From the NCBI GenBank assembly GCA_041304525.1, contig JBFYNF010000045.1, positions 7,479-71,478 on the forward strand: a DNA stretch of 64,000 bases. Reading direction: 5' to 3'. The stretch is from Thermoplasmata archaeon. Its GTDB lineage: Archaea; Thermoplasmatota; Thermoplasmata; UBA10834. The notes beneath the pieces are model-generated. The model was given only the letters and a program-made list of their open reading frames with translations, was not told the DNA's origin and did not search any database. The stretch's first letter is position 1, and each line of letters opens with the position of its first letter. Shown piece by piece: positions 1 through 64,000 of the stretch. A program made the position numbers and the translations under genes.

Positions 1-1
1 G

Positions 2-415
2 ATGAAGGCCGCCGTGCACTACGGCTGTCACTTCCTGAAGCCGAGCAACATCAAGAAGATCGACGACGCCGAGAGGCCGCACATATTCGACGACATCGTC
101 GAGGCGGCTGGCGTGACGAGCCTGCCATTCAAGGACAAGGGGACTTGCTGCGGCGCGGGCGGAGGCGTCAGGGCGAGGACGCCCGATGTGGCGCTCAAGA
201 TGACCAAGGAGAACCTGACGAACATGAAGGCCGCGGGCGCCGAGGTCATCGTCGACTGCTGCCCGTTCTGCCACCTGCAGTACGACGCCGGACAGGCGCA
301 GCTCAAGGAGTTCGGCATACCGGTGCTGCACCTGTCCCAGCTGCTCGGGATGGCGTTCGGGCTCGACAAGGCGAAGCTTGGGCTAGAGGTCCACCAGACC
401 AAGGTGAACCTGTAA
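2..415 (+). CDS. HdrB-like CCG-domain protein (HdrB/GlcF/SdhE type), 5'-truncated by window edge
   Basis: ORF is open at the window start. It carries Cys-rich CCG-type motifs (KGTCCGAGGG and VDCCPFCHLQYD) typical of heterodisulfide reductase B-like proteins. Confidence 0.6.
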   Translation: MKAAVHYGCHFLKPSNIKKIDDAERPHIFDDIVEAAGVTSLPFKDKGTCCGAGGGVRARTPDVALKMTKENLTNMKAAGAEVIVDCCPFCHLQYDAGQAQLKEFGIPVLHLSQLLGMAFGLDKAKLGLEVHQTKVNL

Positions 416-420
416 ACCAC

Positions 421-711
421 ATGGGGTGTCCGGAAATGCACAACGCTAACCTCGTAGTGATAACCGAGGTGAGGAACGTGCCCCCGGACATCCGACCGTT
501 TGTTTCTTTCAGGGCCGATGTGGAAGAGAGGACGCTCACGGAAGACGAGCTCGTCGCAATCCTGGTCATAGACACGACCACGAGCTACATACCCGTGTTC
601 CTGAAGGACCCGCCCTCTATGGCGGGCCTTGAGGGGATGCTCGCCAAGCAGGACGCGAAGCTCACCTCCGAGGCGAAAGCGGCCCTCTCCAGGCACATCA
701 AGATAAGCTGA
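421..711 (+). CDS. hypothetical protein (96 aa)
   Basis: In-frame ATG at 421 within track ORF 145..711, just after the HdrB-like stop (413-415). The upstream part of the track ORF overlaps the HdrB-like gene out of frame and is discounted. No motif recognised. Confidence 0.35.
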   Translation: MGCPEMHNANLVVITEVRNVPPDIRPFVSFRADVEERTLTEDELVAILVIDTTTSYIPVFLKDPPSMAGLEGMLAKQDAKLTSEAKAALSRHIKIS

Positions 712-763
712 AAAGTTCATTACTGACCACGCGATACACGTGCCGCCCAAGGAGCGGACCGAT

Positions 764-904
764 ATGGCGCGGACGATGTTCAAGTGCTTCACGTGCGGCA
801 GAGTCTACAAGGACGAAGAGAGCGCGGTCAAGTGCCACAACGCCCCCGTCCAACGCATAGTGGAGAACGAGAGGGCGTCGAAGCCCAGGTTCCTGGGCAA
901 CTGA
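764..904 (+). CDS. small zinc-finger-like protein (46 aa), not in ORF track
   Basis: ATG at 764, TGA at 902-904, AAGGAG about 9 nt upstream. Translation is MARTMFKCFTCGRVYKDEESAVKCHNAPVQRIVENERASKPRFLGN. The CxxC-x12-CH spacing resembles a C2H2/C2HC finger. Confidence 0.4.
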   Translation: MARTMFKCFTCGRVYKDEESAVKCHNAPVQRIVENERASKPRFLGN

Positions 905-940
905 CCGTATTTTCTTTCGCCTCATACGGGAGGACGAGAC

Positions 941-2458
941 ATGTCACTGCAGGAGTTGCACAGAGAGGTGGACAGGAAGTGGAGCAGACACCTGGCCGAG
1001 ACCAGGAAGCTGCTCAGGATCCCGAGCGTGTCCATGACCGGCGAGGGCATCGAGGAGTCGGCTGCCGCGGTCGCGGACATGCTCTCGAAGATCGGGGCCA
1101 AGCCAAAGCTCTTCAAGGGCTCCAAGGGGAGCCACCCGCTGGTGACAGGCTATCTCGACGTCGGGGCTGAGAAGACCGGCATCCTGTACGGCATGTACGA
1201 CGTCCAGCCCGTCGGCGACCTGGACGAGTGGGACCACCCTCCGTTCGGCGCGACGATCGTCAAGAGGAAGCCGCACGGCGAGGTGCTGGTCAACAGGGGG
1301 GTATACAACTCCAAGGGTGCGCTCGCGGGCATGCTGCTCGCAGTCAGGACGATGTTGGAGAAGGACGACATGCCGCTGAACTTGCACTTCGTGATAGAGG
1401 GCGAGGAGGAGTGCGGCGGCCTCAGCCTGCCAAGGTACATAATGAAGAACAAGGAGCGATTGTCAAAGGCCGATGTGGCGTTCGGGTTCGATTACAACGA
1501 GAATTCCGATGGCGTGCCCGTGATCTCGCTCGGGCTCAAGGGGGTCGTGTATTTCGACCTCGTAGCGGAGGGGAACGCCGACACGGGCGGCCCGATGAAG
1601 GATGAGATACACAGCGGTGAGGCCTCATGGATCCACAACCCCGCGTGGAGGCTCGTGCAGGCCCTCTCGACGCTCGTCGACGCGGACCAGCGCCCCACGG
1701 TCGACGGACTCTGGGACGATGTCAGAGAGCCGGATGAGGACGACCGTGAGTTGATCAGGAATGTGGCGCCCAGGTTCGATCCCGAGGCGTGCCTCGGTGA
1801 CCTGGGGGTCGCGAGGTTCAAGGGCGAGGGGACGAAGGAGGAGATGATCACGAGGTACCTCTTCGAGCCGTCGCTGAACATCGATGGACTCATATCAGGG
1901 TACACCGACCCGGGCACGAAGACGGTCATCCCCAAGACCGCGACGGCGAAGGTCGATATCAGGACCGTGCCGGACATGACCATCGAGGGGACGAGGGACA
2001 AGGTCATGGCGCACCTGCGCAGGAGGGGCTTCACCGACATCAGGATGCGGACCTACGAGGACTACCCGTGGTCGAAGGTGTCGCCCCGCGAGACCATCTC
2101 CAAGGCCTGCGTCGAGGCGATGAGGTACCACGGCAAGGAGCCGGAGGTGTGGCCTATGATGGCCGGGTCGGCCCCGTTCTACCTGTTCGACCAGGTCCTC
2201 GGGGTCCCCTGGGGGGGCGTCGGCCTCGGGTTCGGAGGCAACGCCCACGCGCCGAACGAATTCGCCGTCGTGAAGGGCATGCGTGAGTTCGAGAAGAGCG
2301 TGATCACCGTCGTGCACGAGTTCGTGGCGCAGTCCGACAAGGACCCGCTGCTCGGAAGGGCCGACCACCCGGTGAGATCTAGGGGTGCTGAACGACGTCC
2401 GAGGCGCACCGATACGGTATGCGAACCGAAAGTACCTTTTTCGAACCGAGACAGATGA
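941..2458 (+). CDS. M20-family (PepV/carnosinase/Dug1-like) metallopeptidase homolog with substituted metal ligands
   Basis: GGGAGGA RBS precedes the ATG at 941. Family motifs are YGMYDVQP...W.HPPF, NRGVYNSKG, IEGEEECGG and GGNAHAPNEF. The canonical His (GHxDVQP) and Asp (DDKG) positions read M and N. Confidence 0.75.
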   Translation: MSLQELHREVDRKWSRHLAETRKLLRIPSVSMTGEGIEESAAAVADMLSKIGAKPKLFKGSKGSHPLVTGYLDVGAEKTGILYGMYDVQPVGDLDEWDHPPFGATIVKRKPHGEVLVNRGVYNSKGALAGMLLAVRTMLEKDDMPLNLHFVIEGEEECGGLSLPRYIMKNKERLSKADVAFGFDYNENSDGVPVISLGLKGVVYFDLVAEGNADTGGPMKDEIHSGEASWIHNPAWRLVQALSTLVDADQRPTVDGLWDDVREPDEDDRELIRNVAPRFDPEACLGDLGVARFKGEGTKEEMITRYLFEPSLNIDGLISGYTDPGTKTVIPKTATAKVDIRTVPDMTIEGTRDKVMAHLRRRGFTDIRMRTYEDYPWSKVSPRETISKACVEAMRYHGKEPEVWPMMAGSAPFYLFDQVLGVPWGGVGLGFGGNAHAPNEFAVVKGMREFEKSVITVVHEFVAQSDKDPLLGRADHPVRSRGAERRPRRTDTVCEPKVPFSNRDR

Positions 2459-2692
2459 CCTCTGCGGGGCGTCCGAACAACCGGAGCGGCGACCGGTCCT
2501 GGCCGTTGCCGGGTATCATCTCATAAGGGCCGGAGCGTTGTCCGAGTCTGTGCAACGCGTGGCCGTCGGCGAACCCATCCAGCATACGCGAACTCACATT
2601 GTTTATATAGCATAAAGTCCAATGCCCGCGCGAAAGGGGGCCAGGGGAGTGCCCATCCGCCACTTTGTCGGATACAAGGGGAGTATAGGGGA

Positions 2693-5600
2693 ATGACGAG
2701 TATGTATATGGGAACATCAAAACGTGTGCTAGCGTTCTTTCTCGCGACTGCATTTTTGTTCATGGCCATCCCGATGGCCGCGGACACGCCTCCACCTGTG
2801 CGGGAGGCAGCGGCTCTCGGAGAGACTTACGTCCAGGTCGGCTACATGAACATGGAGATCTCGTTCTGGAACCCTCTGACCATACAGATGGTCGAGGACT
2901 ACGTGGCGTGCTACCTGATGTACAGCGCCCTTTGGACCTATGACGAGGACTGGGCGGGACCCGTGAGCGACCTCGCCCTCGAATGGGATTCCGAACCTCA
3001 GGCGAACGGATCGATGAATACCTATGTGAGAATCACCGACAACGCTTACTTCAGGAACATGGGCAACCTCGCGGACACGAGCCAGAAGCTCACCGCGTAC
3101 GATGTCTCATGGACATTCAACCTGATTATGAACAACACGGGCTACACCTTCGACTGGTACTTGAGGGACATATACGAGATCGAGGTGTTGAGTGATACCG
3201 AACTCATCATCAAGACGACCTTCGTGAAGGCCACCCTGATAGATGACCTGTCCGGAGTCCCGATCTTGTGCGAGGATTACTGGGGCGACCTGAGCCAGCC
3301 GATGGCGAAGAGCATGGCACCCGAGGCCCAGTATGGGACGGGGCCGTTCGTCTATGAGGACCACGAGGAGGCCAGCTGGTACGCATTCAAGAAGGCGCCC
3401 AACTACTTCGGCGAGATTGAATACGGTGGTGACAGAACCATCGACATAGACGGCATCATGTACCGCATCTATACTGACCCGAGCGGAATCGCGCTTGCCC
3501 TGAACAGCGGCGATGTCGACGCCGTGAACCTCGGAGGGGAAGTGACCACTTACATGGAGGTCCTGGGTGTCGGCACATCCCTCGACATCGATAAATTCGC
3601 TGTCTCGGAGCCAGGTATCTGCGACGTCGCGATTAACGGGATACCCGATTTCTTCGACACGAACACATACTACAACGGCAACCCCATCCTGAGGGACCCG
3701 TTCGTCAGGCAGGCCATCATGATGACGCTCGACAAGACCTACATCGTGGGCACCATCCTCAACGGCCTGGCTACGCCGGCCGCGTCTGTTGTGCAGCCGG
3801 GGGCCTGGCAGGCGGACATCGACGAGTACGCCTTCGACCCTGCAGCAGCCAGGCAAATCCTGATAGACCACGGATACAGCGCTGACGATGATGGTGACAC
3901 ACTCCTGGAGGCCACGAGTTCCTCCATGGCGGTCCAAGAGGGCTGGTGCGACGAGGGTGACGAACTCTCAGGATTCAGATGTGAAGCGCCCGACACCGAC
4001 CAGAACTACTACACCATTGCTCTGAACTGGGTCAATGATGCGTATGAGGCAGGCGTCGGACTGGTGGCTGCCCAGAAGTCCGAGGGCGTAATGACCTCCA
4101 AGGCCTGGTACCTGTCCGACTACGACATATGGGTATGGCACTGGGGCTGGGGACCTGAACCGATCGGCGCCGCACTCACATGCTGGCTGACCGAGGAGAT
4201 CAGGGATGGCGGATACAACTGCCAGGGTCCGATGGGACCATGGTGGGTCCATGGCGAGAGCGCGGACTATGAGGAGAACTACTCCACGAGCCCGTTCGTC
4301 GATGCCGCGATGATCGAAGAGTTCGGCATGGATGAGGAAGGCTTCATCGGCTTCTCCGCGTTCGACCAGAACATATCGATTGCGCAGCAGACCCTTGATG
4401 TGACAGAGAGGAAGGTCATCCTCGACAAGCTGCAGCAGTGGGTTTACGACTCCTACACCGAGAACCCACCGTACTATGACCTTGGACTCTACGGCGTCAG
4501 CACAGCCCACTTCGTCGGCTGGGGCGACTGGGAGGAACACAACGGACGCCCGATGACCTCGGATCTCCTCTGGACCTGGTTCGACCTGATGAACGCGGAC
4601 AACCTGGCGCCTGAGTTCACAAGCGACCTCGACACAGACTACCAGGCGCTGATAAATCAGGACTTCTACGTGACAGTCCAGGTTAAGGACCGAGACGGCG
4701 ACCCGATCACCGTCAACTGCACTTGGGGCGACGGAAGCCTGCCGGAACAGATGCTGCTGACTGGCGACACGACAATCGCTGAGTCGGTCACATTCACGCA
4801 CCAGTATACCACCGTAGCATCGGACCTCGAGCTGATGATTTCGGCCTGGGACGGCTTGCAGAACCACGAAGCCTCGACCAGCGCGCTGGTCGATGTCGTC
4901 ACCATCCTGGACTACGGCCCTGTGATTGTGCCAGGCTCGCTGGTTGGAACGCCGGCATCGCCGGTCTATATCGAGCAGGCAGTCGATTGGACGATTTCCG
5001 CGAGCGACGCCGAGACCGACGAAACGGGTGCGCTCAAGTTCACTTGGGTTTGGGACGACGGCACATACGACGTATCAGAGCAGATCCCGGCCGAACTCGG
5101 AGGCACGGTGACGGACACGCAGACCCACACATGGACCGACATTGGCACCAAGGTGGTGGAGGTATGGGTGTTCGACGGATACCAGGACGACGAGACGAGC
5201 TCGGAGCACAACATCACCGCGACCAAGACCTACACGGTTCTGGAGAACACCGCGCCGTACAGCCTATCGGCATCGGAGATCCTCTGGACGCCTGACACCT
5301 GGGCGACGGTTTCTGGATCCGCGATTGACAACGACCCCGACACGCTAACCTTCACCTGGGAGTGGGACGACGGGACGTTCAACGTGACATCGGTGCTCAA
5401 CGAGGACCCGGGCTCTACCTTGGCCAACTCAGTCAAACACATGTGGGATGCTGATGGCACGTACGACGTCACCCTATGGGTCGACGACGGAAATGACCAC
5501 AACGAGTCCGTATCGGGGACCGTCACGATATCCAGCAACCCCGGGCCGACGGCACTTGCCGTGGTCCAGGAGCCCAACCCCGGATGGGTCGATCAGGAGA

Positions 5601-6601
5601 TCACCTTCACCGCATCCGCGAGCGACGCCAACGGCGACCCGTTGACCATGACGCTCGAGTTCGGAGATGGAACGCTAGCGGTCGACACCACCGAAGGAGG
5701 TTCGACGGAAGCTCAGACCGTGGTCTTCACCCACACATACACGGCCGAGGGACCGTTCTCGGCGACGCTTTATGCAGACGACAGCACGACGAACTCGTCG
5801 TTGCCGTTCTCCGCCAGGGTGTCCGAGAACGCAGCGCCTGATGTCTCGATGCAGTCGTCGTTCGTTGCGGGATTCAACGTCACCTTCGAGATAGCGCCGA
5901 TCGAAGTCTCGGACGATGATGGCGACGTGGTGACGATCTGGTACGACTGGGGAGACGAGACGCCCATGACCATGGGCGACCCTGAGGACTATTACTCGGC
6001 GACGCACGTGTACATGGACATCGGGACATTCACCGTGAAGGTGTATGCGGACGACGGGATGGGGCACAACGACAGCATATCCGTGCCCGTGATGGTCAGC
6101 GAGACCAACCTCAAGCCCACGTTGGCCGACCTGACCTTGACCCCCGAGGCCGACACATACTTTGTCGGCGACGTGATCACCTTCACCGTGAAGGTCAGCG
6201 ACCAGGAGGGAGACAACGTCACAGTGGTGATCGACTTCGACGATGATACGACCGACCAGATGGTCGTCGACACACTGCCCGGCAACGTCAACGCAACGGT
6301 GAACTTCACGCACGCGTTCGAGACGATCGGGGACTACTCGGTAGTCGCGAGCGTCACGGACGGAGAGGACCACTCGGACATGACGCCGCAATCCAGGACC
6401 ACGGATGTGGACATCGTCGGCCAACCGGTCGATACCAACTGGATCCTCATAGGCGGGATACTCCTGCTGATTGTGGCCGTGATCGTGGCCGCGTTCCTGC
6501 TGATGAAGCGGAAGAAGGGAGCTGAGCCCGCCGCCGGCGAGGACGGAATGGAAGGGATGGCCGCCCCGGTGGACCAGTCCCCGCCCCCACCTCTGAACTG
6601 A
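2693..6601 (+). CDS. ABC transporter substrate-binding protein (family 5, peptide/nickel type) fused to six PKD domains and a C-terminal TM anchor
   Basis: N-terminal signal/TM segment, then about 620 aa that look like SBP family 5. Six repeats follow with PKD signatures (WGDGS, WVWDDGT, WEWDDGT, FGDGT, WGDET, FDDDT). The C-terminus has a hydrophobic helix plus KRKKG. Two permease genes follow. Confidence 0.85.
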   Translation: MTSMYMGTSKRVLAFFLATAFLFMAIPMAADTPPPVREAAALGETYVQVGYMNMEISFWNPLTIQMVEDYVACYLMYSALWTYDEDWAGPVSDLALEWDSEPQANGSMNTYVRITDNAYFRNMGNLADTSQKLTAYDVSWTFNLIMNNTGYTFDWYLRDIYEIEVLSDTELIIKTTFVKATLIDDLSGVPILCEDYWGDLSQPMAKSMAPEAQYGTGPFVYEDHEEASWYAFKKAPNYFGEIEYGGDRTIDIDGIMYRIYTDPSGIALALNSGDVDAVNLGGEVTTYMEVLGVGTSLDIDKFAVSEPGICDVAINGIPDFFDTNTYYNGNPILRDPFVRQAIMMTLDKTYIVGTILNGLATPAASVVQPGAWQADIDEYAFDPAAARQILIDHGYSADDDGDTLLEATSSSMAVQEGWCDEGDELSGFRCEAPDTDQNYYTIALNWVNDAYEAGVGLVAAQKSEGVMTSKAWYLSDYDIWVWHWGWGPEPIGAALTCWLTEEIRDGGYNCQGPMGPWWVHGESADYEENYSTSPFVDAAMIEEFGMDEEGFIGFSAFDQNISIAQQTLDVTERKVILDKLQQWVYDSYTENPPYYDLGLYGVSTAHFVGWGDWEEHNGRPMTSDLLWTWFDLMNADNLAPEFTSDLDTDYQALINQDFYVTVQVKDRDGDPITVNCTWGDGSLPEQMLLTGDTTIAESVTFTHQYTTVASDLELMISAWDGLQNHEASTSALVDVVTILDYGPVIVPGSLVGTPASPVYIEQAVDWTISASDAETDETGALKFTWVWDDGTYDVSEQIPAELGGTVTDTQTHTWTDIGTKVVEVWVFDGYQDDETSSEHNITATKTYTVLENTAPYSLSASEILWTPDTWATVSGSAIDNDPDTLTFTWEWDDGTFNVTSVLNEDPGSTLANSVKHMWDADGTYDVTLWVDDGNDHNESVSGTVTISSNPGPTALAVVQEPNPGWVDQEITFTASASDANGDPLTMTLEFGDGTLAVDTTEGGSTEAQTVVFTHTYTAEGPFSATLYADDSTTNSSLPFSARVSENAAPDVSMQSSFVAGFNVTFEIAPIEVSDDDGDVVTIWYDWGDETPMTMGDPEDYYSATHVYMDIGTFTVKVYADDGMGHNDSISVPVMVSETNLKPTLADLTLTPEADTYFVGDVITFTVKVSDQEGDNVTVVIDFDDDTTDQMVVDTLPGNVNATVNFTHAFETIGDYSVVASVTDGEDHSDMTPQSRTTDVDIVGQPVDTNWILIGGILLLIVAVIVAAFLLMKRKKGAEPAAGEDGMEGMAAPVDQSPPPPLN

Positions 6602-6735
6602 CCACGAGGGCACACGGAAAAACCTTGACAAACCACTTACACCCCCTTTTATATGGGGCGTGAGCCAGACGGACAATCAAAACGAATACGAACCAGGTTC
6701 GGAACTGACAGACCATACTACCGGAAGGTGAACTC

Positions 6736-7716
6736 TTGGCTTCATTCAGGCGCGTGCTGTCGAAGCGGGTATTCAACGCATTCGTTACGATATTATTGAT
6801 CATGCTCGTCAACTTCCTCCTCTTCAGGGTCATGCCGTCCGACCCCGCGGACATGATGACCCCGAGGGACCCGACGACGCCTCCGGAGGTGAAGTGGAGG
6901 AACATCGAGGCGTGGGGACTGAACGACTCACTGTATGTGCAGCTCTACAAGTACTTCGTTGGGACGTTAACGGGTGATTGGGGGATATCATTCTGGTACG
7001 AAGACAATGTCGCCAACGTTTTAGGGAGTGCCATCGGCTGGACTATGCTCCTCTTAGGTACCTCGTCCGCGCTCACATTCATAATCGGCATAATCCTCGG
7101 CAAGTACGCCGCCCGCAAGAGGGGTAAACCGGCGGACGTGGCCATCACCTCGTTCGGCCTGTTCTTCTACGGGATGCCGATATTCTGGTTCGGCATCCTG
7201 CTGATGGTGCTATTCGTGAGCATCATACCCCTGTTCCCGAGCGGGCAGTACATTTCGGCAGGCCTCCACCCCGAGCTGACCCTGACATCCATTTCGGACA
7301 TCCTCTGGCACATGGCGCTCCCATGCGCCACGCTCACGATAGGATCCATCGCGGGCATCGTGCTCATACAGAGGAACTCACTCATAGACGTCCTGACGGA
7401 GGAGTACATAGTCACCGCCTACGCAAAGGGGCTGACAGAGGCACAGGTAATGAAGCGCCACGCGACTCCCAACGCCAGGTTGCCGGTTGTGACGACATTG
7501 GCGATGGATACGGCGTTCATCCTGGGAGGCGCGTTCCAGATAGAGGTCGTGTTCAGCTACAAGGGATTGGGGTACGTCACGATCGAAGCGATTGGCAGAC
7601 AGGACTACCCGATTCTCCAGTTCGTGTTCTTCATAGGTGGAGTCGCGGTAGTGATCGCCAACCTGATAGCAGACCTAGTGCTGGTCAAACTCGACCCAAG
7701 GGTGACGATTACCTGA
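6736..7716 (+). CDS. ABC transporter permease (OppB/DppB-like)
   Basis: TTG start with GGAAGGTGA RBS 5 nt upstream. Multi-TM protein with the EAA-type region (TAYAKGL...RHA.PNA) typical of DppB/OppB. Confidence 0.85.
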   Translation: MASFRRVLSKRVFNAFVTILLIMLVNFLLFRVMPSDPADMMTPRDPTTPPEVKWRNIEAWGLNDSLYVQLYKYFVGTLTGDWGISFWYEDNVANVLGSAIGWTMLLLGTSSALTFIIGIILGKYAARKRGKPADVAITSFGLFFYGMPIFWFGILLMVLFVSIIPLFPSGQYISAGLHPELTLTSISDILWHMALPCATLTIGSIAGIVLIQRNSLIDVLTEEYIVTAYAKGLTEAQVMKRHATPNARLPVVTTLAMDTAFILGGAFQIEVVFSYKGLGYVTIEAIGRQDYPILQFVFFIGGVAVVIANLIADLVLVKLDPRVTIT

Positions 7717-7726
7717 TGGTGGTACC

Positions 7727-8659
7727 ATGACGTTCGAGAAGAAGTTCGAATCTGGCACGAGGAGACTCCTGGCATTCAACCCGCTGCTGGCCGACAAAGC
7801 CGGCCTATCGATGAGGAACATCGGGAGGACCACCGACCTCTTCATGGCGACGTGGATGGGAAAGATCGGGACGGGGATACTCGTGTTCTTCCTTGGAATC
7901 GTGGTGTTCACCGAGTTGTTCGTCCCCTACGACCCTGGAGATTTCACGACTGACAAGCTGCTGGACCCGAGTCTCGAGCACCCGTTCGGGACGGACCAGG
8001 TGGGTAGGGACGTCCTCACTAGGACCCTGCACGGCACAAAAGCCTCACTCATGGTGGGCTTCACGGCTATGATCATATCGATGGGGCTCGGGACAATCGT
8101 GGGCCTCGCCTCCGGATACTGGGGAGGGTGGAGGGACGAGGTGATCATGAGAGTCAACGACGTCTTCCTGTCCGTCCCGTGGCTCGTCCTGATGATTGTC
8201 ATCGCATCCATATGGGGCGCCCAGGACCTGACATCGGTCATCGTCGTTATCGGCGTGACAGGGTGGTCTACCACGGCGAGGATCGTGCGGTCGCAGGTAC
8301 TCTCCCTCAAGGCGAGGCAGTTCATCGAGAGGGCGAAGGCGCTCGGCGCGGGCGATTGGCACATCATAAGGAGGCACATATTCCCCAACGTCGTGCCCCT
8401 GATATTCGCCAACGCCATCCTGACCATCGCGATATCGATCCTCTCCGAGAGCACGCTCAGCTTCCTAGGTCTCGGGCCGCAGGACGTGGAGACCTGGGGC
8501 AGGGTGCTGGAGGACGCATACAACAACAACGTCGCCCTCGCTGGCCCGTTCATGTTCATCATCATGCCGGGAATATGCATCGTCGTGGTCGTCCTGGGGT
8601 TCACGTTCATCGGCTACGCGATGGACGAGATCCTGAACCCGAAGCTCAGGAAACGATGA
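7727..8659 (+). CDS. ABC transporter permease (OppC/DppC-like)
   Basis: Contains HPFGTDQVGRDVL and ARALGAG...I.RHI.PN motifs typical of DppC/OppC. It starts 11 nt after the preceding permease. Confidence 0.85.
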   Translation: MTFEKKFESGTRRLLAFNPLLADKAGLSMRNIGRTTDLFMATWMGKIGTGILVFFLGIVVFTELFVPYDPGDFTTDKLLDPSLEHPFGTDQVGRDVLTRTLHGTKASLMVGFTAMIISMGLGTIVGLASGYWGGWRDEVIMRVNDVFLSVPWLVLMIVIASIWGAQDLTSVIVVIGVTGWSTTARIVRSQVLSLKARQFIERAKALGAGDWHIIRRHIFPNVVPLIFANAILTIAISILSESTLSFLGLGPQDVETWGRVLEDAYNNNVALAGPFMFIIMPGICIVVVVLGFTFIGYAMDEILNPKLRKR

Positions 8660-8702
8660 TCCGGGCGTCTGGTCGGCGAAAACCCTTTTCACAAACCACA
8701 GC

Positions 8703-8714
8703 AACCTTTTAATA
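8703..8714 (+). promoter_or_regulatory. BRE/TATA-like promoter for rps3ae
   Basis: AACCTTTTAATA lies about 48 nt upstream of the ATG at 8762. The same AAACC-TTTWWATA pattern recurs upstream of several genes in the window. Confidence 0.35.
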
Positions 8715-8761
8715 CGGCCACCTATTATCGAGCCACCTTATCATCCAACCAGGGGTATCAG

Positions 8762-9529
8762 ATGGCTCAGAAGGCAAGGGCTGCGACAAAGAAGGTCAAG
8801 GACAAATGGCGCGCGAAGCAGTGGTACAACATCCACGCGCCGGACATGTTCAGCAAGATGCAGCTCGGGGAGACCCCATCGGACACGCCTGACCATATAA
8901 TGGGCAGGATAGCCGAGGCGACGGTCCAGGATCTCACGGGCGACTTCTCGAAGATGCACATAAAGCTCAAGTTCAAAGTGACCGACGTGCGGGGTTTCGA
9001 CGCATTCACGCTCTACGACGGACACACCCTGACGAACGACTACGTCAGGAGGCTCACCAGGAGGAAGAGGACCAAGACCGACGCGGTCATCGATGTGACC
9101 ACGAAGGATGGCTGGGAAGTCAGGATAAAGCCCATGGCGGTGTCCGAGCAGCGCATACAGGCGTCCCAGGAGACCGCCATCAGGAACATCATGAAGGAAT
9201 CCGTCCTCAAGGTCGCGTCCGAGTGCACCATAAGCGACCTCGTCCGCAAGATCATCATGGGGGACATGTCCAAAGCGATATCCGACGCGTCGAAGATCAT
9301 CGTACCTGTCAAGAGGATAGAAATCGGCAAGAGCGAGGTCATCAAGGCGGGCAGGCCACCGGAGCCGGACGAGGCCCCGATCGTGGCCCCCGAGGAGCCC
9401 GAGCCAGCACCGGAGCCGGCGCTCGAGGTCGCCCCGGCCGAGGAGAAACAGCCGACGCCTGAGCCGGCCCCTGCGACGAGCAGCGCTCCCGCCGAGGAAG
9501 AGATTCCCCCTGAGGAGAGGGCGCAGTAG
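8762..9529 (+). CDS. rps3ae: 30S ribosomal protein S3Ae (eS1) with Pro/Glu/Ala-rich C-terminal extension
   Basis: N-terminus KKVKDKWRAKQWYNIHAPDMF is characteristic of S3Ae. The last ~60 aa are low-complexity (PEPDEAPIVAPEEPEPAPEP...). Confidence 0.9.
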   Translation: MAQKARAATKKVKDKWRAKQWYNIHAPDMFSKMQLGETPSDTPDHIMGRIAEATVQDLTGDFSKMHIKLKFKVTDVRGFDAFTLYDGHTLTNDYVRRLTRRKRTKTDAVIDVTTKDGWEVRIKPMAVSEQRIQASQETAIRNIMKESVLKVASECTISDLVRKIIMGDMSKAISDASKIIVPVKRIEIGKSEVIKAGRPPEPDEAPIVAPEEPEPAPEPALEVAPAEEKQPTPEPAPATSSAPAEEEIPPEERAQ

Positions 9530-9566
9530 CCCCCAGGGCCGCGCCTGCTCCGAGGGGAGACAACAT

Positions 9567-9674
9567 GTCGGGGTGGCTCAGCCTGGTAGAGCGTCGGACT
9601 CATAGGGAGTTCTTCTGACCAGATGCTCCTAGGACATCCGAAGGCCGCGGGTTCGATTCCCGTCCCCGACACCA
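9567..9674 (+). tRNA. tRNA-Met/Ile2 (anticodon CAU) with 31-nt intron at 37/38, CCA encoded
   Basis: Hand-folded. Acceptor GTCGGGG/CCCCGAC, D stem GCTC/GAGC, anticodon stem TCGGA/TCCGA, T arm GCGGG-TTCGATT-CCCGT. The loop is CTCATA[31-nt intron]A. G1-C72 and the anticodon stem argue against an initiator. Confidence 0.85.
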
Positions 9675-9713
9675 TTATCAGAGGAGAGGGCGTTCCCTCG
9701 CCCTCGGGACGAC

Positions 9714-10940
9714 ATGAGGGTAATCATCTACACGGGCAAGGGCGGGGTCGGGAAGACATCCGTCGCCGCCGCTACAGCGCTCAGGTCCGCCGCGCTCGGC
9801 CACAGGACGGTCGTGATAAGCACCGATGCGGCCCACAGCCTATCGGATTCTCTCGAGGTGCCTCTCTCAGGAACGCTGCAACGCATAGGCGAGAACCTCG
9901 ACGGCCTCGAGATCGACATACAGCTCGAGCTCGAGACCCGGTGGAAGGAGATACAGATCTACTTCTCCGACTTCCTGGCGTCCCAGGGCATGGACGGGGT
10001 CTCGGCGAAGGAGATGGCCGTGTTCCCGGGCATGGAGCTGATGTCCGCGCTCTTCTATGTCGAGGAGTTCCACAAGTCGAAGAGGTATGACGTGGTCGTC
10101 ATGGACACTGCCCCGACGGCCGATACTCTCAGGCTCCTGGCGTTCCCCGACATAGCGAACTGGTACTTCGACCACCTGTTCCACATGGTCAGGAACGTTC
10201 TCAAGATCGCGAGGGTCACGGTGGGCAGGATCGTCTCGACGCCACTGCCCTCCGACAAGTTCCTCGAAGACCTTGAGGAGCTGAGGGAGAGGCTCAGGTA
10301 CGTCCGGGACCTCCTGACGGACCCCGAGGTCACCTCCGTGAGGCTCGTCGTGAACCCCGAGAAGATGGTCATATCCGAGACTCAGCGGGCATATACATAC
10401 CTGTGCATGTACGGGTACACAGTCGAGAGCATCGTCATCAACAGGATCATGTCCGAGGACGTCACCGACCCGTTCTTCGCCGACAAGCTCGAGGAGCAGA
10501 GGGGGCACCTCAGGAGCATCGACGAGATGTTCTCGCCCCTGAAGGCCTTCAGGGCCGAGCTGATGCCGAGGGAGGTCCTGGGCAAGGCAGCCCTGGAGAG
10601 GCTGGCGGAAGAGCTGTTCGGCAAGGACGACCCCACGAAGGCGTACTCCCTTGAGTCGCCCATGAGAATCGAGTCCGGAGAGGGGGAGAACACGCTGGCC
10701 GTGAAGCTCCCGTTCGTGATGGACCAGAAACTAGAGCTATATACGCGCAAGGATGTTCTCGTACTGCAGCTGGGGGCGTTCAAGAAGTCCATCATCCTGC
10801 CATACGCGCTCGCGGGCAAGGAGCTCCTGGGGGCGGACATGGACGGGACCTGGCTGACCATCAGGTTCGAAGGTGAGGAAGTTGGGAGGAAGAAGGGAAA
10901 GAGGGACAGAGGCCGCAAAGCGGCTCGAAAGGCACCTTGA
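9714..10940 (+). CDS. arsA: ArsA/Get3-family ATPase (single-domain, HSP20-like C-terminus)
   Basis: P-loop YTGKGGVGKTS and the ArsA-type signature DTAPTADTLRLL. The C-terminal beta-rich domain matches ArsA-HSP20-like proteins. Confidence 0.85.
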   Translation: MRVIIYTGKGGVGKTSVAAATALRSAALGHRTVVISTDAAHSLSDSLEVPLSGTLQRIGENLDGLEIDIQLELETRWKEIQIYFSDFLASQGMDGVSAKEMAVFPGMELMSALFYVEEFHKSKRYDVVVMDTAPTADTLRLLAFPDIANWYFDHLFHMVRNVLKIARVTVGRIVSTPLPSDKFLEDLEELRERLRYVRDLLTDPEVTSVRLVVNPEKMVISETQRAYTYLCMYGYTVESIVINRIMSEDVTDPFFADKLEEQRGHLRSIDEMFSPLKAFRAELMPREVLGKAALERLAEELFGKDDPTKAYSLESPMRIESGEGENTLAVKLPFVMDQKLELYTRKDVLVLQLGAFKKSIILPYALAGKELLGADMDGTWLTIRFEGEEVGRKKGKRDRGRKAARKAP

Positions 10941-11202
10941 GGAGATCGTCTCCGAGGTCACGACCAAGGAGACCATGACACACTTCGTGAACGCGGGCAT
11001 GGATGTGGTCCAGGCGGCCAACTCCGCGCTGAAGCACATCGATGTGCCCGAGGAGACCAAGCTCAGGATCCACAGGGCCGAGAAGGAGGTCCTCCTGGCG
11101 GCAAAGAGCTTCATCGACGCGGTCCTCACGGAGCTCGACAAGGAGATGCCCGAGCGCAAGGCCGCGCTCAAGAAGGTCGAGATCAAGCGGAAATCGAAGT
11201 AG
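10873..11202 (+). CDS. hypothetical small helical protein (start uncertain)
   Basis: The GTG start at 10873 overlaps arsA by 68 nt; an alternative ATG is at 10975. Charged helical sequence with no motif. Confidence 0.35.
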   Translation: MRKLGGRRERGTEAAKRLERHLEEIVSEVTTKETMTHFVNAGMDVVQAANSALKHIDVPEETKLRIHRAEKEVLLAAKSFIDAVLTELDKEMPERKAALKKVEIKRKSK

Positions 11203-11277
11203 CGCTCCGATATCATCGGGGTCGGGACGCACAACTTTTTTACACGTACCCCGTTACCGAGCACCGTCAAACCAGGG

Positions 11278-11739
11278 GTGTCTTACCGTATGGTAAAGAT
11301 GTTGGTTCCGTACCCGGACAAGTGCACGGGGTGCAGGTTCTGCGAGATGGCCTGCTCACTGTATCATGAAGGCAAGGTCAACCACGGCAGCGCGCGGCTG
11401 CAGGTCCACAGGAGGGATGTCAGGACCGACTTCCCAGCTGTGTGCACGCACTGCGTGTCGTGCGGGGAGGAATGTTGCGTCCTCCACTGCCCGGTCGAGG
11501 CGATCAAGAACGAGGACGGCATCGTCCGTGTCGAGGAGAGCGAGTGCACCGCGTGTGGCACCTGCGTCGAAGTGTGCCCGTTCGGAGTGATGCGCATGGA
11601 GGATGTGGCGTTCAAGTGCGACCTCTGCGGAGGGGACCCCACATGCGTCAAGTTCTGCCCGATGGGCGCCATCAAGTACGAGGAGCCGAAGCCCGAGCAG
11701 TACGAACTCGTCCGGAACCTGCTCAAGGAGGAGGAGTGA
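11278..11739 (+). CDS. 4Fe-4S dicluster ferredoxin-domain protein (AOR partner)
   Basis: Cys clusters CTGCRFCEMAC, CTHCVSCGEECCVLHCP, CTACGTCVEVCP and CDLCGGDPTCVKFCP. GTG at 11278 or ATG at 11290. Sits immediately upstream of aor. Confidence 0.8.
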   Translation: MSYRMVKMLVPYPDKCTGCRFCEMACSLYHEGKVNHGSARLQVHRRDVRTDFPAVCTHCVSCGEECCVLHCPVEAIKNEDGIVRVEESECTACGTCVEVCPFGVMRMEDVAFKCDLCGGDPTCVKFCPMGAIKYEEPKPEQYELVRNLLKEEE

Positions 11740-11740
11740 C

Positions 11741-13570
11741 ATGAAGGGATATGCAGGCAGGATCTTGAAGGTCGATCTCTCCACTGGGAAGAGCTCCATC
11801 AAGACCATCGACGAGAAGTACGCCAGGAAGTACCTGGGAGGCCAGGGCTTCGCGGTAGAAATTGTCTATCACAACGTGCCCGAGGGCGCGGACGCGCTCT
11901 CGCCCGAGAACGTGCTCGCGATGGCGCCCGGACTGTTCGCAGGCTACCCCGTCCCCACGGGCGGGAAGACCGCGTTCGCGGGCAAGTCGCCGGCGACCAA
12001 CACGCTCGCGGAGAGCATCATGGGAGGCTCCATAGGGGCCGAGCTGAGACACGCGGGGTATGACGCGCTCGAGGTCCACGGGAAGGCTGAGAAGCCCGTG
12101 TACCTGTTCATAAACGACGACGAGGTCGAGGTCAACGAGGCCGACGACCTATGGGGCAAGGACACGAGGGTCACGCCGGAGACGCTCAAGAAACGCCACG
12201 GCTGGGATGTCAAGGTCGCGTGCATAGGCGTCGCTGGCGAGAAGCTGGTCAGGATGGCGTGCATCGACTGCGACGACAGGCAGTCCGGCAGGGCCGGGCT
12301 CGGGGCCGTCATGGGCTCCAAGAACCTCAAGGCGGTCGTCGTCAGGGGCACAAAGGACCTGGAGCCGGCAGACCCAGGCGCGCTCCTCGAGATAGCCCTC
12401 AGATATCAGAAGATCATGGAGGCCGCGCCCTCGTTCATAGAGGACACGAAGTACGGCACCGGCGAGTTCCTGGGCTGGATCAACAAGGAGAAGGGAGTGT
12501 TCCCGACAAGGAACTGGCAAGAGAGCGTCTTCAAGGAGAGGGAACAGATCGACCCATACTATTGGGCGACCAGGTACGTGACGAAGAACAAGGCGTGCTT
12601 CGCCTGCACCAAGCCCTGCGGCAAGCTGTTCGAGGTGAAGGACGGCAAGTTCGCGGGGGTGGTCATCGACGGGCTCGAGTACGAGACCCTGTACTCTCTG
12701 GGCAGCAGCTGCGGCAACGCGAGCATCGAATCCGTCGCCAGGGCGAACGAGGTCTGTGACCTCGTGGGCATAGACACCATATCCGCTGGTGTCACCATCG
12801 GCTTCGCGATGGAGCTCATCCAGAGGGGCATCCTGACGGAGCAGGAGGTCGGCATGAAGCTCACGTGGGACAACGCCGCGGACGCGGTGCCCAAGATGTG
12901 CGAGATGATGGGTAACCGCGAAGGCTTCGGCGACGTCCTCTCGGAAGGCGTGAAGAGAGCCTCGGAGAAGATAGGCAGAGGCTCCGCGAGGTACGCGATA
13001 CACACGAAGGGCATGGAGCCTCCAGCGTACGATGTCAGGGGCATGAAGGGCCACGGGCTGTCGTTCATGACGTCTACCAGGGGTGCGTGCCACCTGAGGG
13101 CAGGGTTCTACGCCCCCGAGCTCGTGGGCAAGTTCTGGCGCTGGGAGGGCATCGACAGGTTCTCGACCGAGGGCAAGGGCGAGAAGGTCGCCACCATGGA
13201 GAACTTCATGTGCGTGTACGACTCGATCGGCCTGTGCAAGTTCTCGAGGGGCTTCTTCCTCATAGACAAGCTGAGGGAGGTCATCAAGGCCATCACAGGG
13301 CTGGAGTTCACCGAGGACGAGCTGCTCAGGACCGGCGAGAGGATACACACCATGAAGGGCAACTTCAACGTGCTCCAGGGCATCACCAGGAAGGACTGGC
13401 TCCTCCCACCCAGGATACTCGAGGACCCGATCCCGGACGGACCATCCAAGGGTTCCAAGATCAGCGTCGAGGAGATGAACAGGATGCTCGACGACTACAT
13501 GACCTTCAGGAAGTGGACGGCAGACGGGGTCCCCACCCCTGAGAAGCTGAAGGAGCTGGAGATAGCCTAG
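11741..13570 (+). CDS. aor: aldehyde:ferredoxin oxidoreductase (tungstopterin AOR family)
   Basis: Start MKGYAGRILKVDLSTGK is the typical AOR N-terminus. Length of 609 aa and family-like sequence throughout. The track ORF start at 11603 overlaps the ferredoxin gene and is discounted. Confidence 0.9.
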   Translation: MKGYAGRILKVDLSTGKSSIKTIDEKYARKYLGGQGFAVEIVYHNVPEGADALSPENVLAMAPGLFAGYPVPTGGKTAFAGKSPATNTLAESIMGGSIGAELRHAGYDALEVHGKAEKPVYLFINDDEVEVNEADDLWGKDTRVTPETLKKRHGWDVKVACIGVAGEKLVRMACIDCDDRQSGRAGLGAVMGSKNLKAVVVRGTKDLEPADPGALLEIALRYQKIMEAAPSFIEDTKYGTGEFLGWINKEKGVFPTRNWQESVFKEREQIDPYYWATRYVTKNKACFACTKPCGKLFEVKDGKFAGVVIDGLEYETLYSLGSSCGNASIESVARANEVCDLVGIDTISAGVTIGFAMELIQRGILTEQEVGMKLTWDNAADAVPKMCEMMGNREGFGDVLSEGVKRASEKIGRGSARYAIHTKGMEPPAYDVRGMKGHGLSFMTSTRGACHLRAGFYAPELVGKFWRWEGIDRFSTEGKGEKVATMENFMCVYDSIGLCKFSRGFFLIDKLREVIKAITGLEFTEDELLRTGERIHTMKGNFNVLQGITRKDWLLPPRILEDPIPDGPSKGSKISVEEMNRMLDDYMTFRKWTADGVPTPEKLKELEIA

Positions 13571-13641
13571 GCACCCGCTGAGAAACCCCTTCCAGAAACC
13601 CATTACAATCATTCTGTCCGCTGTGCGACCAGGCCCGCGCT

Positions 13642-14037
13642 CTAGATCATCCTGATCGTGTCGGCGAGCTTCAGAAGCTCCCCCTTCGCGGCCGATGGAT
13701 CCACCCTGCTCGGGAGGACCGTGACGATCAGAGCCTTGCGGCCGGCGCCCACGACGAGCATCTTGGCGTCCTCACTCTCGACCAGGACACTCTGGGGCGT
13801 GCCGACTCTCAGCTCCGAGTTTGCGGTTGAGGCGGCGCCTATGAGCGTCGCGCACATGATCGCGAAGGTGTCCATTGACACGCCTTCCGGCAGGTCAGCA
13901 GCTATGACGAGGCCGTCCCTGCTTATGATGGCCGATGCGATGGACCCGCAGTTCTGTCTGAGGGCCCTCAAGGCCGGTTTGAGTTCCAATTCAATTCCCT
14001 CCGAGAGGTTCGACCCTGAACACGCAGTGCTTGTCAC
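13642..14037 (-). CDS. Roadblock/LC7 (MglB-like) domain protein
   Basis: SIASAIISRDGLVIAADLP...LVVGAGRKALIVTVL matches the Roadblock/LC7 pattern. An alternative TTG start at 13989 would abut the V4R stop. Confidence 0.75.
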   Translation of the reverse strand: MTSTACSGSNLSEGIELELKPALRALRQNCGSIASAIISRDGLVIAADLPEGVSMDTFAIMCATLIGAASTANSELRVGTPQSVLVESEDAKMLVVGAGRKALIVTVLPSRVDPSAAKGELLKLADTIRMI

Positions 14038-14401
14038 CCTTGCTGATGCACTCTATCTCCTCGCAGTGGAGACGCCTGTGGCCCTTGGCCTCGTAGACCC
14101 TCTTGACGATACCCCTGAGCCTGTGGCAGGTCGGGACATCCGACTGAGTGGCCTCGATCGAGCCCTCCGCGACGGCGGTGGCCTCCTCGAAGACGATGTT
14201 GTCGACCCATCCCCTCGCCCTCAGCAGGTTGGCGCATATCTCGAAGTACTTCTCGGGCTCCTGCAGAGCGATCTTGGAGATCTCGTCCCCGAGTATCATG
14301 CCCTCCCGGAAGAAGAGGCCGTAGCACGCCTGAGACATCACGCCCTCGTAGAGCTTGCGTATCTCCTCGTACTCGGACTGGGAGAGCTTAACGAACTTCA
14401 T
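13991..14401 (-). CDS. V4R-domain protein
   Basis: Start taken at MKFVKLSQ (14401). The C-terminal pattern CHRLRGI...HCEEIECISKGDKHCVF is typical of V4R (4-vinyl reductase-like) small-molecule-binding domains. Confidence 0.6.
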   Translation of the reverse strand: MKFVKLSQSEYEEIRKLYEGVMSQACYGLFFREGMILGDEISKIALQEPEKYFEICANLLRARGWVDNIVFEEATAVAEGSIEATQSDVPTCHRLRGIVKRVYEAKGHRRLHCEEIECISKGDKHCVFRVEPLGGN

Positions 14402-14508
14402 CGTAACCGCTCGTGGATTCGTATGGATGATATTTAAGGTTTGGCGCATGGCCGTCGAGCCAGGCAACCCATGCACTTCCTCCGACGAAATCGTGTTGAA
14501 AAGTCTTT

Positions 14509-15162
14509 ATGTCTGATACTCGATTGCGCAGGAAGATTGCGATGTTCTCTGACGAAGACGGCCGACTGGCGGTCAATGCCGCAAGGGCCGTCGTAGAGTG
14601 CCACGTGAAGAAGGAGAAGGCCCCGAAGCTCGGCCTCCCGAGCGGTTTCAAGAACAAGTCAGGGGTGTTCGTGACCCTCACGACCCATCCTGGAGGGGAC
14701 CTGAGGGGATGCATAGGGTATCCAGAGCCACTCCTCGCGCTTGAAGAGGCGCTCAGGGACTCGGCCATCAGCGCATGCTCGCGGGACCCGCGGTTCCCGC
14801 CCGTGAAACCCTCGGAACTGGACGGGATCAAGGTCGAGGTTAGCCTGCTGACGCCACCGGAGGAGATCATCGTCAAGAAGCGCACGGAGTACCCGAAACA
14901 CATCAAGGTCGGGGACGACGGCCTCATAGTGCAAAGGGGTTGGAACCGCGGCCTGCTTCTGCCGCAGGTGCCCGTGGAATGGGGATGGGACCCTGAGGAG
15001 TTCCTCTCGCAGACCTGCCTGAAGGCAGGGCTCACGCCAGACACATGGCTCCAGGAAGGCACGAAGGTTTTCAAGTTCCAGGCGGAGGTCTTCTCGGAGG
15101 AGGAGCCCCGCGGAGAGGTCAAGCGAAGGAGTCTGGATGAGGAGCATGGAGCTTGTCATTGA
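14509..15162 (+). CDS. AMMECR1-domain protein
   Basis: GVFVTL...LRGCIGYPEP motif and overall length are typical of AMMECR1. Confidence 0.85.
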   Translation: MSDTRLRRKIAMFSDEDGRLAVNAARAVVECHVKKEKAPKLGLPSGFKNKSGVFVTLTTHPGGDLRGCIGYPEPLLALEEALRDSAISACSRDPRFPPVKPSELDGIKVEVSLLTPPEEIIVKKRTEYPKHIKVGDDGLIVQRGWNRGLLLPQVPVEWGWDPEEFLSQTCLKAGLTPDTWLQEGTKVFKFQAEVFSEEEPRGEVKRRSLDEEHGACH

Positions 15163-16411
15163 GGGCGAGTGTTACATATCCGGCCGCTTCGAGAGGGCGT
15201 GCATCGGGATAGACGGTGGCAGAATATCCGCCATCGCGAGGAACCTCGAGGGTGACCGACGGATTGACTTCGGCAGCAGGAAGATATTGCCCGCAGCCAT
15301 CGATTCGCACGTGCACTTCAGAGAACCTGGCATGACCCACAAGGAGGACTTCGGCTCCGGCTCATTGGCAGCGCTCCACGGAGGAGTGAGCTGCGTCCTG
15401 GACATGCCCAACACAATCCCTCCGACGACCACCTCGTCCGCGCTCACTGAGAAGGCCGAGATCGCGGCGTCGAAGTCCTTGGTCGATTACGGGTTCTTCG
15501 CAGCTGTGAGGCCAGGGGTCGACATAGCCGGGCTTGCCCCGAGGGTCGCGGGCTTCAAACTGTACATGGCAGGGACCACCGGGGACCTCCTGGTGCCGTC
15601 TCTCGCTTCAGTCGAACGTGAAATAGCCGAGGTGGCCAGGTCAGGGAAGGTCCTCGCGGTGCACGCGGAGGACGAGAGCCTGAGGCACAAGAACCTGGCG
15701 AAGAACCTGAGCGACCACCTGAGGAACAGGGGCAACGACTGCGAGGTCAGCGCGATCCGGAAGGTCGCGAAGAGTGGCGAAGGGTGCAGGCTGCACATAT
15801 GCCATGTCTCGTCGAAAGACTCGTTGTCGCTTGCCCTGGGTCAGCCCAACATGACCGCCGAGGTGACCCCGCACCATGTCCTGCTCGACAGGGACCGGCC
15901 GCTCGGTACGTACGGGAAGGTCAACCCCCCCCTTCGCACAAGGGCGGACAGACAGGCGTTGTTCCTGGCGTTCAAGCAGGGCAGGTTCGACACCATGGCC
16001 TCGGACCATGCGCCCCACACGATCGACGAGAAGAAGGAGGATTTCGATTTCGCGCCTAGCGGCATGCCAGGCGTGGAGACCATGTTCCCAATCATGCTGC
16101 AACATGTCCGAGACCGACATCTCGCGTTGGCGACGGTCGTCAAGGCACTCTGCGAGAGACCAGGTGAGATATTCGGCATCAATAAGGGCAGGATAGACAT
16201 CGGGTACGATGCGGACCTCGTCGTCGTCGATTTCATGGATGGGCGCGATGTCAGGGCCGACGACCTGTACTCCAAATGCGGCTGGACAGCGTTCGAAGGT
16301 ATTCCAGCCGTGTTCCCCAGGGCCGTCATGGTCCGAGGGGAGCTGGTCATGAAGGACGAGGAGCAGGCCGGTGAGTTCCGGGGCAGGGACGTTGTGACCC
16401 ATGGACGATGA
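15137..16411 (+). CDS. pyrC: dihydroorotase-like cyclic amidohydrolase
   Basis: Metal-binding DSHVHFREPG, plus later HAED and DHAPH motifs. About 420 aa, typical of archaeal PyrC/allantoinase-type amidohydrolases. Confidence 0.75.
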   Translation: MRSMELVIEGECYISGRFERACIGIDGGRISAIARNLEGDRRIDFGSRKILPAAIDSHVHFREPGMTHKEDFGSGSLAALHGGVSCVLDMPNTIPPTTTSSALTEKAEIAASKSLVDYGFFAAVRPGVDIAGLAPRVAGFKLYMAGTTGDLLVPSLASVEREIAEVARSGKVLAVHAEDESLRHKNLAKNLSDHLRNRGNDCEVSAIRKVAKSGEGCRLHICHVSSKDSLSLALGQPNMTAEVTPHHVLLDRDRPLGTYGKVNPPLRTRADRQALFLAFKQGRFDTMASDHAPHTIDEKKEDFDFAPSGMPGVETMFPIMLQHVRDRHLALATVVKALCERPGEIFGINKGRIDIGYDADLVVVDFMDGRDVRADDLYSKCGWTAFEGIPAVFPRAVMVRGELVMKDEEQAGEFRGRDVVTHGR

Positions 16412-17552
16412 CATGATCGAAACCGACCTCTCGGATCTCGGGGGGCTCACATACACATGCATAGACGGTTGCGCGCTCTGCTGTCTTTGCCAACCAGAGC
16501 TGCTCCCGGACGAGGAGAAGTTGTTCAGAAGCGACCCGACACTCTCCCAGGGTCTCGCCGACAAGCACATCTCGCCAGATGTGACGGGCGCTGCCATCAA
16601 GCTTCAGGGAGCTCACGGCGCATGCCACTTCCTCAGACAACGAAGGTGCGCGATATACACCAGACGTCCGCACTACTGTAGGGCGTTCCCAATCAGCGTG
16701 TATGCAGGCTGGCGCATCCAGATGAACGCGAACCAGTCCTGCAGGGGCATCGGACTAGCGGGGGAGGATATGATGGAGGCCGGCAAGGCCTTGCTCGCAC
16801 GATATGGCGAGAGCGAACTCATGGACGAACTCCGAGGTTCCAGGGAGGTGTTTGCCGAGTTCTCGGACAACACGAGGGACGCCAAGGTCGCACAGTCCGT
16901 CCCCTCCCTGAGAGATGCGGCAGGCGCGCTCATGGACGACCTCACGGAAGAGTTGGGCCTGAGCAGGATATTGACCTATGCGGAATCTGGGAGCACCCGG
17001 CAAAACTCCTCCGCGCAGGATATCGCCAGGAGGGCCAGGAGCTCAGAGCCAGAAGTTGACGTGCAGGACCTCGGAGTCTCGATTGGGACGGAGTTGTTCG
17101 ACCTACCTGACCTGAGCTACCTACCAGTCTACGTGGCCGAAGACCTGACATGGAAGATATTCAAGCTCGTCGGGGACGACGTCGTCGGATTCGTCCTCCA
17201 CGAGGACGGCAGGACCGAGGAGTTCTCCAGGACCGCACCCTCAGACGTTACGTTGATGTCACTGACGGCCGGAGGGAGGAAGGTTTTCGAGGAGTACTTG
17301 AGGACAGTCAACCAGAGGGATTGCTTCATCGGACACGCCGCGCACCTGCTGGACCTCGAGGACTACTCATTCAGCTATGCACAGGCGTATCTGGGAGCCA
17401 TCGGGAACGCCGCGGTGGATCTATGGTGGCGCTCGTCGTTCCTCGCCCGTCAGCGTGGAGAGGTGACGCTGGACCAGCATGGAGTCAGGGAGGGCATCAT
17501 CTTCTTCGACATGGACCTGCTGGACCAGCCGACGATCGGCGCCTTCCTATGA
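16401..17552 (+). CDS. YkgJ-type Cys-cluster (CxxCxxCC) domain protein with long C-terminal extension
   Basis: N-terminal CIDGCALCCLC...C..F....C.IY..RP..CR.FP is like the YkgJ/UPF0153 zinc/iron-chelating domain. The ~290 aa downstream have no recognised motif. The start overlaps the pyrC stop. Confidence 0.5.
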   Translation: MDDDMIETDLSDLGGLTYTCIDGCALCCLCQPELLPDEEKLFRSDPTLSQGLADKHISPDVTGAAIKLQGAHGACHFLRQRRCAIYTRRPHYCRAFPISVYAGWRIQMNANQSCRGIGLAGEDMMEAGKALLARYGESELMDELRGSREVFAEFSDNTRDAKVAQSVPSLRDAAGALMDDLTEELGLSRILTYAESGSTRQNSSAQDIARRARSSEPEVDVQDLGVSIGTELFDLPDLSYLPVYVAEDLTWKIFKLVGDDVVGFVLHEDGRTEEFSRTAPSDVTLMSLTAGGRKVFEEYLRTVNQRDCFIGHAAHLLDLEDYSFSYAQAYLGAIGNAAVDLWWRSSFLARQRGEVTLDQHGVREGIIFFDMDLLDQPTIGAFL

Positions 17553-17661
17553 TGTACCCCGTTGACAGGCTCCGGTCTGACCAAACGAACTGATGGACAC
17601 ATTCGTACATTGCATGAGGGCAGGGTCGTGACACGTCGTTCGATTGGCGTTCTATTCGAGG

Positions 17662-18204
17662 ATGACCCAACGAAAGCGTTATCTATCCGATTTTCATGTT
17701 ACCTTTTCGAACGTTTTAGAGGGGGCACCTTCGTTGGACAAACCGGACCCGGTCACGCTGGACAAGAGCGACAGGATCATATTGAAAATGCTTCAGGATG
17801 ACTGTAACATAAGCCTGAAGAAGATCGGCGAGAAGACGGGACTATCCTCGTCCACAGTCCACTACAGGGTCAACAGACTGATCGAGGAAGGGGTCATCAC
17901 CGGGTTCAAGGCATGTGTCAACCCCCTGAAGGTGGGGAAGGAGATACTGGCCATCTCGCTGATCACTGGCAGGTACGGTCCCGACTACTCCAAGAAGATA
18001 GGCGAGAAGATATCGAAGATCCCCGGCGTTTGGGCGACGTACTTCCTCCTGGGGAACATCGACTTCGCCATCCTGCTCAGGGCGTCTTCCAGAGAGGAAC
18101 TCAAGGACATAGTGGACGCATTCATCAGGATCGACGAGGTTGAGCGCAGCAACACATACCTCATACTGGACAGGATCAAGGAAGATATCACAGTGCAGCT
18201 GTAG
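17662..18204 (+). CDS. Lrp/AsnC-family transcriptional regulator
   Basis: LDKSDRIILKMLQDDCNISLKKIGEKTGLSSSTVHYRVNRLIEEGVI HTH plus a C-terminal RAM-like domain. The start is uncertain (TTG 17644, ATG 17662 or TTG 17734). Confidence 0.8.
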   Translation: MTQRKRYLSDFHVTFSNVLEGAPSLDKPDPVTLDKSDRIILKMLQDDCNISLKKIGEKTGLSSSTVHYRVNRLIEEGVITGFKACVNPLKVGKEILAISLITGRYGPDYSKKIGEKISKIPGVWATYFLLGNIDFAILLRASSREELKDIVDAFIRIDEVERSNTYLILDRIKEDITVQL

Positions 18205-18217
18205 TCCAGCAGGCTGG

Positions 18218-19450
18218 CTACCTCTGTGTGCGCTTGGCGGCCGACACGGCTGACAGGTAGTCCTCGATGCGCTTGATACGCATAGACACCTTGGCCACGT
18301 CGTTCGTCAGGGTACCGATCCTGAGGACCAGTTCGTCAGGAACCCTTGGCTCGGGGATTATCGGTATGTCGGGCATTCTGATGTTCTCGGCAATCGACCG
18401 CACCGTGGCGACCTCCTCGACCAGTTCTTCGAACCTGGCGGGGAGGTCGTCCTCGCCCTCCTCTTCCTCCGGGACCCGCAGAAGCTCGATTGTGCTCTTG
18501 AGAGCGGTCACTTCGTCGGCCAAATTCGCGACTGCCGACTGGGTGCCCGAATCCTTCGCAGGTGCATGAGAGGATGCGATAGCCTTGTCTATCTTCCTGT
18601 CCGTTGTGGCCAGTATGACACCGAGCCCCTTGGCGATCTTCTTGTCCAGCTCGATCTTGAAATCGTGGAGTTCTCCCCTCAGATGTTCCTGGACGTCCTC
18701 CAACTTCTCGCCTTGGAGCTTCACGTCCCTGAGCATCGTGGTGAGGTCCGACATGAGGGAGGATGCACCTGACAACGCCTCGAGGTCGTCAGGGTCGAGC
18801 TTACCGCCCGCTGAAGCGATGTTGCAGTGCCTGAGACCGTCGACCATCGCAAGCATGTCCACGGTCGGGCCGCTCCTCTGGACCGCCTGCCTGATCGGCT
18901 CCAATCGGGCCATGACAGTCTCGGCCATCTTCACGGGGTTCTTCGTCCATTCGCCCATGTTGCTGAGCTCGCTCATGGCCTTCTCAAGCTGACGAGTGGC
19001 GTCAACCATGTCCGAACTCTCGATAGCGCGTATGTCCCTAATCGCGTCGCGCCGTCCCTTGGCCACGGCGTCATCCACAGAGAAACCCTCGTGAGGATAC
19101 ACGGTCGCCAGGTAGGACACGCCGGACATCACCTTGCCCATCACGTATTCCCAGTCTTGGCTAGTGACGGCTATCGTCGGCCTCTCGGACTTCTCGAACA
19201 GTAGGCAGAAACTGTCGTTGGGCATGTAGCATGCCTCGATGGAGTAGGGATGGTTCTTGTAGAACACTGGCGGGTGTTCAGGGCTCTCGCTCTGGACTGC
19301 GCCCATATAGGCGCCCATGTATGCCCTCGCGTAATTCGCGAGGTCCACGTCGGTGGGCCCTTTGTCCCTGCGCCCGCTCGGTTCTGCGCTCATATCCGCA
19401 CCAGGCATTGTGTCAACCTGGCTCTCACATGCCGTACTTGCGAAAGGCAA
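18218..19450 (-). CDS. hypothetical coiled-coil protein (410 aa)
   Basis: Long ORF on the same strand as, and 99 nt downstream of, the wHTH gene 19550..19930. The C-terminal half is heptad-like and charged. No motif recognised. Confidence 0.5.
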   Translation of the reverse strand: MPFASTACESQVDTMPGADMSAEPSGRRDKGPTDVDLANYARAYMGAYMGAVQSESPEHPPVFYKNHPYSIEACYMPNDSFCLLFEKSERPTIAVTSQDWEYVMGKVMSGVSYLATVYPHEGFSVDDAVAKGRRDAIRDIRAIESSDMVDATRQLEKAMSELSNMGEWTKNPVKMAETVMARLEPIRQAVQRSGPTVDMLAMVDGLRHCNIASAGGKLDPDDLEALSGASSLMSDLTTMLRDVKLQGEKLEDVQEHLRGELHDFKIELDKKIAKGLGVILATTDRKIDKAIASSHAPAKDSGTQSAVANLADEVTALKSTIELLRVPEEEEGEDDLPARFEELVEEVATVRSIAENIRMPDIPIIPEPRVPDELVLRIGTLTNDVAKVSMRIKRIEDYLSAVSAAKRTQR

Positions 19451-19549
19451 ACTACAGCATGCCGCATCGGGTAGAACGGTGAAATATGTTTCCGGTCGAA
19501 TCTCGGATATGATTATCAGTCCGGACGAGCTCAGCGAGATGCTCTCTGT

Positions 19550-19930
19550 CTACACAGCAGCGGAGGCGATCCAGTCCTCGGACCACTTCACCTGGCCGGT
19601 CCTGAGTTCGAACTTCAGTCGCACCTTGCCGTCATCGAAGAATATCTGGGCGCGTCTGACCTGAGACAGATAGGTCCTTGTCCACTTGCCCTTCTGCGTG
19701 AGGACCTTACCCTCGCATTCCAGGAGTCCTTCTGAAAGGAGAGTGTTGACCCTCCTGTAACCCAGCGTGACTGGTATGTCCAGACGTTGGCACATGTCCT
19801 GGACGGTGCGCGGCCTGTCCCTCGAGTAGATGAGGATCTTGGCCGAGTACTCATCGACCAAGAGCTTGGACAGCTCGTACGCGTTCATCCCAGGTGGCCT
19901 CGACCTTGACAATTCTATGTCATCCGTCAT
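19550..19930 (-). CDS. winged-HTH (ArsR-like) regulator, paralog 1
   Basis: KILIYSRDRPRTVQDMCQRLDIPVTLGYRRVNTLLSEGLLE looks like a wHTH. Alignable along its length with the divergent neighbour 20179..20547. Confidence 0.6.
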   Translation of the reverse strand: MTDDIELSRSRPPGMNAYELSKLLVDEYSAKILIYSRDRPRTVQDMCQRLDIPVTLGYRRVNTLLSEGLLECEGKVLTQKGKWTRTYLSQVRRAQIFFDDGKVRLKFELRTGQVKWSEDWIASAAV

Positions 19931-20178
19931 AAACCATCTGGCTCAATTCCAAGCCGAGACAATCAGAGACGATACACCGCCCTATGAGACAGTTCTGACA
20001 GCAAGGAGTGAGGGACGTATCTGGCCGGCCTGAAAGGACGCCTGTGAGAAGTTCGTGTGATTCTCACCCGTTACAAACAAATCGTGAATTATATATATTG
20101 ACAAAATAGTACCCCTGGACAAGGGATGGGAATAAGCTCTAACTCCCCCCTAACGAGGGGATCCGAACGGCTACCGAA

Positions 20179-20547
20179 TTGGGCATCACAGCGGACGCTA
20201 AGAAGCTGAGTATCGCGCAGATACTCACAGACGAATACAACATGAACATCCTTGCAGCCACGAGCCACAAGGCCCGTAGCGCCAGGGAGCTTGCGTTCAT
20301 GTTCGATATACCACTCGCGAGCTGCTACAGGAAACTGAGGGAGCTCGGGACATCTGGTTTGATCGAGCAGGAAGGCAGCGAGCTCACATCGGATGGGAAG
20401 AGGTACAAGGTGTACCGCTCGATGATAGGGAGCGTGACGATGGTCTACGAGAAGGGCACTCTCCGCATGAAGGTGGACATGAACTTCAGGTCCGCCCCGC
20501 TCGAGATCATCCAGAATATGGCGTTGCCGAAGTCGAGAGAGTTCTGA
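20179..20547 (+). CDS. winged-HTH (ArsR-like) regulator, paralog 2
   Basis: NILAATSHKARSARELAFMFDIPLASCYRKLRELGTSGLIE. Same architecture as paralog 1. A TTG start is needed to keep the full HTH. Confidence 0.55.
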   Translation: MGITADAKKLSIAQILTDEYNMNILAATSHKARSARELAFMFDIPLASCYRKLRELGTSGLIEQEGSELTSDGKRYKVYRSMIGSVTMVYEKGTLRMKVDMNFRSAPLEIIQNMALPKSREF

Positions 20548-20604
20548 TTCTGCGAGAAGATTGTGCCTGCGGAGCCTCCGCAGGAAACCTTTGCATAGTC
20601 ATGC

Positions 20605-20638
20605 CAGCATGTGCGGCCGGCGGCACATGCTGATTTTC
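20605..20638 (+). terminator. hairpin plus T-run downstream of wHTH paralog 2
   Basis: Perfect 10-bp inverted repeat CAGCATGTGC/GCACATGCTG (20605-14 / 20623-32), followed by ATTTTCT. Confidence 0.4.
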
Positions 20639-20737
20639 TAAAAAGAGAATCACACCGGAACCGTCTTCTATTACACATGATAATCATTCATGGCTCTCAG
20701 GGGCGGAAGTAACGCTCCGCGCAGGGCAACGCTTGGA

Positions 20738-20759
20738 CTATCCACAGGGCATGTAGACC
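20738..20759 (+). repeat. archaellin-leader conserved element, copy 1
   Basis: CTATCCACAGGGCATGTAGACC, flanked by complementary CTTGGA/TCCAAG. Lies 161 nt upstream of the flaB1 ATG. Confidence 0.8.
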
Positions 20760-20919
20760 TCCAAGGGAGTGAGCTAGAACAACAACGAAGGCGGATAGGC
20801 CAGGCAGCGGATTCTGGACCCATGTCATAACGGCAGTGCTTCCTCACTACCGTCCTCCAATCCCATGGTCCCAGGACACGATGCCTAGCCTTCCCGCACA
20901 CACCACGGAGGTATGAGAA

Positions 20920-21534
20920 ATGAAGAAGATATCCAAACCCAGAAGGGTGCGGATGGGCGAAGAGGCCGAGATGGGGGTCGGGACATTGCTGATCTTCATC
21001 GCGATGATACTTGTCGCGGCGGTTGCCGCGGGGGTGCTCGTCCAGACCGCGTATGTACTACAGCAGCAGGCGGAGTCGACAGGAGATCAAGCACTGATGG
21101 AAGTGGCAACGGGATTCAGAATACTCGCGGCGTACGGGGTGACGAACCTATCGGTCCCTGAGGTGACCGACCTATACATCAAGATAACCTTGGCGGCAGG
21201 TAGCCCGGTCATCAACCTCGAGCACGTGATCATCGAGATCACGAACGGCGACAACGACGTTTCGCTGGCGTTCAATGTCACTGGCTCTGATGTGGATTAC
21301 TTCGGCGCGACACAGATCAGGGACACCTATCCCACGAACGACTGGACCACTGGCGAGCCGGGGATGACACAAGGCGACATCGCCCTCATCCACGTGAACC
21401 TTAGTGCGAACAGCCTCAGTCTGGCGTCGCAGCAGCAGGCGGACCTGTTGATCATCCCGAAGCACGGCATACCGACATACCTGTCGGTGGTTGCGCCGTC
21501 AGTGCTCTCGAACACCTACGAGAACCTCACCTAG
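20920..21534 (+). CDS. flaB: archaellin (FlaB/ArlB) 1
   Basis: Class III signal peptide and conserved hydrophobic N-terminus EMG|[26 protein letters not shown], followed by a beta-rich domain. Confidence 0.9.
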   Translation: MKKISKPRRVRMGEEAEMGVGTLLIFIAMILVAAVAAGVLVQTAYVLQQQAESTGDQALMEVATGFRILAAYGVTNLSVPEVTDLYIKITLAAGSPVINLEHVIIEITNGDNDVSLAFNVTGSDVDYFGATQIRDTYPTNDWTTGEPGMTQGDIALIHVNLSANSLSLASQQQADLLIIPKHGIPTYLSVVAPSVLSNTYENLT

Positions 21535-21557
21535 AAGGCTTTGAAGGATGTGATTCC

Positions 21558-22019
21558 ATGAACGAGGACGGGGAAGCCGCGTTGGAAGTGATTTCGGTCG
21601 ATTCGAGGACCAACATCATCACGATGCGGTGGCTCTCGTTCCTCATGGACAAGATTGACCCTGAGGCATTGCCTGAGCTGTTCGTCTTCTACAAGAGGAT
21701 AGGGTGGCTGGGAACGCAGGCAGCCGCGTACATGTCTGCGTTGGCCGAAGGGGCGAAGCCCGAAGCGCCTTCTGAAGAGCAGGCGCTGATGGAAGAGGAC
21801 GTCGAAGACCACAACCTCCTGATAAGGAGAGGGACCGATTCCGGAAAGGAACCGATGGTGGAAGAGGTCGACTGGCGGCTGACGCCCGAGGACCACATCA
21901 AGTGCTGGATGTTCATGATGGAGATAGCCGGATTGGACGTCGATAGGAACACTTGGGTAGAGGTCGACGAGCGCATCAGCCGGTTCGAGAGAAGGCTCGC
22001 GGACTACTACAAGGTATGA
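21558..22019 (+). CDS. FlaD/FlaE-family archaellum accessory protein (short form)
   Basis: TMRWLSFLMDKI...FYKRIGWLG...DWRLTPEDHIKCWMFMMEIAGLDVD aligns with the C-terminal FlaD/E domain of 25285..26442. Confidence 0.65.
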   Translation: MNEDGEAALEVISVDSRTNIITMRWLSFLMDKIDPEALPELFVFYKRIGWLGTQAAAYMSALAEGAKPEAPSEEQALMEEDVEDHNLLIRRGTDSGKEPMVEEVDWRLTPEDHIKCWMFMMEIAGLDVDRNTWVEVDERISRFERRLADYYKV

Positions 22020-22151
22020 TACTCTGTAGGTGCTCCGCCGCTGCGCTGAGAGAGGCAAACATACACACAGGGCATCCGAACGTACCTGGACCAGGCTTCG
22101 GCCAAACCCTTTACAATTCTGATTTTCTCCCGTGAAAATCACGGCTGGTCG

Positions 22152-22161
22152 CCTTATATAT
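22152..22161 (+). promoter_or_regulatory. TATA-like box upstream of giant archaellin gene
   Basis: CCTTATATAT lies about 45 nt upstream of element copy 2 and about 205 nt upstream of the ATG. Confidence 0.45.
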
Positions 22162-22202
22162 CAACGGCCCTGATTGAATATCAACAGCCTCCAACGCATC
22201 TC

Positions 22203-22230
22203 GAGGCACTATCCACAGGGCATGTAGACC
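22203..22230 (+). repeat. archaellin-leader conserved element, copy 2 (28-nt form)
   Basis: GAGGCACTATCCACAGGGCATGTAGACC. The 22-nt core is identical to copy 1, and all 28 nt are identical to the reverse complement of copy 3. Confidence 0.8.
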
Positions 22231-22365
22231 GTAGGCTCTCGTCCTCAGGACGAGCTAGTAGGCAGGTCCGTAGGACCTGCCCATTCTGATAGTGTCCCAC
22301 GTTGGTGACCGCTGCAATCCGAACATAGCCACGTTCCATGCCCTCCAAACACGGAGAGGACTGGG

Positions 22366-24087
22366 ATGGGGCTTCGCAAGATCCGACAACTGAGGGCACA
22401 GGACGAAGAAGCCGATATCGGTATCGGTACTCTGATCATCTTCATCGCGATCGTACTAGTGGCGGCCATTGCGGCATCGCTCATACTGTACGCGGCCGCG
22501 CTGCTCCAGGAGCAGGCTGAGAGGACCGCGGACGACGCAGTATCGGAAGTGGCTGGTGGCCTGTCGGTCATCAACATAGCGGGTGACCGAAACCCGGACG
22601 GAGAAGCGTCGACGATAGTCTCGGGATACATGCCGGTGACTGACAACCATGCGCCCATCGGTGGAATACTATGGAATGTCACAGCCTCGACCGACGGGAC
22701 GTCAGTACTAGGGGTTGCCCTGAACTGGACCCCTGCGAACGATTTCGGGTCAGGGTTGTACGAGGAGATCGTGTACCGCACCTCCGTGTACGATCCCACC
22801 AACCCGGCCGTATTCAACGAACAGATCGCAAGGAACCGTCTCTTGACGCTCGACCAGCTGAACCCATCCATGGAGCTCGTCAGGCTCGGCGCGGGTTCCA
22901 GGTCTACCGTCCAATACACTGACTACACCGTTAGGGACGACAACTCGACCTCCTACGCCTACGCCATAGTGGGCGTGGACAGGGCGGGGAACGTCGTACT
23001 CTACACAGCCATCGACAGCTCCACCTCCACGGACGGCTCGTCGCATGACGAGGACCTCGTGCCGCCCTCCGGCGGCTCGATGACGAGCACTGCCAGGCCC
23101 GACGAATATTCAGTGGCGCTGTTCTGGGTGCCTGCGAGTGACGGCGCGAGCGGAATAGATGCTCAGAGGCTGTACAGGACCGAGGGGGCTGTGAGCTCTC
23201 TGCCTATAACCATCCAGGATGGAAGGACCGTGGTGACTGTCCCAGTCACGGTGACACTCTTGGAGGAGTTCAATTCCACCACATCGAGTCACGTCGACGC
23301 TCCCTCTGAGATCGGGGTGTACACGTACTTCATCGTGGTCCGAGACAACGCTGGGAACGAGGAGTTCATCGGCACCCTCAGTTACGACGCGCAGACGGTC
23401 GATTCGAACCCGCCCGAGAACGCAGGGTCGGTATCCGTCAGACAGGCCCCACAGTCAATGAACATATCCTGGACGGAGGCGACCGATGCGCAGACGGCTG
23501 TCTCTTCGTACCTGATCTTCAGGAGCACGAGTATCGGCACCCTTGACACGATTGAAGAGCTCATGACCATGGCGCCGTTGGCGGAGCTCGACTCGAGCGC
23601 CGGGAACTACTCCGACTACTCCGGTACGTCGGGCACGCTCTACTACTACGCAGTCGTGGCAGTCGATTCCGCCGGCAATTACGCTCAGTCCTCGATGCCA
23701 TCCAACACCATACAGATGATCGAGATCAAAGTCAAGACCGTCCCGGGAAGCAGGCCTGTGCAGTTCACGACCATGATGATCGAGATAACCGATGGCATGA
23801 CCGATGTCACCCTGAACTTCAACTCCGGTCAGTTGGGGGCCTCCGGCGCGACCGCCACCATGTTCTCCGCAGAGATCCTGAGGGATCCCGACAGCACCTT
23901 CGCCACCACATTCTCACTCTACGATGGTGCCCTAGTGAAGGTCTTCATCGACGCGGGCGAGATTGGATTGAGCCTGCATGCGGACTCGTCGTTCTCCCTC
24001 AAGTTCATACCGGCAATCGGGCAGCCGACCCTCGAGGAGTGCAGGATACCATACCTCGGTACGTATAGGTACGTAATACTCGTGTGA
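22366..24087 (+). CDS. flaB: giant archaellin (573 aa) with three FN3-like domains inserted
   Basis: Archaellin N-terminus ADIG|IGTLIIFIAIVLVAAIAASL and archaellin-like C-terminal domain (IQMIEIKVKTVPGSRP...ITDGMTDVTLNFN). About 360 aa between them hold three repeats with an FN3-like pattern (L.W.PA.D..SG....YR ... Y.Y.VV.VD.AGN). Confidence 0.8.
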   Translation: MGLRKIRQLRAQDEEADIGIGTLIIFIAIVLVAAIAASLILYAAALLQEQAERTADDAVSEVAGGLSVINIAGDRNPDGEASTIVSGYMPVTDNHAPIGGILWNVTASTDGTSVLGVALNWTPANDFGSGLYEEIVYRTSVYDPTNPAVFNEQIARNRLLTLDQLNPSMELVRLGAGSRSTVQYTDYTVRDDNSTSYAYAIVGVDRAGNVVLYTAIDSSTSTDGSSHDEDLVPPSGGSMTSTARPDEYSVALFWVPASDGASGIDAQRLYRTEGAVSSLPITIQDGRTVVTVPVTVTLLEEFNSTTSSHVDAPSEIGVYTYFIVVRDNAGNEEFIGTLSYDAQTVDSNPPENAGSVSVRQAPQSMNISWTEATDAQTAVSSYLIFRSTSIGTLDTIEELMTMAPLAELDSSAGNYSDYSGTSGTLYYYAVVAVDSAGNYAQSSMPSNTIQMIEIKVKTVPGSRPVQFTTMMIEITDGMTDVTLNFNSGQLGASGATATMFSAEILRDPDSTFATTFSLYDGALVKVFIDAGEIGLSLHADSSFSLKFIPAIGQPTLEECRIPYLGTYRYVILV

Positions 24088-24129
24088 TTCTTGGAAGCCA
24101 GTCGTCCCGGAATCAACGCGGAGCGAATC

Positions 24130-24158
24130 AGGGGTGAGAATCACCCCTAGTAATTTTT
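24130..24158 (+). terminator. hairpin plus T5 terminator after giant archaellin gene
   Basis: AGGGGTGA-GAA-TCACCCCT (8-bp stem), followed by AGTAATTTTT. Confidence 0.55.
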
Positions 24159-24166
24159 CTGAATAT

Positions 24167-24178
24167 TTGTATAATAAT
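24167..24178 (+). promoter_or_regulatory. AT-rich TATA-like region upstream of flaB3 leader
   Basis: TTTGTATAATAA lies within the only AT-rich stretch (24151-24187) of this intergenic region. Confidence 0.4.
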
Positions 24179-24217
24179 GTTTATGACTTGTCCTCTCGAT
24201 AGTAAGGGCTCGAGAGA

Positions 24218-24245
24218 GGTCTACATGCCCTGTGGATAGTGCCTC
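24218..24245 (-). repeat. archaellin-leader conserved element, copy 3 (inverted)
   Basis: The plus strand reads GGTCTACATGCCCTGTGGATAGTGCCTC, the exact reverse complement of copy 2. Flanked by GAGAGG/CCTCTC. Confidence 0.8.
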
Positions 24246-24566
24246 TCAAGCCAACCTTGGGAGGCACATCTCTCTCACTCCCCGCTGTAGGGCACGGCGG
24301 TTGCCTCGGAGGTGAGGCGTGAGGACCTGGTAAACACGATTGACCTGGTTGCCGCCAGAATCGATTGATCGCCCCAGAGCAACGACGTGCCAAGTACGGG
24401 GTACAAAACCGTGTGTTTTGGACCTACATCGAGCAGAGGAAGCTCTCGATGTCCCGCCTGTGGCGGGGGAGCCAGGATCGGCTCTGACGATCCCCGCGCC
24501 GGCAGGTTCGCCGGTCGTCCCTCAGGTACGGAACCTGGGAAAGATGCGAGATTGGAGGAAGAAAGA

Positions 24567-25181
24567 ATGCAGAAACTAGCATGGAAGAAGAGGAAGATGG
24601 AAGAGGAAGGTGAGATGGGTGTTGGTACCCTTCTGATCTTCATCGCCATGATACTCGTAGCCGCTGTGGCCGCGGGTGTACTGGTTCAGACCGCATACAA
24701 GTTGCAGCAACAGGCTGAGAGCACCGGTAACGAGGCACTGCAGGACGTCGCCACGGGCTTCAAGGTCCTGACTGTCTGGGGAACCACGGGCACTGGTGGG
24801 AACATCACTGACGTGTACCTGAAGATCGCCCTTACGGCGGGCAGCCCCGGCATCAACCTTGCAGACGCCAAGATCGAGGTCATACAGACAATCGGCGGAA
24901 CCACTGCCTCTGAAGTGACCCTTGATTATGTGGACGGCGCGCCATCGGCATCGGCGTTCAACGCAACTGTGCTGAGGGACATGGCTCCGTCGACGACTGC
25001 CGCGATGATGACCTCTGGCGACATATTCCAGGTCCACCTTGACCTCGAGACGATGGTCATGGGTCTGGATGTCCAGGAGCAGCTCTCTGTGTTGCTGATG
25101 CCGAAGCACGGTGTCCCAACACTGTGTGAGATAACTGCGCCCTCGACGCTCGAGGCAAGCAGCGTGGTTGTCCTGAAGTAG
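24567..25181 (+). CDS. flaB: archaellin (FlaB/ArlB) 3
   Basis: ATG at 24567 preceded by [26 protein letters not shown]|[26 protein letters not shown] is identical in protein to flaB1 over the N-terminal helix. Both are 204 aa. Confidence 0.9.
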
Positions 25182-25203
25182 AGACACAAGCCTCTGCGAA
25201 CCC

Positions 25204-25255
25204 GTCAGGGCATCACCAAACCCCTCCCTTTCTGGGAGGGGGATGGTGCCCTGAC
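25204..25255 (+). other. long imperfect hairpin between flaB3 and flaC/D/E
   Basis: GTCAGGG..CACC..CCCCTCCC-TTTCTG-GGGAGGGG..GGTG-CCCTGAC, giving 7+4+8 bp with small internal loops. Confidence 0.4.
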
Positions 25256-25284
25256 TAGAGAGCACGGGGAAATGGTGTAAGGAA

Positions 25285-26442
25285 ATGGCTGGCCTGTTCC
25301 GCAAGAAACCAGAGAAAGACGGTTCCTCCGCAAGAAGGAAGCTGAAAGGCTTCGAGGAGGGATTCGAAGAGGAGGCGGAAGAGGGGGCCTACGAGGAGAC
25401 TGAGACTAGCCAGAGAGCCGACAAACTCGTCAGCGCGGAAGATGAAGACTACTTGGGAGAGGACGAGGCCAGCGGCGCAGGTCTCGCAGGCGTCAAGGAG
25501 CTAAGCGAGCTCATGGGACGCCTGGAGGAGATCGAGGACAAGATGGGCCGGATCGACTCCGCTCTCACAACGGATCGGAACGAGAATGCCAAGGTCCGGG
25601 ACCGGCTCAATCAGATGGAACAGGACATCAGGAAGCTCCTTTCCGTCTACGAGGTCGTGTCCACCAAGTTCAACCCCTTCCTAGATGTCTCCGAGAAGAC
25701 CCCCCCACCTGTCCAGCCCCAACCGGCTGTGATGCCTGAGCCCGCTCCGTTCGCTCCAATCGAGCTGGACGGGGACATACCGGAGTTCCGGCCATATCAG
25801 GAAGGGGAAGTGGAGCCGCCCACCTTCAATGGCAAAGGGCCCAAGGCCAGCCGCGACGCCGCCCCGTGGGAGCCAGGGACGTCAACCGCTACCGTTGAGA
25901 CAGTGTTCTCCGGACCCAGGAGAGAGCCCCCACCGACACTCGACAAGACCTCGAAGGACGAGAAGTATGAAAGGCAGGTGAGAGCGTCCGCGAGGAGCAA
26001 ACACAACAAGAAGCCGCTCCTTGCGTACATCCCACACGACTACCTGACGCTGGTCCTCGTGATGCGCTGGATAGAGTTCCTGTTCGAGCGCGTGACCAGG
26101 GAAAGGATGTCGCTCGTGCTAGACTACTATGTCGATGTAGGATGGATCAGCGAGGACGTGAAATCAGAGATCATGTCCTACGCGCGCGGAGAAATGCAGG
26201 ATGTGACCAAGTACATGGGCCAAGAGGAGGTAAGGGAGGACGTGTTCCGCGACCTCCCGCCGCCGACAGCGGCCCCGTACAAGAAGGTCGAGGACTGGCG
26301 TCTGTCCGCAGACGACCACCTGAAGTCCCTGCTGTTCGTGCAGAAGATAGCCGGACTAGAGGTTGACAAGGACCGCCTTAACTCCCTCGAACAGAACATC
26401 TCCAAATTCAAGGAGAGTCTGGAGGGCTTTCATGGGGTTTAG
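25285..26442 (+). CDS. FlaC/FlaD/FlaE-type fusion protein (ArlCDE-like)
   Basis: N-terminal coiled coil ending LSVYEVVSTKFNPFLD (FlaC-like), a Pro-rich linker, then the FlaD/E domain (LVMRWIEFLF...YYVDVGWISEDV...DWRLSADDHLKSLLFVQKIAGLEVD). Confidence 0.8.
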   Translation: MAGLFRKKPEKDGSSARRKLKGFEEGFEEEAEEGAYEETETSQRADKLVSAEDEDYLGEDEASGAGLAGVKELSELMGRLEEIEDKMGRIDSALTTDRNENAKVRDRLNQMEQDIRKLLSVYEVVSTKFNPFLDVSEKTPPPVQPQPAVMPEPAPFAPIELDGDIPEFRPYQEGEVEPPTFNGKGPKASRDAAPWEPGTSTATVETVFSGPRREPPPTLDKTSKDEKYERQVRASARSKHNKKPLLAYIPHDYLTLVLVMRWIEFLFERVTRERMSLVLDYYVDVGWISEDVKSEIMSYARGEMQDVTKYMGQEEVREDVFRDLPPPTAAPYKKVEDWRLSADDHLKSLLFVQKIAGLEVDKDRLNSLEQNISKFKESLEGFHGV

Positions 26443-27622
26443 TGTCTCGGCTACAATGGCGATATTCTTCGCCGCCTTTCTAATCCTTTTTTCTATTCTT
26501 TATTCCTCTTTGAACGACGCCTTCGACTCTGTGTCGGAGTCGTTCGATGAGAAGTACGAATACATGAACGATCGACTCGATACGCAAGTGACGATACTCG
26601 ACGTCAGTTACCAGAGGGACTCAAACACCCTAGATATCAGGGTCCAGAACACTGGCAGCAAGGTCCTGGACATATCCAAGGTCGACCTGATTCTGGAAGG
26701 GGCCATCCCCACGTCGTTCAATAAGACCATCCAGGGGACGGACACAGAGGTTTGGCTCCCGACTGAGGTCCTCACGATCACTGTCGATGATCCCGATGTG
26801 TCATTCGAGACTGACCTCGACCCGCGCGCTTCGCTCACCAATGACGCCTCCCTGTCTGCCCCCTCGAATGTCTCCGTTGGAGAGAGCGTCTACGTCCTGG
26901 ATGGACAGGACATAGATGTCTTCACGCTCGGAGGTGTCTTCGATTTCACGATTACAGACTCATCAAACATGGTCTCGCCCTCTGACCTGAAAGTGTGGGG
27001 AGATTATCTCTACGTACTGGACGAGGGCACACACATCGATCGGTTCGGACTCGACGGGGCTTGGGTGGACCGGATAGTGAACGACACGACGAACTCGTCC
27101 ATCCTGACCTCATTCAGCGTCGATTCCGAGTACATATACATCATAGACAACAGGAGCCACATCGACCGGTATGGCCTGGCCACAGGAATATTCGTGGACT
27201 CGATTGTGCCGAACGGAGGCACGATGACATCGCCGCGAGACATCTTCGTCAGCTCGCACATCTTCGTGATCGACTACAGTTCGGGATACCATGTTGACGT
27301 GTACGAGCTGGACGGCAGCGGAGGGACGGAGTTAGTCGGCACGGTAGGGCTCTCGTCGCCAACGGATATCTGTGCCAGCGCGAACGGCCTGGACGACGTG
27401 TATGTGTATGTCGTCAACGGATCGAGCGAGGTGGCCGTGTTCAACGCAACGGGGTCGCCCGTGGACATAGTCGACAGCCTGCTGAGCGACTCTGTGATCG
27501 CCGTAGACGTCACAGGCAAGATGTATGTCTCTGACAATGTGAATGGACTCGTCGTGGAGAACCTGGGTACTAACATCAAAGTGGTGGTAGAGAATGGAAT
27601 CTCATGTGTCACAGTGCAATAG
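26432..27622 (+). CDS. flaF: FlaF-like protein fused to six-bladed NHL-like beta-propeller
   Basis: N-terminal TM helix plus an FlaF/G-type beta-sandwich (TQVTILDVSYQRDSNTLDIRVQNTGSKVLD). Six ~40-aa repeats of the form sP.d..v....iYViD....hIdrF.l.G follow. The start overlaps the upstream stop. Confidence 0.65.
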   Translation: MGFSVSATMAIFFAAFLILFSILYSSLNDAFDSVSESFDEKYEYMNDRLDTQVTILDVSYQRDSNTLDIRVQNTGSKVLDISKVDLILEGAIPTSFNKTIQGTDTEVWLPTEVLTITVDDPDVSFETDLDPRASLTNDASLSAPSNVSVGESVYVLDGQDIDVFTLGGVFDFTITDSSNMVSPSDLKVWGDYLYVLDEGTHIDRFGLDGAWVDRIVNDTTNSSILTSFSVDSEYIYIIDNRSHIDRYGLATGIFVDSIVPNGGTMTSPRDIFVSSHIFVIDYSSGYHVDVYELDGSGGTELVGTVGLSSPTDICASANGLDDVYVYVVNGSSEVAVFNATGSPVDIVDSLLSDSVIAVDVTGKMYVSDNVNGLVVENLGTNIKVVVENGISCVTVQ

Positions 27623-27631
27623 GAGGTGGAG

Positions 27632-28072
27632 ATGATGGGCGCAAGCGGAGCATCGACTCAGCTGATATTCTTCATATCCGCGTTGATCGTGGCAACGGCA
27701 GTAGTCGCCGTGGCCGCCAACGGGGTGTCCAAGATAACCAACGGGATAGACCAGAAGAGCGATAATGTGGAGAAGGATCTGCTGACGGACATTTCGATAA
27801 TAAACGACCCTGACGAGATCCCGAACGACCCTGTCAGGATATATGTCAAGAACGTGGGCAAGACCGTCCTGAACCAAAACTATATCACAGTAATGCTGGA
27901 TGGGTTTGCGGTCACGAACTACACGCTGACGCTGAGCGGGAGCACGTTGTCCTACTGGGACCCCGCGAGCATGCTGACGATATCAATAGACCAGAATTTG
28001 GCAGAGGGGGACCATTCGGTACAGGTGACCACCGAGAACGGCGTCTCTGACAAGCTCAGCTTCCGCATATGA
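27632..28072 (+). CDS. flaG: FlaG-like archaellum protein
   Basis: AGGAGG RBS. Archaellin-like N-terminus GASGASTQLIFFISALIVATAVVAV plus a beta-sandwich (VRIYVKNVGKTVLN). Position between flaF and flaH. Confidence 0.7.
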   Translation: MMGASGASTQLIFFISALIVATAVVAVAANGVSKITNGIDQKSDNVEKDLLTDISIINDPDEIPNDPVRIYVKNVGKTVLNQNYITVMLDGFAVTNYTLTLSGSTLSYWDPASMLTISIDQNLAEGDHSVQVTTENGVSDKLSFRI

Positions 28073-28076
28073 CGGG

Positions 28077-28787
28077 GTGAACCCTCCAATGGGGGAGACC
28101 TACAAGCTACAGATACCCAGAGACGACCTACATGACCAGCTAGGTCAGGGCCTCCCCGCGGGAACGATAACGTTGGTCGAGGGAGCGCATGGGACCGGAA
28201 AAAGCGCCCTCGTCCAGCGGATGATCTACGGATTCCTTTCGAACCAACACTCGGTAACGTGCATATCGACGGAGCTGACCGTCAGGGACTTCATCAACCA
28301 GATGTACTCGCTCGACTACCCCATATCCTCATGGCTCCTGAACGGGAAACTGAAGTTCGTGCCTGTGTACCCACTCGTGGGCAAGGCCAGGAAGAGGAGC
28401 GACTTCCTGGGCATGCTGATGGGCTCCGAGGAACTGTACAAGAGTGACATCATGATCATAGATACCTTCTCCAGCCTCGTCAGCAACAGCCTTCATGGGG
28501 AAGACAACAGCATAGGTGTGCTGTCATTCTTCAAGAGACTCACCGGCATGGGTAAGAGCATCGTGGTGACAGTGGACCCGACTGAACTGGACCCTAAGGC
28601 GCTCGCACCGTTCGAGTCGGACAGTCACGTGTATTTGAGCATAATCGTGTCACAGGTCGGCGGGATGATATCCAGGAGCATCATGGTGAAGCGGTTCGGT
28701 GGCACCGAGTACAGGGTGTCCCCGGTCGTGGGCTTCAGGATAGAGCCTAATGTGGGCATGGTCATCGAGATCACATCAGTCGTGTGA
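28077..28787 (+). CDS. flaH: FlaH (ArlH) KaiC/RecA-like ATP-binding protein
   Basis: Walker A VEGAHGTGKSALV, about 235 aa, located upstream of flaI. GTG at 28077 or ATG at 28089. Confidence 0.85.
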   Translation: MNPPMGETYKLQIPRDDLHDQLGQGLPAGTITLVEGAHGTGKSALVQRMIYGFLSNQHSVTCISTELTVRDFINQMYSLDYPISSWLLNGKLKFVPVYPLVGKARKRSDFLGMLMGSEELYKSDIMIIDTFSSLVSNSLHGEDNSIGVLSFFKRLTGMGKSIVVTVDPTELDPKALAPFESDSHVYLSIIVSQVGGMISRSIMVKRFGGTEYRVSPVVGFRIEPNVGMVIEITSVV

Positions 28788-28797
28788 GGTCACGGTC

Positions 28798-30429
28798 ATG
28801 GCGGCGAAGTTCAGCAAGGTCCTGGAACGGAATCCCCACCTGAACGTCTATCTTCAGAGATACGCTCAGGAGACAAACCAGTCGCCGAAGTTCATGGACA
28901 CACTGGGCAGGGATCTCGGGAAGGAGGCGACCGTGGATGTCATCTACCCTGTCGGCGACCCGATATTCATACACCTGCACGGCTCCAAGGACACCGGGCA
29001 CAAGTACGATGTCGTGCAGCCAATGATGGAGGACGAGCTTGGCAAAGCGTACGAGAAGGTCGTCAATAATGTCTTCTTGAAGTCAGGGAAGGAGAAGATC
29101 CACTCGACCGATGAGGAGTTCAACGAGGTCCTGGACAAGCTCCTGAACGAAATAGTCGAGGTCACAGAGAGACGCATCCCCTCGAAGGTCGTACAGCTGT
29201 TCAAACCCAACTCCAAGATCTACGTCACCCCAGATGACTACAGCATCCTGGAGTACTACGTCAAGAGGAACATCCTCCAGAACGGCATCCTCGAACCGAT
29301 ACTCAGGGACCCGTACATAGAGGACATCCACTGCGTCGGCGTCAGGGAGGTGAACCTGTACCACAAGATCCTGGGCATGGTGGAGACGAACATCAAGTTC
29401 TCGAACGTCTCAGACCTGGACAAGTACACCAAGGGGATGAGTGAAAGGATGGGTCGTCCCGCATCGATATCGAGACCGATCATCGACGGCGCCCTCCCGG
29501 ACGGTTCCCGTATCAACATCATCTACGCTGACGACGTGAGCGTCAACGGGCCGACATTCACCATCAGGAAGTTCTCAGCGGAGCCGCTGAGTGCCGCTCA
29601 ACTCTCTGGATGGAACACTGTCTCCGCGCAGGAGGCCGCATACCTCTGGCTCTGTCTCGAGAACGGCATGAGCGTGTTCGTCTGCGGTGAGACCGCCTCA
29701 GGTAAGACGACCCTGCTCAACGCCATATTCCCGTTCATAAGGTACGACCAGAAGATATTCTCGGCTGAGGACACCCTGGAGGTGCAGCCGCCTCACGCCG
29801 TCTGGCAACAATTATCCACAAGGGAGTTCGGCCCGGAGGAGAGCAAGGTGGACACCTTCGCCCTCCTGAGAGCTGGACTCAGGTCCAGACCCAACTACAT
29901 CATCGTGGGTGAGATCAGAGGGAAGGAAGGGAACGTCGCGTTCCAGGCGATGCAGACTGGCATCCCGGTCATGGCGACATTCCACGCCGCCTCCGTCAAG
30001 AGGATGATACAGAGGTTCACCGGCGCCCCGATCAGCGTGCCCATCACGAGCATGGACAACCTCAACGTGGCGGTCTTCCAGGCGGGCGTATACAGGAACG
30101 GGAAGTTGATCAGGAGGACCCTGTCCATCGAGGAGATACTGGGCTACAGCGAGTCGATGGGCGGAGTGATGACCAGGGCAGTCTTCGTATGGAACCCGGT
30201 GAGCGACCAGCACATATTCCGAGGGATGAACAACTCGTTCATACTGGAGGAAAGGATCGCCGTCAAGAGGGGGTACAAGGACAAGAGGGACATATACAAG
30301 GAACTCGCCCTCAGGACCAGGATCATCGAGAAGATGGTCGAGACGAACATGACCTCCTACAAGACAGTCAACGACATCCTCAAGGCATTTCAGAAGGAGG
30401 GAGTGGCCGGCCTGCCGTTCACGGTCTGA
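28798..30429 (+). CDS. flaI: FlaI (ArlI) archaellum ATPase, copy 1
   Basis: Type II/IV secretion ATPase motifs: Walker A GETASGKTT, Walker B/Asp box NYIIVGEIRGKEG, LRDPYIEDIH. The start at MAAKFSKVLERNPHL aligns with copy 2. Confidence 0.9.
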   Translation: MAAKFSKVLERNPHLNVYLQRYAQETNQSPKFMDTLGRDLGKEATVDVIYPVGDPIFIHLHGSKDTGHKYDVVQPMMEDELGKAYEKVVNNVFLKSGKEKIHSTDEEFNEVLDKLLNEIVEVTERRIPSKVVQLFKPNSKIYVTPDDYSILEYYVKRNILQNGILEPILRDPYIEDIHCVGVREVNLYHKILGMVETNIKFSNVSDLDKYTKGMSERMGRPASISRPIIDGALPDGSRINIIYADDVSVNGPTFTIRKFSAEPLSAAQLSGWNTVSAQEAAYLWLCLENGMSVFVCGETASGKTTLLNAIFPFIRYDQKIFSAEDTLEVQPPHAVWQQLSTREFGPEESKVDTFALLRAGLRSRPNYIIVGEIRGKEGNVAFQAMQTGIPVMATFHAASVKRMIQRFTGAPISVPITSMDNLNVAVFQAGVYRNGKLIRRTLSIEEILGYSESMGGVMTRAVFVWNPVSDQHIFRGMNNSFILEERIAVKRGYKDKRDIYKELALRTRIIEKMVETNMTSYKTVNDILKAFQKEGVAGLPFTV

Positions 30430-30447
30430 TCCGCGTTTGCTGGCACT

Positions 30448-30485
30448 GATAGTCAGGCCTGAGAATTGGGCGCCAACCCTTATTA
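30448..30485 (+). repeat. 38-nt promoter/operator-like element, copy A (upstream of flaI-2)
   Basis: GATAGTCAGGCCTGAGAATTGGGCGCCAACCCTTATTA matches 34189-34226 at 33 of 38 positions. It ends in a BRE/TATA-like CCAACCCTTATTA. Confidence 0.7.
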
Positions 30486-30608
30486 CTTCAGGTTCTGGAT
30501 TGGCCTTTGAGGCCACCGAGCGCAGGCTCCACAGGGCTACCTCCGCCCAAGGGTGCGGCATTGGCTCTGCTCAGGAGCCGCTTGAGGCGCCTCAGCGGAT
30601 GGGTGAGG

Positions 30609-32258
30609 ATGCCTGCAGACGAAGCTGGCCTGAAGAAGGCCATGAGGAAGAACCCGCACCTCCTTGAATACGTCCAGGAGTTCGTCAGCAGACACAGGTC
30701 GCCTCCAGAGTTCCACCCCGTGGTCGAACGCAAGATGGGGGACGAGCAGCAGGTCAACGTGATCTACCCGATAGGCGACCCGCTCTTTGTCCATGTGTTC
30801 TCGACAGATAGCATACCCATCAGCTACAAGTCCGTGCAGCCGCCGATGACGCCGGACCTGCAGCCCAAGTACAGAAAGGTCATCCAACAGGTCTACAACA
30901 AGGCCGTCTACATGGACCCGCACGAATCTGTGGAGGAGTTCGAGAAGAATCTCCTGCAGCTGATAGACGCCTCGACAAAGATCTCCGAGAGCAGCACGGA
31001 TGGCGACGGCAAACGCATCTTCGGCGACCTTTTCACGGAGCCAAAGATATTCGTCACCCAGCACGAGCAAGACCTGATCAAATACCATGCGAAGCTGGCG
31101 ATTGTGCTAGCAGGACCCCTTGAGCCACTCCTCAGAGACCCGTACATCGAAGATATCCACTGCATCGGACACGACAACGTCTCCATCGTCCACAAGATAT
31201 TCCAGGCGATGCCGACCGATGTGAAGTTCGAGTCGATGGAGGAACTCGACAACTATGTTCGGGCCTTGAGCGAGAGGATAGGCAGGCCGGCGTCGATGGC
31301 TAGGCCGATAGTGGACGGTACGCTTCCTGACGGGTCACGTATCAACCTCATCTACGCTGACGATGTGAGCGTCAAAGGCCCCAGCTTCTCCATCAGGAAG
31401 TTCGCCGAGGAACCTATAAGCATAACCCACCTGATCGAATGGAACACCATCAGCGCCCAGGAAGCCGCCTACATATGGCTCTGCCTGGAAGAAGGCATGA
31501 GCATATTCTTCTGCGGGGAGACGGCGTCGGGCAAGACGACGACCATGGGCGCGGCCCTCCCATTCATCAAGTACGACAGCAAGGTCTACACGGCCGAGGA
31601 CACCATCGAGATGCAGGTTCCACACAAGGTGTGGCAGAGGTTGGCAACGCGGGACTTCGGCCCTGAGGAGAGCAGGGTCGACACGTTCTCACTGCTCAAG
31701 GCCGCTCTAAGATCGAGACCGAACTTCATCATAGTCGGAGAGATTAGGGGCAAGGAAGGGAGCGTTGCGTTCCAGGCCATGCAAACGGGCCACCCCGTCC
31801 TGTCCACGTTCCACGCGGCATCGACGAGGAAGCTCATACAGAGATTCACCAGCGACCCCATCAATGTGCCCATCACGTTCATAGACAACCTGAATGTCGC
31901 GTTCTTCCAGGCAGGCGTGTACAGGGAAGGTAAATTCCTGAGACGGACGATGTTCATTGATGAGATCGTCGGGTACAACGAAGCGCTAGGCGGGATCATG
32001 ACCCGGACCATCTTCCTGTGGAACGCCGCGGACGACTCTCACATGTTCAAGGGGATGAACAACTCCTACATCCTCGAGGAGAAGATTGCGGTCAAGAGGG
32101 GCTACAGTGACAAGAGGAAGATATACGGTGACCTGGCCCTCAGGACCAAGATACTCGAAGAGATGGTCTCCAGGAAGATATTCAAGTACGAGAAGGTGGC
32201 GGAGATAACCAAGGAGTTCCAGAAGAAGGGGGTGAGCGGCCTACCGTTCCCCGTGTAG
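30609..32258 (+). CDS. flaI: FlaI (ArlI) archaellum ATPase, copy 2
   Basis: Same motifs as copy 1 (GETASGKTT, NFIIVGEIRGKEG) and alignable end to end. ATG at 30609 is preceded by GGTGAGG. Confidence 0.9.
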   Translation: MPADEAGLKKAMRKNPHLLEYVQEFVSRHRSPPEFHPVVERKMGDEQQVNVIYPIGDPLFVHVFSTDSIPISYKSVQPPMTPDLQPKYRKVIQQVYNKAVYMDPHESVEEFEKNLLQLIDASTKISESSTDGDGKRIFGDLFTEPKIFVTQHEQDLIKYHAKLAIVLAGPLEPLLRDPYIEDIHCIGHDNVSIVHKIFQAMPTDVKFESMEELDNYVRALSERIGRPASMARPIVDGTLPDGSRINLIYADDVSVKGPSFSIRKFAEEPISITHLIEWNTISAQEAAYIWLCLEEGMSIFFCGETASGKTTTMGAALPFIKYDSKVYTAEDTIEMQVPHKVWQRLATRDFGPEESRVDTFSLLKAALRSRPNFIIVGEIRGKEGSVAFQAMQTGHPVLSTFHAASTRKLIQRFTSDPINVPITFIDNLNVAFFQAGVYREGKFLRRTMFIDEIVGYNEALGGIMTRTIFLWNAADDSHMFKGMNNSYILEEKIAVKRGYSDKRKIYGDLALRTKILEEMVSRKIFKYEKVAEITKEFQKKGVSGLPFPV

Positions 32259-32265
32259 GTCCTCC

Positions 32266-33927
32266 ATGGCTGCGAGCAAGATGAAGCGTCTCTACCAGTC
32301 CCTCGACATGCCCGTTGAGAAGTACTTCACGAGATACGCTCTCCCGCTCGTGATAGCGGGCATCGGCGCGACTGCCCTGCTGGTCTTCCTATTCCCCGAA
32401 CTGGCGGCCGATGGGCTGTTCAAGTATGTGTTCCTGGCAATCCCTGTCCTCTTCTCGGTCGTGGCAGTAATATACCCGATGCTACAGGGTGAACGGAAGA
32501 AGGTCCAGATAGAAAGGAACATGCACCTGTTCCTCGTCAGGATGAGCGTCCTCTCGACATCGAAGCTGCCAAGGAAGAAGATGCTCGAGATCCTTTCGAA
32601 GGTCAAGGAATATGAAGCGCTCAGCCTTGAAATCGAGAAGATCTACAAGCTCATGGAATACTGGAACATGGGTCTCTCGGACGCCGCGAGGACCGTCTCC
32701 CGCAAGACTCCCTCGCCGATGCTAGCAGATTTCCTCGACAGGCTCGCGCACTCATCCGATGCGGGCGAGGACCTCGAGGAGTTCCTCACCAAGGAGCGGG
32801 AGGTGTCCATGAGCGTCTACATCAACAAGTACGAGACGGCGCTCAAGGACCTCGACCTGCTGAACGAGATATTCGTCGCCGTGCTGATATCCCTGATGTT
32901 CATCCTCGTGTTCGTCGCGCTCCTGCCCGTGTTCGTGGACATATCCATCACCCTCATTCTTCCGGGCGTCGCGCTGCTGTTCGTCATCGTCGAGGGGATG
33001 GTGCTGTATCTGGTCAAATCGCTACTTCCATCGGACCCCATATGGCACAACATCAAGGGGCAGACCGAGATCGACAAGGTGATGAAGTCCGTCCTTCCGG
33101 CGACATACGCGGCATGCATCGGGTTCGCCGCCTTCGGGTTCCTGACGGGCTTACCCCTGATGCTCATAGTCGCGCTTGTCGTCACACCGCTCCTGTATCC
33201 AGGGTTCATGATAAGGAGGGAGGAGAAGCGGGTCAGGGCCAGGGACGAGAACTACGATTCGTTCATGAGGGCCGTGGGCAGCTACGCGGCATCTGCTGGC
33301 TCCGCGGTCACGGATGGCGTCGGCAGGCTGAGCAAGCACGACTTCGGGGAGCTCTCGGAAGGCATAGTGATCCTGTACAAGCGCCTGCTCACCCGGATAG
33401 ACCAGATACGCGCCTGGAACCTGTTCGCAGCCGAGAGCGGGAGCAACCTGATCTCCAAGTTCACGGAGATGTATGTCGTCGGTCTGTCCGTGGGCGGGAA
33501 GGTGGACAAGGTCATCGACATCATCAGCGACAACTTCGTGAAGCTGATGGGCGTCAGGCGCAAGAGGTACCAGTCATCCGACAACATGCTGGGGACATTG
33601 TATGGGATGTCCGTCGGCATAACGTTCACCTTGTTCTCCGCGCTGAGCCTGATGCAACTCCTGAACATCATGAACGAGCAGTTCGCGCTCTCCCAGACGA
33701 CGATCAATCTGCCCATCGCGCTGAAGCCATTCGACCTGGGCCTGGCTGAGGCGGTCTTCCTGCTCATCATGCTCGTGCACTCGCTCATATCCGCGAACCT
33801 CGTCTCCTTCGCCGGCGGCAGCCACAAGCATAGTTTCTACATCAACTTCGCAATCATAACATGGATCAGCACCGTGACGGCCATCGTCACACAGTTGATG
33901 CTCGACAAGGTCCTGAACCTCTCATGA
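32266..33927 (+). CDS. flaJ: FlaJ (ArlJ) archaellum membrane platform protein
   Basis: 553-aa polytopic membrane protein with a duplicated T2SS-F-like organisation, directly downstream of flaI. Confidence 0.85.
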   Translation: MAASKMKRLYQSLDMPVEKYFTRYALPLVIAGIGATALLVFLFPELAADGLFKYVFLAIPVLFSVVAVIYPMLQGERKKVQIERNMHLFLVRMSVLSTSKLPRKKMLEILSKVKEYEALSLEIEKIYKLMEYWNMGLSDAARTVSRKTPSPMLADFLDRLAHSSDAGEDLEEFLTKEREVSMSVYINKYETALKDLDLLNEIFVAVLISLMFILVFVALLPVFVDISITLILPGVALLFVIVEGMVLYLVKSLLPSDPIWHNIKGQTEIDKVMKSVLPATYAACIGFAAFGFLTGLPLMLIVALVVTPLLYPGFMIRREEKRVRARDENYDSFMRAVGSYAASAGSAVTDGVGRLSKHDFGELSEGIVILYKRLLTRIDQIRAWNLFAAESGSNLISKFTEMYVVGLSVGGKVDKVIDIISDNFVKLMGVRRKRYQSSDNMLGTLYGMSVGITFTLFSALSLMQLLNIMNEQFALSQTTINLPIALKPFDLGLAEAVFLLIMLVHSLISANLVSFAGGSHKHSFYINFAIITWISTVTAIVTQLMLDKVLNLS

Positions 33928-34188
33928 GGGAGAAAGGTGAGCGTCCGTCTGCGGTCCATGGCTGGCCTGAAGAGGTTTGGCCACCGAATCTTGCCTTTCG
34001 CAGTCGTCCTCTGAGAGAACGCGCATGGGCCAGCCTCTGGACAGGTTCTGACGAACGCTTGATTCGACTATCCTTAGCGCTTTTCATAAGCGTTTGGCAA
34101 GGAATCTCCGCACTGAGAATCGGTCGAGATTCTCTTCCCCACCCTGTGTCCGGACAACTGGTGTTGTTTCGCTGCACTTGACGCACAT

Positions 34189-34226
34189 GATAGTCAGGCG
34201 CGAGAATTGAGCGCCAAACCTTATGA
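34189..34226 (+). repeat. 38-nt promoter/operator-like element, copy B (upstream of surface protein gene)
   Basis: GATAGTCAGGCGCGAGAATTGAGCGCCAAACCTTATGA. The TATA-like end lies 23 nt before the ATG at 34250, which is consistent with a leaderless mRNA. Confidence 0.7.
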
Positions 34227-34249
34227 GTGGATAGACCTGATTTTGACAT

Positions 34250-37200
34250 ATGGCCACCGTGAGTAGGACGGCGCTCACGAGCACGATGCTCGTTGTTCTG
34301 CTCCTCCCGATGACGCTCATGGTCCTGCTCCAAGGACCGCCGGCGCCGTCCGCTCACGCATTTCCCATAGACGATTTTGGGAGCAGCATCAGACTCACTT
34401 TCGACCAAGCCATATCGACCAACGTATCCTCCAGCGTGGATGACGACGGCAATATACACGTCGTGTGGGAAGACTACAGGTCCGGGGCCGGGGACATCTA
34501 CTACATGAAGCTGGACGACGAAGGCAACAAACTCACCAACGACGCGAAGATATCCAACGACACCACCGCATCCCGGAACCCATCGGTGGCAGCTGACTCG
34601 GACGGACACATATACATCGTGTGGGAGGATGTGGACAACGGCTCGTCTGAGCTATTGTTCGCGAAGCTGTGGTACTACGAGGGCAACATCACATTCCAGG
34701 AGAATGGGCTCCAGGTATCGGACAGCGACCCCGCGAACTCGACTGAGCCGGACATCGCCGTGTGCCAGGACGGCAACCTATCCTTGGTTTGGACCGACGC
34801 TCGGCACGACGCCGGCGACGGCAACCTGGAGATCTACTATAAGCGCCTGAGGATGTCAGGGACCTCTCTCACACCCGATACGCGCGTGACTGGAGACGTT
34901 GGACGGTCTGAACACCCGAGGCTCGATACAGACTCTGATGGTATGGTCCACATCGTCTGGTACGATTTCAGGGACTCCAGTAACGGCCTGGTGATCAACC
35001 ACGGCGTGTTCTACAGGAAGGTCATAATGGACGGCACGCCCCTGACACCCGAGACGAGGATCACCTTCGCTTCACCTCAGTCGAGGCCTGACATAGCAAT
35101 AGACACTGATGGAAACGTACACGTGGTCTTCGACGACGACCGGTATGCGAGTTTCGACATATTCTACACGCTCCTCGACCCTGACGGGAACACACTCGTG
35201 GATGACAGGAACATCTCACCCAAAGACGACAACGAGTCCAGATGCCCCAGGATAGCCCTGAGCGACTCCAACGCAGTCGATGTCGTGTGGCAGGACCAGA
35301 CGTCCGGTCTATGGGCCATCCACTACTCCGCGATGAACTACAACGGTGAAATCGAGGTCTACGACCAAGGACTGACTTCAGAAACGGTCGGGAACGCCAC
35401 CATCCCTGTGGCGATGTGCGCGAATGACAACAACACCCTCGTGATGTATGTGGGCGACTATCCGAACATGGAGGTGTTCTTCTCAAGGACTCACAGGCCG
35501 GATCCGGCGGTGCTCGCGGGCGGGATTTCCATGTCATCCACCCAACCACTGATCGGGACCACTGTCTGGGTCAATGCGACCGTGTGGAACCTCGAAGGGG
35601 ATGCCCTAACGGATCTGGCTGTCCGCCTGATGGTCGATTCGGTGGCGGTCGAAGACGCCACTGTAGCCTACCTAGTAGCAGGGCACTCAACCGTCGTCAG
35701 TTTCTCACACACAGCGTCCGAAGGCGAGACCATCGTGACTGTGGCCGTCGACCCTGATCAGACCGTAAGGGAGACATTTGAGACCAACAACCAACAGTCA
35801 GCCCCTATGCTCGTCCGGACGCCCGGGGTCGTTCTGACGTCCGACGTCAGCAGCCAATCTGCTGAGCCCGACGAGACGGCCATATTCAACATCACAATCA
35901 CCAACGAAGGCAACACGGCGTTCTCATTCTGTCTGTCGAACTCCGAACCTGAGAGCGGCTGGATCATTGACCTGGGTGGCTCGCCTGAGGGCATCTACAC
36001 GGTTCCCGCAGGCTCGTCGGCCGTGGCTACTGTTGAGGTCACGGTTCCCGAGGATGAGACGCCTGGAGCGCGTGCGTTCTCCGTGCTCGCCACATGCGTC
36101 GAAAGAGACTCCGTCAACGACAGCGTCACCCTCATGGTGGATGTCGTCAGGTTCGGCGAACTGACTGTTGTATCGTCCGACGGAGGAGATGTCGAGCCGA
36201 CCATCCCTGAGCTATACACGTTCACTGTCTCAAACTCGGCCAACGCCAATGAGACCTTCGCGGTCTCGGCCTCCGACCTCCTCGGATGGGACCTCGTCGC
36301 TTCCCATGACGAGCTGGAGCTCGCACCCGGTGAGGAGGCTGAGGTGTCCGTGCTCGTGACGCCTGCTAGGTACGATCCCCCGGGCACACTGAATACGCTC
36401 ACGTTGACCCTGTCATCCATGAACTTGACCTGGAACACAGTGGAAGGGAACTTACTCATGATCGTGGGGCATCACTGGGAGGTCGACGCCAAGCTGACGC
36501 AACAGGCGTTCCTCAACATGTCTGTGCCAGATGAGAGAGAGGTCAGGTACATCCTCGATGTGACGAACCTAGGCAACTCAGATGATGTGTTCAGGCTGAG
36601 TCTATCGGGGATTGATGCGTTCTGGGCCACCCTGAACACGACCTATGTGTTCCTCGGAGCCGGGGACGAGCAGCAAGTCTACATATCCCTCACACCAGGC
36701 GTGGACGTGCTCGCAGGCGCATACCCTTTCAATGTGACCGTCGTGTCGGAATCCGACGACAATGCGACGGAGACCCTGGAGATGGGAGTGTCCGTGTTGC
36801 CGTTCTACGACATCTCAGTATCGGCTGAGTTCGCACAGGTGAGCCTACGACGAGGAGAGACCGCGTTCGTCAACCTGACGGTCCGGAACACCGGCAATTC
36901 GGCGGATGTCGTCGACCTGTACGCGTACGTGGGCGCCCTAAACACGACAACGGCTACCTTTGTGGGTGAGGTGGTGTCACTGGAAACGGGAGACCCCATC
37001 CTCATCGCTCTGGAACCCGGAGGGTCTGCCACAATCATGCTGACGATACCGGTTCCCGGAGATGTCGAGATCGGCTTGCAGGACTTGTGCATGGACTTCA
37101 GTTCCATGACCGACCCGAGCGTTATGGCATCTCAGACCGTCAGTGTGCTAGTAGAGGATGACCCGTCTTGGTTCACTCTGTGGGTCATACTGATCATAGT

Positions 37201-37351
37201 CGGCGCAGCAGTGGCCGTCGTGGTCCTCGTCGTGTTCCTGATACTCAGGAAGAGGAGGGCAGAGGAGGTCGCAAGGGAGGAGGAGCGGCGGAAGATGCAG
37301 GCAAGGAAGAGGCCTCCGGGGCCCCCGAGGGTCAAACCGAAAGCGCCGTGA
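34250..37351 (+). CDS. large surface protein: signal peptide, ~7 beta-propeller-type repeats, CARDB/NEW3-like Ig domains, C-terminal TM anchor
   Basis: N-terminal hydrophobic signal. About 52-aa repeats (D.DG..H.VW.D.R.G...IYY..L...G). Several domains carry [FY]..TV.N.GN..D.F patterns. C-terminal TM helix plus a Lys/Arg-rich tail. Confidence 0.7.
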   Translation: MATVSRTALTSTMLVVLLLPMTLMVLLQGPPAPSAHAFPIDDFGSSIRLTFDQAISTNVSSSVDDDGNIHVVWEDYRSGAGDIYYMKLDDEGNKLTNDAKISNDTTASRNPSVAADSDGHIYIVWEDVDNGSSELLFAKLWYYEGNITFQENGLQVSDSDPANSTEPDIAVCQDGNLSLVWTDARHDAGDGNLEIYYKRLRMSGTSLTPDTRVTGDVGRSEHPRLDTDSDGMVHIVWYDFRDSSNGLVINHGVFYRKVIMDGTPLTPETRITFASPQSRPDIAIDTDGNVHVVFDDDRYASFDIFYTLLDPDGNTLVDDRNISPKDDNESRCPRIALSDSNAVDVVWQDQTSGLWAIHYSAMNYNGEIEVYDQGLTSETVGNATIPVAMCANDNNTLVMYVGDYPNMEVFFSRTHRPDPAVLAGGISMSSTQPLIGTTVWVNATVWNLEGDALTDLAVRLMVDSVAVEDATVAYLVAGHSTVVSFSHTASEGETIVTVAVDPDQTVRETFETNNQQSAPMLVRTPGVVLTSDVSSQSAEPDETAIFNITITNEGNTAFSFCLSNSEPESGWIIDLGGSPEGIYTVPAGSSAVATVEVTVPEDETPGARAFSVLATCVERDSVNDSVTLMVDVVRFGELTVVSSDGGDVEPTIPELYTFTVSNSANANETFAVSASDLLGWDLVASHDELELAPGEEAEVSVLVTPARYDPPGTLNTLTLTLSSMNLTWNTVEGNLLMIVGHHWEVDAKLTQQAFLNMSVPDEREVRYILDVTNLGNSDDVFRLSLSGIDAFWATLNTTYVFLGAGDEQQVYISLTPGVDVLAGAYPFNVTVVSESDDNATETLEMGVSVLPFYDISVSAEFAQVSLRRGETAFVNLTVRNTGNSADVVDLYAYVGALNTTTATFVGEVVSLETGDPILIALEPGGSATIMLTIPVPGDVEIGLQDLCMDFSSMTDPSVMASQTVSVLVEDDPSWFTLWVILIIVGAAVAVVVLVVFLILRKRRAEEVAREEERRKMQARKRPPGPPRVKPKAP

Positions 37352-37441
37352 TGGGGTGCCAGCAGGTTCCCGGACATGAATTGTGGACCCGGAAAGCTTT
37401 AAGTACAGTACCCGATTATCGGGAATCAGGTGATTTAATTG

Positions 37442-37654
37442 ATGAAACCCCTGGCAGTTCTGAACAAGGCGATCAACCAGCAGGTTATCGTGGAGCTAAA
37501 GGGGAAGAGGGGATACCGCGGAACCCTCGACGGATACGACCCTCACATGAACCTCGTACTGAGGAATGCTGAGGAGATACTCGACACGAAGGTCACCCGA
37601 AAGATGGAGGCCATCATCGTCCGCGGAGACAACGTCATATACATATCCCCGTGA
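37442..37654 (+). CDS. archaeal Sm-like (LSm/SmAP) protein
   Basis: [39 protein letters not shown]...[12 protein letters not shown] contains the Sm1/Sm2 motifs. Confidence 0.85.
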
Positions 37655-37665
37655 GGTAGGACAGG

Positions 37666-37833
37666 ATGACCAAGGGTACCCCGTCGATGGGCAAGAGAAG
37701 CTCCAAGAAGACGCACATCGTCTGCAGACGATGCGGCAAGAGAGCATACCATGTGCGCCACAAGACCTGTGCTTCGTGCGGCTTCGGTGCGACTGCCAAG
37801 ATCAGGACATACAACTGGGCCAAGCAGCACTGA
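37666..37833 (+). CDS. rpl37e: 50S ribosomal protein L37e (55 aa), not in ORF track
   Basis: [40 protein letters not shown]... carries the CxxC...CxxC zinc ribbon typical of L37e. Sits directly after LSm. Confidence 0.85.
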
Positions 37834-39281
37834 TGAAACGCTTTCCTTTGAACTGGGGGTTGAGGTCAACGGAGCCTGATCACCCGAGGGAAGAGTGTGG
37901 GGTTTTCGCAACTGCGTCAGTGACGAACGTATCGATAGACATATTCTATGCGCTGAGGGTCCTCCAACACAGAGGTCAGGAGTCCGCAGGCATCGCGGTC
38001 TACAACCACGAGGGGATCAAGTGCATCAAGGGCATGGGGCTCGCCCATCAGGCGCTGAAACCAGATGAGGTCCAGTCCCTCAAGGGGGACTTGGGCATAG
38101 GCCATGTCCGGTATTCGACCGTCGGGTCTTCCACGATAAGCAACGCGCAGCCTTTCGTGGTGTCGACCAACTACGGCGACATCGCCCTCGCGCACAACGG
38201 CGAGATAGTCAACGCCGACAAGATCATGGACGAGCTCAAGAAGAAGGGCTGGGCGTTCATAACATCATCTGATTCGGAGATCATCGTAAGGCTCATGGCG
38301 AACGAGATATCCACCACGGGCGACCCTATCAGGGCCATCAAGAATGTCATGTCCATGATACAGGGAGCGTACTCGCTCACGGTCATGGTGGACAACCGCG
38401 TGTTCGCGGTCCGGGATCCGCTCGGCATACGCCCATTGTGCGTCGGCAGGACGAAGACGGGCTATGCTGCAGCATCTGAGAGCGTCGTGTTCGACACGCT
38501 CGGTGGGGAGTTCATCAGGGATGTCGAGCCCGGGGAGATAGTCGAGTTGCTCCAGGGCGAGATCAAGTCCCACAAGACCGGCCTCGCGAGGGGCAGGGCG
38601 CACTGCATGTTTGAGTGGGTCTACATCGCGAGGGCCGACTCGATCATCGAGGAGAAGCTCGTGTACGAGGTCAGGAGGCGCATAGGCGAGCGACTCGCGA
38701 AGGAGCAGCCGGTGCAGGCCGACGTCGTGGTGCCTATCCCTGACTCGGGAAGGTCTCACGCGATGGGGTACGCAGAGGGGTCGGGTATCAGGTACTCCGA
38801 GGGTCTCATGAAGAACCGGTATGTCGAGCGCACGTTCATCATGCCCGAGCAGTCGGACAGGACCACGAGCGTCATGCTCAAGCTCAACCCGCTCAAGAGC
38901 GTGATAAAGGACAAGAGGGTCGTCCTCGTGGACGACTCCATAGTCCGGGGCACGACAATGAGGAAGATCGTGCAGCTCGTAAGGAATGCGGGAGCCAAAG
39001 AGGTCCATGTGAGAGTGGGCTCTCCCCCGATTATCGCCCCATGCTACTTCGGCATCGACATGAAGACCAGGGACCAGTTCGCGGCTACGGGCAGGACGGT
39101 CGAGGAGATCGGGAAGATGCTCACGGCTGACAGCCTCGGATACATATCGGTCGAGGGACTCGTCGACGCCATCGGCCTGCCCGCTGGCGACCTGTGCCTC
39201 GCGTGTCTGACTGAGGAGTATCCCTTGGCCGTACCTGGGGAGAAGGTCCGGTACCAGAAGAAGCTGGACTCGTTCGCTTGA
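37833..39281 (+). CDS. purF: amidophosphoribosyltransferase (PurF)
   Basis: ECGVFA Ntn nucleophile, GIGHVRYST, the PRTase motif VVLVDDSIVRGTT, and a C-terminal Cys cluster. The ATG overlaps the L37e TGA (TGATG). Confidence 0.9.
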   Translation: MKRFPLNWGLRSTEPDHPREECGVFATASVTNVSIDIFYALRVLQHRGQESAGIAVYNHEGIKCIKGMGLAHQALKPDEVQSLKGDLGIGHVRYSTVGSSTISNAQPFVVSTNYGDIALAHNGEIVNADKIMDELKKKGWAFITSSDSEIIVRLMANEISTTGDPIRAIKNVMSMIQGAYSLTVMVDNRVFAVRDPLGIRPLCVGRTKTGYAAASESVVFDTLGGEFIRDVEPGEIVELLQGEIKSHKTGLARGRAHCMFEWVYIARADSIIEEKLVYEVRRRIGERLAKEQPVQADVVVPIPDSGRSHAMGYAEGSGIRYSEGLMKNRYVERTFIMPEQSDRTTSVMLKLNPLKSVIKDKRVVLVDDSIVRGTTMRKIVQLVRNAGAKEVHVRVGSPPIIAPCYFGIDMKTRDQFAATGRTVEEIGKMLTADSLGYISVEGLVDAIGLPAGDLCLACLTEEYPLAVPGEKVRYQKKLDSFA

Positions 39282-39485
39282 TGGACCCCGGCGACCTCAC
39301 TCGACATCGGCCTTGAGACTCTTCAACGATTGTGCCAATCTTTGATTCTTGTCCCACAAAGCACTACCCCATTCACCTTGGTGACTGATGACAGGAGACT
39401 AACAGGGCACGGAGCGGGACCGTCGAGGACGCCGCCAGACTGGACACGGGCGGCCTCGAATGGAAGACACCAAGGAAGTGAGGAT

Positions 39486-39827
39486 ATGAGGAAGGAGTTC
39501 GAGAGCGAGTTGGCGAGACAGGTATCAGGAAAGAAGAGACTCAGCAGGGCCTGGGTCATGTTGGCACTCTGTGCTGCCATTTTGGTCAGCGGGGCAGCGG
39601 CCGTGACGGCCGTAGCCGCAGGCAATGGAGATCAGCTCCAAACCCAGGACCAGCTCAAGGACGGTTCGTGCGACGACTGCGACGGCGACGGCATCTGCGA
39701 TTACGACCTAGACGGTGACGGTGTCTGTGACAATGATTGCACGTGCGACTGTGACGGCGACGGGATCTGCGACAACGACTCCGATGGAGACGGGGTCTGC
39801 GACTACCAAGAGGATTGCGTCGCCTGA
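39486..39827 (+). CDS. small membrane-anchored Cys/Asp-rich repeat protein (TSP type-3-like DGDGxCD repeats)
   Basis: ATG at 39486 after GGAAGTGAGGA. TM helix AWVMLALCAAILVSGAAAVTAVAA, then four DGDG[IV]CD units in CDDCDGDGICDYDLDGDGVCDNDCTCDCDGDGICDNDSDGDGVCDY. Confidence 0.5.
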   Translation: MRKEFESELARQVSGKKRLSRAWVMLALCAAILVSGAAAVTAVAAGNGDQLQTQDQLKDGSCDDCDGDGICDYDLDGDGVCDNDCTCDCDGDGICDNDSDGDGVCDYQEDCVA

Positions 39828-39970
39828 AGCGCCAGTGCTGAGTCGATTAGTCCTGGCAACGGATAGTGGTTGAAACCCATTCAGAACCTGTCGGGGACGA
39901 GTCGCCCCGACAGGCGATCAGTATTCTCCCGTTCCCCGCCTTGGAGAATGTAGGAAGGCAGACCGGGGAA

Positions 39971-39980
39971 GCTTTAATTA
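39971..39980 (+). promoter_or_regulatory. TATA-like box for tRNA-Ala
   Basis: GCTTTAATTA lies about 30 nt upstream of the tRNA 5' end. Confidence 0.4.
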
Positions 39981-40009
39981 CACCTACCATATACATCGAC
40001 AGCCCACAT

Positions 40010-40081
40010 GGGCCGGTAGATCAGCGGCAGATCGCTCGCTTGGCATGCGAGAGGTCGCGAGTTCAAATCTCGCCCGGTCCA
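40010..40081 (+). tRNA. tRNA-Ala (anticodon GGC)
   Basis: Hand-folded. Acceptor GGGCCGG/CCGGTCC with the G3:U70 Ala identity pair, D stem GATC/GATC, anticodon arm CTCGC-TTGGCAT-GCGAG, T arm GCGAG-TTCAAAT-CTCGC. No encoded CCA. Confidence 0.9.
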
Positions 40082-40267
40082 CACTCATTTTCCGGACATC
40101 ACTCGCACAGTCAGGGATACCATCCTCCGAGCATCTCGTCCAGGGCGACCGCCTTGTCATCCACATGCTCCTTCGTCACGACGAGAGGCGTTAGGACGGA
40201 CGAGATTGGCTGACGAGGCATCCGCTCACATGTCCGTCGGTGCAGCTCAGGGGCATCGGTGGCCGAA

Positions 40268-41296
40268 TCAGTAGATACTTCCGCCTGGCTGAGTTGATGC
40301 AAGAACGCCATCGACCGCGCTCAGCGTGTACTCCACCCCTCCGGCCCCCGTCCACGACGCGAGGTCGAATTCTGATGTCATCGTCATCTTGAACACGGAT
40401 ATGCCCGTGAAGGTCAGTGGCGTCTTGGGCTGGCAGACCTCGGGCGCGTGAGTTGTCATGAGGAAGTAGGCAGCGCCTGTCCCGTCGTTGCACGCGTCGA
40501 ACAGGGTCACATCTCCATATTCGTCCACGGCCAACGCGACCTTCTCGTCGATGCCTATGCCCATCGCCACGGAGGCCCATCCATCCTGGACAATGCGCGC
40601 CATGAATGTCACGAGCCGGCCCATCCTATCCCTCGCCACGAAATGGCTGTCGGTGATCTTGTCGTCCATGTTCGGCATGGTGAGGAAGTCCTGCTCAAGG
40701 GTCAACCTCGGGTGATACGGGTTCGTCAGAGCCTCATCCGAGTCGATTGTGTTCCTCTCGGCGGAGAAGGAGAACTCGCCGAGCACCGCGAGGCCCGCAC
40801 TCGTGCCCCCGATCGGCGCGCCCTTGTCGCGCACATAGTGTATCGCATCCTCGACTGGGGTTCCCTTCCACATCCTCACATAATCCCACTGGTTGCCTCC
40901 CGCGATGAAGAGCGCATCGGCGTTGCGGATCTTGTCAAGCACGAAGACGTCGGAGCACGCCTCGTCCTTCAAGAAGATTATGGTCTCGCACGAATCGACG
41001 CCTCCAAGCTGTTTGAATATCCATGGGTTGTAAGCGTCGGTCCCAGAACAACGTATCACTACGAAGTCACCGCCGCCCGATCTCGCAATCATCCACTGCA
41101 TGGCCTCGGCGACGTCCGTGTCCCCGCCTGCTAGAAGCAGACCGGGGGTGGTCACCGTGTCGACGTCGGCGGGGTCCCCGTCTACATAGTACTCATAAGT
41201 CGCCTTCGCACCCGATGCCGACAACGATACCATCGTTGTCGACAGCACCATGATGAAAACCAAAGTCCCTGCTACAGCACGCTTCGCGAGATACAC
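40268..41296 (-). CDS. secreted peptidase S51 family (cyanophycinase/dipeptidase E-like)
   Basis: N-terminal signal, ALFIAGGNQWDY and nucleophile motif GGTSAGLAV. Confidence 0.7.
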   Translation of the reverse strand: MYLAKRAVAGTLVFIMVLSTTMVSLSASGAKATYEYYVDGDPADVDTVTTPGLLLAGGDTDVAEAMQWMIARSGGGDFVVIRCSGTDAYNPWIFKQLGGVDSCETIIFLKDEACSDVFVLDKIRNADALFIAGGNQWDYVRMWKGTPVEDAIHYVRDKGAPIGGTSAGLAVLGEFSFSAERNTIDSDEALTNPYHPRLTLEQDFLTMPNMDDKITDSHFVARDRMGRLVTFMARIVQDGWASVAMGIGIDEKVALAVDEYGDVTLFDACNDGTGAAYFLMTTHAPEVCQPKTPLTFTGISVFKMTMTSEFDLASWTGAGGVEYTLSAVDGVLASTQPGGSIY

Positions 41297-41434
41297 GATC
41301 CCCTCGCCCCCAAAAGCGAAACGGGTTGAGGGTTACATTATGGTTCCGCCAGTAGCCTTCTGACCGTCCCGGATGAGGAGGCAGGCCGGCCAAGGACGGA
41401 CCTCGCCATACAACGGACGCGACGGAGTGAGCGA

Positions 41435-41446
41435 CACCTATATATC
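41435..41446 (+). promoter_or_regulatory. TATA-like box upstream of 41496 gene
   Basis: CACCTATATATC lies about 50 nt upstream of the ATG, with RBS AGAGGAG between them. Confidence 0.4.
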
Positions 41447-41495
41447 AGGGGCCGTCATCAGCGTTATGCTTCAATGAGCATATAGAGGAGATACA

Positions 41496-43544
41496 ATGAG
41501 CGAAGACTCCAAAGTGATCAATGAGAACCCCGAATCCGGGACGGAATCCGAAAGCATAAGCCCGCCTAAGAAGACGGGCGTCTCCCCCGCGATGAAGATG
41601 GTTGCATTGGCAGCCGTAGTCATCCTCCTGGTGGCAGTGCCCATGGGGTACTTCATCCTGAGCCAGGACGATGATGAGGAGGCAAACTTCTCGGTCGCGC
41701 TCACCGGCAAGGGCGGAGAGGAGGAGACCGCGGATCTTGCATCGCTCGAGGACATGGACTTCGTAGAGAACATCTCATCGTACCAGAACAGGTTCAACAA
41801 CTGGAATGGCCTGGGGACATATGGTGGCGTTGAGCTCAGGGACCTCGCGGACCTCGTCGGCGGGATGGCCGAAGGGGACGTGATGACAGTGACCGCCTCC
41901 GACGGATACGCCGTCAACCTGTCGTACGAGCAGGTCTACGCAGGCACGGAGTTCCTCGCAGTCCAGGGCCAGATCATCCTCGCATACGAGTTCAATGGAA
42001 GCCTCATGACGGAGGAGGACTGGCCCATGATAGCCGTCCTCGCCCCGGACGAGGCGTTCAGCAACGACGACTTCAACGCGACAGCCCCGGACGCGCCCGA
42101 GTTCGAGATGCTCACTTCGGCAGGGTCGCTCTGGGTCAAGATGGTCTCGAGTATCGAGATCGGCGAGCTGCAGGAACAGGATGTCGTCCTCACGGTCGAT
42201 GGCACAACGACGGTCGACCTCACGATGTACGAGCTGGAGAACCTGGAGTCGCTCACGTCGAACGGCAGCTTCATCAAGTCGACGGGGACTGTCGAAGGAC
42301 CGTTCGAGTTCACCGGCGTGGCTCTGAAGGACCTCGTCGACCTCGTGTACTCGGGCGACGACTACTCAGTCGAGGTGGTCGCCACTGACGGTTACGCCAT
42401 GACCTACAATTACTCGCAGGTCGAGAACGGCACTTTCGAGCAATACGACTCCGCAGGGACATCCCTGGGGTTCGACAACTTCACGATGGTCGTGGCTTAT
42501 GCGCAGGACGGATTACCCCTGGTAGACATGGTCCTGCGCATAGCCATCATTGACGACAGCGAACCGATCACGGACGGCCACTTCTGGGCCAAGTATGTCC
42601 GCACGGTGAATGTGTTGTCACCCGTGCGGGAGTACACACTAGAACTCAACGGCACGACGGTCTACGAGATGGACAGACAGACCTTCGAATCCGTCGCATC
42701 CTGCGACTACCATGCAGCCAGCTGGTCCTTCGAGAACGAAACTGGGACGCACACCTACACAGGCGTCGCCCTTTGGACGCTCGTATCAGCGGTCGACGGC
42801 GCGGACGGACCGGACACTGAGTATCTGTTCAACGACCTGCTCGCCTTCGAGGGATACATTGTGAGGGTCACTGCCGAGGATGGCTACAACAAGGCCTTCA
42901 CATCGATGCAGGTCGCCCGGAACGATACTATCATCGTTGCCAACAAGCTCGACGGCGAGCCGCTGCCGGACGATGAGTGGCCCCTTAAGATCGTCGGCGA
43001 CTGGCTGGCCAGCAACCTGAAGGTCAGCCAGGTTGTGAACATATCCCTCGAGGATCTCCAACCAGTTCCTGACTGGGAACTCACCATCGTCGGCACCGAG
43101 ACGGTGACGATCAGTGCTGAGACCTTCGCGTCGATATACTACTCCGGCCTCCACGGAACATGGTTCAACTACACGAACTACGGCGGATGGCATGCGACGT
43201 ACCACAACTACACCGACGACGAGCTGGTTGACCACACATACGCGGGCATTCCGCTCTGGGTGCTGATCGCAGCCGTCGACGGCGAGGACCTATACCACTA
43301 CGAGTTCAACGACACCCTCGCAGAAGCCGGGTACGATGTGAAGGTCATCGCATCGGACGACTACAACACGACGTTCTCGATAGATGACGTCGCGTACAAC
43401 AACAGCTTCGTCGTCGCGTTCATGCTGGACTGGATGGCCCTGATCGATGACGAGTACCCGCTCAAGCTCACGAGTGAGTACCTGTTCGGGTCACAGAAGA
43501 TCAAGTCCGTAGCAACGATCGAACTGATAGGACTGCCCGCGTGA
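41496..43544 (+). CDS. membrane-anchored secreted protein with four tandem SUOX/YedY-fold-like (Oxidored_molyb-like) domains
   Basis: N-terminal TM helix. Four ~150-aa repeats each carry [YF].GV.L.DL..LV ... V.A.DGY....[SY]..V ... [IL]..[AY]...G..L....WP[LM]K pattern. No conserved catalytic Cys is evident. Confidence 0.55.
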   Translation: MSEDSKVINENPESGTESESISPPKKTGVSPAMKMVALAAVVILLVAVPMGYFILSQDDDEEANFSVALTGKGGEEETADLASLEDMDFVENISSYQNRFNNWNGLGTYGGVELRDLADLVGGMAEGDVMTVTASDGYAVNLSYEQVYAGTEFLAVQGQIILAYEFNGSLMTEEDWPMIAVLAPDEAFSNDDFNATAPDAPEFEMLTSAGSLWVKMVSSIEIGELQEQDVVLTVDGTTTVDLTMYELENLESLTSNGSFIKSTGTVEGPFEFTGVALKDLVDLVYSGDDYSVEVVATDGYAMTYNYSQVENGTFEQYDSAGTSLGFDNFTMVVAYAQDGLPLVDMVLRIAIIDDSEPITDGHFWAKYVRTVNVLSPVREYTLELNGTTVYEMDRQTFESVASCDYHAASWSFENETGTHTYTGVALWTLVSAVDGADGPDTEYLFNDLLAFEGYIVRVTAEDGYNKAFTSMQVARNDTIIVANKLDGEPLPDDEWPLKIVGDWLASNLKVSQVVNISLEDLQPVPDWELTIVGTETVTISAETFASIYYSGLHGTWFNYTNYGGWHATYHNYTDDELVDHTYAGIPLWVLIAAVDGEDLYHYEFNDTLAEAGYDVKVIASDDYNTTFSIDDVAYNNSFVVAFMLDWMALIDDEYPLKLTSEYLFGSQKIKSVATIELIGLPA

Positions 43545-43553
43545 GACCAGACC

Positions 43554-45041
43554 ATGGAGATGCGTGAGAAGAGGACTTGGACAGTAATAGCTGTCGCGGC
43601 CAGCGCGGTGGTGATACTGGCTGGCCTAGGCCTTCCCATGCTCCGAGAGAGCGTGGAGGCCGTCGGCGGTGACATACTGTCCCAGACCTCCGACACCCTC
43701 ACGGTCAGGTGCCTGGGACCTGAGATCACGCTCACCCTGAACGGCTTCGAGGGTGAGGTGACCTTCACAAACTGCTTCCCAAACTCCACACTTTCTGGTA
43801 ATGATGACCCGGCCACGATAGATGGGTCGAACATATCCTGCACCGTTCGAGGTCCCGAGACGGAGTTGCGTCTCTCAGCTCAGGTCAAGGAGTCGTTCAG
43901 GTTCGCAGTCATGGGGGACAGTCAAGGGCAGAATGGCATACTCGCGGAAGCACTGGAACGCGTCGACGGATGCGAGTTCATTCTCCACCTCGGAGACATG
44001 ACCCCCTCGGGGCAGCCGTCCGAATTCGACGCCTTCGAATCGACCCTGGGAGCCATCACGATCCCCGTCCTCACCACACCTGGGAACCATGACGTCAAAC
44101 TCGACGGGGGCGATGAGTATACATCCAGGTTCGGGTCCTCGGCGTACAGTTTCGAGTACTCTGGCATAAGGTTCGCATCCGTCGATTCATCGGATCAGGT
44201 GATCGACGAGGGTGAGATTGATTGGCTGAGGGACACTTTCAAGGGGGCCGAAAGGAAGGTCCTGGTCACGCACATGCCAAGCTACGATCCGTTCGGAGAC
44301 AACCACACGCTAGATGCTGCATCTTGTGACAGGATACGGCAGTTCGTCCTCGAAGAGGATGTGGATGCCGTGTTCACTGGTCATATCCACGCATTCCACT
44401 ACATGCAGATGGAGAGCACCGACTTCATCATCACTGGCGGCGCGGGCGGAACCCTGGTAGACGGCGTCCATCACATCATCATCGTGAGCGTTGACGACAC
44501 CGGCTTCTCCTATGAGAAGATCGACCTCGATTACGTCCCACCTACGTCGCCACACGTGCAGGTCATCGGGAAGGATGGCTCGACCCTCAACATCACATAC
44601 GAGGAGCTGATGCTCATGGACCTCGTGGAGAACGACTCGTCATACGAGAACCTGTACGGCAACATCGCCGGACAGGGACACTACAGGGGAGTCCTCGTCC
44701 GGGACCTGCTTGAGCTCGTCGGTGGCATGACCGAGGGAGACCTGCTCACAATCACCGCAATAGATGGATACATCCAAGAGTTCGGGTTCCTGAACGCATG
44801 CCCCGATGCGACATGGCTGAATCTGCAGGGTGAGATGATAGTCTCGGTCGAATTAGACGGGGTGCTGGCGCCCACATGGACTGAGGGCCCACGGATAGCC
44901 ATGCTACCAGAGGATGGCCTGTACAGCAACTCCGACTGCGAACTCACCTCGTACGAAGGGCAGGGATACTCGACGTACGAATCCGCGGGCGCGAGATGGG
45001 TGAAGAACACGTTCACTATCACGGTGGAGGCTGCAGCATGA
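43554..45041 (+). CDS. membrane-anchored secreted metallophosphoesterase with C-terminal SUOX-fold-like domain
   Basis: N-terminal TM. Calcineurin-like motifs VMGDSQG, HLGDMT, GNHD, VTHMP, GHIHAFH. The C-terminal YRGVLVRDLLELVGG...ITAIDGY... matches the repeat of 41496..43544. Confidence 0.7.
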   Translation: MEMREKRTWTVIAVAASAVVILAGLGLPMLRESVEAVGGDILSQTSDTLTVRCLGPEITLTLNGFEGEVTFTNCFPNSTLSGNDDPATIDGSNISCTVRGPETELRLSAQVKESFRFAVMGDSQGQNGILAEALERVDGCEFILHLGDMTPSGQPSEFDAFESTLGAITIPVLTTPGNHDVKLDGGDEYTSRFGSSAYSFEYSGIRFASVDSSDQVIDEGEIDWLRDTFKGAERKVLVTHMPSYDPFGDNHTLDAASCDRIRQFVLEEDVDAVFTGHIHAFHYMQMESTDFIITGGAGGTLVDGVHHIIIVSVDDTGFSYEKIDLDYVPPTSPHVQVIGKDGSTLNITYEELMLMDLVENDSSYENLYGNIAGQGHYRGVLVRDLLELVGGMTEGDLLTITAIDGYIQEFGFLNACPDATWLNLQGEMIVSVELDGVLAPTWTEGPRIAMLPEDGLYSNSDCELTSYEGQGYSTYESAGARWVKNTFTITVEAAA

Positions 45042-46114
45042 GGAAGTACTACTTCTCCACGAAGGACCTCGTGACCATCGCCTTGCTCTCGGCGCTCGGC
45101 GGAGTGCTGTCGACATACATCGGGTACCTCGGCAACATGGTCAACCACATCATCGGCGTTCCGTTCGGGGCGGGCCAGTTCTTGGCCGGACTGCACGTGA
45201 TATGGATCATGCTTGCCCTTGGCATCACGCGTAAGAAGGGGGCGGCCACCGTGACGGGATTCCTGAAGGGAGTGATCGAACTCTTCCTCGGGAGTACGCA
45301 TGGAATCGTCATAGTCATCGTTTCGCTAATCCAGGGATTGATACCAGACATCGTTCTGTTCAGTGACAAGGCCAAGGCGAACAGGAGCCCGATGTTCTAC
45401 GCACTGGCGGGGGGTTTCTCCGCTGCATCCAATGTGATTGTGTTCCAACTGTTCTTCTTCTCTGGCATACCTCTGTACCTCGTCGCGATGCTCTGCATGC
45501 TGGCAGCCGCTTCAGGCATCATCTTCGGAGGATGGCTTGTCCTGGAGATGCTCGAGTCGCTCGAGCTGTCAGGGATGATACTCGGCAAGAGGAGGGTCGT
45601 GGTGGACGACCCGAATGTCGACGAGAGCGTGTGGGTCAAGGGGAAGGCCGAGAAGCGCAAGGCGCTCACGGCGGTGATCGCCGCCACGATCTTCCTGTCA
45701 GCGTTCACGGTCGGCGCCGTATACTACTTCACATTCGTGTTCAAGCTCACAGAGGAAGGAACCATCGAAGTCTCCGGCGCGGTCACGGACCCATACACAT
45801 TCCGATACGAGGACTTCAGCGACACGCAGGTCACAGTCAACGCGGAGCTGATTGGCACCGTGACACACGTCGACCCGAGAAACTATACAGGTATCACTCT
45901 GAATGAAATCGTGAGTGAGGCGGGACCTGATGAAGGAGCCACCGAGGTCGTGGTCACTGGCCGGGACGGTTACTACGCCGTATTCGAGCTGGACGACGTC
46001 GCGGCGGACGACGGACTCATCATAACTCAAGAGGATGAGCTGTTCACGATAGTCGCTGCCAACTACGAAGGGGCATACTGGGTGGAGGATGTCGTGTCGG
46101 TCGAAGTGAGGTAG
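45038..46114 (+). CDS. ECF-transporter S-component-like membrane protein fused to an extracellular SUOX-fold-like domain
   Basis: ATGA overlap with the upstream gene. N-terminal ~190 aa are polytopic (STKDLVTIALLSALGGVLS...), followed by an extra TM helix. The C-terminal ~120 aa read YTGITLNEIVSEAG...VTGRDGYYAVFELDDV. ECF A and T genes follow directly. Confidence 0.55.
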   Translation: MRKYYFSTKDLVTIALLSALGGVLSTYIGYLGNMVNHIIGVPFGAGQFLAGLHVIWIMLALGITRKKGAATVTGFLKGVIELFLGSTHGIVIVIVSLIQGLIPDIVLFSDKAKANRSPMFYALAGGFSAASNVIVFQLFFFSGIPLYLVAMLCMLAAASGIIFGGWLVLEMLESLELSGMILGKRRVVVDDPNVDESVWVKGKAEKRKALTAVIAATIFLSAFTVGAVYYFTFVFKLTEEGTIEVSGAVTDPYTFRYEDFSDTQVTVNAELIGTVTHVDPRNYTGITLNEIVSEAGPDEGATEVVVTGRDGYYAVFELDDVAADDGLIITQEDELFTIVAANYEGAYWVEDVVSVEVR

Positions 46115-47578
46115 ATGCTCGACGTCATGGACCTTTACGTAAGGTACGAGAATAGGTCGAAGCCCGCAGTGGACGGACTCTCACTGCACGTCGACCTAGG
46201 CGAGTTCGTCCTTCTCATGGGCGACTCCGCATCTGGGAAGTCGACAGCCATGCAGGCCGTGTGCGGATTCATCCCCGACATCATACCCGCGGAGAAGAGA
46301 GGTGAGGTGCGGATAGGCGGACAGACGTATGAGGACGCCACTGCAATCTCCAGCGTCGCGTGCATGGTGCAGCAGGACCCTGAGACGCAGTTCTGCACGG
46401 AGACCGTCGAGGAGGAAGTCGCCTTCGGTCCTGAGAACCTGAACGTGCCCAGGGCGGATATCAGGAAGGCCGTGGATGAATCTCTTGCGAGCGTGGGCGC
46501 GTCCCACCTCGTCAGCAGGAAGCTCTCTACGCTCTCTGGGGGTGAGAAGCAGAAGGTCGCGATAGCGTCGATGCTCTCGGTGAGACCTCGGCTCCTCATC
46601 CTCGATGAACCCACATCGAACCTCGACCCGCGATCTGTCTCCGATGTCGTCGGAGTCATAGATGCCCTGAGACGGAGGAAAGAGATGACCATCGTGGTCG
46701 TCGAGCACCGGCCAGGAGGGTTCAAGGACCTCGCCTCGAGAGTCATGGTCATGGACAAGGGGATGCTTGTGCTGGACTGTGGACGGCATGATCCATCTTT
46801 CGCAGAGCGCATCGGGAAGGCCGAGGCGAAGCCTTCGCCACCGATACCCTCCAAGAGCGAACTGGCAGTCGTCTCGGTCAAAGGATTGTCGTACGGAGTC
46901 GATGGCACGAAGATTCTCGATGACGTGACATTCGACCTCAAAGATTGCGCTGTCGTGGCGCTAATGGGGGAGAATGGAGCCGGAAAGACGACACTTCTCA
47001 GACACCTCATGGGGCTGCTGACCCCACAGTCCGGAAGTGTCGACGTGTTAGGACATCCTCAGGACAAGGATGTGAGGACTGAACCTTGGGTCCTCGGGAG
47101 GGAAGTCGGGTTCGTCTTCCAGAATCCGAACCACCAGATCTTCGAGAGGACGGTCGAGAAGGAGATACTCTTCGCCGCGGAGAACTATGACGCACCGAAA
47201 GGCGAGGCACTGAAGGCGGTCGAGGAATTCGAGGCCTCCGAGGAGGTCAGAAAGTTCGTACACCCCCATTGCCTCAGCTTCGGTCAGAAGAGGAGGGTGA
47301 ACATCCGGTCTGCGTCGTCCCACGGCCCCAGGCTGATACTCATGGACGAACCGTTCTCGGGACAAGATGCCGAGAACGCAGAGGCCATCCGAGGGATGAT
47401 AACGAACCTCCAACGAGCGGGCAAGACGGCCGTCGTGGTCACGCACGACATACAGTTCGCGAAAACCTCGTGCACCGATGTCGTATTCATGAGGGCCGGG
47501 AAAATCGTCAGAACTGGTCCTGTGAGCAGCGTGCAGGAAAGCGAATGGGAGGAATTGTTCACCGGGGTGACCAGATGA
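46115..47578 (+). CDS. ecfA: fused duplicated ECF-type ABC ATPase (EcfA-EcfA')
   Basis: Two NBDs: Walker A GDSASGKST and GENGAGKTT, signatures LSGGEKQKV and a degenerate LSFGQKRRV, Walker B LILDEP and LILMDEP. Confidence 0.85.
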   Translation: MLDVMDLYVRYENRSKPAVDGLSLHVDLGEFVLLMGDSASGKSTAMQAVCGFIPDIIPAEKRGEVRIGGQTYEDATAISSVACMVQQDPETQFCTETVEEEVAFGPENLNVPRADIRKAVDESLASVGASHLVSRKLSTLSGGEKQKVAIASMLSVRPRLLILDEPTSNLDPRSVSDVVGVIDALRRRKEMTIVVVEHRPGGFKDLASRVMVMDKGMLVLDCGRHDPSFAERIGKAEAKPSPPIPSKSELAVVSVKGLSYGVDGTKILDDVTFDLKDCAVVALMGENGAGKTTLLRHLMGLLTPQSGSVDVLGHPQDKDVRTEPWVLGREVGFVFQNPNHQIFERTVEKEILFAAENYDAPKGEALKAVEEFEASEEVRKFVHPHCLSFGQKRRVNIRSASSHGPRLILMDEPFSGQDAENAEAIRGMITNLQRAGKTAVVVTHDIQFAKTSCTDVVFMRAGKIVRTGPVSSVQESEWEELFTGVTR

Positions 47579-48333
47579 CGGCAAGACTCCCTGAGGAGGG
47601 CACCCCCAGACTGAACCCCATCACCAAGGCGCTCCTGCTGGTGATGTTCTCCATACTCGTGCTCCTCGTGGTCGACCCGGTCCACATGTCCGCGATCGTG
47701 GTATGCGTGCTCGTAGCCAAAGAGCATTTCCACGCGCGAGGACTCGTCACAAGAGGCATCATTGGATTCGCGATGGCCATCTTCGTGGCGCAGATTCTAT
47801 TCAATCACTCAGGGGATGAGCTCGCGAGCTGGTCCGCATTCTCGGTCACGACAGGTGGCATCTACGATGGTGTGTCTATAGCCGGGAAGTTCCTGAGCTT
47901 GATCATGATGTCATGGGTGTTCGTCGCGACGACCTCACCCTCTGAGCTATCATCCGCCCTCACGACCGCGGGATTCCCCTACAGGTACGCGTTCCTGCCA
48001 GCGCTTTCCATGCGGTTCGTACCGGTGTTCCAGTTCGAGCTAGCCACTGTCAGGGAGGCGCAGGTCACGAGAGGGATGAAACTCGACAGGAGCATCAAGG
48101 GGATTGTGCGGTCCGCGAGGTACACGACCATGCCAATGCTCATGACGGCGATGTCCAGGGTCAACTCCATCACGGCATCCATGACGGGCAGAGGTTTCGG
48201 GATGCACAAGACCAGGACCCAGCTCCAGCCCATAAGGATGACTGCATGGGACCTCGCGTTCCTAGCCAGTTCGGCAGTATTCGTGGCAGTGACCTTCCTG
48301 GTCACAAGATGCCCGGCACTCCAAATCGCCTGA
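47575..48333 (+). CDS. ecfT: ECF transporter T component (CbiQ/EcfT family)
   Basis: ATGA overlap with ecfA. Polytopic, with the ..LSMRFVP....E...V.EAQ..RG motif region typical of EcfT. Confidence 0.8.
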   Translation: MTARLPEEGTPRLNPITKALLLVMFSILVLLVVDPVHMSAIVVCVLVAKEHFHARGLVTRGIIGFAMAIFVAQILFNHSGDELASWSAFSVTTGGIYDGVSIAGKFLSLIMMSWVFVATTSPSELSSALTTAGFPYRYAFLPALSMRFVPVFQFELATVREAQVTRGMKLDRSIKGIVRSARYTTMPMLMTAMSRVNSITASMTGRGFGMHKTRTQLQPIRMTAWDLAFLASSAVFVAVTFLVTRCPALQIA

Positions 48334-49080
48334 TCATCCGACCCTCAGCTCACCGTTCTCGATCCTCGTCGCGTATCGTAGGAGTTCGCTCCCGTTCGAC
48401 CTGAAGGGAGCGTAATGTCTGATGGCGGCCGACACGGTAGCAGCAAGCCCGTCCGTGCGGTTCCGTCCGGAATGGGCCCAGTAACAACTCGTGAAATGCC
48501 TTGCGAAAGAAACCTTCGCCGCGGTGAAGACAGGGTCAGTCATGAGTACACTGGCGCACAACTGTCCCAGGTCGTTGAGTGTGTCTGCGGACGAGGCTTC
48601 CTCGAAGTCGAGGCCGGTGATGCCGGAGGGGGTGATGATGAAGTTCTTGAGGACGGCGTCCCCGCGAGCAAGCTTGAAATCGAATGCGATGTGGAAAGAT
48701 GACATCCATTTGGCCAGGTTGTCCGCGAGTTCTCTTTGCGCCTCGGACAGATCGGCCCCCGAAGAGTGGGAGAACAACTCATCGAAGACCACGGCCGCGG
48801 ATTCGCCCTCAATCGGTTCCATCACGATCGCATCTTCGACCATGGTGACGGGTAGCGGCACGGGGACTCCCTTCTCACGGCACCAGGATAGCACACTGAA
48901 CTCAGCTTGGGCACGCTCCTTCCATTCGTCCCTGAAGACCTTCACGACATATTCCCTTCCGCCGACAGATGTTCTGAACACGCGGTTCTTCTTGCTCTGC
49001 ATGTATGGGCCGATGCGGCCGTTCCCCAAGTCGTGCAATGACATCTTGATACTCATCGTCACTCGCCCACGGATTCCCAA
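48334..49080 (-). CDS. protein-kinase-like fold protein (Bud32/RIO/APH-like, degenerate)
   Basis: N-lobe-like EYVVKVFRD...E..VL......GVPVP...V....IVMEPIEG and C-lobe-like GDAVLKNFII....ITGLDFEEA. The catalytic HxD reads RGD. Confidence 0.45.
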   Translation of the reverse strand: MGIRGRVTMSIKMSLHDLGNGRIGPYMQSKKNRVFRTSVGGREYVVKVFRDEWKERAQAEFSVLSWCREKGVPVPLPVTMVEDAIVMEPIEGESAAVVFDELFSHSSGADLSEAQRELADNLAKWMSSFHIAFDFKLARGDAVLKNFIITPSGITGLDFEEASSADTLNDLGQLCASVLMTDPVFTAAKVSFARHFTSCYWAHSGRNRTDGLAATVSAAIRHYAPFRSNGSELLRYATRIENGELRVG

Positions 49081-49268
49081 GACGCGTTCCCCCTATGCCT
49101 CCGCGAAATGAATACCTACTGTCGGTCGGGAACTCCGCGAGACTTCCTCAAGGGACCTCGGCTTGACCCCGTTTCGCAGATGCTGCCCTACGATCTGTGA
49201 AGTCACACTGACTGACCGAAATCTTTATTTAGCGGAAAGTCGGACTCACCGGGTGCGAGGGGGAGTCT

Positions 49269-50555
49269 ATGAGAACGACCTGTTCGAAGAGGATTATAGC
49301 GGCATTGCTGATTGTGACTGCGTTTTCGATGGTGAATGCGTTCGCCGTCGCGAAGCCGGACAGCTTGTTTGATGCGCCGGAAGATACATTGGTCGATGCG
49401 GAATGGACCATAATAGTGTATCTGGCTGCGGACAACAACCTGCAGCTCGCGGCTGTTGGCGACCTTCAGGAGATGGAGGCCGTCGGACCCATGGATGGTA
49501 TCAACGTCGTGGTCCTGATGGACACCATTGACATAACCGAAGGGACGCACTGGTACGCCCTCGGTGATGGCGAGACGCATTTCGATGCGGACGGCGCCCC
49601 GAGCATCTGTGACTGCGACGAGGTCGCAGGCGGCTCTCCTGGCGAACTGAACATGGGTGACCCGGAGACCCTGACCTACTGCCTCAAGACCGCTGTTGCA
49701 TTCGCCCCGGCTGACAACTACATGCTCATCCTTTGGGACCACGGAGGCGGCTGGTGGGGCGTGTGCTATGATGAGGGTTCACTGACGCCCACTGGGAGCA
49801 CGGACAGACTGATAATGGATGAGGTCCAGCAGGGAATCGAAGCATCTGGAGTCGACCTTGACGTCATCGGGTACGACGCGTGCTTCATGGGCATGATTGA
49901 GATAGCCTATGAGAACAGGAACCTGGCCGAGTACATGGTCGCGTCAATCACAACTGTGCCTGGAGATGGCTGGGACTACACGGCCTGGCTGGGTGGAATC
50001 GACGGCACTGACAGGAGCCCGTACGCCGTGAGCGAACTGGCTGCCTCGACATATGTCGATTTCTACACCATATGCATGGGCGTTGGCCTGGGCGGATTCC
50101 CTTACACTAGCATGGGCGTGTTTGACCTCACAACGGTCGAGAACCTCGTAATCAACGGCATAGACCCGGTGGCCGCGGCGCTCGTACCACTGACCGAGGA
50201 GTACTACCTCCGCGGGCCGATAGAGTCCTCGGAATCGCAGACGCCGCAGATACAGTTCCACGGCGAGGCGTTCCCGTTCACTGACATCGGACTGTTCATG
50301 ACACTGCTTGGCGAGAAGATACCAGAACTGAGCGTAGAAACCGCTAAGGCCGTCACACTGCTCGACGATACGATCCTGTGGTTCGACTATGTCGCGCCTG
50401 ACGCAGACATGTGTCTCCGGTCATTCGGGATGTCCATATACTACACCATAAGCGGGGACAAGCTGTACGACAACTACCTCACCAGCAACCTCGACATGGT
50501 GGACGACACGAACTGGGACGAGTTCCTCTGGGCCTTGGCGATGACGGCGGAATAG
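49269..50555 (+). CDS. secreted clostripain-family cysteine peptidase (C11)
   Basis: Signal peptide. IIVYLAADNNL, VVVLMD, catalytic His in LILWDHGGGWWG and catalytic Cys in IGYDACFMG. Confidence 0.8.
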   Translation: MRTTCSKRIIAALLIVTAFSMVNAFAVAKPDSLFDAPEDTLVDAEWTIIVYLAADNNLQLAAVGDLQEMEAVGPMDGINVVVLMDTIDITEGTHWYALGDGETHFDADGAPSICDCDEVAGGSPGELNMGDPETLTYCLKTAVAFAPADNYMLILWDHGGGWWGVCYDEGSLTPTGSTDRLIMDEVQQGIEASGVDLDVIGYDACFMGMIEIAYENRNLAEYMVASITTVPGDGWDYTAWLGGIDGTDRSPYAVSELAASTYVDFYTICMGVGLGGFPYTSMGVFDLTTVENLVINGIDPVAAALVPLTEEYYLRGPIESSESQTPQIQFHGEAFPFTDIGLFMTLLGEKIPELSVETAKAVTLLDDTILWFDYVAPDADMCLRSFGMSIYYTISGDKLYDNYLTSNLDMVDDTNWDEFLWALAMTAE

Positions 50556-50755
50556 GCCCGCCGACGCGCAAAGGGATTCAGGACCCGCACCGACAACTAG
50601 CGCGACCATTAGCATGCAGCGGATGCCTTCCTCCCCCTCGGTCGACTGGCGCCATACTAGCCCGCCAGGCTAGATAGGACTGTCGAGCTTGAGACCGGGG
50701 GGAAGCAGGGAGTATATATCCCACAACGACTAGAAACCCCACAACGGTGTGCTAT

Positions 50756-51196
50756 ATGGGATTCCTAGACAAGATGAGACCCGCCGGATCAGCCATCACC
50801 GGCGGCTCAGCTAAGGTGAGCATCGAATACCCGCACCAGCCAATGATGCGTGGCGATGCCTTGCCGGTCAAGGCGACCATCATGTCGATGGGAAAGGAGG
50901 TCAAGTCAGGGGGTGTTTTCGTCGACATCCACGCGACCGAAGCAGGACAGGTGAAGTGCAAGCACTGCGGCCAGATGACCCAGGTGCAGCAGGAGACCAT
51001 CAAGCAGGCGATACCGGTCGGGCCAGCATTCGTCCTACAGCCGAACGAGACCAAGGTCGTTGAAGCGACCATACAGATGCCAATGGGCCAGCTGTCCTAC
51101 AGCGGCCAGGTCAGACACGAGTGGAGGATACGCGCCAGACTGGATGCGTTCGGCAACGACCCGGACTCCGGATTCCAGGTAATCGAGATACGTTGA
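50756..51196 (+). CDS. Spo0M-like (arrestin-fold) protein
   Basis: N-terminus MGFLDKM....G.AKV and beta-rich sequence resemble the SpoOM family. TATA-like AGTATATATCC sits at 50711-50721. A GTG alternative start is at 50747. Confidence 0.45.
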   Translation: MGFLDKMRPAGSAITGGSAKVSIEYPHQPMMRGDALPVKATIMSMGKEVKSGGVFVDIHATEAGQVKCKHCGQMTQVQQETIKQAIPVGPAFVLQPNETKVVEATIQMPMGQLSYSGQVRHEWRIRARLDAFGNDPDSGFQVIEIR

Positions 51197-51267
51197 AATG
51201 AAAACTCTTCGGACCGGCCATGTTTCATCCCGCCGGCCCAACGATTTCATTCTCCGACATCGGCCAC

Positions 51268-52776
51268 TCAAGGATACTCTAGTCGTCTCGTATCGAATCC
51301 CTTCGCATACTCCCGGAGCAGAACAGCCATGCCCTTGCTCACCTCAGGCTCGAGCGGCTCGGGTGTATGAGTTTTCAGGAGTTCGTACATACGCTCCTTC
51401 GCACGTTCGTCGGCGCTCTTAGACCCTTTGGCGACCCACTGCTGCCTGGTCGACCTGTCTGATAGCCTGGCCGTATGGTGCTCATTCCTGAACTGCGTCA
51501 GCGTCTCCTTCCTCTTCAGGTAGTTGCCCTGAGGACCAGTCTTGTGGATGACGTCTACCGACAGAGTGCTCTCGTCGACCACGATGCCAGCAGCGATTCT
51601 GTTCACGTTCGAGGCGATTTCGTCATCAATAATCAGCTGAACGGGGGAGAAGGCGTTGAACGCCTCCGTAGAACCCATGAAGAGTTCGGCGAAGTCCGCC
51701 CCGGCCAGAGTGGCCATCAACGCCGCTTGCGTCTTCTCGTACGAAGTCTGAGCGTCAACCATCTTCGAGTCGCTCTGGACACCCATGTCGCTCGGCAGGC
51801 CATAGAACTTAGCGAGTTCGACCGTGCCGACCCCCAAGAGGGAGAACTCGGGCGCACCTGTGGCGGCGATGCCTGACCTCATGTCCAGAGGACATGAGAC
51901 GGACCCGTAGACGACCCTTGGGGATTTCGTGACGCACTTCGCTATCGCTATCGAGCTCAGTATCTCGGCGTTCTGCTGGACGAGCAGACCAGCCAGCGAG
52001 GCGGGCGCTGTCCCCCCTGCGAGCGCCATGACCATGATGAAGACCGGCAGGTCCATCTCCGCATACTTCAGGAGCGTCTCGAGCATGTGCTTGTCGTGCC
52101 CCAGAGGGCTAATCGGGTCGATGTAGCCCGGGAAGAGCGGAGTCTTCCTGAGGAGTTCCCTGTCCCCCAGGAGTAGCTCCGAGACGCGGAGCATGAGCTC
52201 GAACTCGATGCTGTCTCCGCTGCTCCCATAACTCGGCTTGGACGTGTGCATCAGACTCGTGACCCACATGACCATGCTCTGGGCGTCGGTATGGACGTCG
52301 CCCGGATAGACGGGCACATAGCCGACGGTGCATGTGTCCAGGGCGTCCAGGAGCCGGCTTATGAGGATTCCGTCCTTGAGGGTCGACGGCCGATACTCAC
52401 CCGTTTCGGGATCGATGTAGAACAGACACTGCGCCCCAGGGCCGAACTTGGTCCTGCCGTCGACGGCATCCACTGACCGGCTCTTATTTCTTGCATGCCA
52501 TCGGAAGTTGTGGGCGCAACTCTTGACCGCCTCCGCGACAGAAGACTCGGACATGCGCACGATCCTCGACTTCCGATCAACTGAGTAACCGTTGCTCTGA
52601 AGCATGTCGAGCACTTCTGGGGAGTCCACGAACACGCCTGTCTTCTCGAGCACTTCGAGGGTCGCGCCGTGAATCGCCTCCAGATTGGCTCTCCCAAGCA
52701 CCGTGAGCATGTTCTTCCCAGAAACCATGTGTACCTCTGCTCCGCCGATAGTGATGGCGTTGGTTCGGTTGACCAT
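51268..52776 (-). CDS. MttB-superfamily methyltransferase homolog (non-pyrrolysine type)
   Basis: 502-aa uninterrupted ORF with MttB-like sequence (LEAIHGATLEVLEKTGV..., MALAGGTAPASLAG). No in-frame TAG. Confidence 0.8.
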   Translation of the reverse strand: MVNRTNAITIGGAEVHMVSGKNMLTVLGRANLEAIHGATLEVLEKTGVFVDSPEVLDMLQSNGYSVDRKSRIVRMSESSVAEAVKSCAHNFRWHARNKSRSVDAVDGRTKFGPGAQCLFYIDPETGEYRPSTLKDGILISRLLDALDTCTVGYVPVYPGDVHTDAQSMVMWVTSLMHTSKPSYGSSGDSIEFELMLRVSELLLGDRELLRKTPLFPGYIDPISPLGHDKHMLETLLKYAEMDLPVFIMVMALAGGTAPASLAGLLVQQNAEILSSIAIAKCVTKSPRVVYGSVSCPLDMRSGIAATGAPEFSLLGVGTVELAKFYGLPSDMGVQSDSKMVDAQTSYEKTQAALMATLAGADFAELFMGSTEAFNAFSPVQLIIDDEIASNVNRIAAGIVVDESTLSVDVIHKTGPQGNYLKRKETLTQFRNEHHTARLSDRSTRQQWVAKGSKSADERAKERMYELLKTHTPEPLEPEVSKGMAVLLREYAKGFDTRRLEYP

Positions 52777-52872
52777 CCCCGCCCCAATCCCGGCGAGTGG
52801 GGAACCGACTACTGGATATTTAAATGGGGCATCCGAGGTCGCTACAATAAGCGTCGGACGATATCCTCTGAC

Positions 52873-53958
52873 TCACGCCTCCTTCCAAGACATCCATCTG
52901 CTGGCAAGGATGAAGAACACCAGACCGAGCACGGTCACAATCAGTAGGTTCACGAGTGCGCTCGTCTCGTTCCCGAACACCATGGTGTCCCTGAGACCGT
53001 TGTTCAGGTACGTGAGAGGCATCGCCTTCGAGATTACCTGGAGGTACAAGGGCGATGCGCTCAGGTCCCAGAACGATCCCGAAAGGAACATCATCGGGAA
53101 ACCGATGACATTTGACACTGCGGCCGCCGACTCGGGGTCCTTCACCACAACACCGAGGAGCATCCCAAGACTCGTGAACATGAACGCCCCCGCCACGACC
53201 AGGATGAGTGACACCGGGGTCAGCACGGCCTTGAGATCGAAAGCGGCCATGGCAACTGCGAACGTGACCAGCAGCGAACCGATGAGCATGATCGAATTGA
53301 AGATGAACTTGGATGACAGCCATTCTGATTTCTTGAGCGTCGTCGTGGCGAGGAGCTTGAAGTATCCCCTAGACCTGTGCTCCGCGCATATCGACGTCAT
53401 GAAGTACATCGCGCTCACCATGACGGTCAATCCGACAAAGCCGGGGAGGAGGAAATCATATCCTGTGAACTGTTCCGAACCCGCGAACTGGACCTCGAAC
53501 GAGACTATGGGGCTCGCTCCCGTCAGGTTGTAGTTCATCTGATTTATGACTGCGTCAAGGACGCCCTGAGCAATCGGGAAGGACGAACGTGAGGTGTCAC
53601 CGCAGAGCACGACCGTTGCAGGCAAGGACGATGCCACGTTGGAGCTGAAGTTGGCCGGCACGCGCAGGGCCAAGGCAAGAGAGTTGTCGTTCACGTAGTC
53701 CACGATATCATCCTCGCCCTCTATCATCGAGATCTCGAAGTAGCCCGTCTGGTTGAGTATGTCCAGGAGAGCTGTGGAATACGGGCCCGTGTCGAGATTC
53801 TGAACGGGGAGGGATATCCCTCCGCCGTCGGGTGCGCTGAACACCGCGCCGAACAACAAGATGAGGAGGACCGGGAATATGAAGGAGAAGAACGGGCCAA
53901 TCTTGGTCCGGAGGTACTGTCGGCCGAAGGATATCGTGTCCGAGAGCAGCCTGTTCAT
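52873..53958 (-). CDS. ABC-2 type exporter permease
   Basis: N-terminal TM helix, a large extracytoplasmic loop, then a 5-TM cluster. Overlaps the upstream ATPase gene by 4 nt. Confidence 0.75.
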   Translation of the reverse strand: MNRLLSDTISFGRQYLRTKIGPFFSFIFPVLLILLFGAVFSAPDGGGISLPVQNLDTGPYSTALLDILNQTGYFEISMIEGEDDIVDYVNDNSLALALRVPANFSSNVASSLPATVVLCGDTSRSSFPIAQGVLDAVINQMNYNLTGASPIVSFEVQFAGSEQFTGYDFLLPGFVGLTVMVSAMYFMTSICAEHRSRGYFKLLATTTLKKSEWLSSKFIFNSIMLIGSLLVTFAVAMAAFDLKAVLTPVSLILVVAGAFMFTSLGMLLGVVVKDPESAAAVSNVIGFPMMFLSGSFWDLSASPLYLQVISKAMPLTYLNNGLRDTMVFGNETSALVNLLIVTVLGLVFFILASRWMSWKEA

Positions 53959-54893
53959 TCCTCCAGCACCCCCTCGTCCATCCTCGACCCTATCAGGCTA
54001 AGAAACACATCCTCCAGTGTCTCACGCCGGGTATACATCTCCTTGTAGCTGACCTCGATAGATGAGAGCTTCGCGAACATCTTCCTCAGCTCGGCCGGGT
54101 CCTCCACGGTTACGACCACGTCGCCGTTCCTGTCCAAAGCGGGTATTCCTCGCCTAGAGAGCTCTCTGAGCCCTTCGGGACCGGCTCCGACCAGCACGAT
54201 CGATGTCTTCTTCCCGTGTTCCGAGACCAGTTGCTCTGGAGCGCCCTGGGCGATGATCCTGCCTTTGTGCATTATGGCGACGTCGTCCGCTAACTTCTCC
54301 GCCTCGTCGAGATAGTGTGTTGTCAGGACCACCGTGGTGCCCCTCTTCTTCGTCTCCTCGATGAGTCTCCAGAGGTCACGTCTTGCCCGGGGGTCGAGTC
54401 CTGTCGTCGGTTCGTCCAGGAAGAGGAGTTCCGGGCTGTTCACCATCGAGAGGGCGATCCCGAGCTTCCTCTTCTCCCCGCCCGACAGGGTCTTTGACAT
54501 GACCTTCTGCCTCTCACCCAATCCGACGAGTTCAAGAGTCGCCGCAATCTCCTTCCTATCCAACTTCACCTCGAACAGATCGGCCCAGTAGCCGACCGCT
54601 TCGAACGGACTGAGCAGGTCGAAGGGTTCGAAGTTCTGCGGCAACACGCCGACGCGCTTCCTGATCTGGCCGTAACCCTTGGAGATGTCAGTCCCGAGAA
54701 CCGTCACGCTGCCGGATGTGGGCGCACGCAGGCCTTCGAGGATCTCTACCGTGGTTGTCTTCCCGGCCCCATTCGGGCCCAAGAGGGAGAACACTGTTCC
54801 TCTCTGGATCGAGAAGCTCACGCCATCCACAGCCATCGTGTCCGGAGGATATCTCTTCTGGAGGTCCACGACCTCCACAACAGGTCCGACCAT
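53955..54893 (-). CDS. ABC transporter ATP-binding protein (DrrA/CcmA-like)
   Basis: Walker A GPNGAGKTT, signature LSGGEKRKL, Walker B LLFLDEPT. Confidence 0.9.
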   Translation of the reverse strand: MVGPVVEVVDLQKRYPPDTMAVDGVSFSIQRGTVFSLLGPNGAGKTTTVEILEGLRAPTSGSVTVLGTDISKGYGQIRKRVGVLPQNFEPFDLLSPFEAVGYWADLFEVKLDRKEIAATLELVGLGERQKVMSKTLSGGEKRKLGIALSMVNSPELLFLDEPTTGLDPRARRDLWRLIEETKKRGTTVVLTTHYLDEAEKLADDVAIMHKGRIIAQGAPEQLVSEHGKKTSIVLVGAGPEGLRELSRRGIPALDRNGDVVVTVEDPAELRKMFAKLSSIEVSYKEMYTRRETLEDVFLSLIGSRMDEGVLEE

Positions 54894-55131
54894 GGAATGG
54901 TGGTACTGAATATCACGGCATTATATGTTTCCGCAAGTGCCTTCAAGACGCGCCGAATCCTACATCGTCCCCTGACAAGCTTTATGCGAGCCTTCGGAGA
55001 TATGCCTCTCGGGCCTAGTCAGTAAGCGCACTGACGGGCCGAGGGGGAGGGACGATTATGTCCTGTCGCAGAAGGGATGACAGTGTCAGTGGTATGACCG
55101 TCTGTGTTCGCCGGTTACGGAGGGGAGTCAG

Positions 55132-55878
55132 ATGATCACCTGCTACAGAGGCAGGCCTGAAGAGCACACGATGGTCGTACAAAACGGGAAGGTAGTCATG
55201 CAGGGTCGTGCCCTGAACTGCCTCGTGACAAGACGTCGCCATATACTGGCCATACCAGGTGCGTGCCTGACCGCTCGCATTAGCTTTCCCGCAAGAAGCT
55301 CGGACATGCAGCCGGTCGGGATCGATGGAGACCTGGTCTACAAGGTCGTGTCCCCATCAAGGGCGGCCTCGAACTTCGATTTCTCGGTCGACCCGAAGAC
55401 CAGCGATCACATATCAGACGGACCGGCCTCGCTCCGCAGAGCGGTCATATCCATCACAAGGGACCTGGTCAGGGACGAGGTCTCGCGGATGAGGGTGGAG
55501 AGCATCATCGGCAGAGAGCCGGCTGTCGGCAGGGCGGTGCTCGTCAGGTTGAGGCACTCCTCAAGACTGAGGGAGATGGGGGTCCGTCCGATGGATGTGT
55601 TCATCAAGGAACTGAAAGTGAGTCCCGATACCGCCAGGACCGTCGAAGAGAGGATGGTGCTCAACTGTGTCTCGGGCGAGACGGTCACGCCCGGAAGAGA
55701 CCGCGCAGTTGCCTGGAACCCGCCTGCGGAGGGGGGCTCCCAACACACGCATGACGGTGCATCGGCAGGAATGGAGTGCACGGACAACTGCCCCTTCAGG
55801 CATCTCTGTGGCGATTACAGGAGCGATGTCAGAGACGGGAAGGCTTGGTGCACCCTGTTTCGCGAGTTCTCCACGTGA
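55132..55878 (+). CDS. SPFH/band-7-like domain protein with Cys-rich C-terminus
   Basis: GGAGGGGA RBS. The central region is weakly SPFH-like (DGDLVYKVVSP...LRRAVISITRDLVRDEVSRMRVESII). The C-terminus reads ECTDNCPFRHLCGDY...WC. Confidence 0.4.
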   Translation: MITCYRGRPEEHTMVVQNGKVVMQGRALNCLVTRRRHILAIPGACLTARISFPARSSDMQPVGIDGDLVYKVVSPSRAASNFDFSVDPKTSDHISDGPASLRRAVISITRDLVRDEVSRMRVESIIGREPAVGRAVLVRLRHSSRLREMGVRPMDVFIKELKVSPDTARTVEERMVLNCVSGETVTPGRDRAVAWNPPAEGGSQHTHDGASAGMECTDNCPFRHLCGDYRSDVRDGKAWCTLFREFST

Positions 55879-56064
55879 GCGCGCGAGGTGCGTGCGCCAT
55901 ATTGTACGACTCGCGTGCAAACCGTAATCGACCCCGACCAACATCTCGTCCTTGGATGGACCATGCCGGCGCCCTCATGGAGTCCAGCAGATGCTCCAAA
56001 ACCGTTAAGTGCTGCATGAATATTGACCATCGTAGAAACACGTGCCAGTCATGGAGACGACCAC

Positions 56065-57582
56065 ATGAGACGGGACAAGTGGACCAGTATCCTGCTTATA
56101 GCCATCCTAGCGCTCTCGATTGCTTGCACCTCGGTAGCCGCTGAGCAGCCGGAGTTCATCCAGATAATCGACGTTGACACCTACGAGAAGACGCTGCGTG
56201 CGGGCGAGTCTGTCACCTACAACTGGACGATACGCAACATAGATTCCGCCGCGAACCTTACAGTATCGGCCGAGGTGCGCTTGGCCAATGACGGATGGAC
56301 CGCGGACCTCAGCACGTACGAGTTCGCACTGACGCCGGGGGAACTCACTTCGGTCACTGCGACCGTGCACGCGCCGTTCGAGAAGGGTGACGCCATTTCG
56401 AACCTCACGGTCGTGTTCGACGTCTTCGAGGACGGATACCTTGTGCAGGTGGCGTCCGTGAGTGCCTCTACGGAGATCCTGGGCGCGTTCGGGAGCGCCA
56501 ACAAGGTCCTCGGGCTCTTCGATAACCCTCTGCCGTCGCCGCTGGACAACGAGTGGGGCATATTCCTTCTCGACGTTGCCCTCTGGCTTGGCATCGCGTT
56601 CGGCATCGCGTATCTCATGGATGCGGTCGCGTACGGGTTCACCCGCAGGACGACGACCATGCTCGACGACATCATCCTCGGGATCGTCCGCACGCCCATG
56701 CTCCTGCTGGTGTTCGCATACGGGGTAGTCAACTCCCTGGATGCTCTCCACGAGCACATACCACTCGACATCCGGGATTTAGTCCTGTCATCTTACAGCG
56801 TCGTAGTCGTGATGGTCATATTCTACCTGGCGTACAAGCTGTTCAAGCAGATCCTGGTCTACTACGGCAAGATGATCGCCAAGAAGACCACGAGCAACAT
56901 CGACGATGTCCTCATACCAGTCGTGGAGAAGGTCGGTGTGGTAGTCATAGGCATAGCAGCACTCGGATATGTGCTGGACATCATGAGCGTCGACCTGACG
57001 ATGTTCGTGGCGGGCGGCGTGGTCATCTCTATGGTGCTCGCCTTCGCCGCTCAGGAGACCATATCCAACTTCTTCAGTGGCATATTCCTCCTGTTGGACA
57101 GGCCGTTTGCTGAAGAGGACATGATCATACTCTCTGACGGCGACTGGTGCGAGGTTCGCAGGATAGGCCTGAGGACCACTCGGTTGTACAGGTTCTCGGA
57201 TGCGACTATGATCTCGCTACCGAACAACAGGCTCGTCAACGACAAGATCGTCCGGGTGAGCAACGTGACAGACCCCGCAAGGGTCAACGTCGACGTCGGG
57301 GTGGCATACGGCTCTGACCCGAAGAAGGTCAGGAACGCCATAACGAAGGCCATCGAGGCGTGTCCCTACTCCCTCCTGAAGGACGAGGCGCGCAAGCCGA
57401 TCATACTGTTCGACAGCATGGGCGATTCTGCCCTGCTCTTCAAGATCATATGCTGGGTCAACGACAACGCCAAACGCGTGGAAGCGAAGGACAATCTCGT
57501 CGAAGAGGTATACCTTAAACTCACAGAGGCGGGTATCGAGATACCGTTCCCGCAGACGGTTGTCACAATCAAGAAGGAATGA
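56065..57582 (+). CDS. MscS-family mechanosensitive channel with N-terminal extracellular Ig-like domain
   Basis: Signal/TM, then a ~130-aa CARDB-like segment (SVTYNWTIRNIDSAANLTV). TM helices and the MscS core follow (FAAQETISNFFSGIFLLLDRPF..GD...V......V..IGLRTT). Confidence 0.8.
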   Translation: MRRDKWTSILLIAILALSIACTSVAAEQPEFIQIIDVDTYEKTLRAGESVTYNWTIRNIDSAANLTVSAEVRLANDGWTADLSTYEFALTPGELTSVTATVHAPFEKGDAISNLTVVFDVFEDGYLVQVASVSASTEILGAFGSANKVLGLFDNPLPSPLDNEWGIFLLDVALWLGIAFGIAYLMDAVAYGFTRRTTTMLDDIILGIVRTPMLLLVFAYGVVNSLDALHEHIPLDIRDLVLSSYSVVVVMVIFYLAYKLFKQILVYYGKMIAKKTTSNIDDVLIPVVEKVGVVVIGIAALGYVLDIMSVDLTMFVAGGVVISMVLAFAAQETISNFFSGIFLLLDRPFAEEDMIILSDGDWCEVRRIGLRTTRLYRFSDATMISLPNNRLVNDKIVRVSNVTDPARVNVDVGVAYGSDPKKVRNAITKAIEACPYSLLKDEARKPIILFDSMGDSALLFKIICWVNDNAKRVEAKDNLVEEVYLKLTEAGIEIPFPQTVVTIKKE

Positions 57583-57604
57583 AAGCCCGAAGGAGGGAAA
57601 CCGG

Positions 57605-58075
57605 ATGGCAGAGGACAAGCCAATAAGCGACATTAGGGTGTCGGATGTGCTCGACAGAGCGGCCAAGACCGTGAGCCCGGCTACCGTGCGCACGGACGCG
57701 ACCTTGCGCGACGCGGTCGATGCGATCATCGTGGACAGTGGGACAAGGAAGGTGTATGTCCTCACAGACGATGGCAAGCTCGCAGGGACCATCACGCTCG
57801 AAGTACTCCTGAGGCACGCAGGATACAAATTCGGTGTGCGATCAGTTGGGATGACGTCATTCCTGAGGATGCTGGCGGAAGTCACAGATGACAGCGTCAG
57901 GGAAGTCATGACCAAGCCGATAAGGGTCTCGAAGGACGAGCTCCTGGTCAATGCCACGAAGCTCATGGTGGAGCACCACCTGAACGACCTTCCAGTCGTG
58001 GATGAGGACGACCGGCTCGTGGCGGAGCTGAACGGCATCGACATACTGAGACTCAGTATCCGCCGCGGGAAATAA
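57605..58075 (+). CDS. CBS-domain pair protein
   Basis: Two CBS-like units (VSDVLDRAAKTVSPATV...VYVLTDDGKLAGTIT; VREVMTKPIRVSKDE...LPVVDEDDRLVAELN). Confidence 0.8.
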   Translation: MAEDKPISDIRVSDVLDRAAKTVSPATVRTDATLRDAVDAIIVDSGTRKVYVLTDDGKLAGTITLEVLLRHAGYKFGVRSVGMTSFLRMLAEVTDDSVREVMTKPIRVSKDELLVNATKLMVEHHLNDLPVVDEDDRLVAELNGIDILRLSIRRGK

Positions 58076-58322
58076 CGCGCCATTCACCAGGTCGGACGGA
58101 ACAGTTGATCCCACTGTAGCCGGTCCAGCGGAACCGGCTCTGCAAGCGTCCGCGAAGCCCGCGACTGATCCTGGCCAACATCCGCAATAGGCCAGACCAC
58201 GACGATGAGGCCATCATGGAACAGGAGGTTGACACACGCACGAAGACCTAATACACCCGTTCGGGAAGCATATTCACTGGAGCGAGAGCCTCCAATTCAA
58301 CTTCTACGACAGAGCGAGAGAC

Positions 58323-59147
58323 ATGTGCGGTCTGATGAGCATCGGACTTAGACCGAACGCGTCCGTCAAGGAGATGTTCTGCTACTTCATGATGCCAGAT
58401 GGTTCTGTCGTGAGCCTCAAGGATTCGATACCTTTGGACAGGCCGACCATGGAAGCGAAGGGGCTCAGGTTCGACATGCTCGAACCAGAGAAGAGATGGA
58501 AGGTCCACTTCGTCGGTGGGATGGAGAGGACCACTGAAAGGAAGATGAAGAAGAGTCACGTGGAACTGTCCCTCGAGTTCACCGCGCTCAACGAAGCCTT
58601 CGATTGCGGTCCGCGCGCATACAGACACGGGCAACAGGCATCCGAGGAGGTCACCCCGGGCGACCTAGCGCAGGTCGGGAGATTGAGGGGAAGGCTCTCC
58701 ACAGGACTGGACGAATTCGAGATCGACGCCCTAGGTGAGCGCAGACATTCATGGGGAGTGACTGACTGGGCCGCCCCCAAAGGGTGGACAAGGCTCACAT
58801 GCCAGTTCTCGGAATCTCACGCGCTGGTCCTGACCAGGCTCGTGACGGAGGAGGGAACCACTGACGCGGGATTCGTGTTCCAGGACGGAAGGAACATGTC
58901 CATCAAAATGGCCGAGCTCAACGTGAACGTGGACTTCGACAGGAACCCGAAGTCATTCGACTTGACCCTGCACGATGATGAGGGGGATGTCCACAAGGTG
59001 TTTGGATCCGCGGTGAAGAGAGTGGGAATCCATCTCAAGTCCTCCGACGGCGGCCCGGTGTTCGCCTTGAACGAGACCCTTACGAGATACACGATAGCGG
59101 GAAGGAACGGATACGGCATCGCGGAGCTCTTGAGCAAGACTGACTGA
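58323..59147 (+). CDS. hypothetical protein (N-terminus possibly incomplete)
   Basis: ORF from the first ATG. The same frame stays open upstream to 58233 and encodes a conserved-looking WSESLQFNFYD segment, but has no start codon. Confidence 0.45.
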   Translation: MCGLMSIGLRPNASVKEMFCYFMMPDGSVVSLKDSIPLDRPTMEAKGLRFDMLEPEKRWKVHFVGGMERTTERKMKKSHVELSLEFTALNEAFDCGPRAYRHGQQASEEVTPGDLAQVGRLRGRLSTGLDEFEIDALGERRHSWGVTDWAAPKGWTRLTCQFSESHALVLTRLVTEEGTTDAGFVFQDGRNMSIKMAELNVNVDFDRNPKSFDLTLHDDEGDVHKVFGSAVKRVGIHLKSSDGGPVFALNETLTRYTIAGRNGYGIAELLSKTD

Positions 59148-59168
59148 CCGCTGCCCGAACGGGGAGGG

Positions 59169-61925
59169 TCAGTCCGGTGTTTCGTCGAGCGATTCCAAGT
59201 TCCTCTTGGCCGCGGCCAGAGCCGCATCATCGCCCAGCAACTCTGCCTGTCCGACGGCTTCGACATACCGCGATCTCGCGGCTGTGTAATCCCCACGTTT
59301 CTCCTCGATGTTGCCAAGCATGAGATGGACCGCCACAAGCCCGGCCTTGTCTCCTGCTGCCCTCAACAGTCTCTCGGCGTCCCTGAGCTTGTCCGAAGCC
59401 CCATCCAAGTCGCCTGAACGCTCCTTCACCAGGGCGAACTCGACCTTGGCCTTGGAGCGGAGCACCGAGTCATCCAGTGACTCTGCCATGTTCGTCAAAC
59501 GTTCGATCTCGGCCTCGGCACCCTTCAGGTTCCCAGAAGACCTGAGCAGGCCGATGAGCGTGATGGACAAGGCGACATCACCGCGATCGTATCGCGCAGT
59601 CCTCTTGAGCAGGCCTGTCCTCTTCCTAAGCTCGGGCCTCGACAAGGCGTCGATGGCAATCTCGATTGCCTCACCCGTCCCGCCCTGAGCTCCGATGGAC
59701 TCCGAACACACGGCCTGGAGCCTCTTGAACTCCTCGAGCTCGCCAGCACGCCTGAATGCCTCGGACGATTCACGCAGTAGGGCAGTCATCTCATTCAGAC
59801 GCGCCTGTATCCTGAACAGTTCTGCGAGATTCTCCAACCCCCTGGCCTCACCTGCATGGTTCTTCACCGCATGTGCGAGCCTGACAGATTCCCTCAGCCG
59901 AGTCTCGGCGTCCTTGAGCCTGCCCTCGTCCCAATCGAGCAACGCCAGGTTGTTCATACATGCGGACTGGGCGCCCCTATCCTCACTCTTGCTAGCGAGT
60001 GACAGGGCCTCGGTATACGCCGCCCTCGCCTTTGCGAAGTCCCCGCGTTTCCTGTGCGCACCCCCTATGTTCAGCCACTCGCGTGTCTGCCCGCTCACAT
60101 CTCCGGTCTTCTCGTAGATTCTCAGAGCCTTCTCGTGAGCTTCGAACGATTCCGCAAACTGCTCGACTCGCGTCTTCAACTTCCCAAGCGACTCAAGCAC
60201 CTGTGCTCGTTCCTCACTGCCCTCGTCCTCCTGGAGCAGGTCCAGACAGGATTCGTAATGCCTCGCTGCGGAGGCGTCATCTCCGAGCATCTCGCTCAGT
60301 TGACCCATGTGGAAGAGCGTTCCGACTGACTCGGCAACAGAGGCCGGCTCAGCATTGATCAGTTCGAGATACTCGAGCGTCTCGTGAGGGAACTCGAGCG
60401 ACAAATCCTCGAAGGCATCTGTTGCCACTCGCCTGGCTGAGGCGATATCTCCAGCCTGGATATAGTGATGGAGGCTCTCGATCATCCAGTCGGCTCCTTC
60501 CCTGCCCTCGCAGTACCCTGCGGCCCTCCTGTGAAGCATCGCCCGTGAATCAGCGCCCAGTCGAGAGATGAAGAATTCGCGAAGAACGTCGTGGGTCCAC
60601 ACACCGTTCTCCTGTTCGACCACGAGGGCCTTATCCTTCAGGCCGATGAAGGCTGTGGCCTCTCTGTCAACGATTGCCTCCAGCGGGACTGGATGGCGAT
60701 AGACGGACAGGAGTTCGAGCATGCCACGCTCCTCTGGAGTCAGAGACATGCTGATCTCCCGGTCCATAAACGACAAGATGTCGCCCCTGGACTCGCCCAC
60801 GCCACTCCGGGACATGAGGCTCAGTAGCAATGGGTGACCACGGCTGGCATCCGCAGTCACAGCGGGGTCTTTCGCCTTCGCGCTCTCGGCGAACTTCCTT
60901 GCGGAAGCGTTGTCCAGCCCCGACAACTCCAACGTGACGTTTCCGTCCCCCGTCTTCGAGAAGAACTGAGGCAGCTCACGGGAAATCAGCACCGCCTTAC
61001 AGGTCCCGGAGGCTCTGACCGCTTCGAGAACCACCGCCAACGTCAGGCCGAGTCTCTCCGAAATCTTCTGGACATCATCCAGGAACAGTACCGCGTCAAA
61101 TCCGGCAAGGTCACTCAACAGTGGAGCGTACAGGCCGCCCACCACGGCCCCTCTTTCCCGTTCCTCAGCGGTAGATCGGCGGTTCGCAGACTCCAGAAAC
61201 TTCGACAGCACTGACACGAAGTGCTCCTCTGTGTCCCACGAATGGAAGGAGTACCAGAACAGGTGTTTCCGCCCTGAGAGCTCGTCAAACGCCTTGGATG
61301 CGAGTGAGGTCTTGCCGATGCCAGGGATGCCCCATATCAGCATGACTGACGAATCGCCGCTGACGTGGTTCATGATAGCCTTCCGCTCGTTCTCGCGCCC
61401 GTACAGAATCGGCATCTTCGGTCTGCCAAGCTCAGCCTCGACGTATCTCTCCTTCCTGACCGACGGCACGAGCTTCTTGGAGAGCTCGTCCGATCTCACC
61501 ACATCGATGCCACGAGCTATGTCCACGAGGTCGAGAAAACTGGGCGTGTAGCCAGTGAGTGCGCTGAAATGCTTGAACGCCTCGGCAAGGGTCATCTCCT
61601 CCGCCCGTCCCCTCTCCTCGTAGACCACCCGGGACTTCAGGAGGTTGTCCTTAACATCATTGGCAACCTTGTGCCCCTTCTCCGTCAGAAAGTATGCCCT
61701 CCGCCTTTTGGGGGCGCCGCGTATGTGCGCCAGCCTATCCATGACAACACCATCCGACTCCAGCACGGACAAGGCCCTTGATACGTTATGGACCTGAGTT
61801 CCCAGGCGGTTGGCAATGCCCTCCTGACTTGCGCCCAGGGGTACCTCCGGTTCCGCCCTGTGGCCATCCATCTCCAGCAGATGGAGCATTAGTCGTTCGT
61901 TCTGGGATACAACTGGGCGGGGCAT
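59169..61925 (-). CDS. wHTH - STAND/AAA-type NTPase - TPR repeat protein
   Basis: N-terminal MarR-like wHTH (IANRLGTQVHNVSRALSVLESDGVV...RRAYFLTEKG). P-loop IWGIPGIGKTSLA and Walker B VLFLDDVQ. The C-terminal ~450 aa are TPR-like repeats. Confidence 0.75.
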   Translation of the reverse strand: MPRPVVSQNERLMLHLLEMDGHRAEPEVPLGASQEGIANRLGTQVHNVSRALSVLESDGVVMDRLAHIRGAPKRRRAYFLTEKGHKVANDVKDNLLKSRVVYEERGRAEEMTLAEAFKHFSALTGYTPSFLDLVDIARGIDVVRSDELSKKLVPSVRKERYVEAELGRPKMPILYGRENERKAIMNHVSGDSSVMLIWGIPGIGKTSLASKAFDELSGRKHLFWYSFHSWDTEEHFVSVLSKFLESANRRSTAEERERGAVVGGLYAPLLSDLAGFDAVLFLDDVQKISERLGLTLAVVLEAVRASGTCKAVLISRELPQFFSKTGDGNVTLELSGLDNASARKFAESAKAKDPAVTADASRGHPLLLSLMSRSGVGESRGDILSFMDREISMSLTPEERGMLELLSVYRHPVPLEAIVDREATAFIGLKDKALVVEQENGVWTHDVLREFFISRLGADSRAMLHRRAAGYCEGREGADWMIESLHHYIQAGDIASARRVATDAFEDLSLEFPHETLEYLELINAEPASVAESVGTLFHMGQLSEMLGDDASAARHYESCLDLLQEDEGSEERAQVLESLGKLKTRVEQFAESFEAHEKALRIYEKTGDVSGQTREWLNIGGAHRKRGDFAKARAAYTEALSLASKSEDRGAQSACMNNLALLDWDEGRLKDAETRLRESVRLAHAVKNHAGEARGLENLAELFRIQARLNEMTALLRESSEAFRRAGELEEFKRLQAVCSESIGAQGGTGEAIEIAIDALSRPELRKRTGLLKRTARYDRGDVALSITLIGLLRSSGNLKGAEAEIERLTNMAESLDDSVLRSKAKVEFALVKERSGDLDGASDKLRDAERLLRAAGDKAGLVAVHLMLGNIEEKRGDYTAARSRYVEAVGQAELLGDDAALAAAKRNLESLDETPD

Positions 61926-62104
61926 CTCGCAACCTCGAACGAGATTGGTTCCTAATACCCCTTTCGCATGAAATATCCGATTCCGAAAGCACCTGGATGA
62001 GGCATGGGAGGGTGCAAATCAGGTGCAAAACAATCCTCAGGGTTCAAATACCCCGGGGATACCTCGTGAGGGCAGAGACGCCTCAAACAGGAGGTAGGAA
62101 GAAC

Positions 62105-63580
62105 ATGAAGGACTTCAGAGTGAAGACGGCTTTCGCGGTGTCGGCCATTCTCATGATGGTAATGGGCATGCTTGCGGTACCCGCACAGGTATCCGCAGAG
62201 ACGGTCACATTGGACGAGCAGATTGCGACGGAGGATGGTGTCACCGACATACTCGGCGGCGGTGACCACTTCTTCGTCAAGTTCGGAACTGACGCTGCAT
62301 TCGGCATCGTGTGGGGGACCGAAGGGGACGAGAACTGCGTGTACTTCGTCGCAATAAAAGCGAGGTATCTCGGACTCGCGCAGGTCTACAACAGCGATGG
62401 CGAGATGATCGAGGAGAACCGCACCGTCAAGGTATACACGATGTACGCAGTGAAGCTCGACTCTATGTTGGAGTTCAACGACTCTGATGACAACGGTCTG
62501 CTGAACTACACAAGGAGCTACGATGGCGACGCTTTCCTTGACTACACCTACGACGAGACGGTATACAAGAGGGTCGACCTGACCACCGCGTGGAACGCTT
62601 CTGAGGTCATCGAGACCGATGGCGATGACAACAGGTCATGGGAGTTCAGCCTGACAGCGACCGACCTGCCTTACGATATCGTGAACGAGTCCGCTGAGCC
62701 GACCGTCGGGGACAACGTCCTCAACGAGCTCAAGCTGACGTTCCACCTGACTGCGGACCTCGTGCAGTACGACAATGTGTCCCTGCCACAGTGGAGGATA
62801 ACCGTCACGACAGGCCCCCTCGGCAAGATGGTCTTCATGACCGCTGACAGGCTAGAGAACATGCAGGTCACCGGGAAGATCCTCAAGTACGATGTCAAGT
62901 GGGACCAGGAGATAACGGGCTGGGACTACGACCCAAACAACACGAACCCGGCCGTGCTCATAGAGTTTCACAGCCTTGTGGGCAACTTCATCTCCCCACT
63001 CATGGCAACTTGGATGCAGATGAACACCCTGACATACATGAACGCCGTCGGTGTCATGAACTGCGAATCGACCGAGGGTGAACTCGATGTGGACGAAACC
63101 ACCGGTACCCTGACACAGCCCAAGGAGCTGATCAGGACCAGACTGTCCTTCGGGAGCGACTGGACAAGCATCGGCGCACTGACATGGGTCGACAACGTGA
63201 CCGTTGACGGCGAACCCGAGCTTGTGAAGGCTCAGATCATGGCGGGCCATAGGATTGTCGCCATGGCGAAGATCGGCGGCGAGTGGGCACCGTTCACAGG
63301 GTTCGTCGCCCTTGGCGCGTTGGTGTTCCCCGGCGGAACCAGCATCGTGCACGACCCAGTCTTCTCGTCCGAGGCGCTCGTCGAGATATCGACGGAGGAC
63401 ACTACGAGACTGCCAGTGTTCCTGCTCTTGATAGGTGCAGTGGTCATAGTGTTAATCGTGGTCGCGATTGCAGCCGTGACGACCACTGGGAAGAAGGCCG
63501 GCAAGGGAGACCAGGGCTCATACGAGAGGAGCAAGAGCTCCCAGCCAGGTGACTGGTCCAAGTACTACGGCAAGAAGTAG
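62105..63580 (+). CDS. secreted, C-terminally anchored hypothetical protein
   Basis: GGAGGTAGGAAG RBS. Signal peptide MKDFRVKTAFAVSAILMMVMGMLAVPAQVSA. C-terminal TM helix plus a Lys-rich tail. No domain recognised. The track ORF start at 61778 overlaps the divergent gene. Confidence 0.6.
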   Translation: MKDFRVKTAFAVSAILMMVMGMLAVPAQVSAETVTLDEQIATEDGVTDILGGGDHFFVKFGTDAAFGIVWGTEGDENCVYFVAIKARYLGLAQVYNSDGEMIEENRTVKVYTMYAVKLDSMLEFNDSDDNGLLNYTRSYDGDAFLDYTYDETVYKRVDLTTAWNASEVIETDGDDNRSWEFSLTATDLPYDIVNESAEPTVGDNVLNELKLTFHLTADLVQYDNVSLPQWRITVTTGPLGKMVFMTADRLENMQVTGKILKYDVKWDQEITGWDYDPNNTNPAVLIEFHSLVGNFISPLMATWMQMNTLTYMNAVGVMNCESTEGELDVDETTGTLTQPKELIRTRLSFGSDWTSIGALTWVDNVTVDGEPELVKAQIMAGHRIVAMAKIGGEWAPFTGFVALGALVFPGGTSIVHDPVFSSEALVEISTEDTTRLPVFLLLIGAVVIVLIVVAIAAVTTTGKKAGKGDQGSYERSKSSQPGDWSKYYGKK

Positions 63581-63748
63581 GTGCAAACCCCAGAAAACGG
63601 AGGCCGAGAACGCCTCCATTTCATGCTTTCTACTCAACGACTTATCGCAACGACAGCTACATGGAAAATGCTCGAGGTCCTGAGAGAGTCGAATCCACTC
63701 TCAGGACCCGTTCGGGTTTCAGAGTCCGTCGACGCACATGAATAGTGC

Positions 63749-64000
63749 TCACAACACTTCAGGGACTTGGTAGTCCGGGAACCCAATCTCGCTTCCATCG
63801 AGTGTCAAGAGAGTCTCAGGGGTCTTGAACATCACGAATATCGAGACCATGTCTCCGTCCTCGTACGACACGCTGGTCAAATCGAGGCTCGGAAGCGTCA
63901 CCTGGATCGACAAGGACCCATCTGCGTACACCGATGTGATGTAGGTTGAGGCGACCAACGGGGAACCGTCCAACGACAGGACGACCGGGGCGTCGTTTAT
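63749..64000 (-). CDS. hypothetical protein, 3' part (ORF open to window end)
   Basis: The reading frame continues without a stop from 63973 to 64000, so the gene probably starts beyond the window. No motif. Confidence 0.3.
   Translation of the reverse strand: MNDAPVVLSLDGSPLVASTYITSVYADGSLSIQVTLPSLDLTSVSYEDGDMVSIFVMFKTPETLLTLDGSEIGFPDYQVPEVL

Follow-up and report, generated by a model that had tools for sequence, protein, structure and literature searches.

ECF transporters are textbook importers without an extracellular receptor, in which a small S subunit topples in the membrane to move the substrate. The 64,000-nucleotide stretch of a Thermoplasmata archaeon genome analyzed here (the window) codes for a protein that appears to depart from this design, raising the question of what a tethered outer domain would do for an S component, and which compound such a system would import. 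A sequence-only reading of the window had described the protein as an S-component-like core extended by an extra transmembrane (TM) helix and an outward-facing C-terminal domain. The open reading frame at 45038–46114 (plus strand) is present, with the translation as described before; there is a 4-nt overlap between its start and the stop of the preceding gene, and in length it agrees with homologues of 358 aa.

Organization of the gene cluster

The fused S gene belongs to a module of co-directional genes (Table 1) coding for a repeat protein (REP), a metallophosphoesterase (MPE), the fused S protein, an A-A' ATPase and a T component; a kinase gene, convergent with the T gene and abutting it, follows. 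The TATA-like box upstream of the REP gene is a candidate archaeal promoter. Searches for Rfam families, including riboswitches, did not reveal any match in the archaeal module region; absence of RF01055 is expected for archaea.

Table 1. Features of the ECF module and its surroundings (nt positions in the window)
Feature	Position	Strand	Remarks
TATA-like box CTATATATCA (candidate promoter)	41438..41447	+	~50 nt 5' of the first module gene; sequence reading
REP, 682 aa	41496..43544	+	N-terminal TM anchor and four Cys-less SUOX-like copies; PF00174, E 1.2e-15
REP domain copies (approximate)	41679-42140, 42141-42620, 42621-43115, 43116-43541	+	DGY/DDY motifs at aa 136, 298, 462, 621
MPE, 495 aa, predicted membrane-anchored ecto-metallophosphoesterase	43554..45041	+	PF00149, E 9e-18
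MPE catalytic domain, aa 115-315	43896-44498	+	
MPE C-terminal SUOX-like domain, aa ~330-495	44541-45038	+	profile, hhalign, all-class alignment
S-component core, aa 1-177	45038..45568	+	six TM helices, YkoE/PF09819 type
Linker, aa 178-207	45569..45658	+	between TM6 and TM7; cytoplasmic, K/R-rich, low-confidence
TM7, aa 208-236, ALTAVIAATIFLSAFTVGAVYYFTFVF	45659..45745	+	hydropathy peak 2.13
Outward-facing Cys-less truncated SUOX-fold domain, aa 240-358	45755..46111	+	
Fused A-A' ATPase of the ECF module, 487 aa	46115..47578	+	PF00005 twice
T component EcfT/CbiQ, 254 aa	47569..48333	+	PF02361, E 5e-25
Small RIO/Bud32/APH-like kinase, 248 aa	48334..49080	-	PF01636, E 7e-13; PF01163, E 7e-6

The A-A' ATPase scored 332 bits with TIGR04520 (ECF_ATPase_1), which is over the cut-off, and 315 bits with TIGR04521, just under the cut-off of 330. 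For the kinase, a search of PDB sequences gave no match, and a Bud32 identity was rejected because its NCBIfam matches (Bud32, APH) all were far under the cut-offs. In archaea, the kinase gene shows synteny with the module and lies on the opposite strand, while it is co-directional in several Bacillota and in one Asgard locus; it is by synteny alone that the kinase can be linked, putatively, to the module.

The membrane core is a YkoE-type S component

The core matches PF09819 over aa 9–128 with a score well above the gathering cut-off (73.5 vs. 25.2 bits, E 2e-20), whereas the match to TIGR02185 (MptD) reached 26 of the 76 bits required. YkoE, the S component of the group I thiamine transporter YkoEDC (PDB 5EDL), belongs to the same Pfam family and shares the six-helix S fold; it aligns to aa 7–183 of the fused S protein (phmmer E 1e-8), and 5EDL is the top Foldseek match (E 1.9e-6; TM score of 0.76, normalized to the target) of the AlphaFold model of the fused protein, which has an overall pLDDT of 80 and shows six helices in the core. 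As for YkoE, dedicated T and A genes adjoin the S gene, an arrangement which recurs in the relatives and corresponds to a group I organization. By these matches, the gene codes for the S component of an ECF importer of the dedicated type (group I), in line with the sequence-only reading; import itself is predicted. The protein is not, however, a small, purely integral-membrane S protein of about 20–25 kDa: YkoE consists of 197 aa and lacks an extracytoplasmic part, whereas the fused S protein carries about 180 additional residues, which form a linker, a seventh TM helix and an outside domain of 120 aa.

In YkoE, E77 and Q95 bind the pyrimidine moiety, while W49 (stacking) as well as Y46 and D131 (thiazole binding) are specific for thiamine (PMC5037267). 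E77 and Q95 correspond to E81 and Q99 of the fused S protein, and the glycine of the kink (G47) to G51, but W49, Y46 and D131 are replaced by H53, A50 and Q137, respectively, which are invariant or nearly so in the family alignments. Thus, only the Glu and Gln of the full thiamine/hydroxymethylpyrimidine (HMP) residue set of YkoE are retained. Residues kept in at least 95% of 81 sequences include N33, N36, G40–F48 of loop 1, H53, K77, E81, H88, Q99 and D104.

Linker, seventh helix and topology

Downstream of the core, the model shows a disordered linker (residues 178–195) with pLDDT values of 52–58, falling below 50 at residues 185–190, followed by a long helix (196–234) that contains the hydrophobic stretch named in the sequence-only reading, and by a beta-rich domain (242–357). 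G226 and Y230 of TM7 are conserved in the alignment of 81 sequences. The full-length model has a pTM of only 0.60, so that it does not define how domain and core are placed with respect to each other. The orientation of the domain was deduced from the distribution of positive charges: among 42 family members, the mean numbers of Lys and Arg residues in the N-terminus and the even loops are 3.0, 2.9, 3.5 and 7.7, as compared to 0.3, 0 and 0 in the odd loops. The highest value is that of aa 175–212, comprising the linker, the length of which is variable. A second line of support comes from YkoE, which ends in the cytosol (PMC5037267), as does helix 6 of the fused S protein. Both lines favor an outer location of the C-terminal domain behind TM7, as had been proposed.

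The tethered domain resembles a cysteine-less SUOX fold

According to structure prediction and profile matches, the C-terminal domain is an extracytoplasmic, cysteine-less and truncated SUOX fold of the PruR kind. The fold assignment rests on these two lines of evidence because PF00174 scored 20.6 bits on the fused S protein, below the Pfam cut-off of 24; the family is, however, precomputed on many full-length homologues, and bacterial stand-alone neighbors score 26–36 bits. In contrast to the SUOX-family enzymes that contain the molybdenum cofactor (Moco), i.e., SorA, YedY/MsrP, SoxC, sulfite oxidase and nitrate reductase (PF00174), the domain lacks both the Mo-coordinating cysteine on a long beta-hairpin and the dimerization domain. 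The hairpin region, which is the stretch between the two aligned blocks, comprises about 19 aa vs. about 38 aa in SorA. No position of the domain has Cys in more than 5% of 42 mainly archaeal relatives, and no Cys is conserved among all 81 sequences, in which position 243 alone carries Cys (33%). A true Moco enzyme or oxidoreductase was rejected as identity of the domain, given the missing Cys and the plain TM anchors or lipoboxes of the carrier proteins; as no twin-arginine motif was seen by eye in the latter, export with a pre-inserted cofactor is not expected.

PruR, a periplasmic pterin binder of Proteobacteria (PDB 7KOS, 7RKB, 7KP2), is a Cys-less SUOX fold which contacts the pterin via N102, Y104 and W160 and has a PW motif (PMC11194511). 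The tethered domain shares with PruR the small size, the lack of Cys in its SUOX fold, the truncated hairpin and the location outside the cytoplasm; sequence identity to PruR amounts to 14–17%, and no PW motif was seen. When a bacterial stand-alone SUOX lipoprotein was used to search the PDB, neither PruR nor YedY was aligned. While PruR is a soluble signaling protein paired with the cyclase DcpA, the tethered domain is part of a transporter; a DcpA-type GGDEF/EAL protein, as in a PruR-type operon, is absent here, the neighbors being ECF components, the phosphoesterase and the kinase.

Conserved residues of the tethered domain are G247, F255, A269-E270-L271, G273, Y283-T284-G285, P297, D310-G311-Y312, F316, G345 and W348. 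D310-G311-Y312 and W348 are invariant, and most domain classes have these D-G-Y and W motifs, which recur in S-fused and stand-alone copies as well as in those of REP and MPE. The A-E-L motif with E270 is specific to the S-fused copies. D310, Y312 and W348 could be pterin contacts similar to those of PruR; alternatively, they could stabilize the fold.

The sequence-only reading had claimed homology of the C-terminal domain to the neighboring secreted proteins. At the level of profiles this homology is real, albeit distant: the domain profile matches four stretches of REP with an E value of 3e-16 and MPE with 2e-4, the corresponding hhalign values being 8e-5 and 6e-4, and stand-alone bacterial homologues bridge all domain classes. 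Pairwise BLASTP agrees with the profile search for REP but is weak (E 1e-3 and 0.2), so that profile methods and bridging sequences were required. Some bacterial operons code for the same fold as a free lipoprotein of 184–186 aa directly 5' of the S gene, which parallels, by analogy, a substrate-binding protein (SBP), and multi-repeat proteins contain up to 18 domain copies. The ligand-binding nature of the fold fits a capture role. We infer that the tethered domain may capture the substrate and hand it over to the core; alternatively, it could dock accessory proteins.

Surface-anchored partner proteins

The gene of REP is syntenic in almost all relatives. The closest solved sequences to MPE are GpdQ-like and purple-acid-phosphatase-like. 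Its metal ligands D122, D148, N178, H179, H240, H277 and H279 are conserved among 57 orthologues, with Q124 at the position of the DxH motif; the catalytic residues thus appear intact, and activity is predicted. The N-terminus of MPE (MEMREKR) is followed by a hydrophobic helix, which implies that the catalytic domain is outside.

Distribution of the module and association with riboswitches

The fusion goes far beyond chance: a search for it in other genomes, as suggested by the sequence-only reading, revealed its conservation in no fewer than 235 species genomes. A module of the order REP – MPE – fused S – A-A – T, in most cases accompanied by the small kinase, recurs in Thermoplasmata, Asgard archaea and anaerobic Bacillota, and linker, TM7 and domain are all conserved across the fused homologues. 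A possible split form is a TM-anchored domain protein of 181 aa (P0124), encoded on a short contig of 1.4 kb; most other short homologues are pieces of the fused protein. An assembly or frameshift artefact joining the S gene to that of a downstream anchored protein has next to nothing in its favor beyond the unusual length; we consider it practically refuted by the hundreds of homologues of 343–372 aa from independent assemblies, which include complete chromosomes and a cultured isolate.

At the bacterial orthologue loci, RF01055 riboswitches scored 55–78 bits (cut-off, 36). They are located directly 5' of the module at L057, L060, L066, L072, L079 and L085/L086, the last being from the cultured Thermovorax subterraneus, whereas at L064 and L070 they precede operons which also contain genes for TupA-like binding proteins and the molybdate transporter MOT1. 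Stem P3 is absent in all of the 11 aligned riboswitches; Moco riboswitches without P3 are the type associated with the tungsten cofactor Tuco (PMC2408646). However, iron transporters and enzymes are under Tuco riboswitches, too (PMC11725836), so that membership in the regulon does not identify the substrate. In three Bacillota loci the module adjoins tungstate or molybdate transporter genes, and a search of all loci and the window for homologues of TupA, TupB, MOT1 and DUF364 found them at L064, L070 and L071 only. At the archaeal loci, neither a riboswitch nor adjacent W/Mo genes were found, and the flanking genes at the Asgard loci and at some bacterial loci gave no functional clue. The host of the module described here encodes the tungstopterin enzyme AOR. 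From YkoE, the fused-S module differs in that it is, in bacteria, under a Tuco-type Moco riboswitch and has the ecto-phosphoesterase and the repeat protein as partners.

Relation to other import systems

The statement of the sequence-only reading that ECF systems are defined by the absence of extracytoplasmic binding proteins was overstated, since the Ni/Co transporters NikKMLQO are ECF-type systems with the additional, partly extracytoplasmic components NikK and NikL (PMC2667541). Like the fused-S module, they are ECF importers with components beyond S, T and A; NikK and NikL, however, are separate polypeptides of another fold, serve a metal cation as substrate and are not covalently fused to S. 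As to the proposed hybrid between the ECF and the SBP-dependent designs, it holds as an analogy, in which the free upstream lipoprotein parallels an SBP, but not as ancestry, because the outside domain does not have the SBP fold of type I/II importers and the membrane machinery is purely ECF (S and T with A-A).

Possible function of the module

Three features missing from the sequence-only reading are together the most telling with respect to function: the phosphoesterase, the kinase, and the connection to the regulon of the Mo/W cofactor. The explanation which we favor, albeit tentatively and at somewhat less than even confidence, is that the fused-S module serves Mo/W-cofactor economy, most likely scavenging a pyranopterin- or pterin-type compound such as molybdopterin, a Tuco/Moco derivative or a precursor from an anoxic environment. 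The SUOX-like domains would bind the pterin moiety and concentrate the compound at the surface, MPE would remove a phosphate or nucleotide outside, and the tethered domain would pass the product to the pocket of the S core, where the Glu and Gln may hold an aminopyrimidine as in YkoE. The core would topple on T, driven by A-A, with the long linker allowing TM7 to stay upright, and the kinase would re-phosphorylate the compound after import. The Tuco-type riboswitches, AOR in the host, the intact residues of MPE, and the retention of E81 and Q99 while the thiamine-specific residues are replaced are consistent with scavenging. A sequence of ecto-phosphoesterase, transporter and kinase is the classical logic of vitamin salvage: in the NadN-PnuC-NadR route for NAD and nicotinamide riboside, dephosphorylation occurs outside (NadN being a metallophosphoesterase), the uncharged core is imported, and re-phosphorylation takes place inside. 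The outside/inside logic is the same, but that route involves another transporter class and substrate, and its extracellular parts share no binding domain. The lability of molybdopterin argues against scavenging; moreover, we know of no molybdopterin kinase, and to our knowledge no prokaryotic Moco importer, bacterial or archaeal, has been described. Nematodes do take up bacterial Moco.

An ECF-type importer of tungstate or molybdate (or a thio-oxyanion), in which the SUOX-like domains bind the oxyanion and the S core translocates it, would account for the Tuco-type riboswitch and for the interleaved genes of TupA-like binding proteins, TupBC-like proteins and MOT1. SUOX active sites accommodate oxyanions, phosphate-bound 6y0k is among the structure matches, metallophosphoesterases bind tungstate as a phosphate analog, and the invariant H53, K77, E81, H88 and D104 of the S core might be put to such use. 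We nevertheless regard this explanation as unlikely, as it leaves the intact phosphoesterase and the syntenic kinase without a role and would be redundant with the Tup and MOT1 systems at the same loci. The tethered domain also lacks the Mo-binding Cys and Moco, which form the core of the SUOX oxyanion pocket, the YkoE-type pocket retains its aminopyrimidine-binding residues, and no oxyanion-transporting ECF system is known to us. Slightly less probable still is a function of the domain as a docking or assembly module, uniting REP, MPE and S by homotypic SUOX-like contacts while the substrate directly enters the S core. Occurrence of the same domain on three co-operonic proteins, the S-specific A-E-L motif, as for a specialized interface, and the undefined domain placement in the model (pTM 0.60) would suit docking. 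The fold, however, is a ligand-binding one, which in its minimal form without Cys serves PruR to bind pterins, the D-G-Y/W motifs are conserved across the classes including the free lipoproteins, and up to 18 copies per protein suggest avidity for a ligand. Docking and scavenging are mutually compatible.

An ordinary YkoE-type importer of thiamine or HMP, for which TPP or HMP-P would be dephosphorylated outside and re-phosphorylated inside, is what the name given to relatives by JGI implies ([quoted passage not shown]). YkoE is indeed the best PDB match, with E77 and Q95 conserved, and the kinase matches the APH family (PF01636), to the superfamily of which the thiamine kinase ThiK belongs. 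The exchange of all three thiamine-specific residues, the Moco/Tuco riboswitches of the bacterial operons and the failure to find a TPP riboswitch in bacterial and Asgard loci totaling about 305 kb make this explanation quite improbable, and it does not explain why three proteins carry a domain with a Moco-enzyme fold.

Implications

A conserved S subunit to which a seventh helix and an outside domain are attached, as found in hundreds of genomes, puts the generality of the toppling mechanism to the test, and shows that receptor-like modules with a fold other than that of SBPs were recruited by ECF systems. The names under which these proteins are currently annotated ("thiamin/HMP permease", "cobalt transport", "molybdopterin-dependent oxidoreductase") should be treated with caution. 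The link to Tuco-type riboswitches offers an explanation for the "sulfite oxidase" exceptions noted in 2008 behind such riboswitches in Syntrophomonas wolfei, and is an experimentally tractable lead to the question whether Mo/W pterin cofactors or their precursors are taken up by prokaryotes and shared among them. A literature search found no relevant report of an ECF fusion linked to a Moco riboswitch, tungsten or molybdopterin. It is conceivable, though we would rather doubt it at present, that the module is the first prokaryotic uptake and salvage system for the pyranopterin (molybdopterin/tungstopterin) family or its precursors, comprising capture, stripping, ECF import and a new kinase. 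If so, cross-feeding of Mo/W cofactors would take place in anoxic communities that comprise Thermoplasmata, Asgard archaea and syntrophic Bacillota.

Architecture and topology of the S component

Translation of the S component gene yields a protein of 358 residues, as the sequence-only reading had described. A longer ATG start at 44996 is unlikely, because with the start at 45038 the gene shares 4 nt with the end of the upstream gene, and the nearest homologues likewise have 358 residues and begin with MRKYYFST. Residues 9–128 match PF09819 (E 2e-20; 73.5 bits, Pfam cut-off 25.2), and residues 7–183 align with YkoE, a thiamine-binding S component that is the sole solved member of PF09819 (5EDL; E 1e-8 in a sequence search of the PDB). 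The AlphaFold2 model (42 homologues, pLDDT 80) comprises six helices, a low-confidence stretch (178–195), a long helix (196–234) and a beta-rich domain (242–357); the extra transmembrane helix proposed from the sequence lies within the long helix. In a Foldseek search with the membrane part, 5EDL was the top match (E 1.9e-6; target-normalized TM 0.76). Sequence, fold and operon all assign the protein to the PF09819/YkoE family of S components, so the proposed character of its core is borne out. However, it lacks two usual attributes of that family, being neither a small, purely membrane protein nor equipped with the thiamine site. E81 and Q99 in the core cavity correspond in the alignment to the Glu and Gln with which YkoE binds the aminopyrimidine moiety of thiamine; the thiamine-specific residues Trp49, Tyr46 and Asp131 of YkoE are replaced in the fused family by invariant His53, Ala50 and Gln137.

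The orientation of the C-terminal domain was deduced from two independent arguments, the positive-inside rule and the known topology of YkoE. Among 42 family members, the mean number of K+R is 3.0 in the N-terminus, 2.9 in loop 2, 3.5 in loop 4 and 7.7 in the TM6-TM7 linker, as against 0.3, 0 and 0 in loops 1, 3 and 5; the first 25 residues past TM7 contain one K/R versus six D/E. YkoE has six TM helices, with its C-terminal helix directed to the cytosol (PMC5037267), so that one more TM helix would place the additional domain outside. The two lines are concordant with the outward orientation proposed earlier, and the domain thus appears to be extracytoplasmic. The bulk of REP, an anchored four-repeat protein, and of MPE, a metallophosphoesterase, should also be located outside, because a short, positively charged N-terminus precedes a single hydrophobic helix in each sequence.

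Identity of the C-terminal domain

Pfam reports a sub-threshold match (E 3.7e-4) of the C-terminal domain to PF00174, the molybdopterin-binding domain of the sulfite oxidase (SUOX) family, which is also present in the precomputed annotation of many full-length homologues. In the PDB, a profile of 24 such domains matched SorA, a sulfite dehydrogenase (E 1.5e-4), with the motifs Y-x-G-[IV]-P-L, D-G and G-x-Y-W-V in common. The comparison with solved structures lists 15.1 for SorA (2blf), 14.0 for YedY (1xdq), 13.4 for SoxC (2xts), 12.9 for nitrate reductase (2bii), and 12.4 and 11.0 for PruR (7rkb and 7kp2). The fold is that of the SUOX family, but the Cys that defines its enzymes is absent: no position has Cys in more than 5% of 42 relatives, most of them archaeal, and in the set of 81 sequences Cys recurs at position 243 only (33%). 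According to the SorA alignment, the hairpin which bears the Mo-ligating Cys in the enzymes is about half as long. Carriers of the SUOX-like domain have plain anchors or lipoboxes, and no twin-arginine motif was seen in them by eye, so that loading with molybdenum cofactor in the cytoplasm is impossible. For these three reasons, the C-terminal domain is not an enzyme domain.

Most alike in design is PruR, a periplasmic pterin-binding protein which differs from SUOX enzymes by the missing Cys, a truncated hairpin, a shorter cleft, and binding of the pterin between Tyr and Trp (PMC11194511). Both PruR and the C-terminal domain are Cys-less with a shortened hairpin, but they are not orthologues, sharing 14–17% identity, and no DcpA partner is encoded at the module. 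In 81 sequences representing three phyla, D310-G311-Y312 and W348 are kept at a frequency of 95% or more; D310, Y312 and W348 are candidate counterparts of PruR N102, Y104 and W160.

The proposed homology to the neighboring proteins, weak by pairwise BLASTP, holds at the superfamily level (identity up to about 30%). The domain profile matched REP in four stretches (E 3e-16) and the MPE C-terminus (E 2e-4), with hhalign values of 8e-5 and 6e-4, respectively. Bridging is provided by stand-alone bacterial homologues, which pass the PF00174 threshold (26–36 bits) and match archaeal repeat proteins with values as low as 1e-19 and S-fused domains at about 1e-5. When all classes are aligned, D-G-Y occurs in nearly all copies (D-D-Y in one repeat), W-V in every copy except two REP repeats, and A-E-L in S-fused copies only. 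The family comprises 923 representative clusters, in which the domain is fused to S, stands alone, or occurs in up to 18 repeats.

Distribution and gene order

The protein search retrieved 596 relatives, the best 120 of which have 341–414 residues, nearly all 343–372. The same fusion is present in at least 235 genomes (scan with one genome per species); among the best 80 matches, nearly all span about residue 2 to 352–358, one on a truncated contig ending at 325. These 80 derive from Thermoplasmata, Asgard archaea (Heimdall-, Hermod- and Promethearchaeota) and Bacillota (Syntrophomonadaceae, Pelotomaculum, Syntrophaceticus and others). A search from a Syntrophomonas member added 424 relatives, including one from cultured Thermovorax subterraneus. 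An assembly artefact as source of the fusion was excluded. All carriers identified are anaerobes or stem from anoxic habitats, which would suit an oxygen-labile substrate.

Among a total of 83 loci, those of Thermoplasmata almost always have the order REP, MPE, fused S, A-A (fused ATPase) and T, followed by a small kinase in convergent orientation; bacteria and Asgards usually have MPE-S-AA-T, often with REP and kinase. A free SUOX-like protein of about 186 residues is encoded directly upstream of S in nine bacterial loci; the one copy inspected (L071) has a lipobox. In several Bacillota, A-A-T apparently forms one polypeptide of 774–904 residues. The 181-residue product of a separate ORF on a short contig (L084), in which a single TM helix joins a short cytoplasmic head to a SUOX-like domain, could represent the fusion in split form, the contig being too short to reveal an upstream S core.

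MPE retains the dinuclear-site residues D122, D148, N178, H179, H240, H277 and H279 and is similar to GpdQ and purple acid phosphatases. In its first motif, Gln replaces His of DxH: G-D-x-Q-G occurs in 50 of 57 sequences (MPE and 56 orthologues), with all other metal ligands retained, so that the active site, as judged from the alignment, is an unusual variant. The kinase, a remote RIO/Bud32/APH relative, travels with the module across archaea and Bacillota. No close characterized homologue and no PDB sequence match was found, and we know of no KEOPS Bud32 from bacteria; the protein may represent a new family of small-molecule kinases.

Features of the window and of homologous loci
Locus	Feature	Coordinates	Strand	Remarks
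Window	SBP_bac_5 protein	2693–6601	+	1302 aa
Window	Aldehyde:ferredoxin oxidoreductase (AOR)	11603–13570	+	AFOR_N E 1e-74; AFOR_C E 4e-123
Window	Archaellum cluster	22366–33927	+	
Window	DGDG[IV]CD-repeat protein	39330–39827	+	165 aa
Window	S51 peptidase	40268–41296	-	
Window	REP	41496–43544	+	682 aa
Window	MPE	43554–45041	+	495 aa
Window	Fused S	45038–46114	+	358 aa
Window	A-A	46115–47578	+	
Window	T (EcfT/CbiQ)	47569–48333	+	
Window	Kinase	48334–49080	-	convergent with module
Window	C11 peptidase	49269–50555	+	
Window	MttB-family protein	51268–52776	-	E 5e-84
L070	Kinase	11470–12162		co-directional with module
L071	Kinase	4432–5157		co-directional with module
L073	Kinase	12192–12869		co-directional with module
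L075	Kinase	5545–6345		co-directional with module
L082	Kinase	11426–12283		co-directional with module
L072	A-A-T fusion	9202–11808		Pfam confirmed
L085	A-A-T fusion	10117–12498		Pfam confirmed
L065	A-A-T fusion (candidate)	3006–5720		ORF length alone
L073	A-A-T fusion (candidate)	9083–11407		ORF length alone
L084 (JGI 3300009528)	TM-anchored SUOX-like protein	64–609		181 aa
L085 (GCA_021608145.1)	Two further SUOX-domain proteins	146–4174		upstream of module
L057, L060, L066, L072, L079	RF01055			immediately 5' of bacterial module
L085/L086 (Thermovorax)	RF01055			immediately 5' of module
L070	RF01055			then two TupA-like binding proteins, S, AA, T, kinase
L070	RF01055, second copy			precedes REP
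L064	RF01055			then TupA/B/C-like genes, MOT1 molybdate transporter, one small ORF, MPE, S, AA, T
L071	RF01055			on adjacent tupAB-like operon
NC_008346.1	Swo-1-6	about 2,527,762–2,528,175		PMC2408646 supplement
NC_008346.1	Swo-1-12	about 2,249,088–2,249,503		PMC2408646 supplement

Riboswitches and the tungsten link

Bacterial modules are associated with Moco/Tuco riboswitches (RF01055; 55–78 bits, Rfam cut-off 36). The P3 stem is absent from all 11 aligned aptamers; this variant has been associated with tungsten-cofactor metabolism, and two RNAs of this type from Syntrophomonas wolfei, located 5' of "SO_family_Moco" genes, were listed in 2008 as unexplained exceptions (Regulski et al., PMC2408646). 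Plausibly, these genes code for Cys-less SUOX-like surface proteins of the ECF module kind. Rfam detected no riboswitch in the archaeal window; its AOR, a tungstopterin enzyme, implies that the host needs the W cofactor. In Eubacterium limosum, iron transporters and enzymes are likewise under Tuco riboswitch control (PMC11725836); the regulon therefore connects the module with the W-cofactor economy but does not identify its substrate.

The two further SUOX-domain surface proteins encoded upstream of the riboswitch-controlled module of T. subterraneus carry Big_2, Fn3_assoc and Cu_amine_oxidN1 domains. Between them lie a DUF2149 gene and a MotA/ExbB-like gene, an arrangement that hints at an energized surface-uptake step.

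Other genes of the window

The module is flanked by a cyanophycinase-like S51 peptidase with N-terminal anchor, syntenic in the closest relatives (L007–L010), and a secreted clostripain-like C11 peptidase, syntenic in L004. An anchored protein with an Asp/Cys-rich tail of DGDG[IV]CD repeats has no Pfam match and is possibly a surface peptide that binds Ca or metals. The archaellum cluster encodes two archaellin-domain proteins, FlaC/D/E, two T2SSE ATPases and a FlaJ-like T2SSF protein. Another gene, followed by two ABC permease genes, encodes a tethered solute-binding protein of very large size, in which an Opp/Dpp-type binding domain is combined with PKD domains. The MttB-family methyltransferase gene is a single ORF without in-frame stop at the expected pyrrolysine codon; its product is probably a non-Pyl member of the superfamily.

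Possible function of the module

Given the established architecture, fold, conserved module and riboswitch association, and the outside location deduced for the domain, SUOX-like domains might bind a molybdopterin- or Tuco-type compound, or a precursor, through its pterin moiety, MPE would strip phosphate or nucleotide, and the tethered domain would raise the local concentration at the S-core cavity or hand over to it; the kinase could re-phosphorylate the imported compound inside the cell. Toppling on the T component is the movement proposed for ECF S components (PMC5037267), and an outside domain anchored by TM7 would impede it; the disordered, K/R-rich TM6-TM7 linker of 30–35 residues could supply slack, with TM7 staying upright.

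Public annotation names the protein "ECF transporter S component", "thiamin/HMP permease" or "molybdopterin-dependent oxidoreductase". Transport of thiamine or HMP is opposed by the changed binding residues and by the module loci, where no TPP riboswitch was found and Moco/Tuco riboswitches occur instead. Uptake of tungstate or molybdate would agree with the regulon and the gene neighborhood, but leaves the phosphoesterase and the kinase without a role. The C-terminal domain might also serve purely for docking, which is compatible with pterin capture. There is a real but less than even chance that the module is the first prokaryotic pterin-cofactor salvage transporter.

We know of no S component with a covalently fused outside domain, and the literature searched contained none. 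NikKMLQO likewise has accessory extracytoplasmic parts (PMC2667541), whereas here the outside domain is covalently joined to S. Overall, the observation made in the sequence-only reading stands, and its interpretation as a hybrid of ECF and binding-protein-dependent designs is only partly supported. The fusion elaborates the ECF design in a form that is conserved, widespread and so far undescribed, and it offers a concrete, testable link to tungsten/molybdenum cofactor acquisition, in which the substrate would be a cofactor-type compound.
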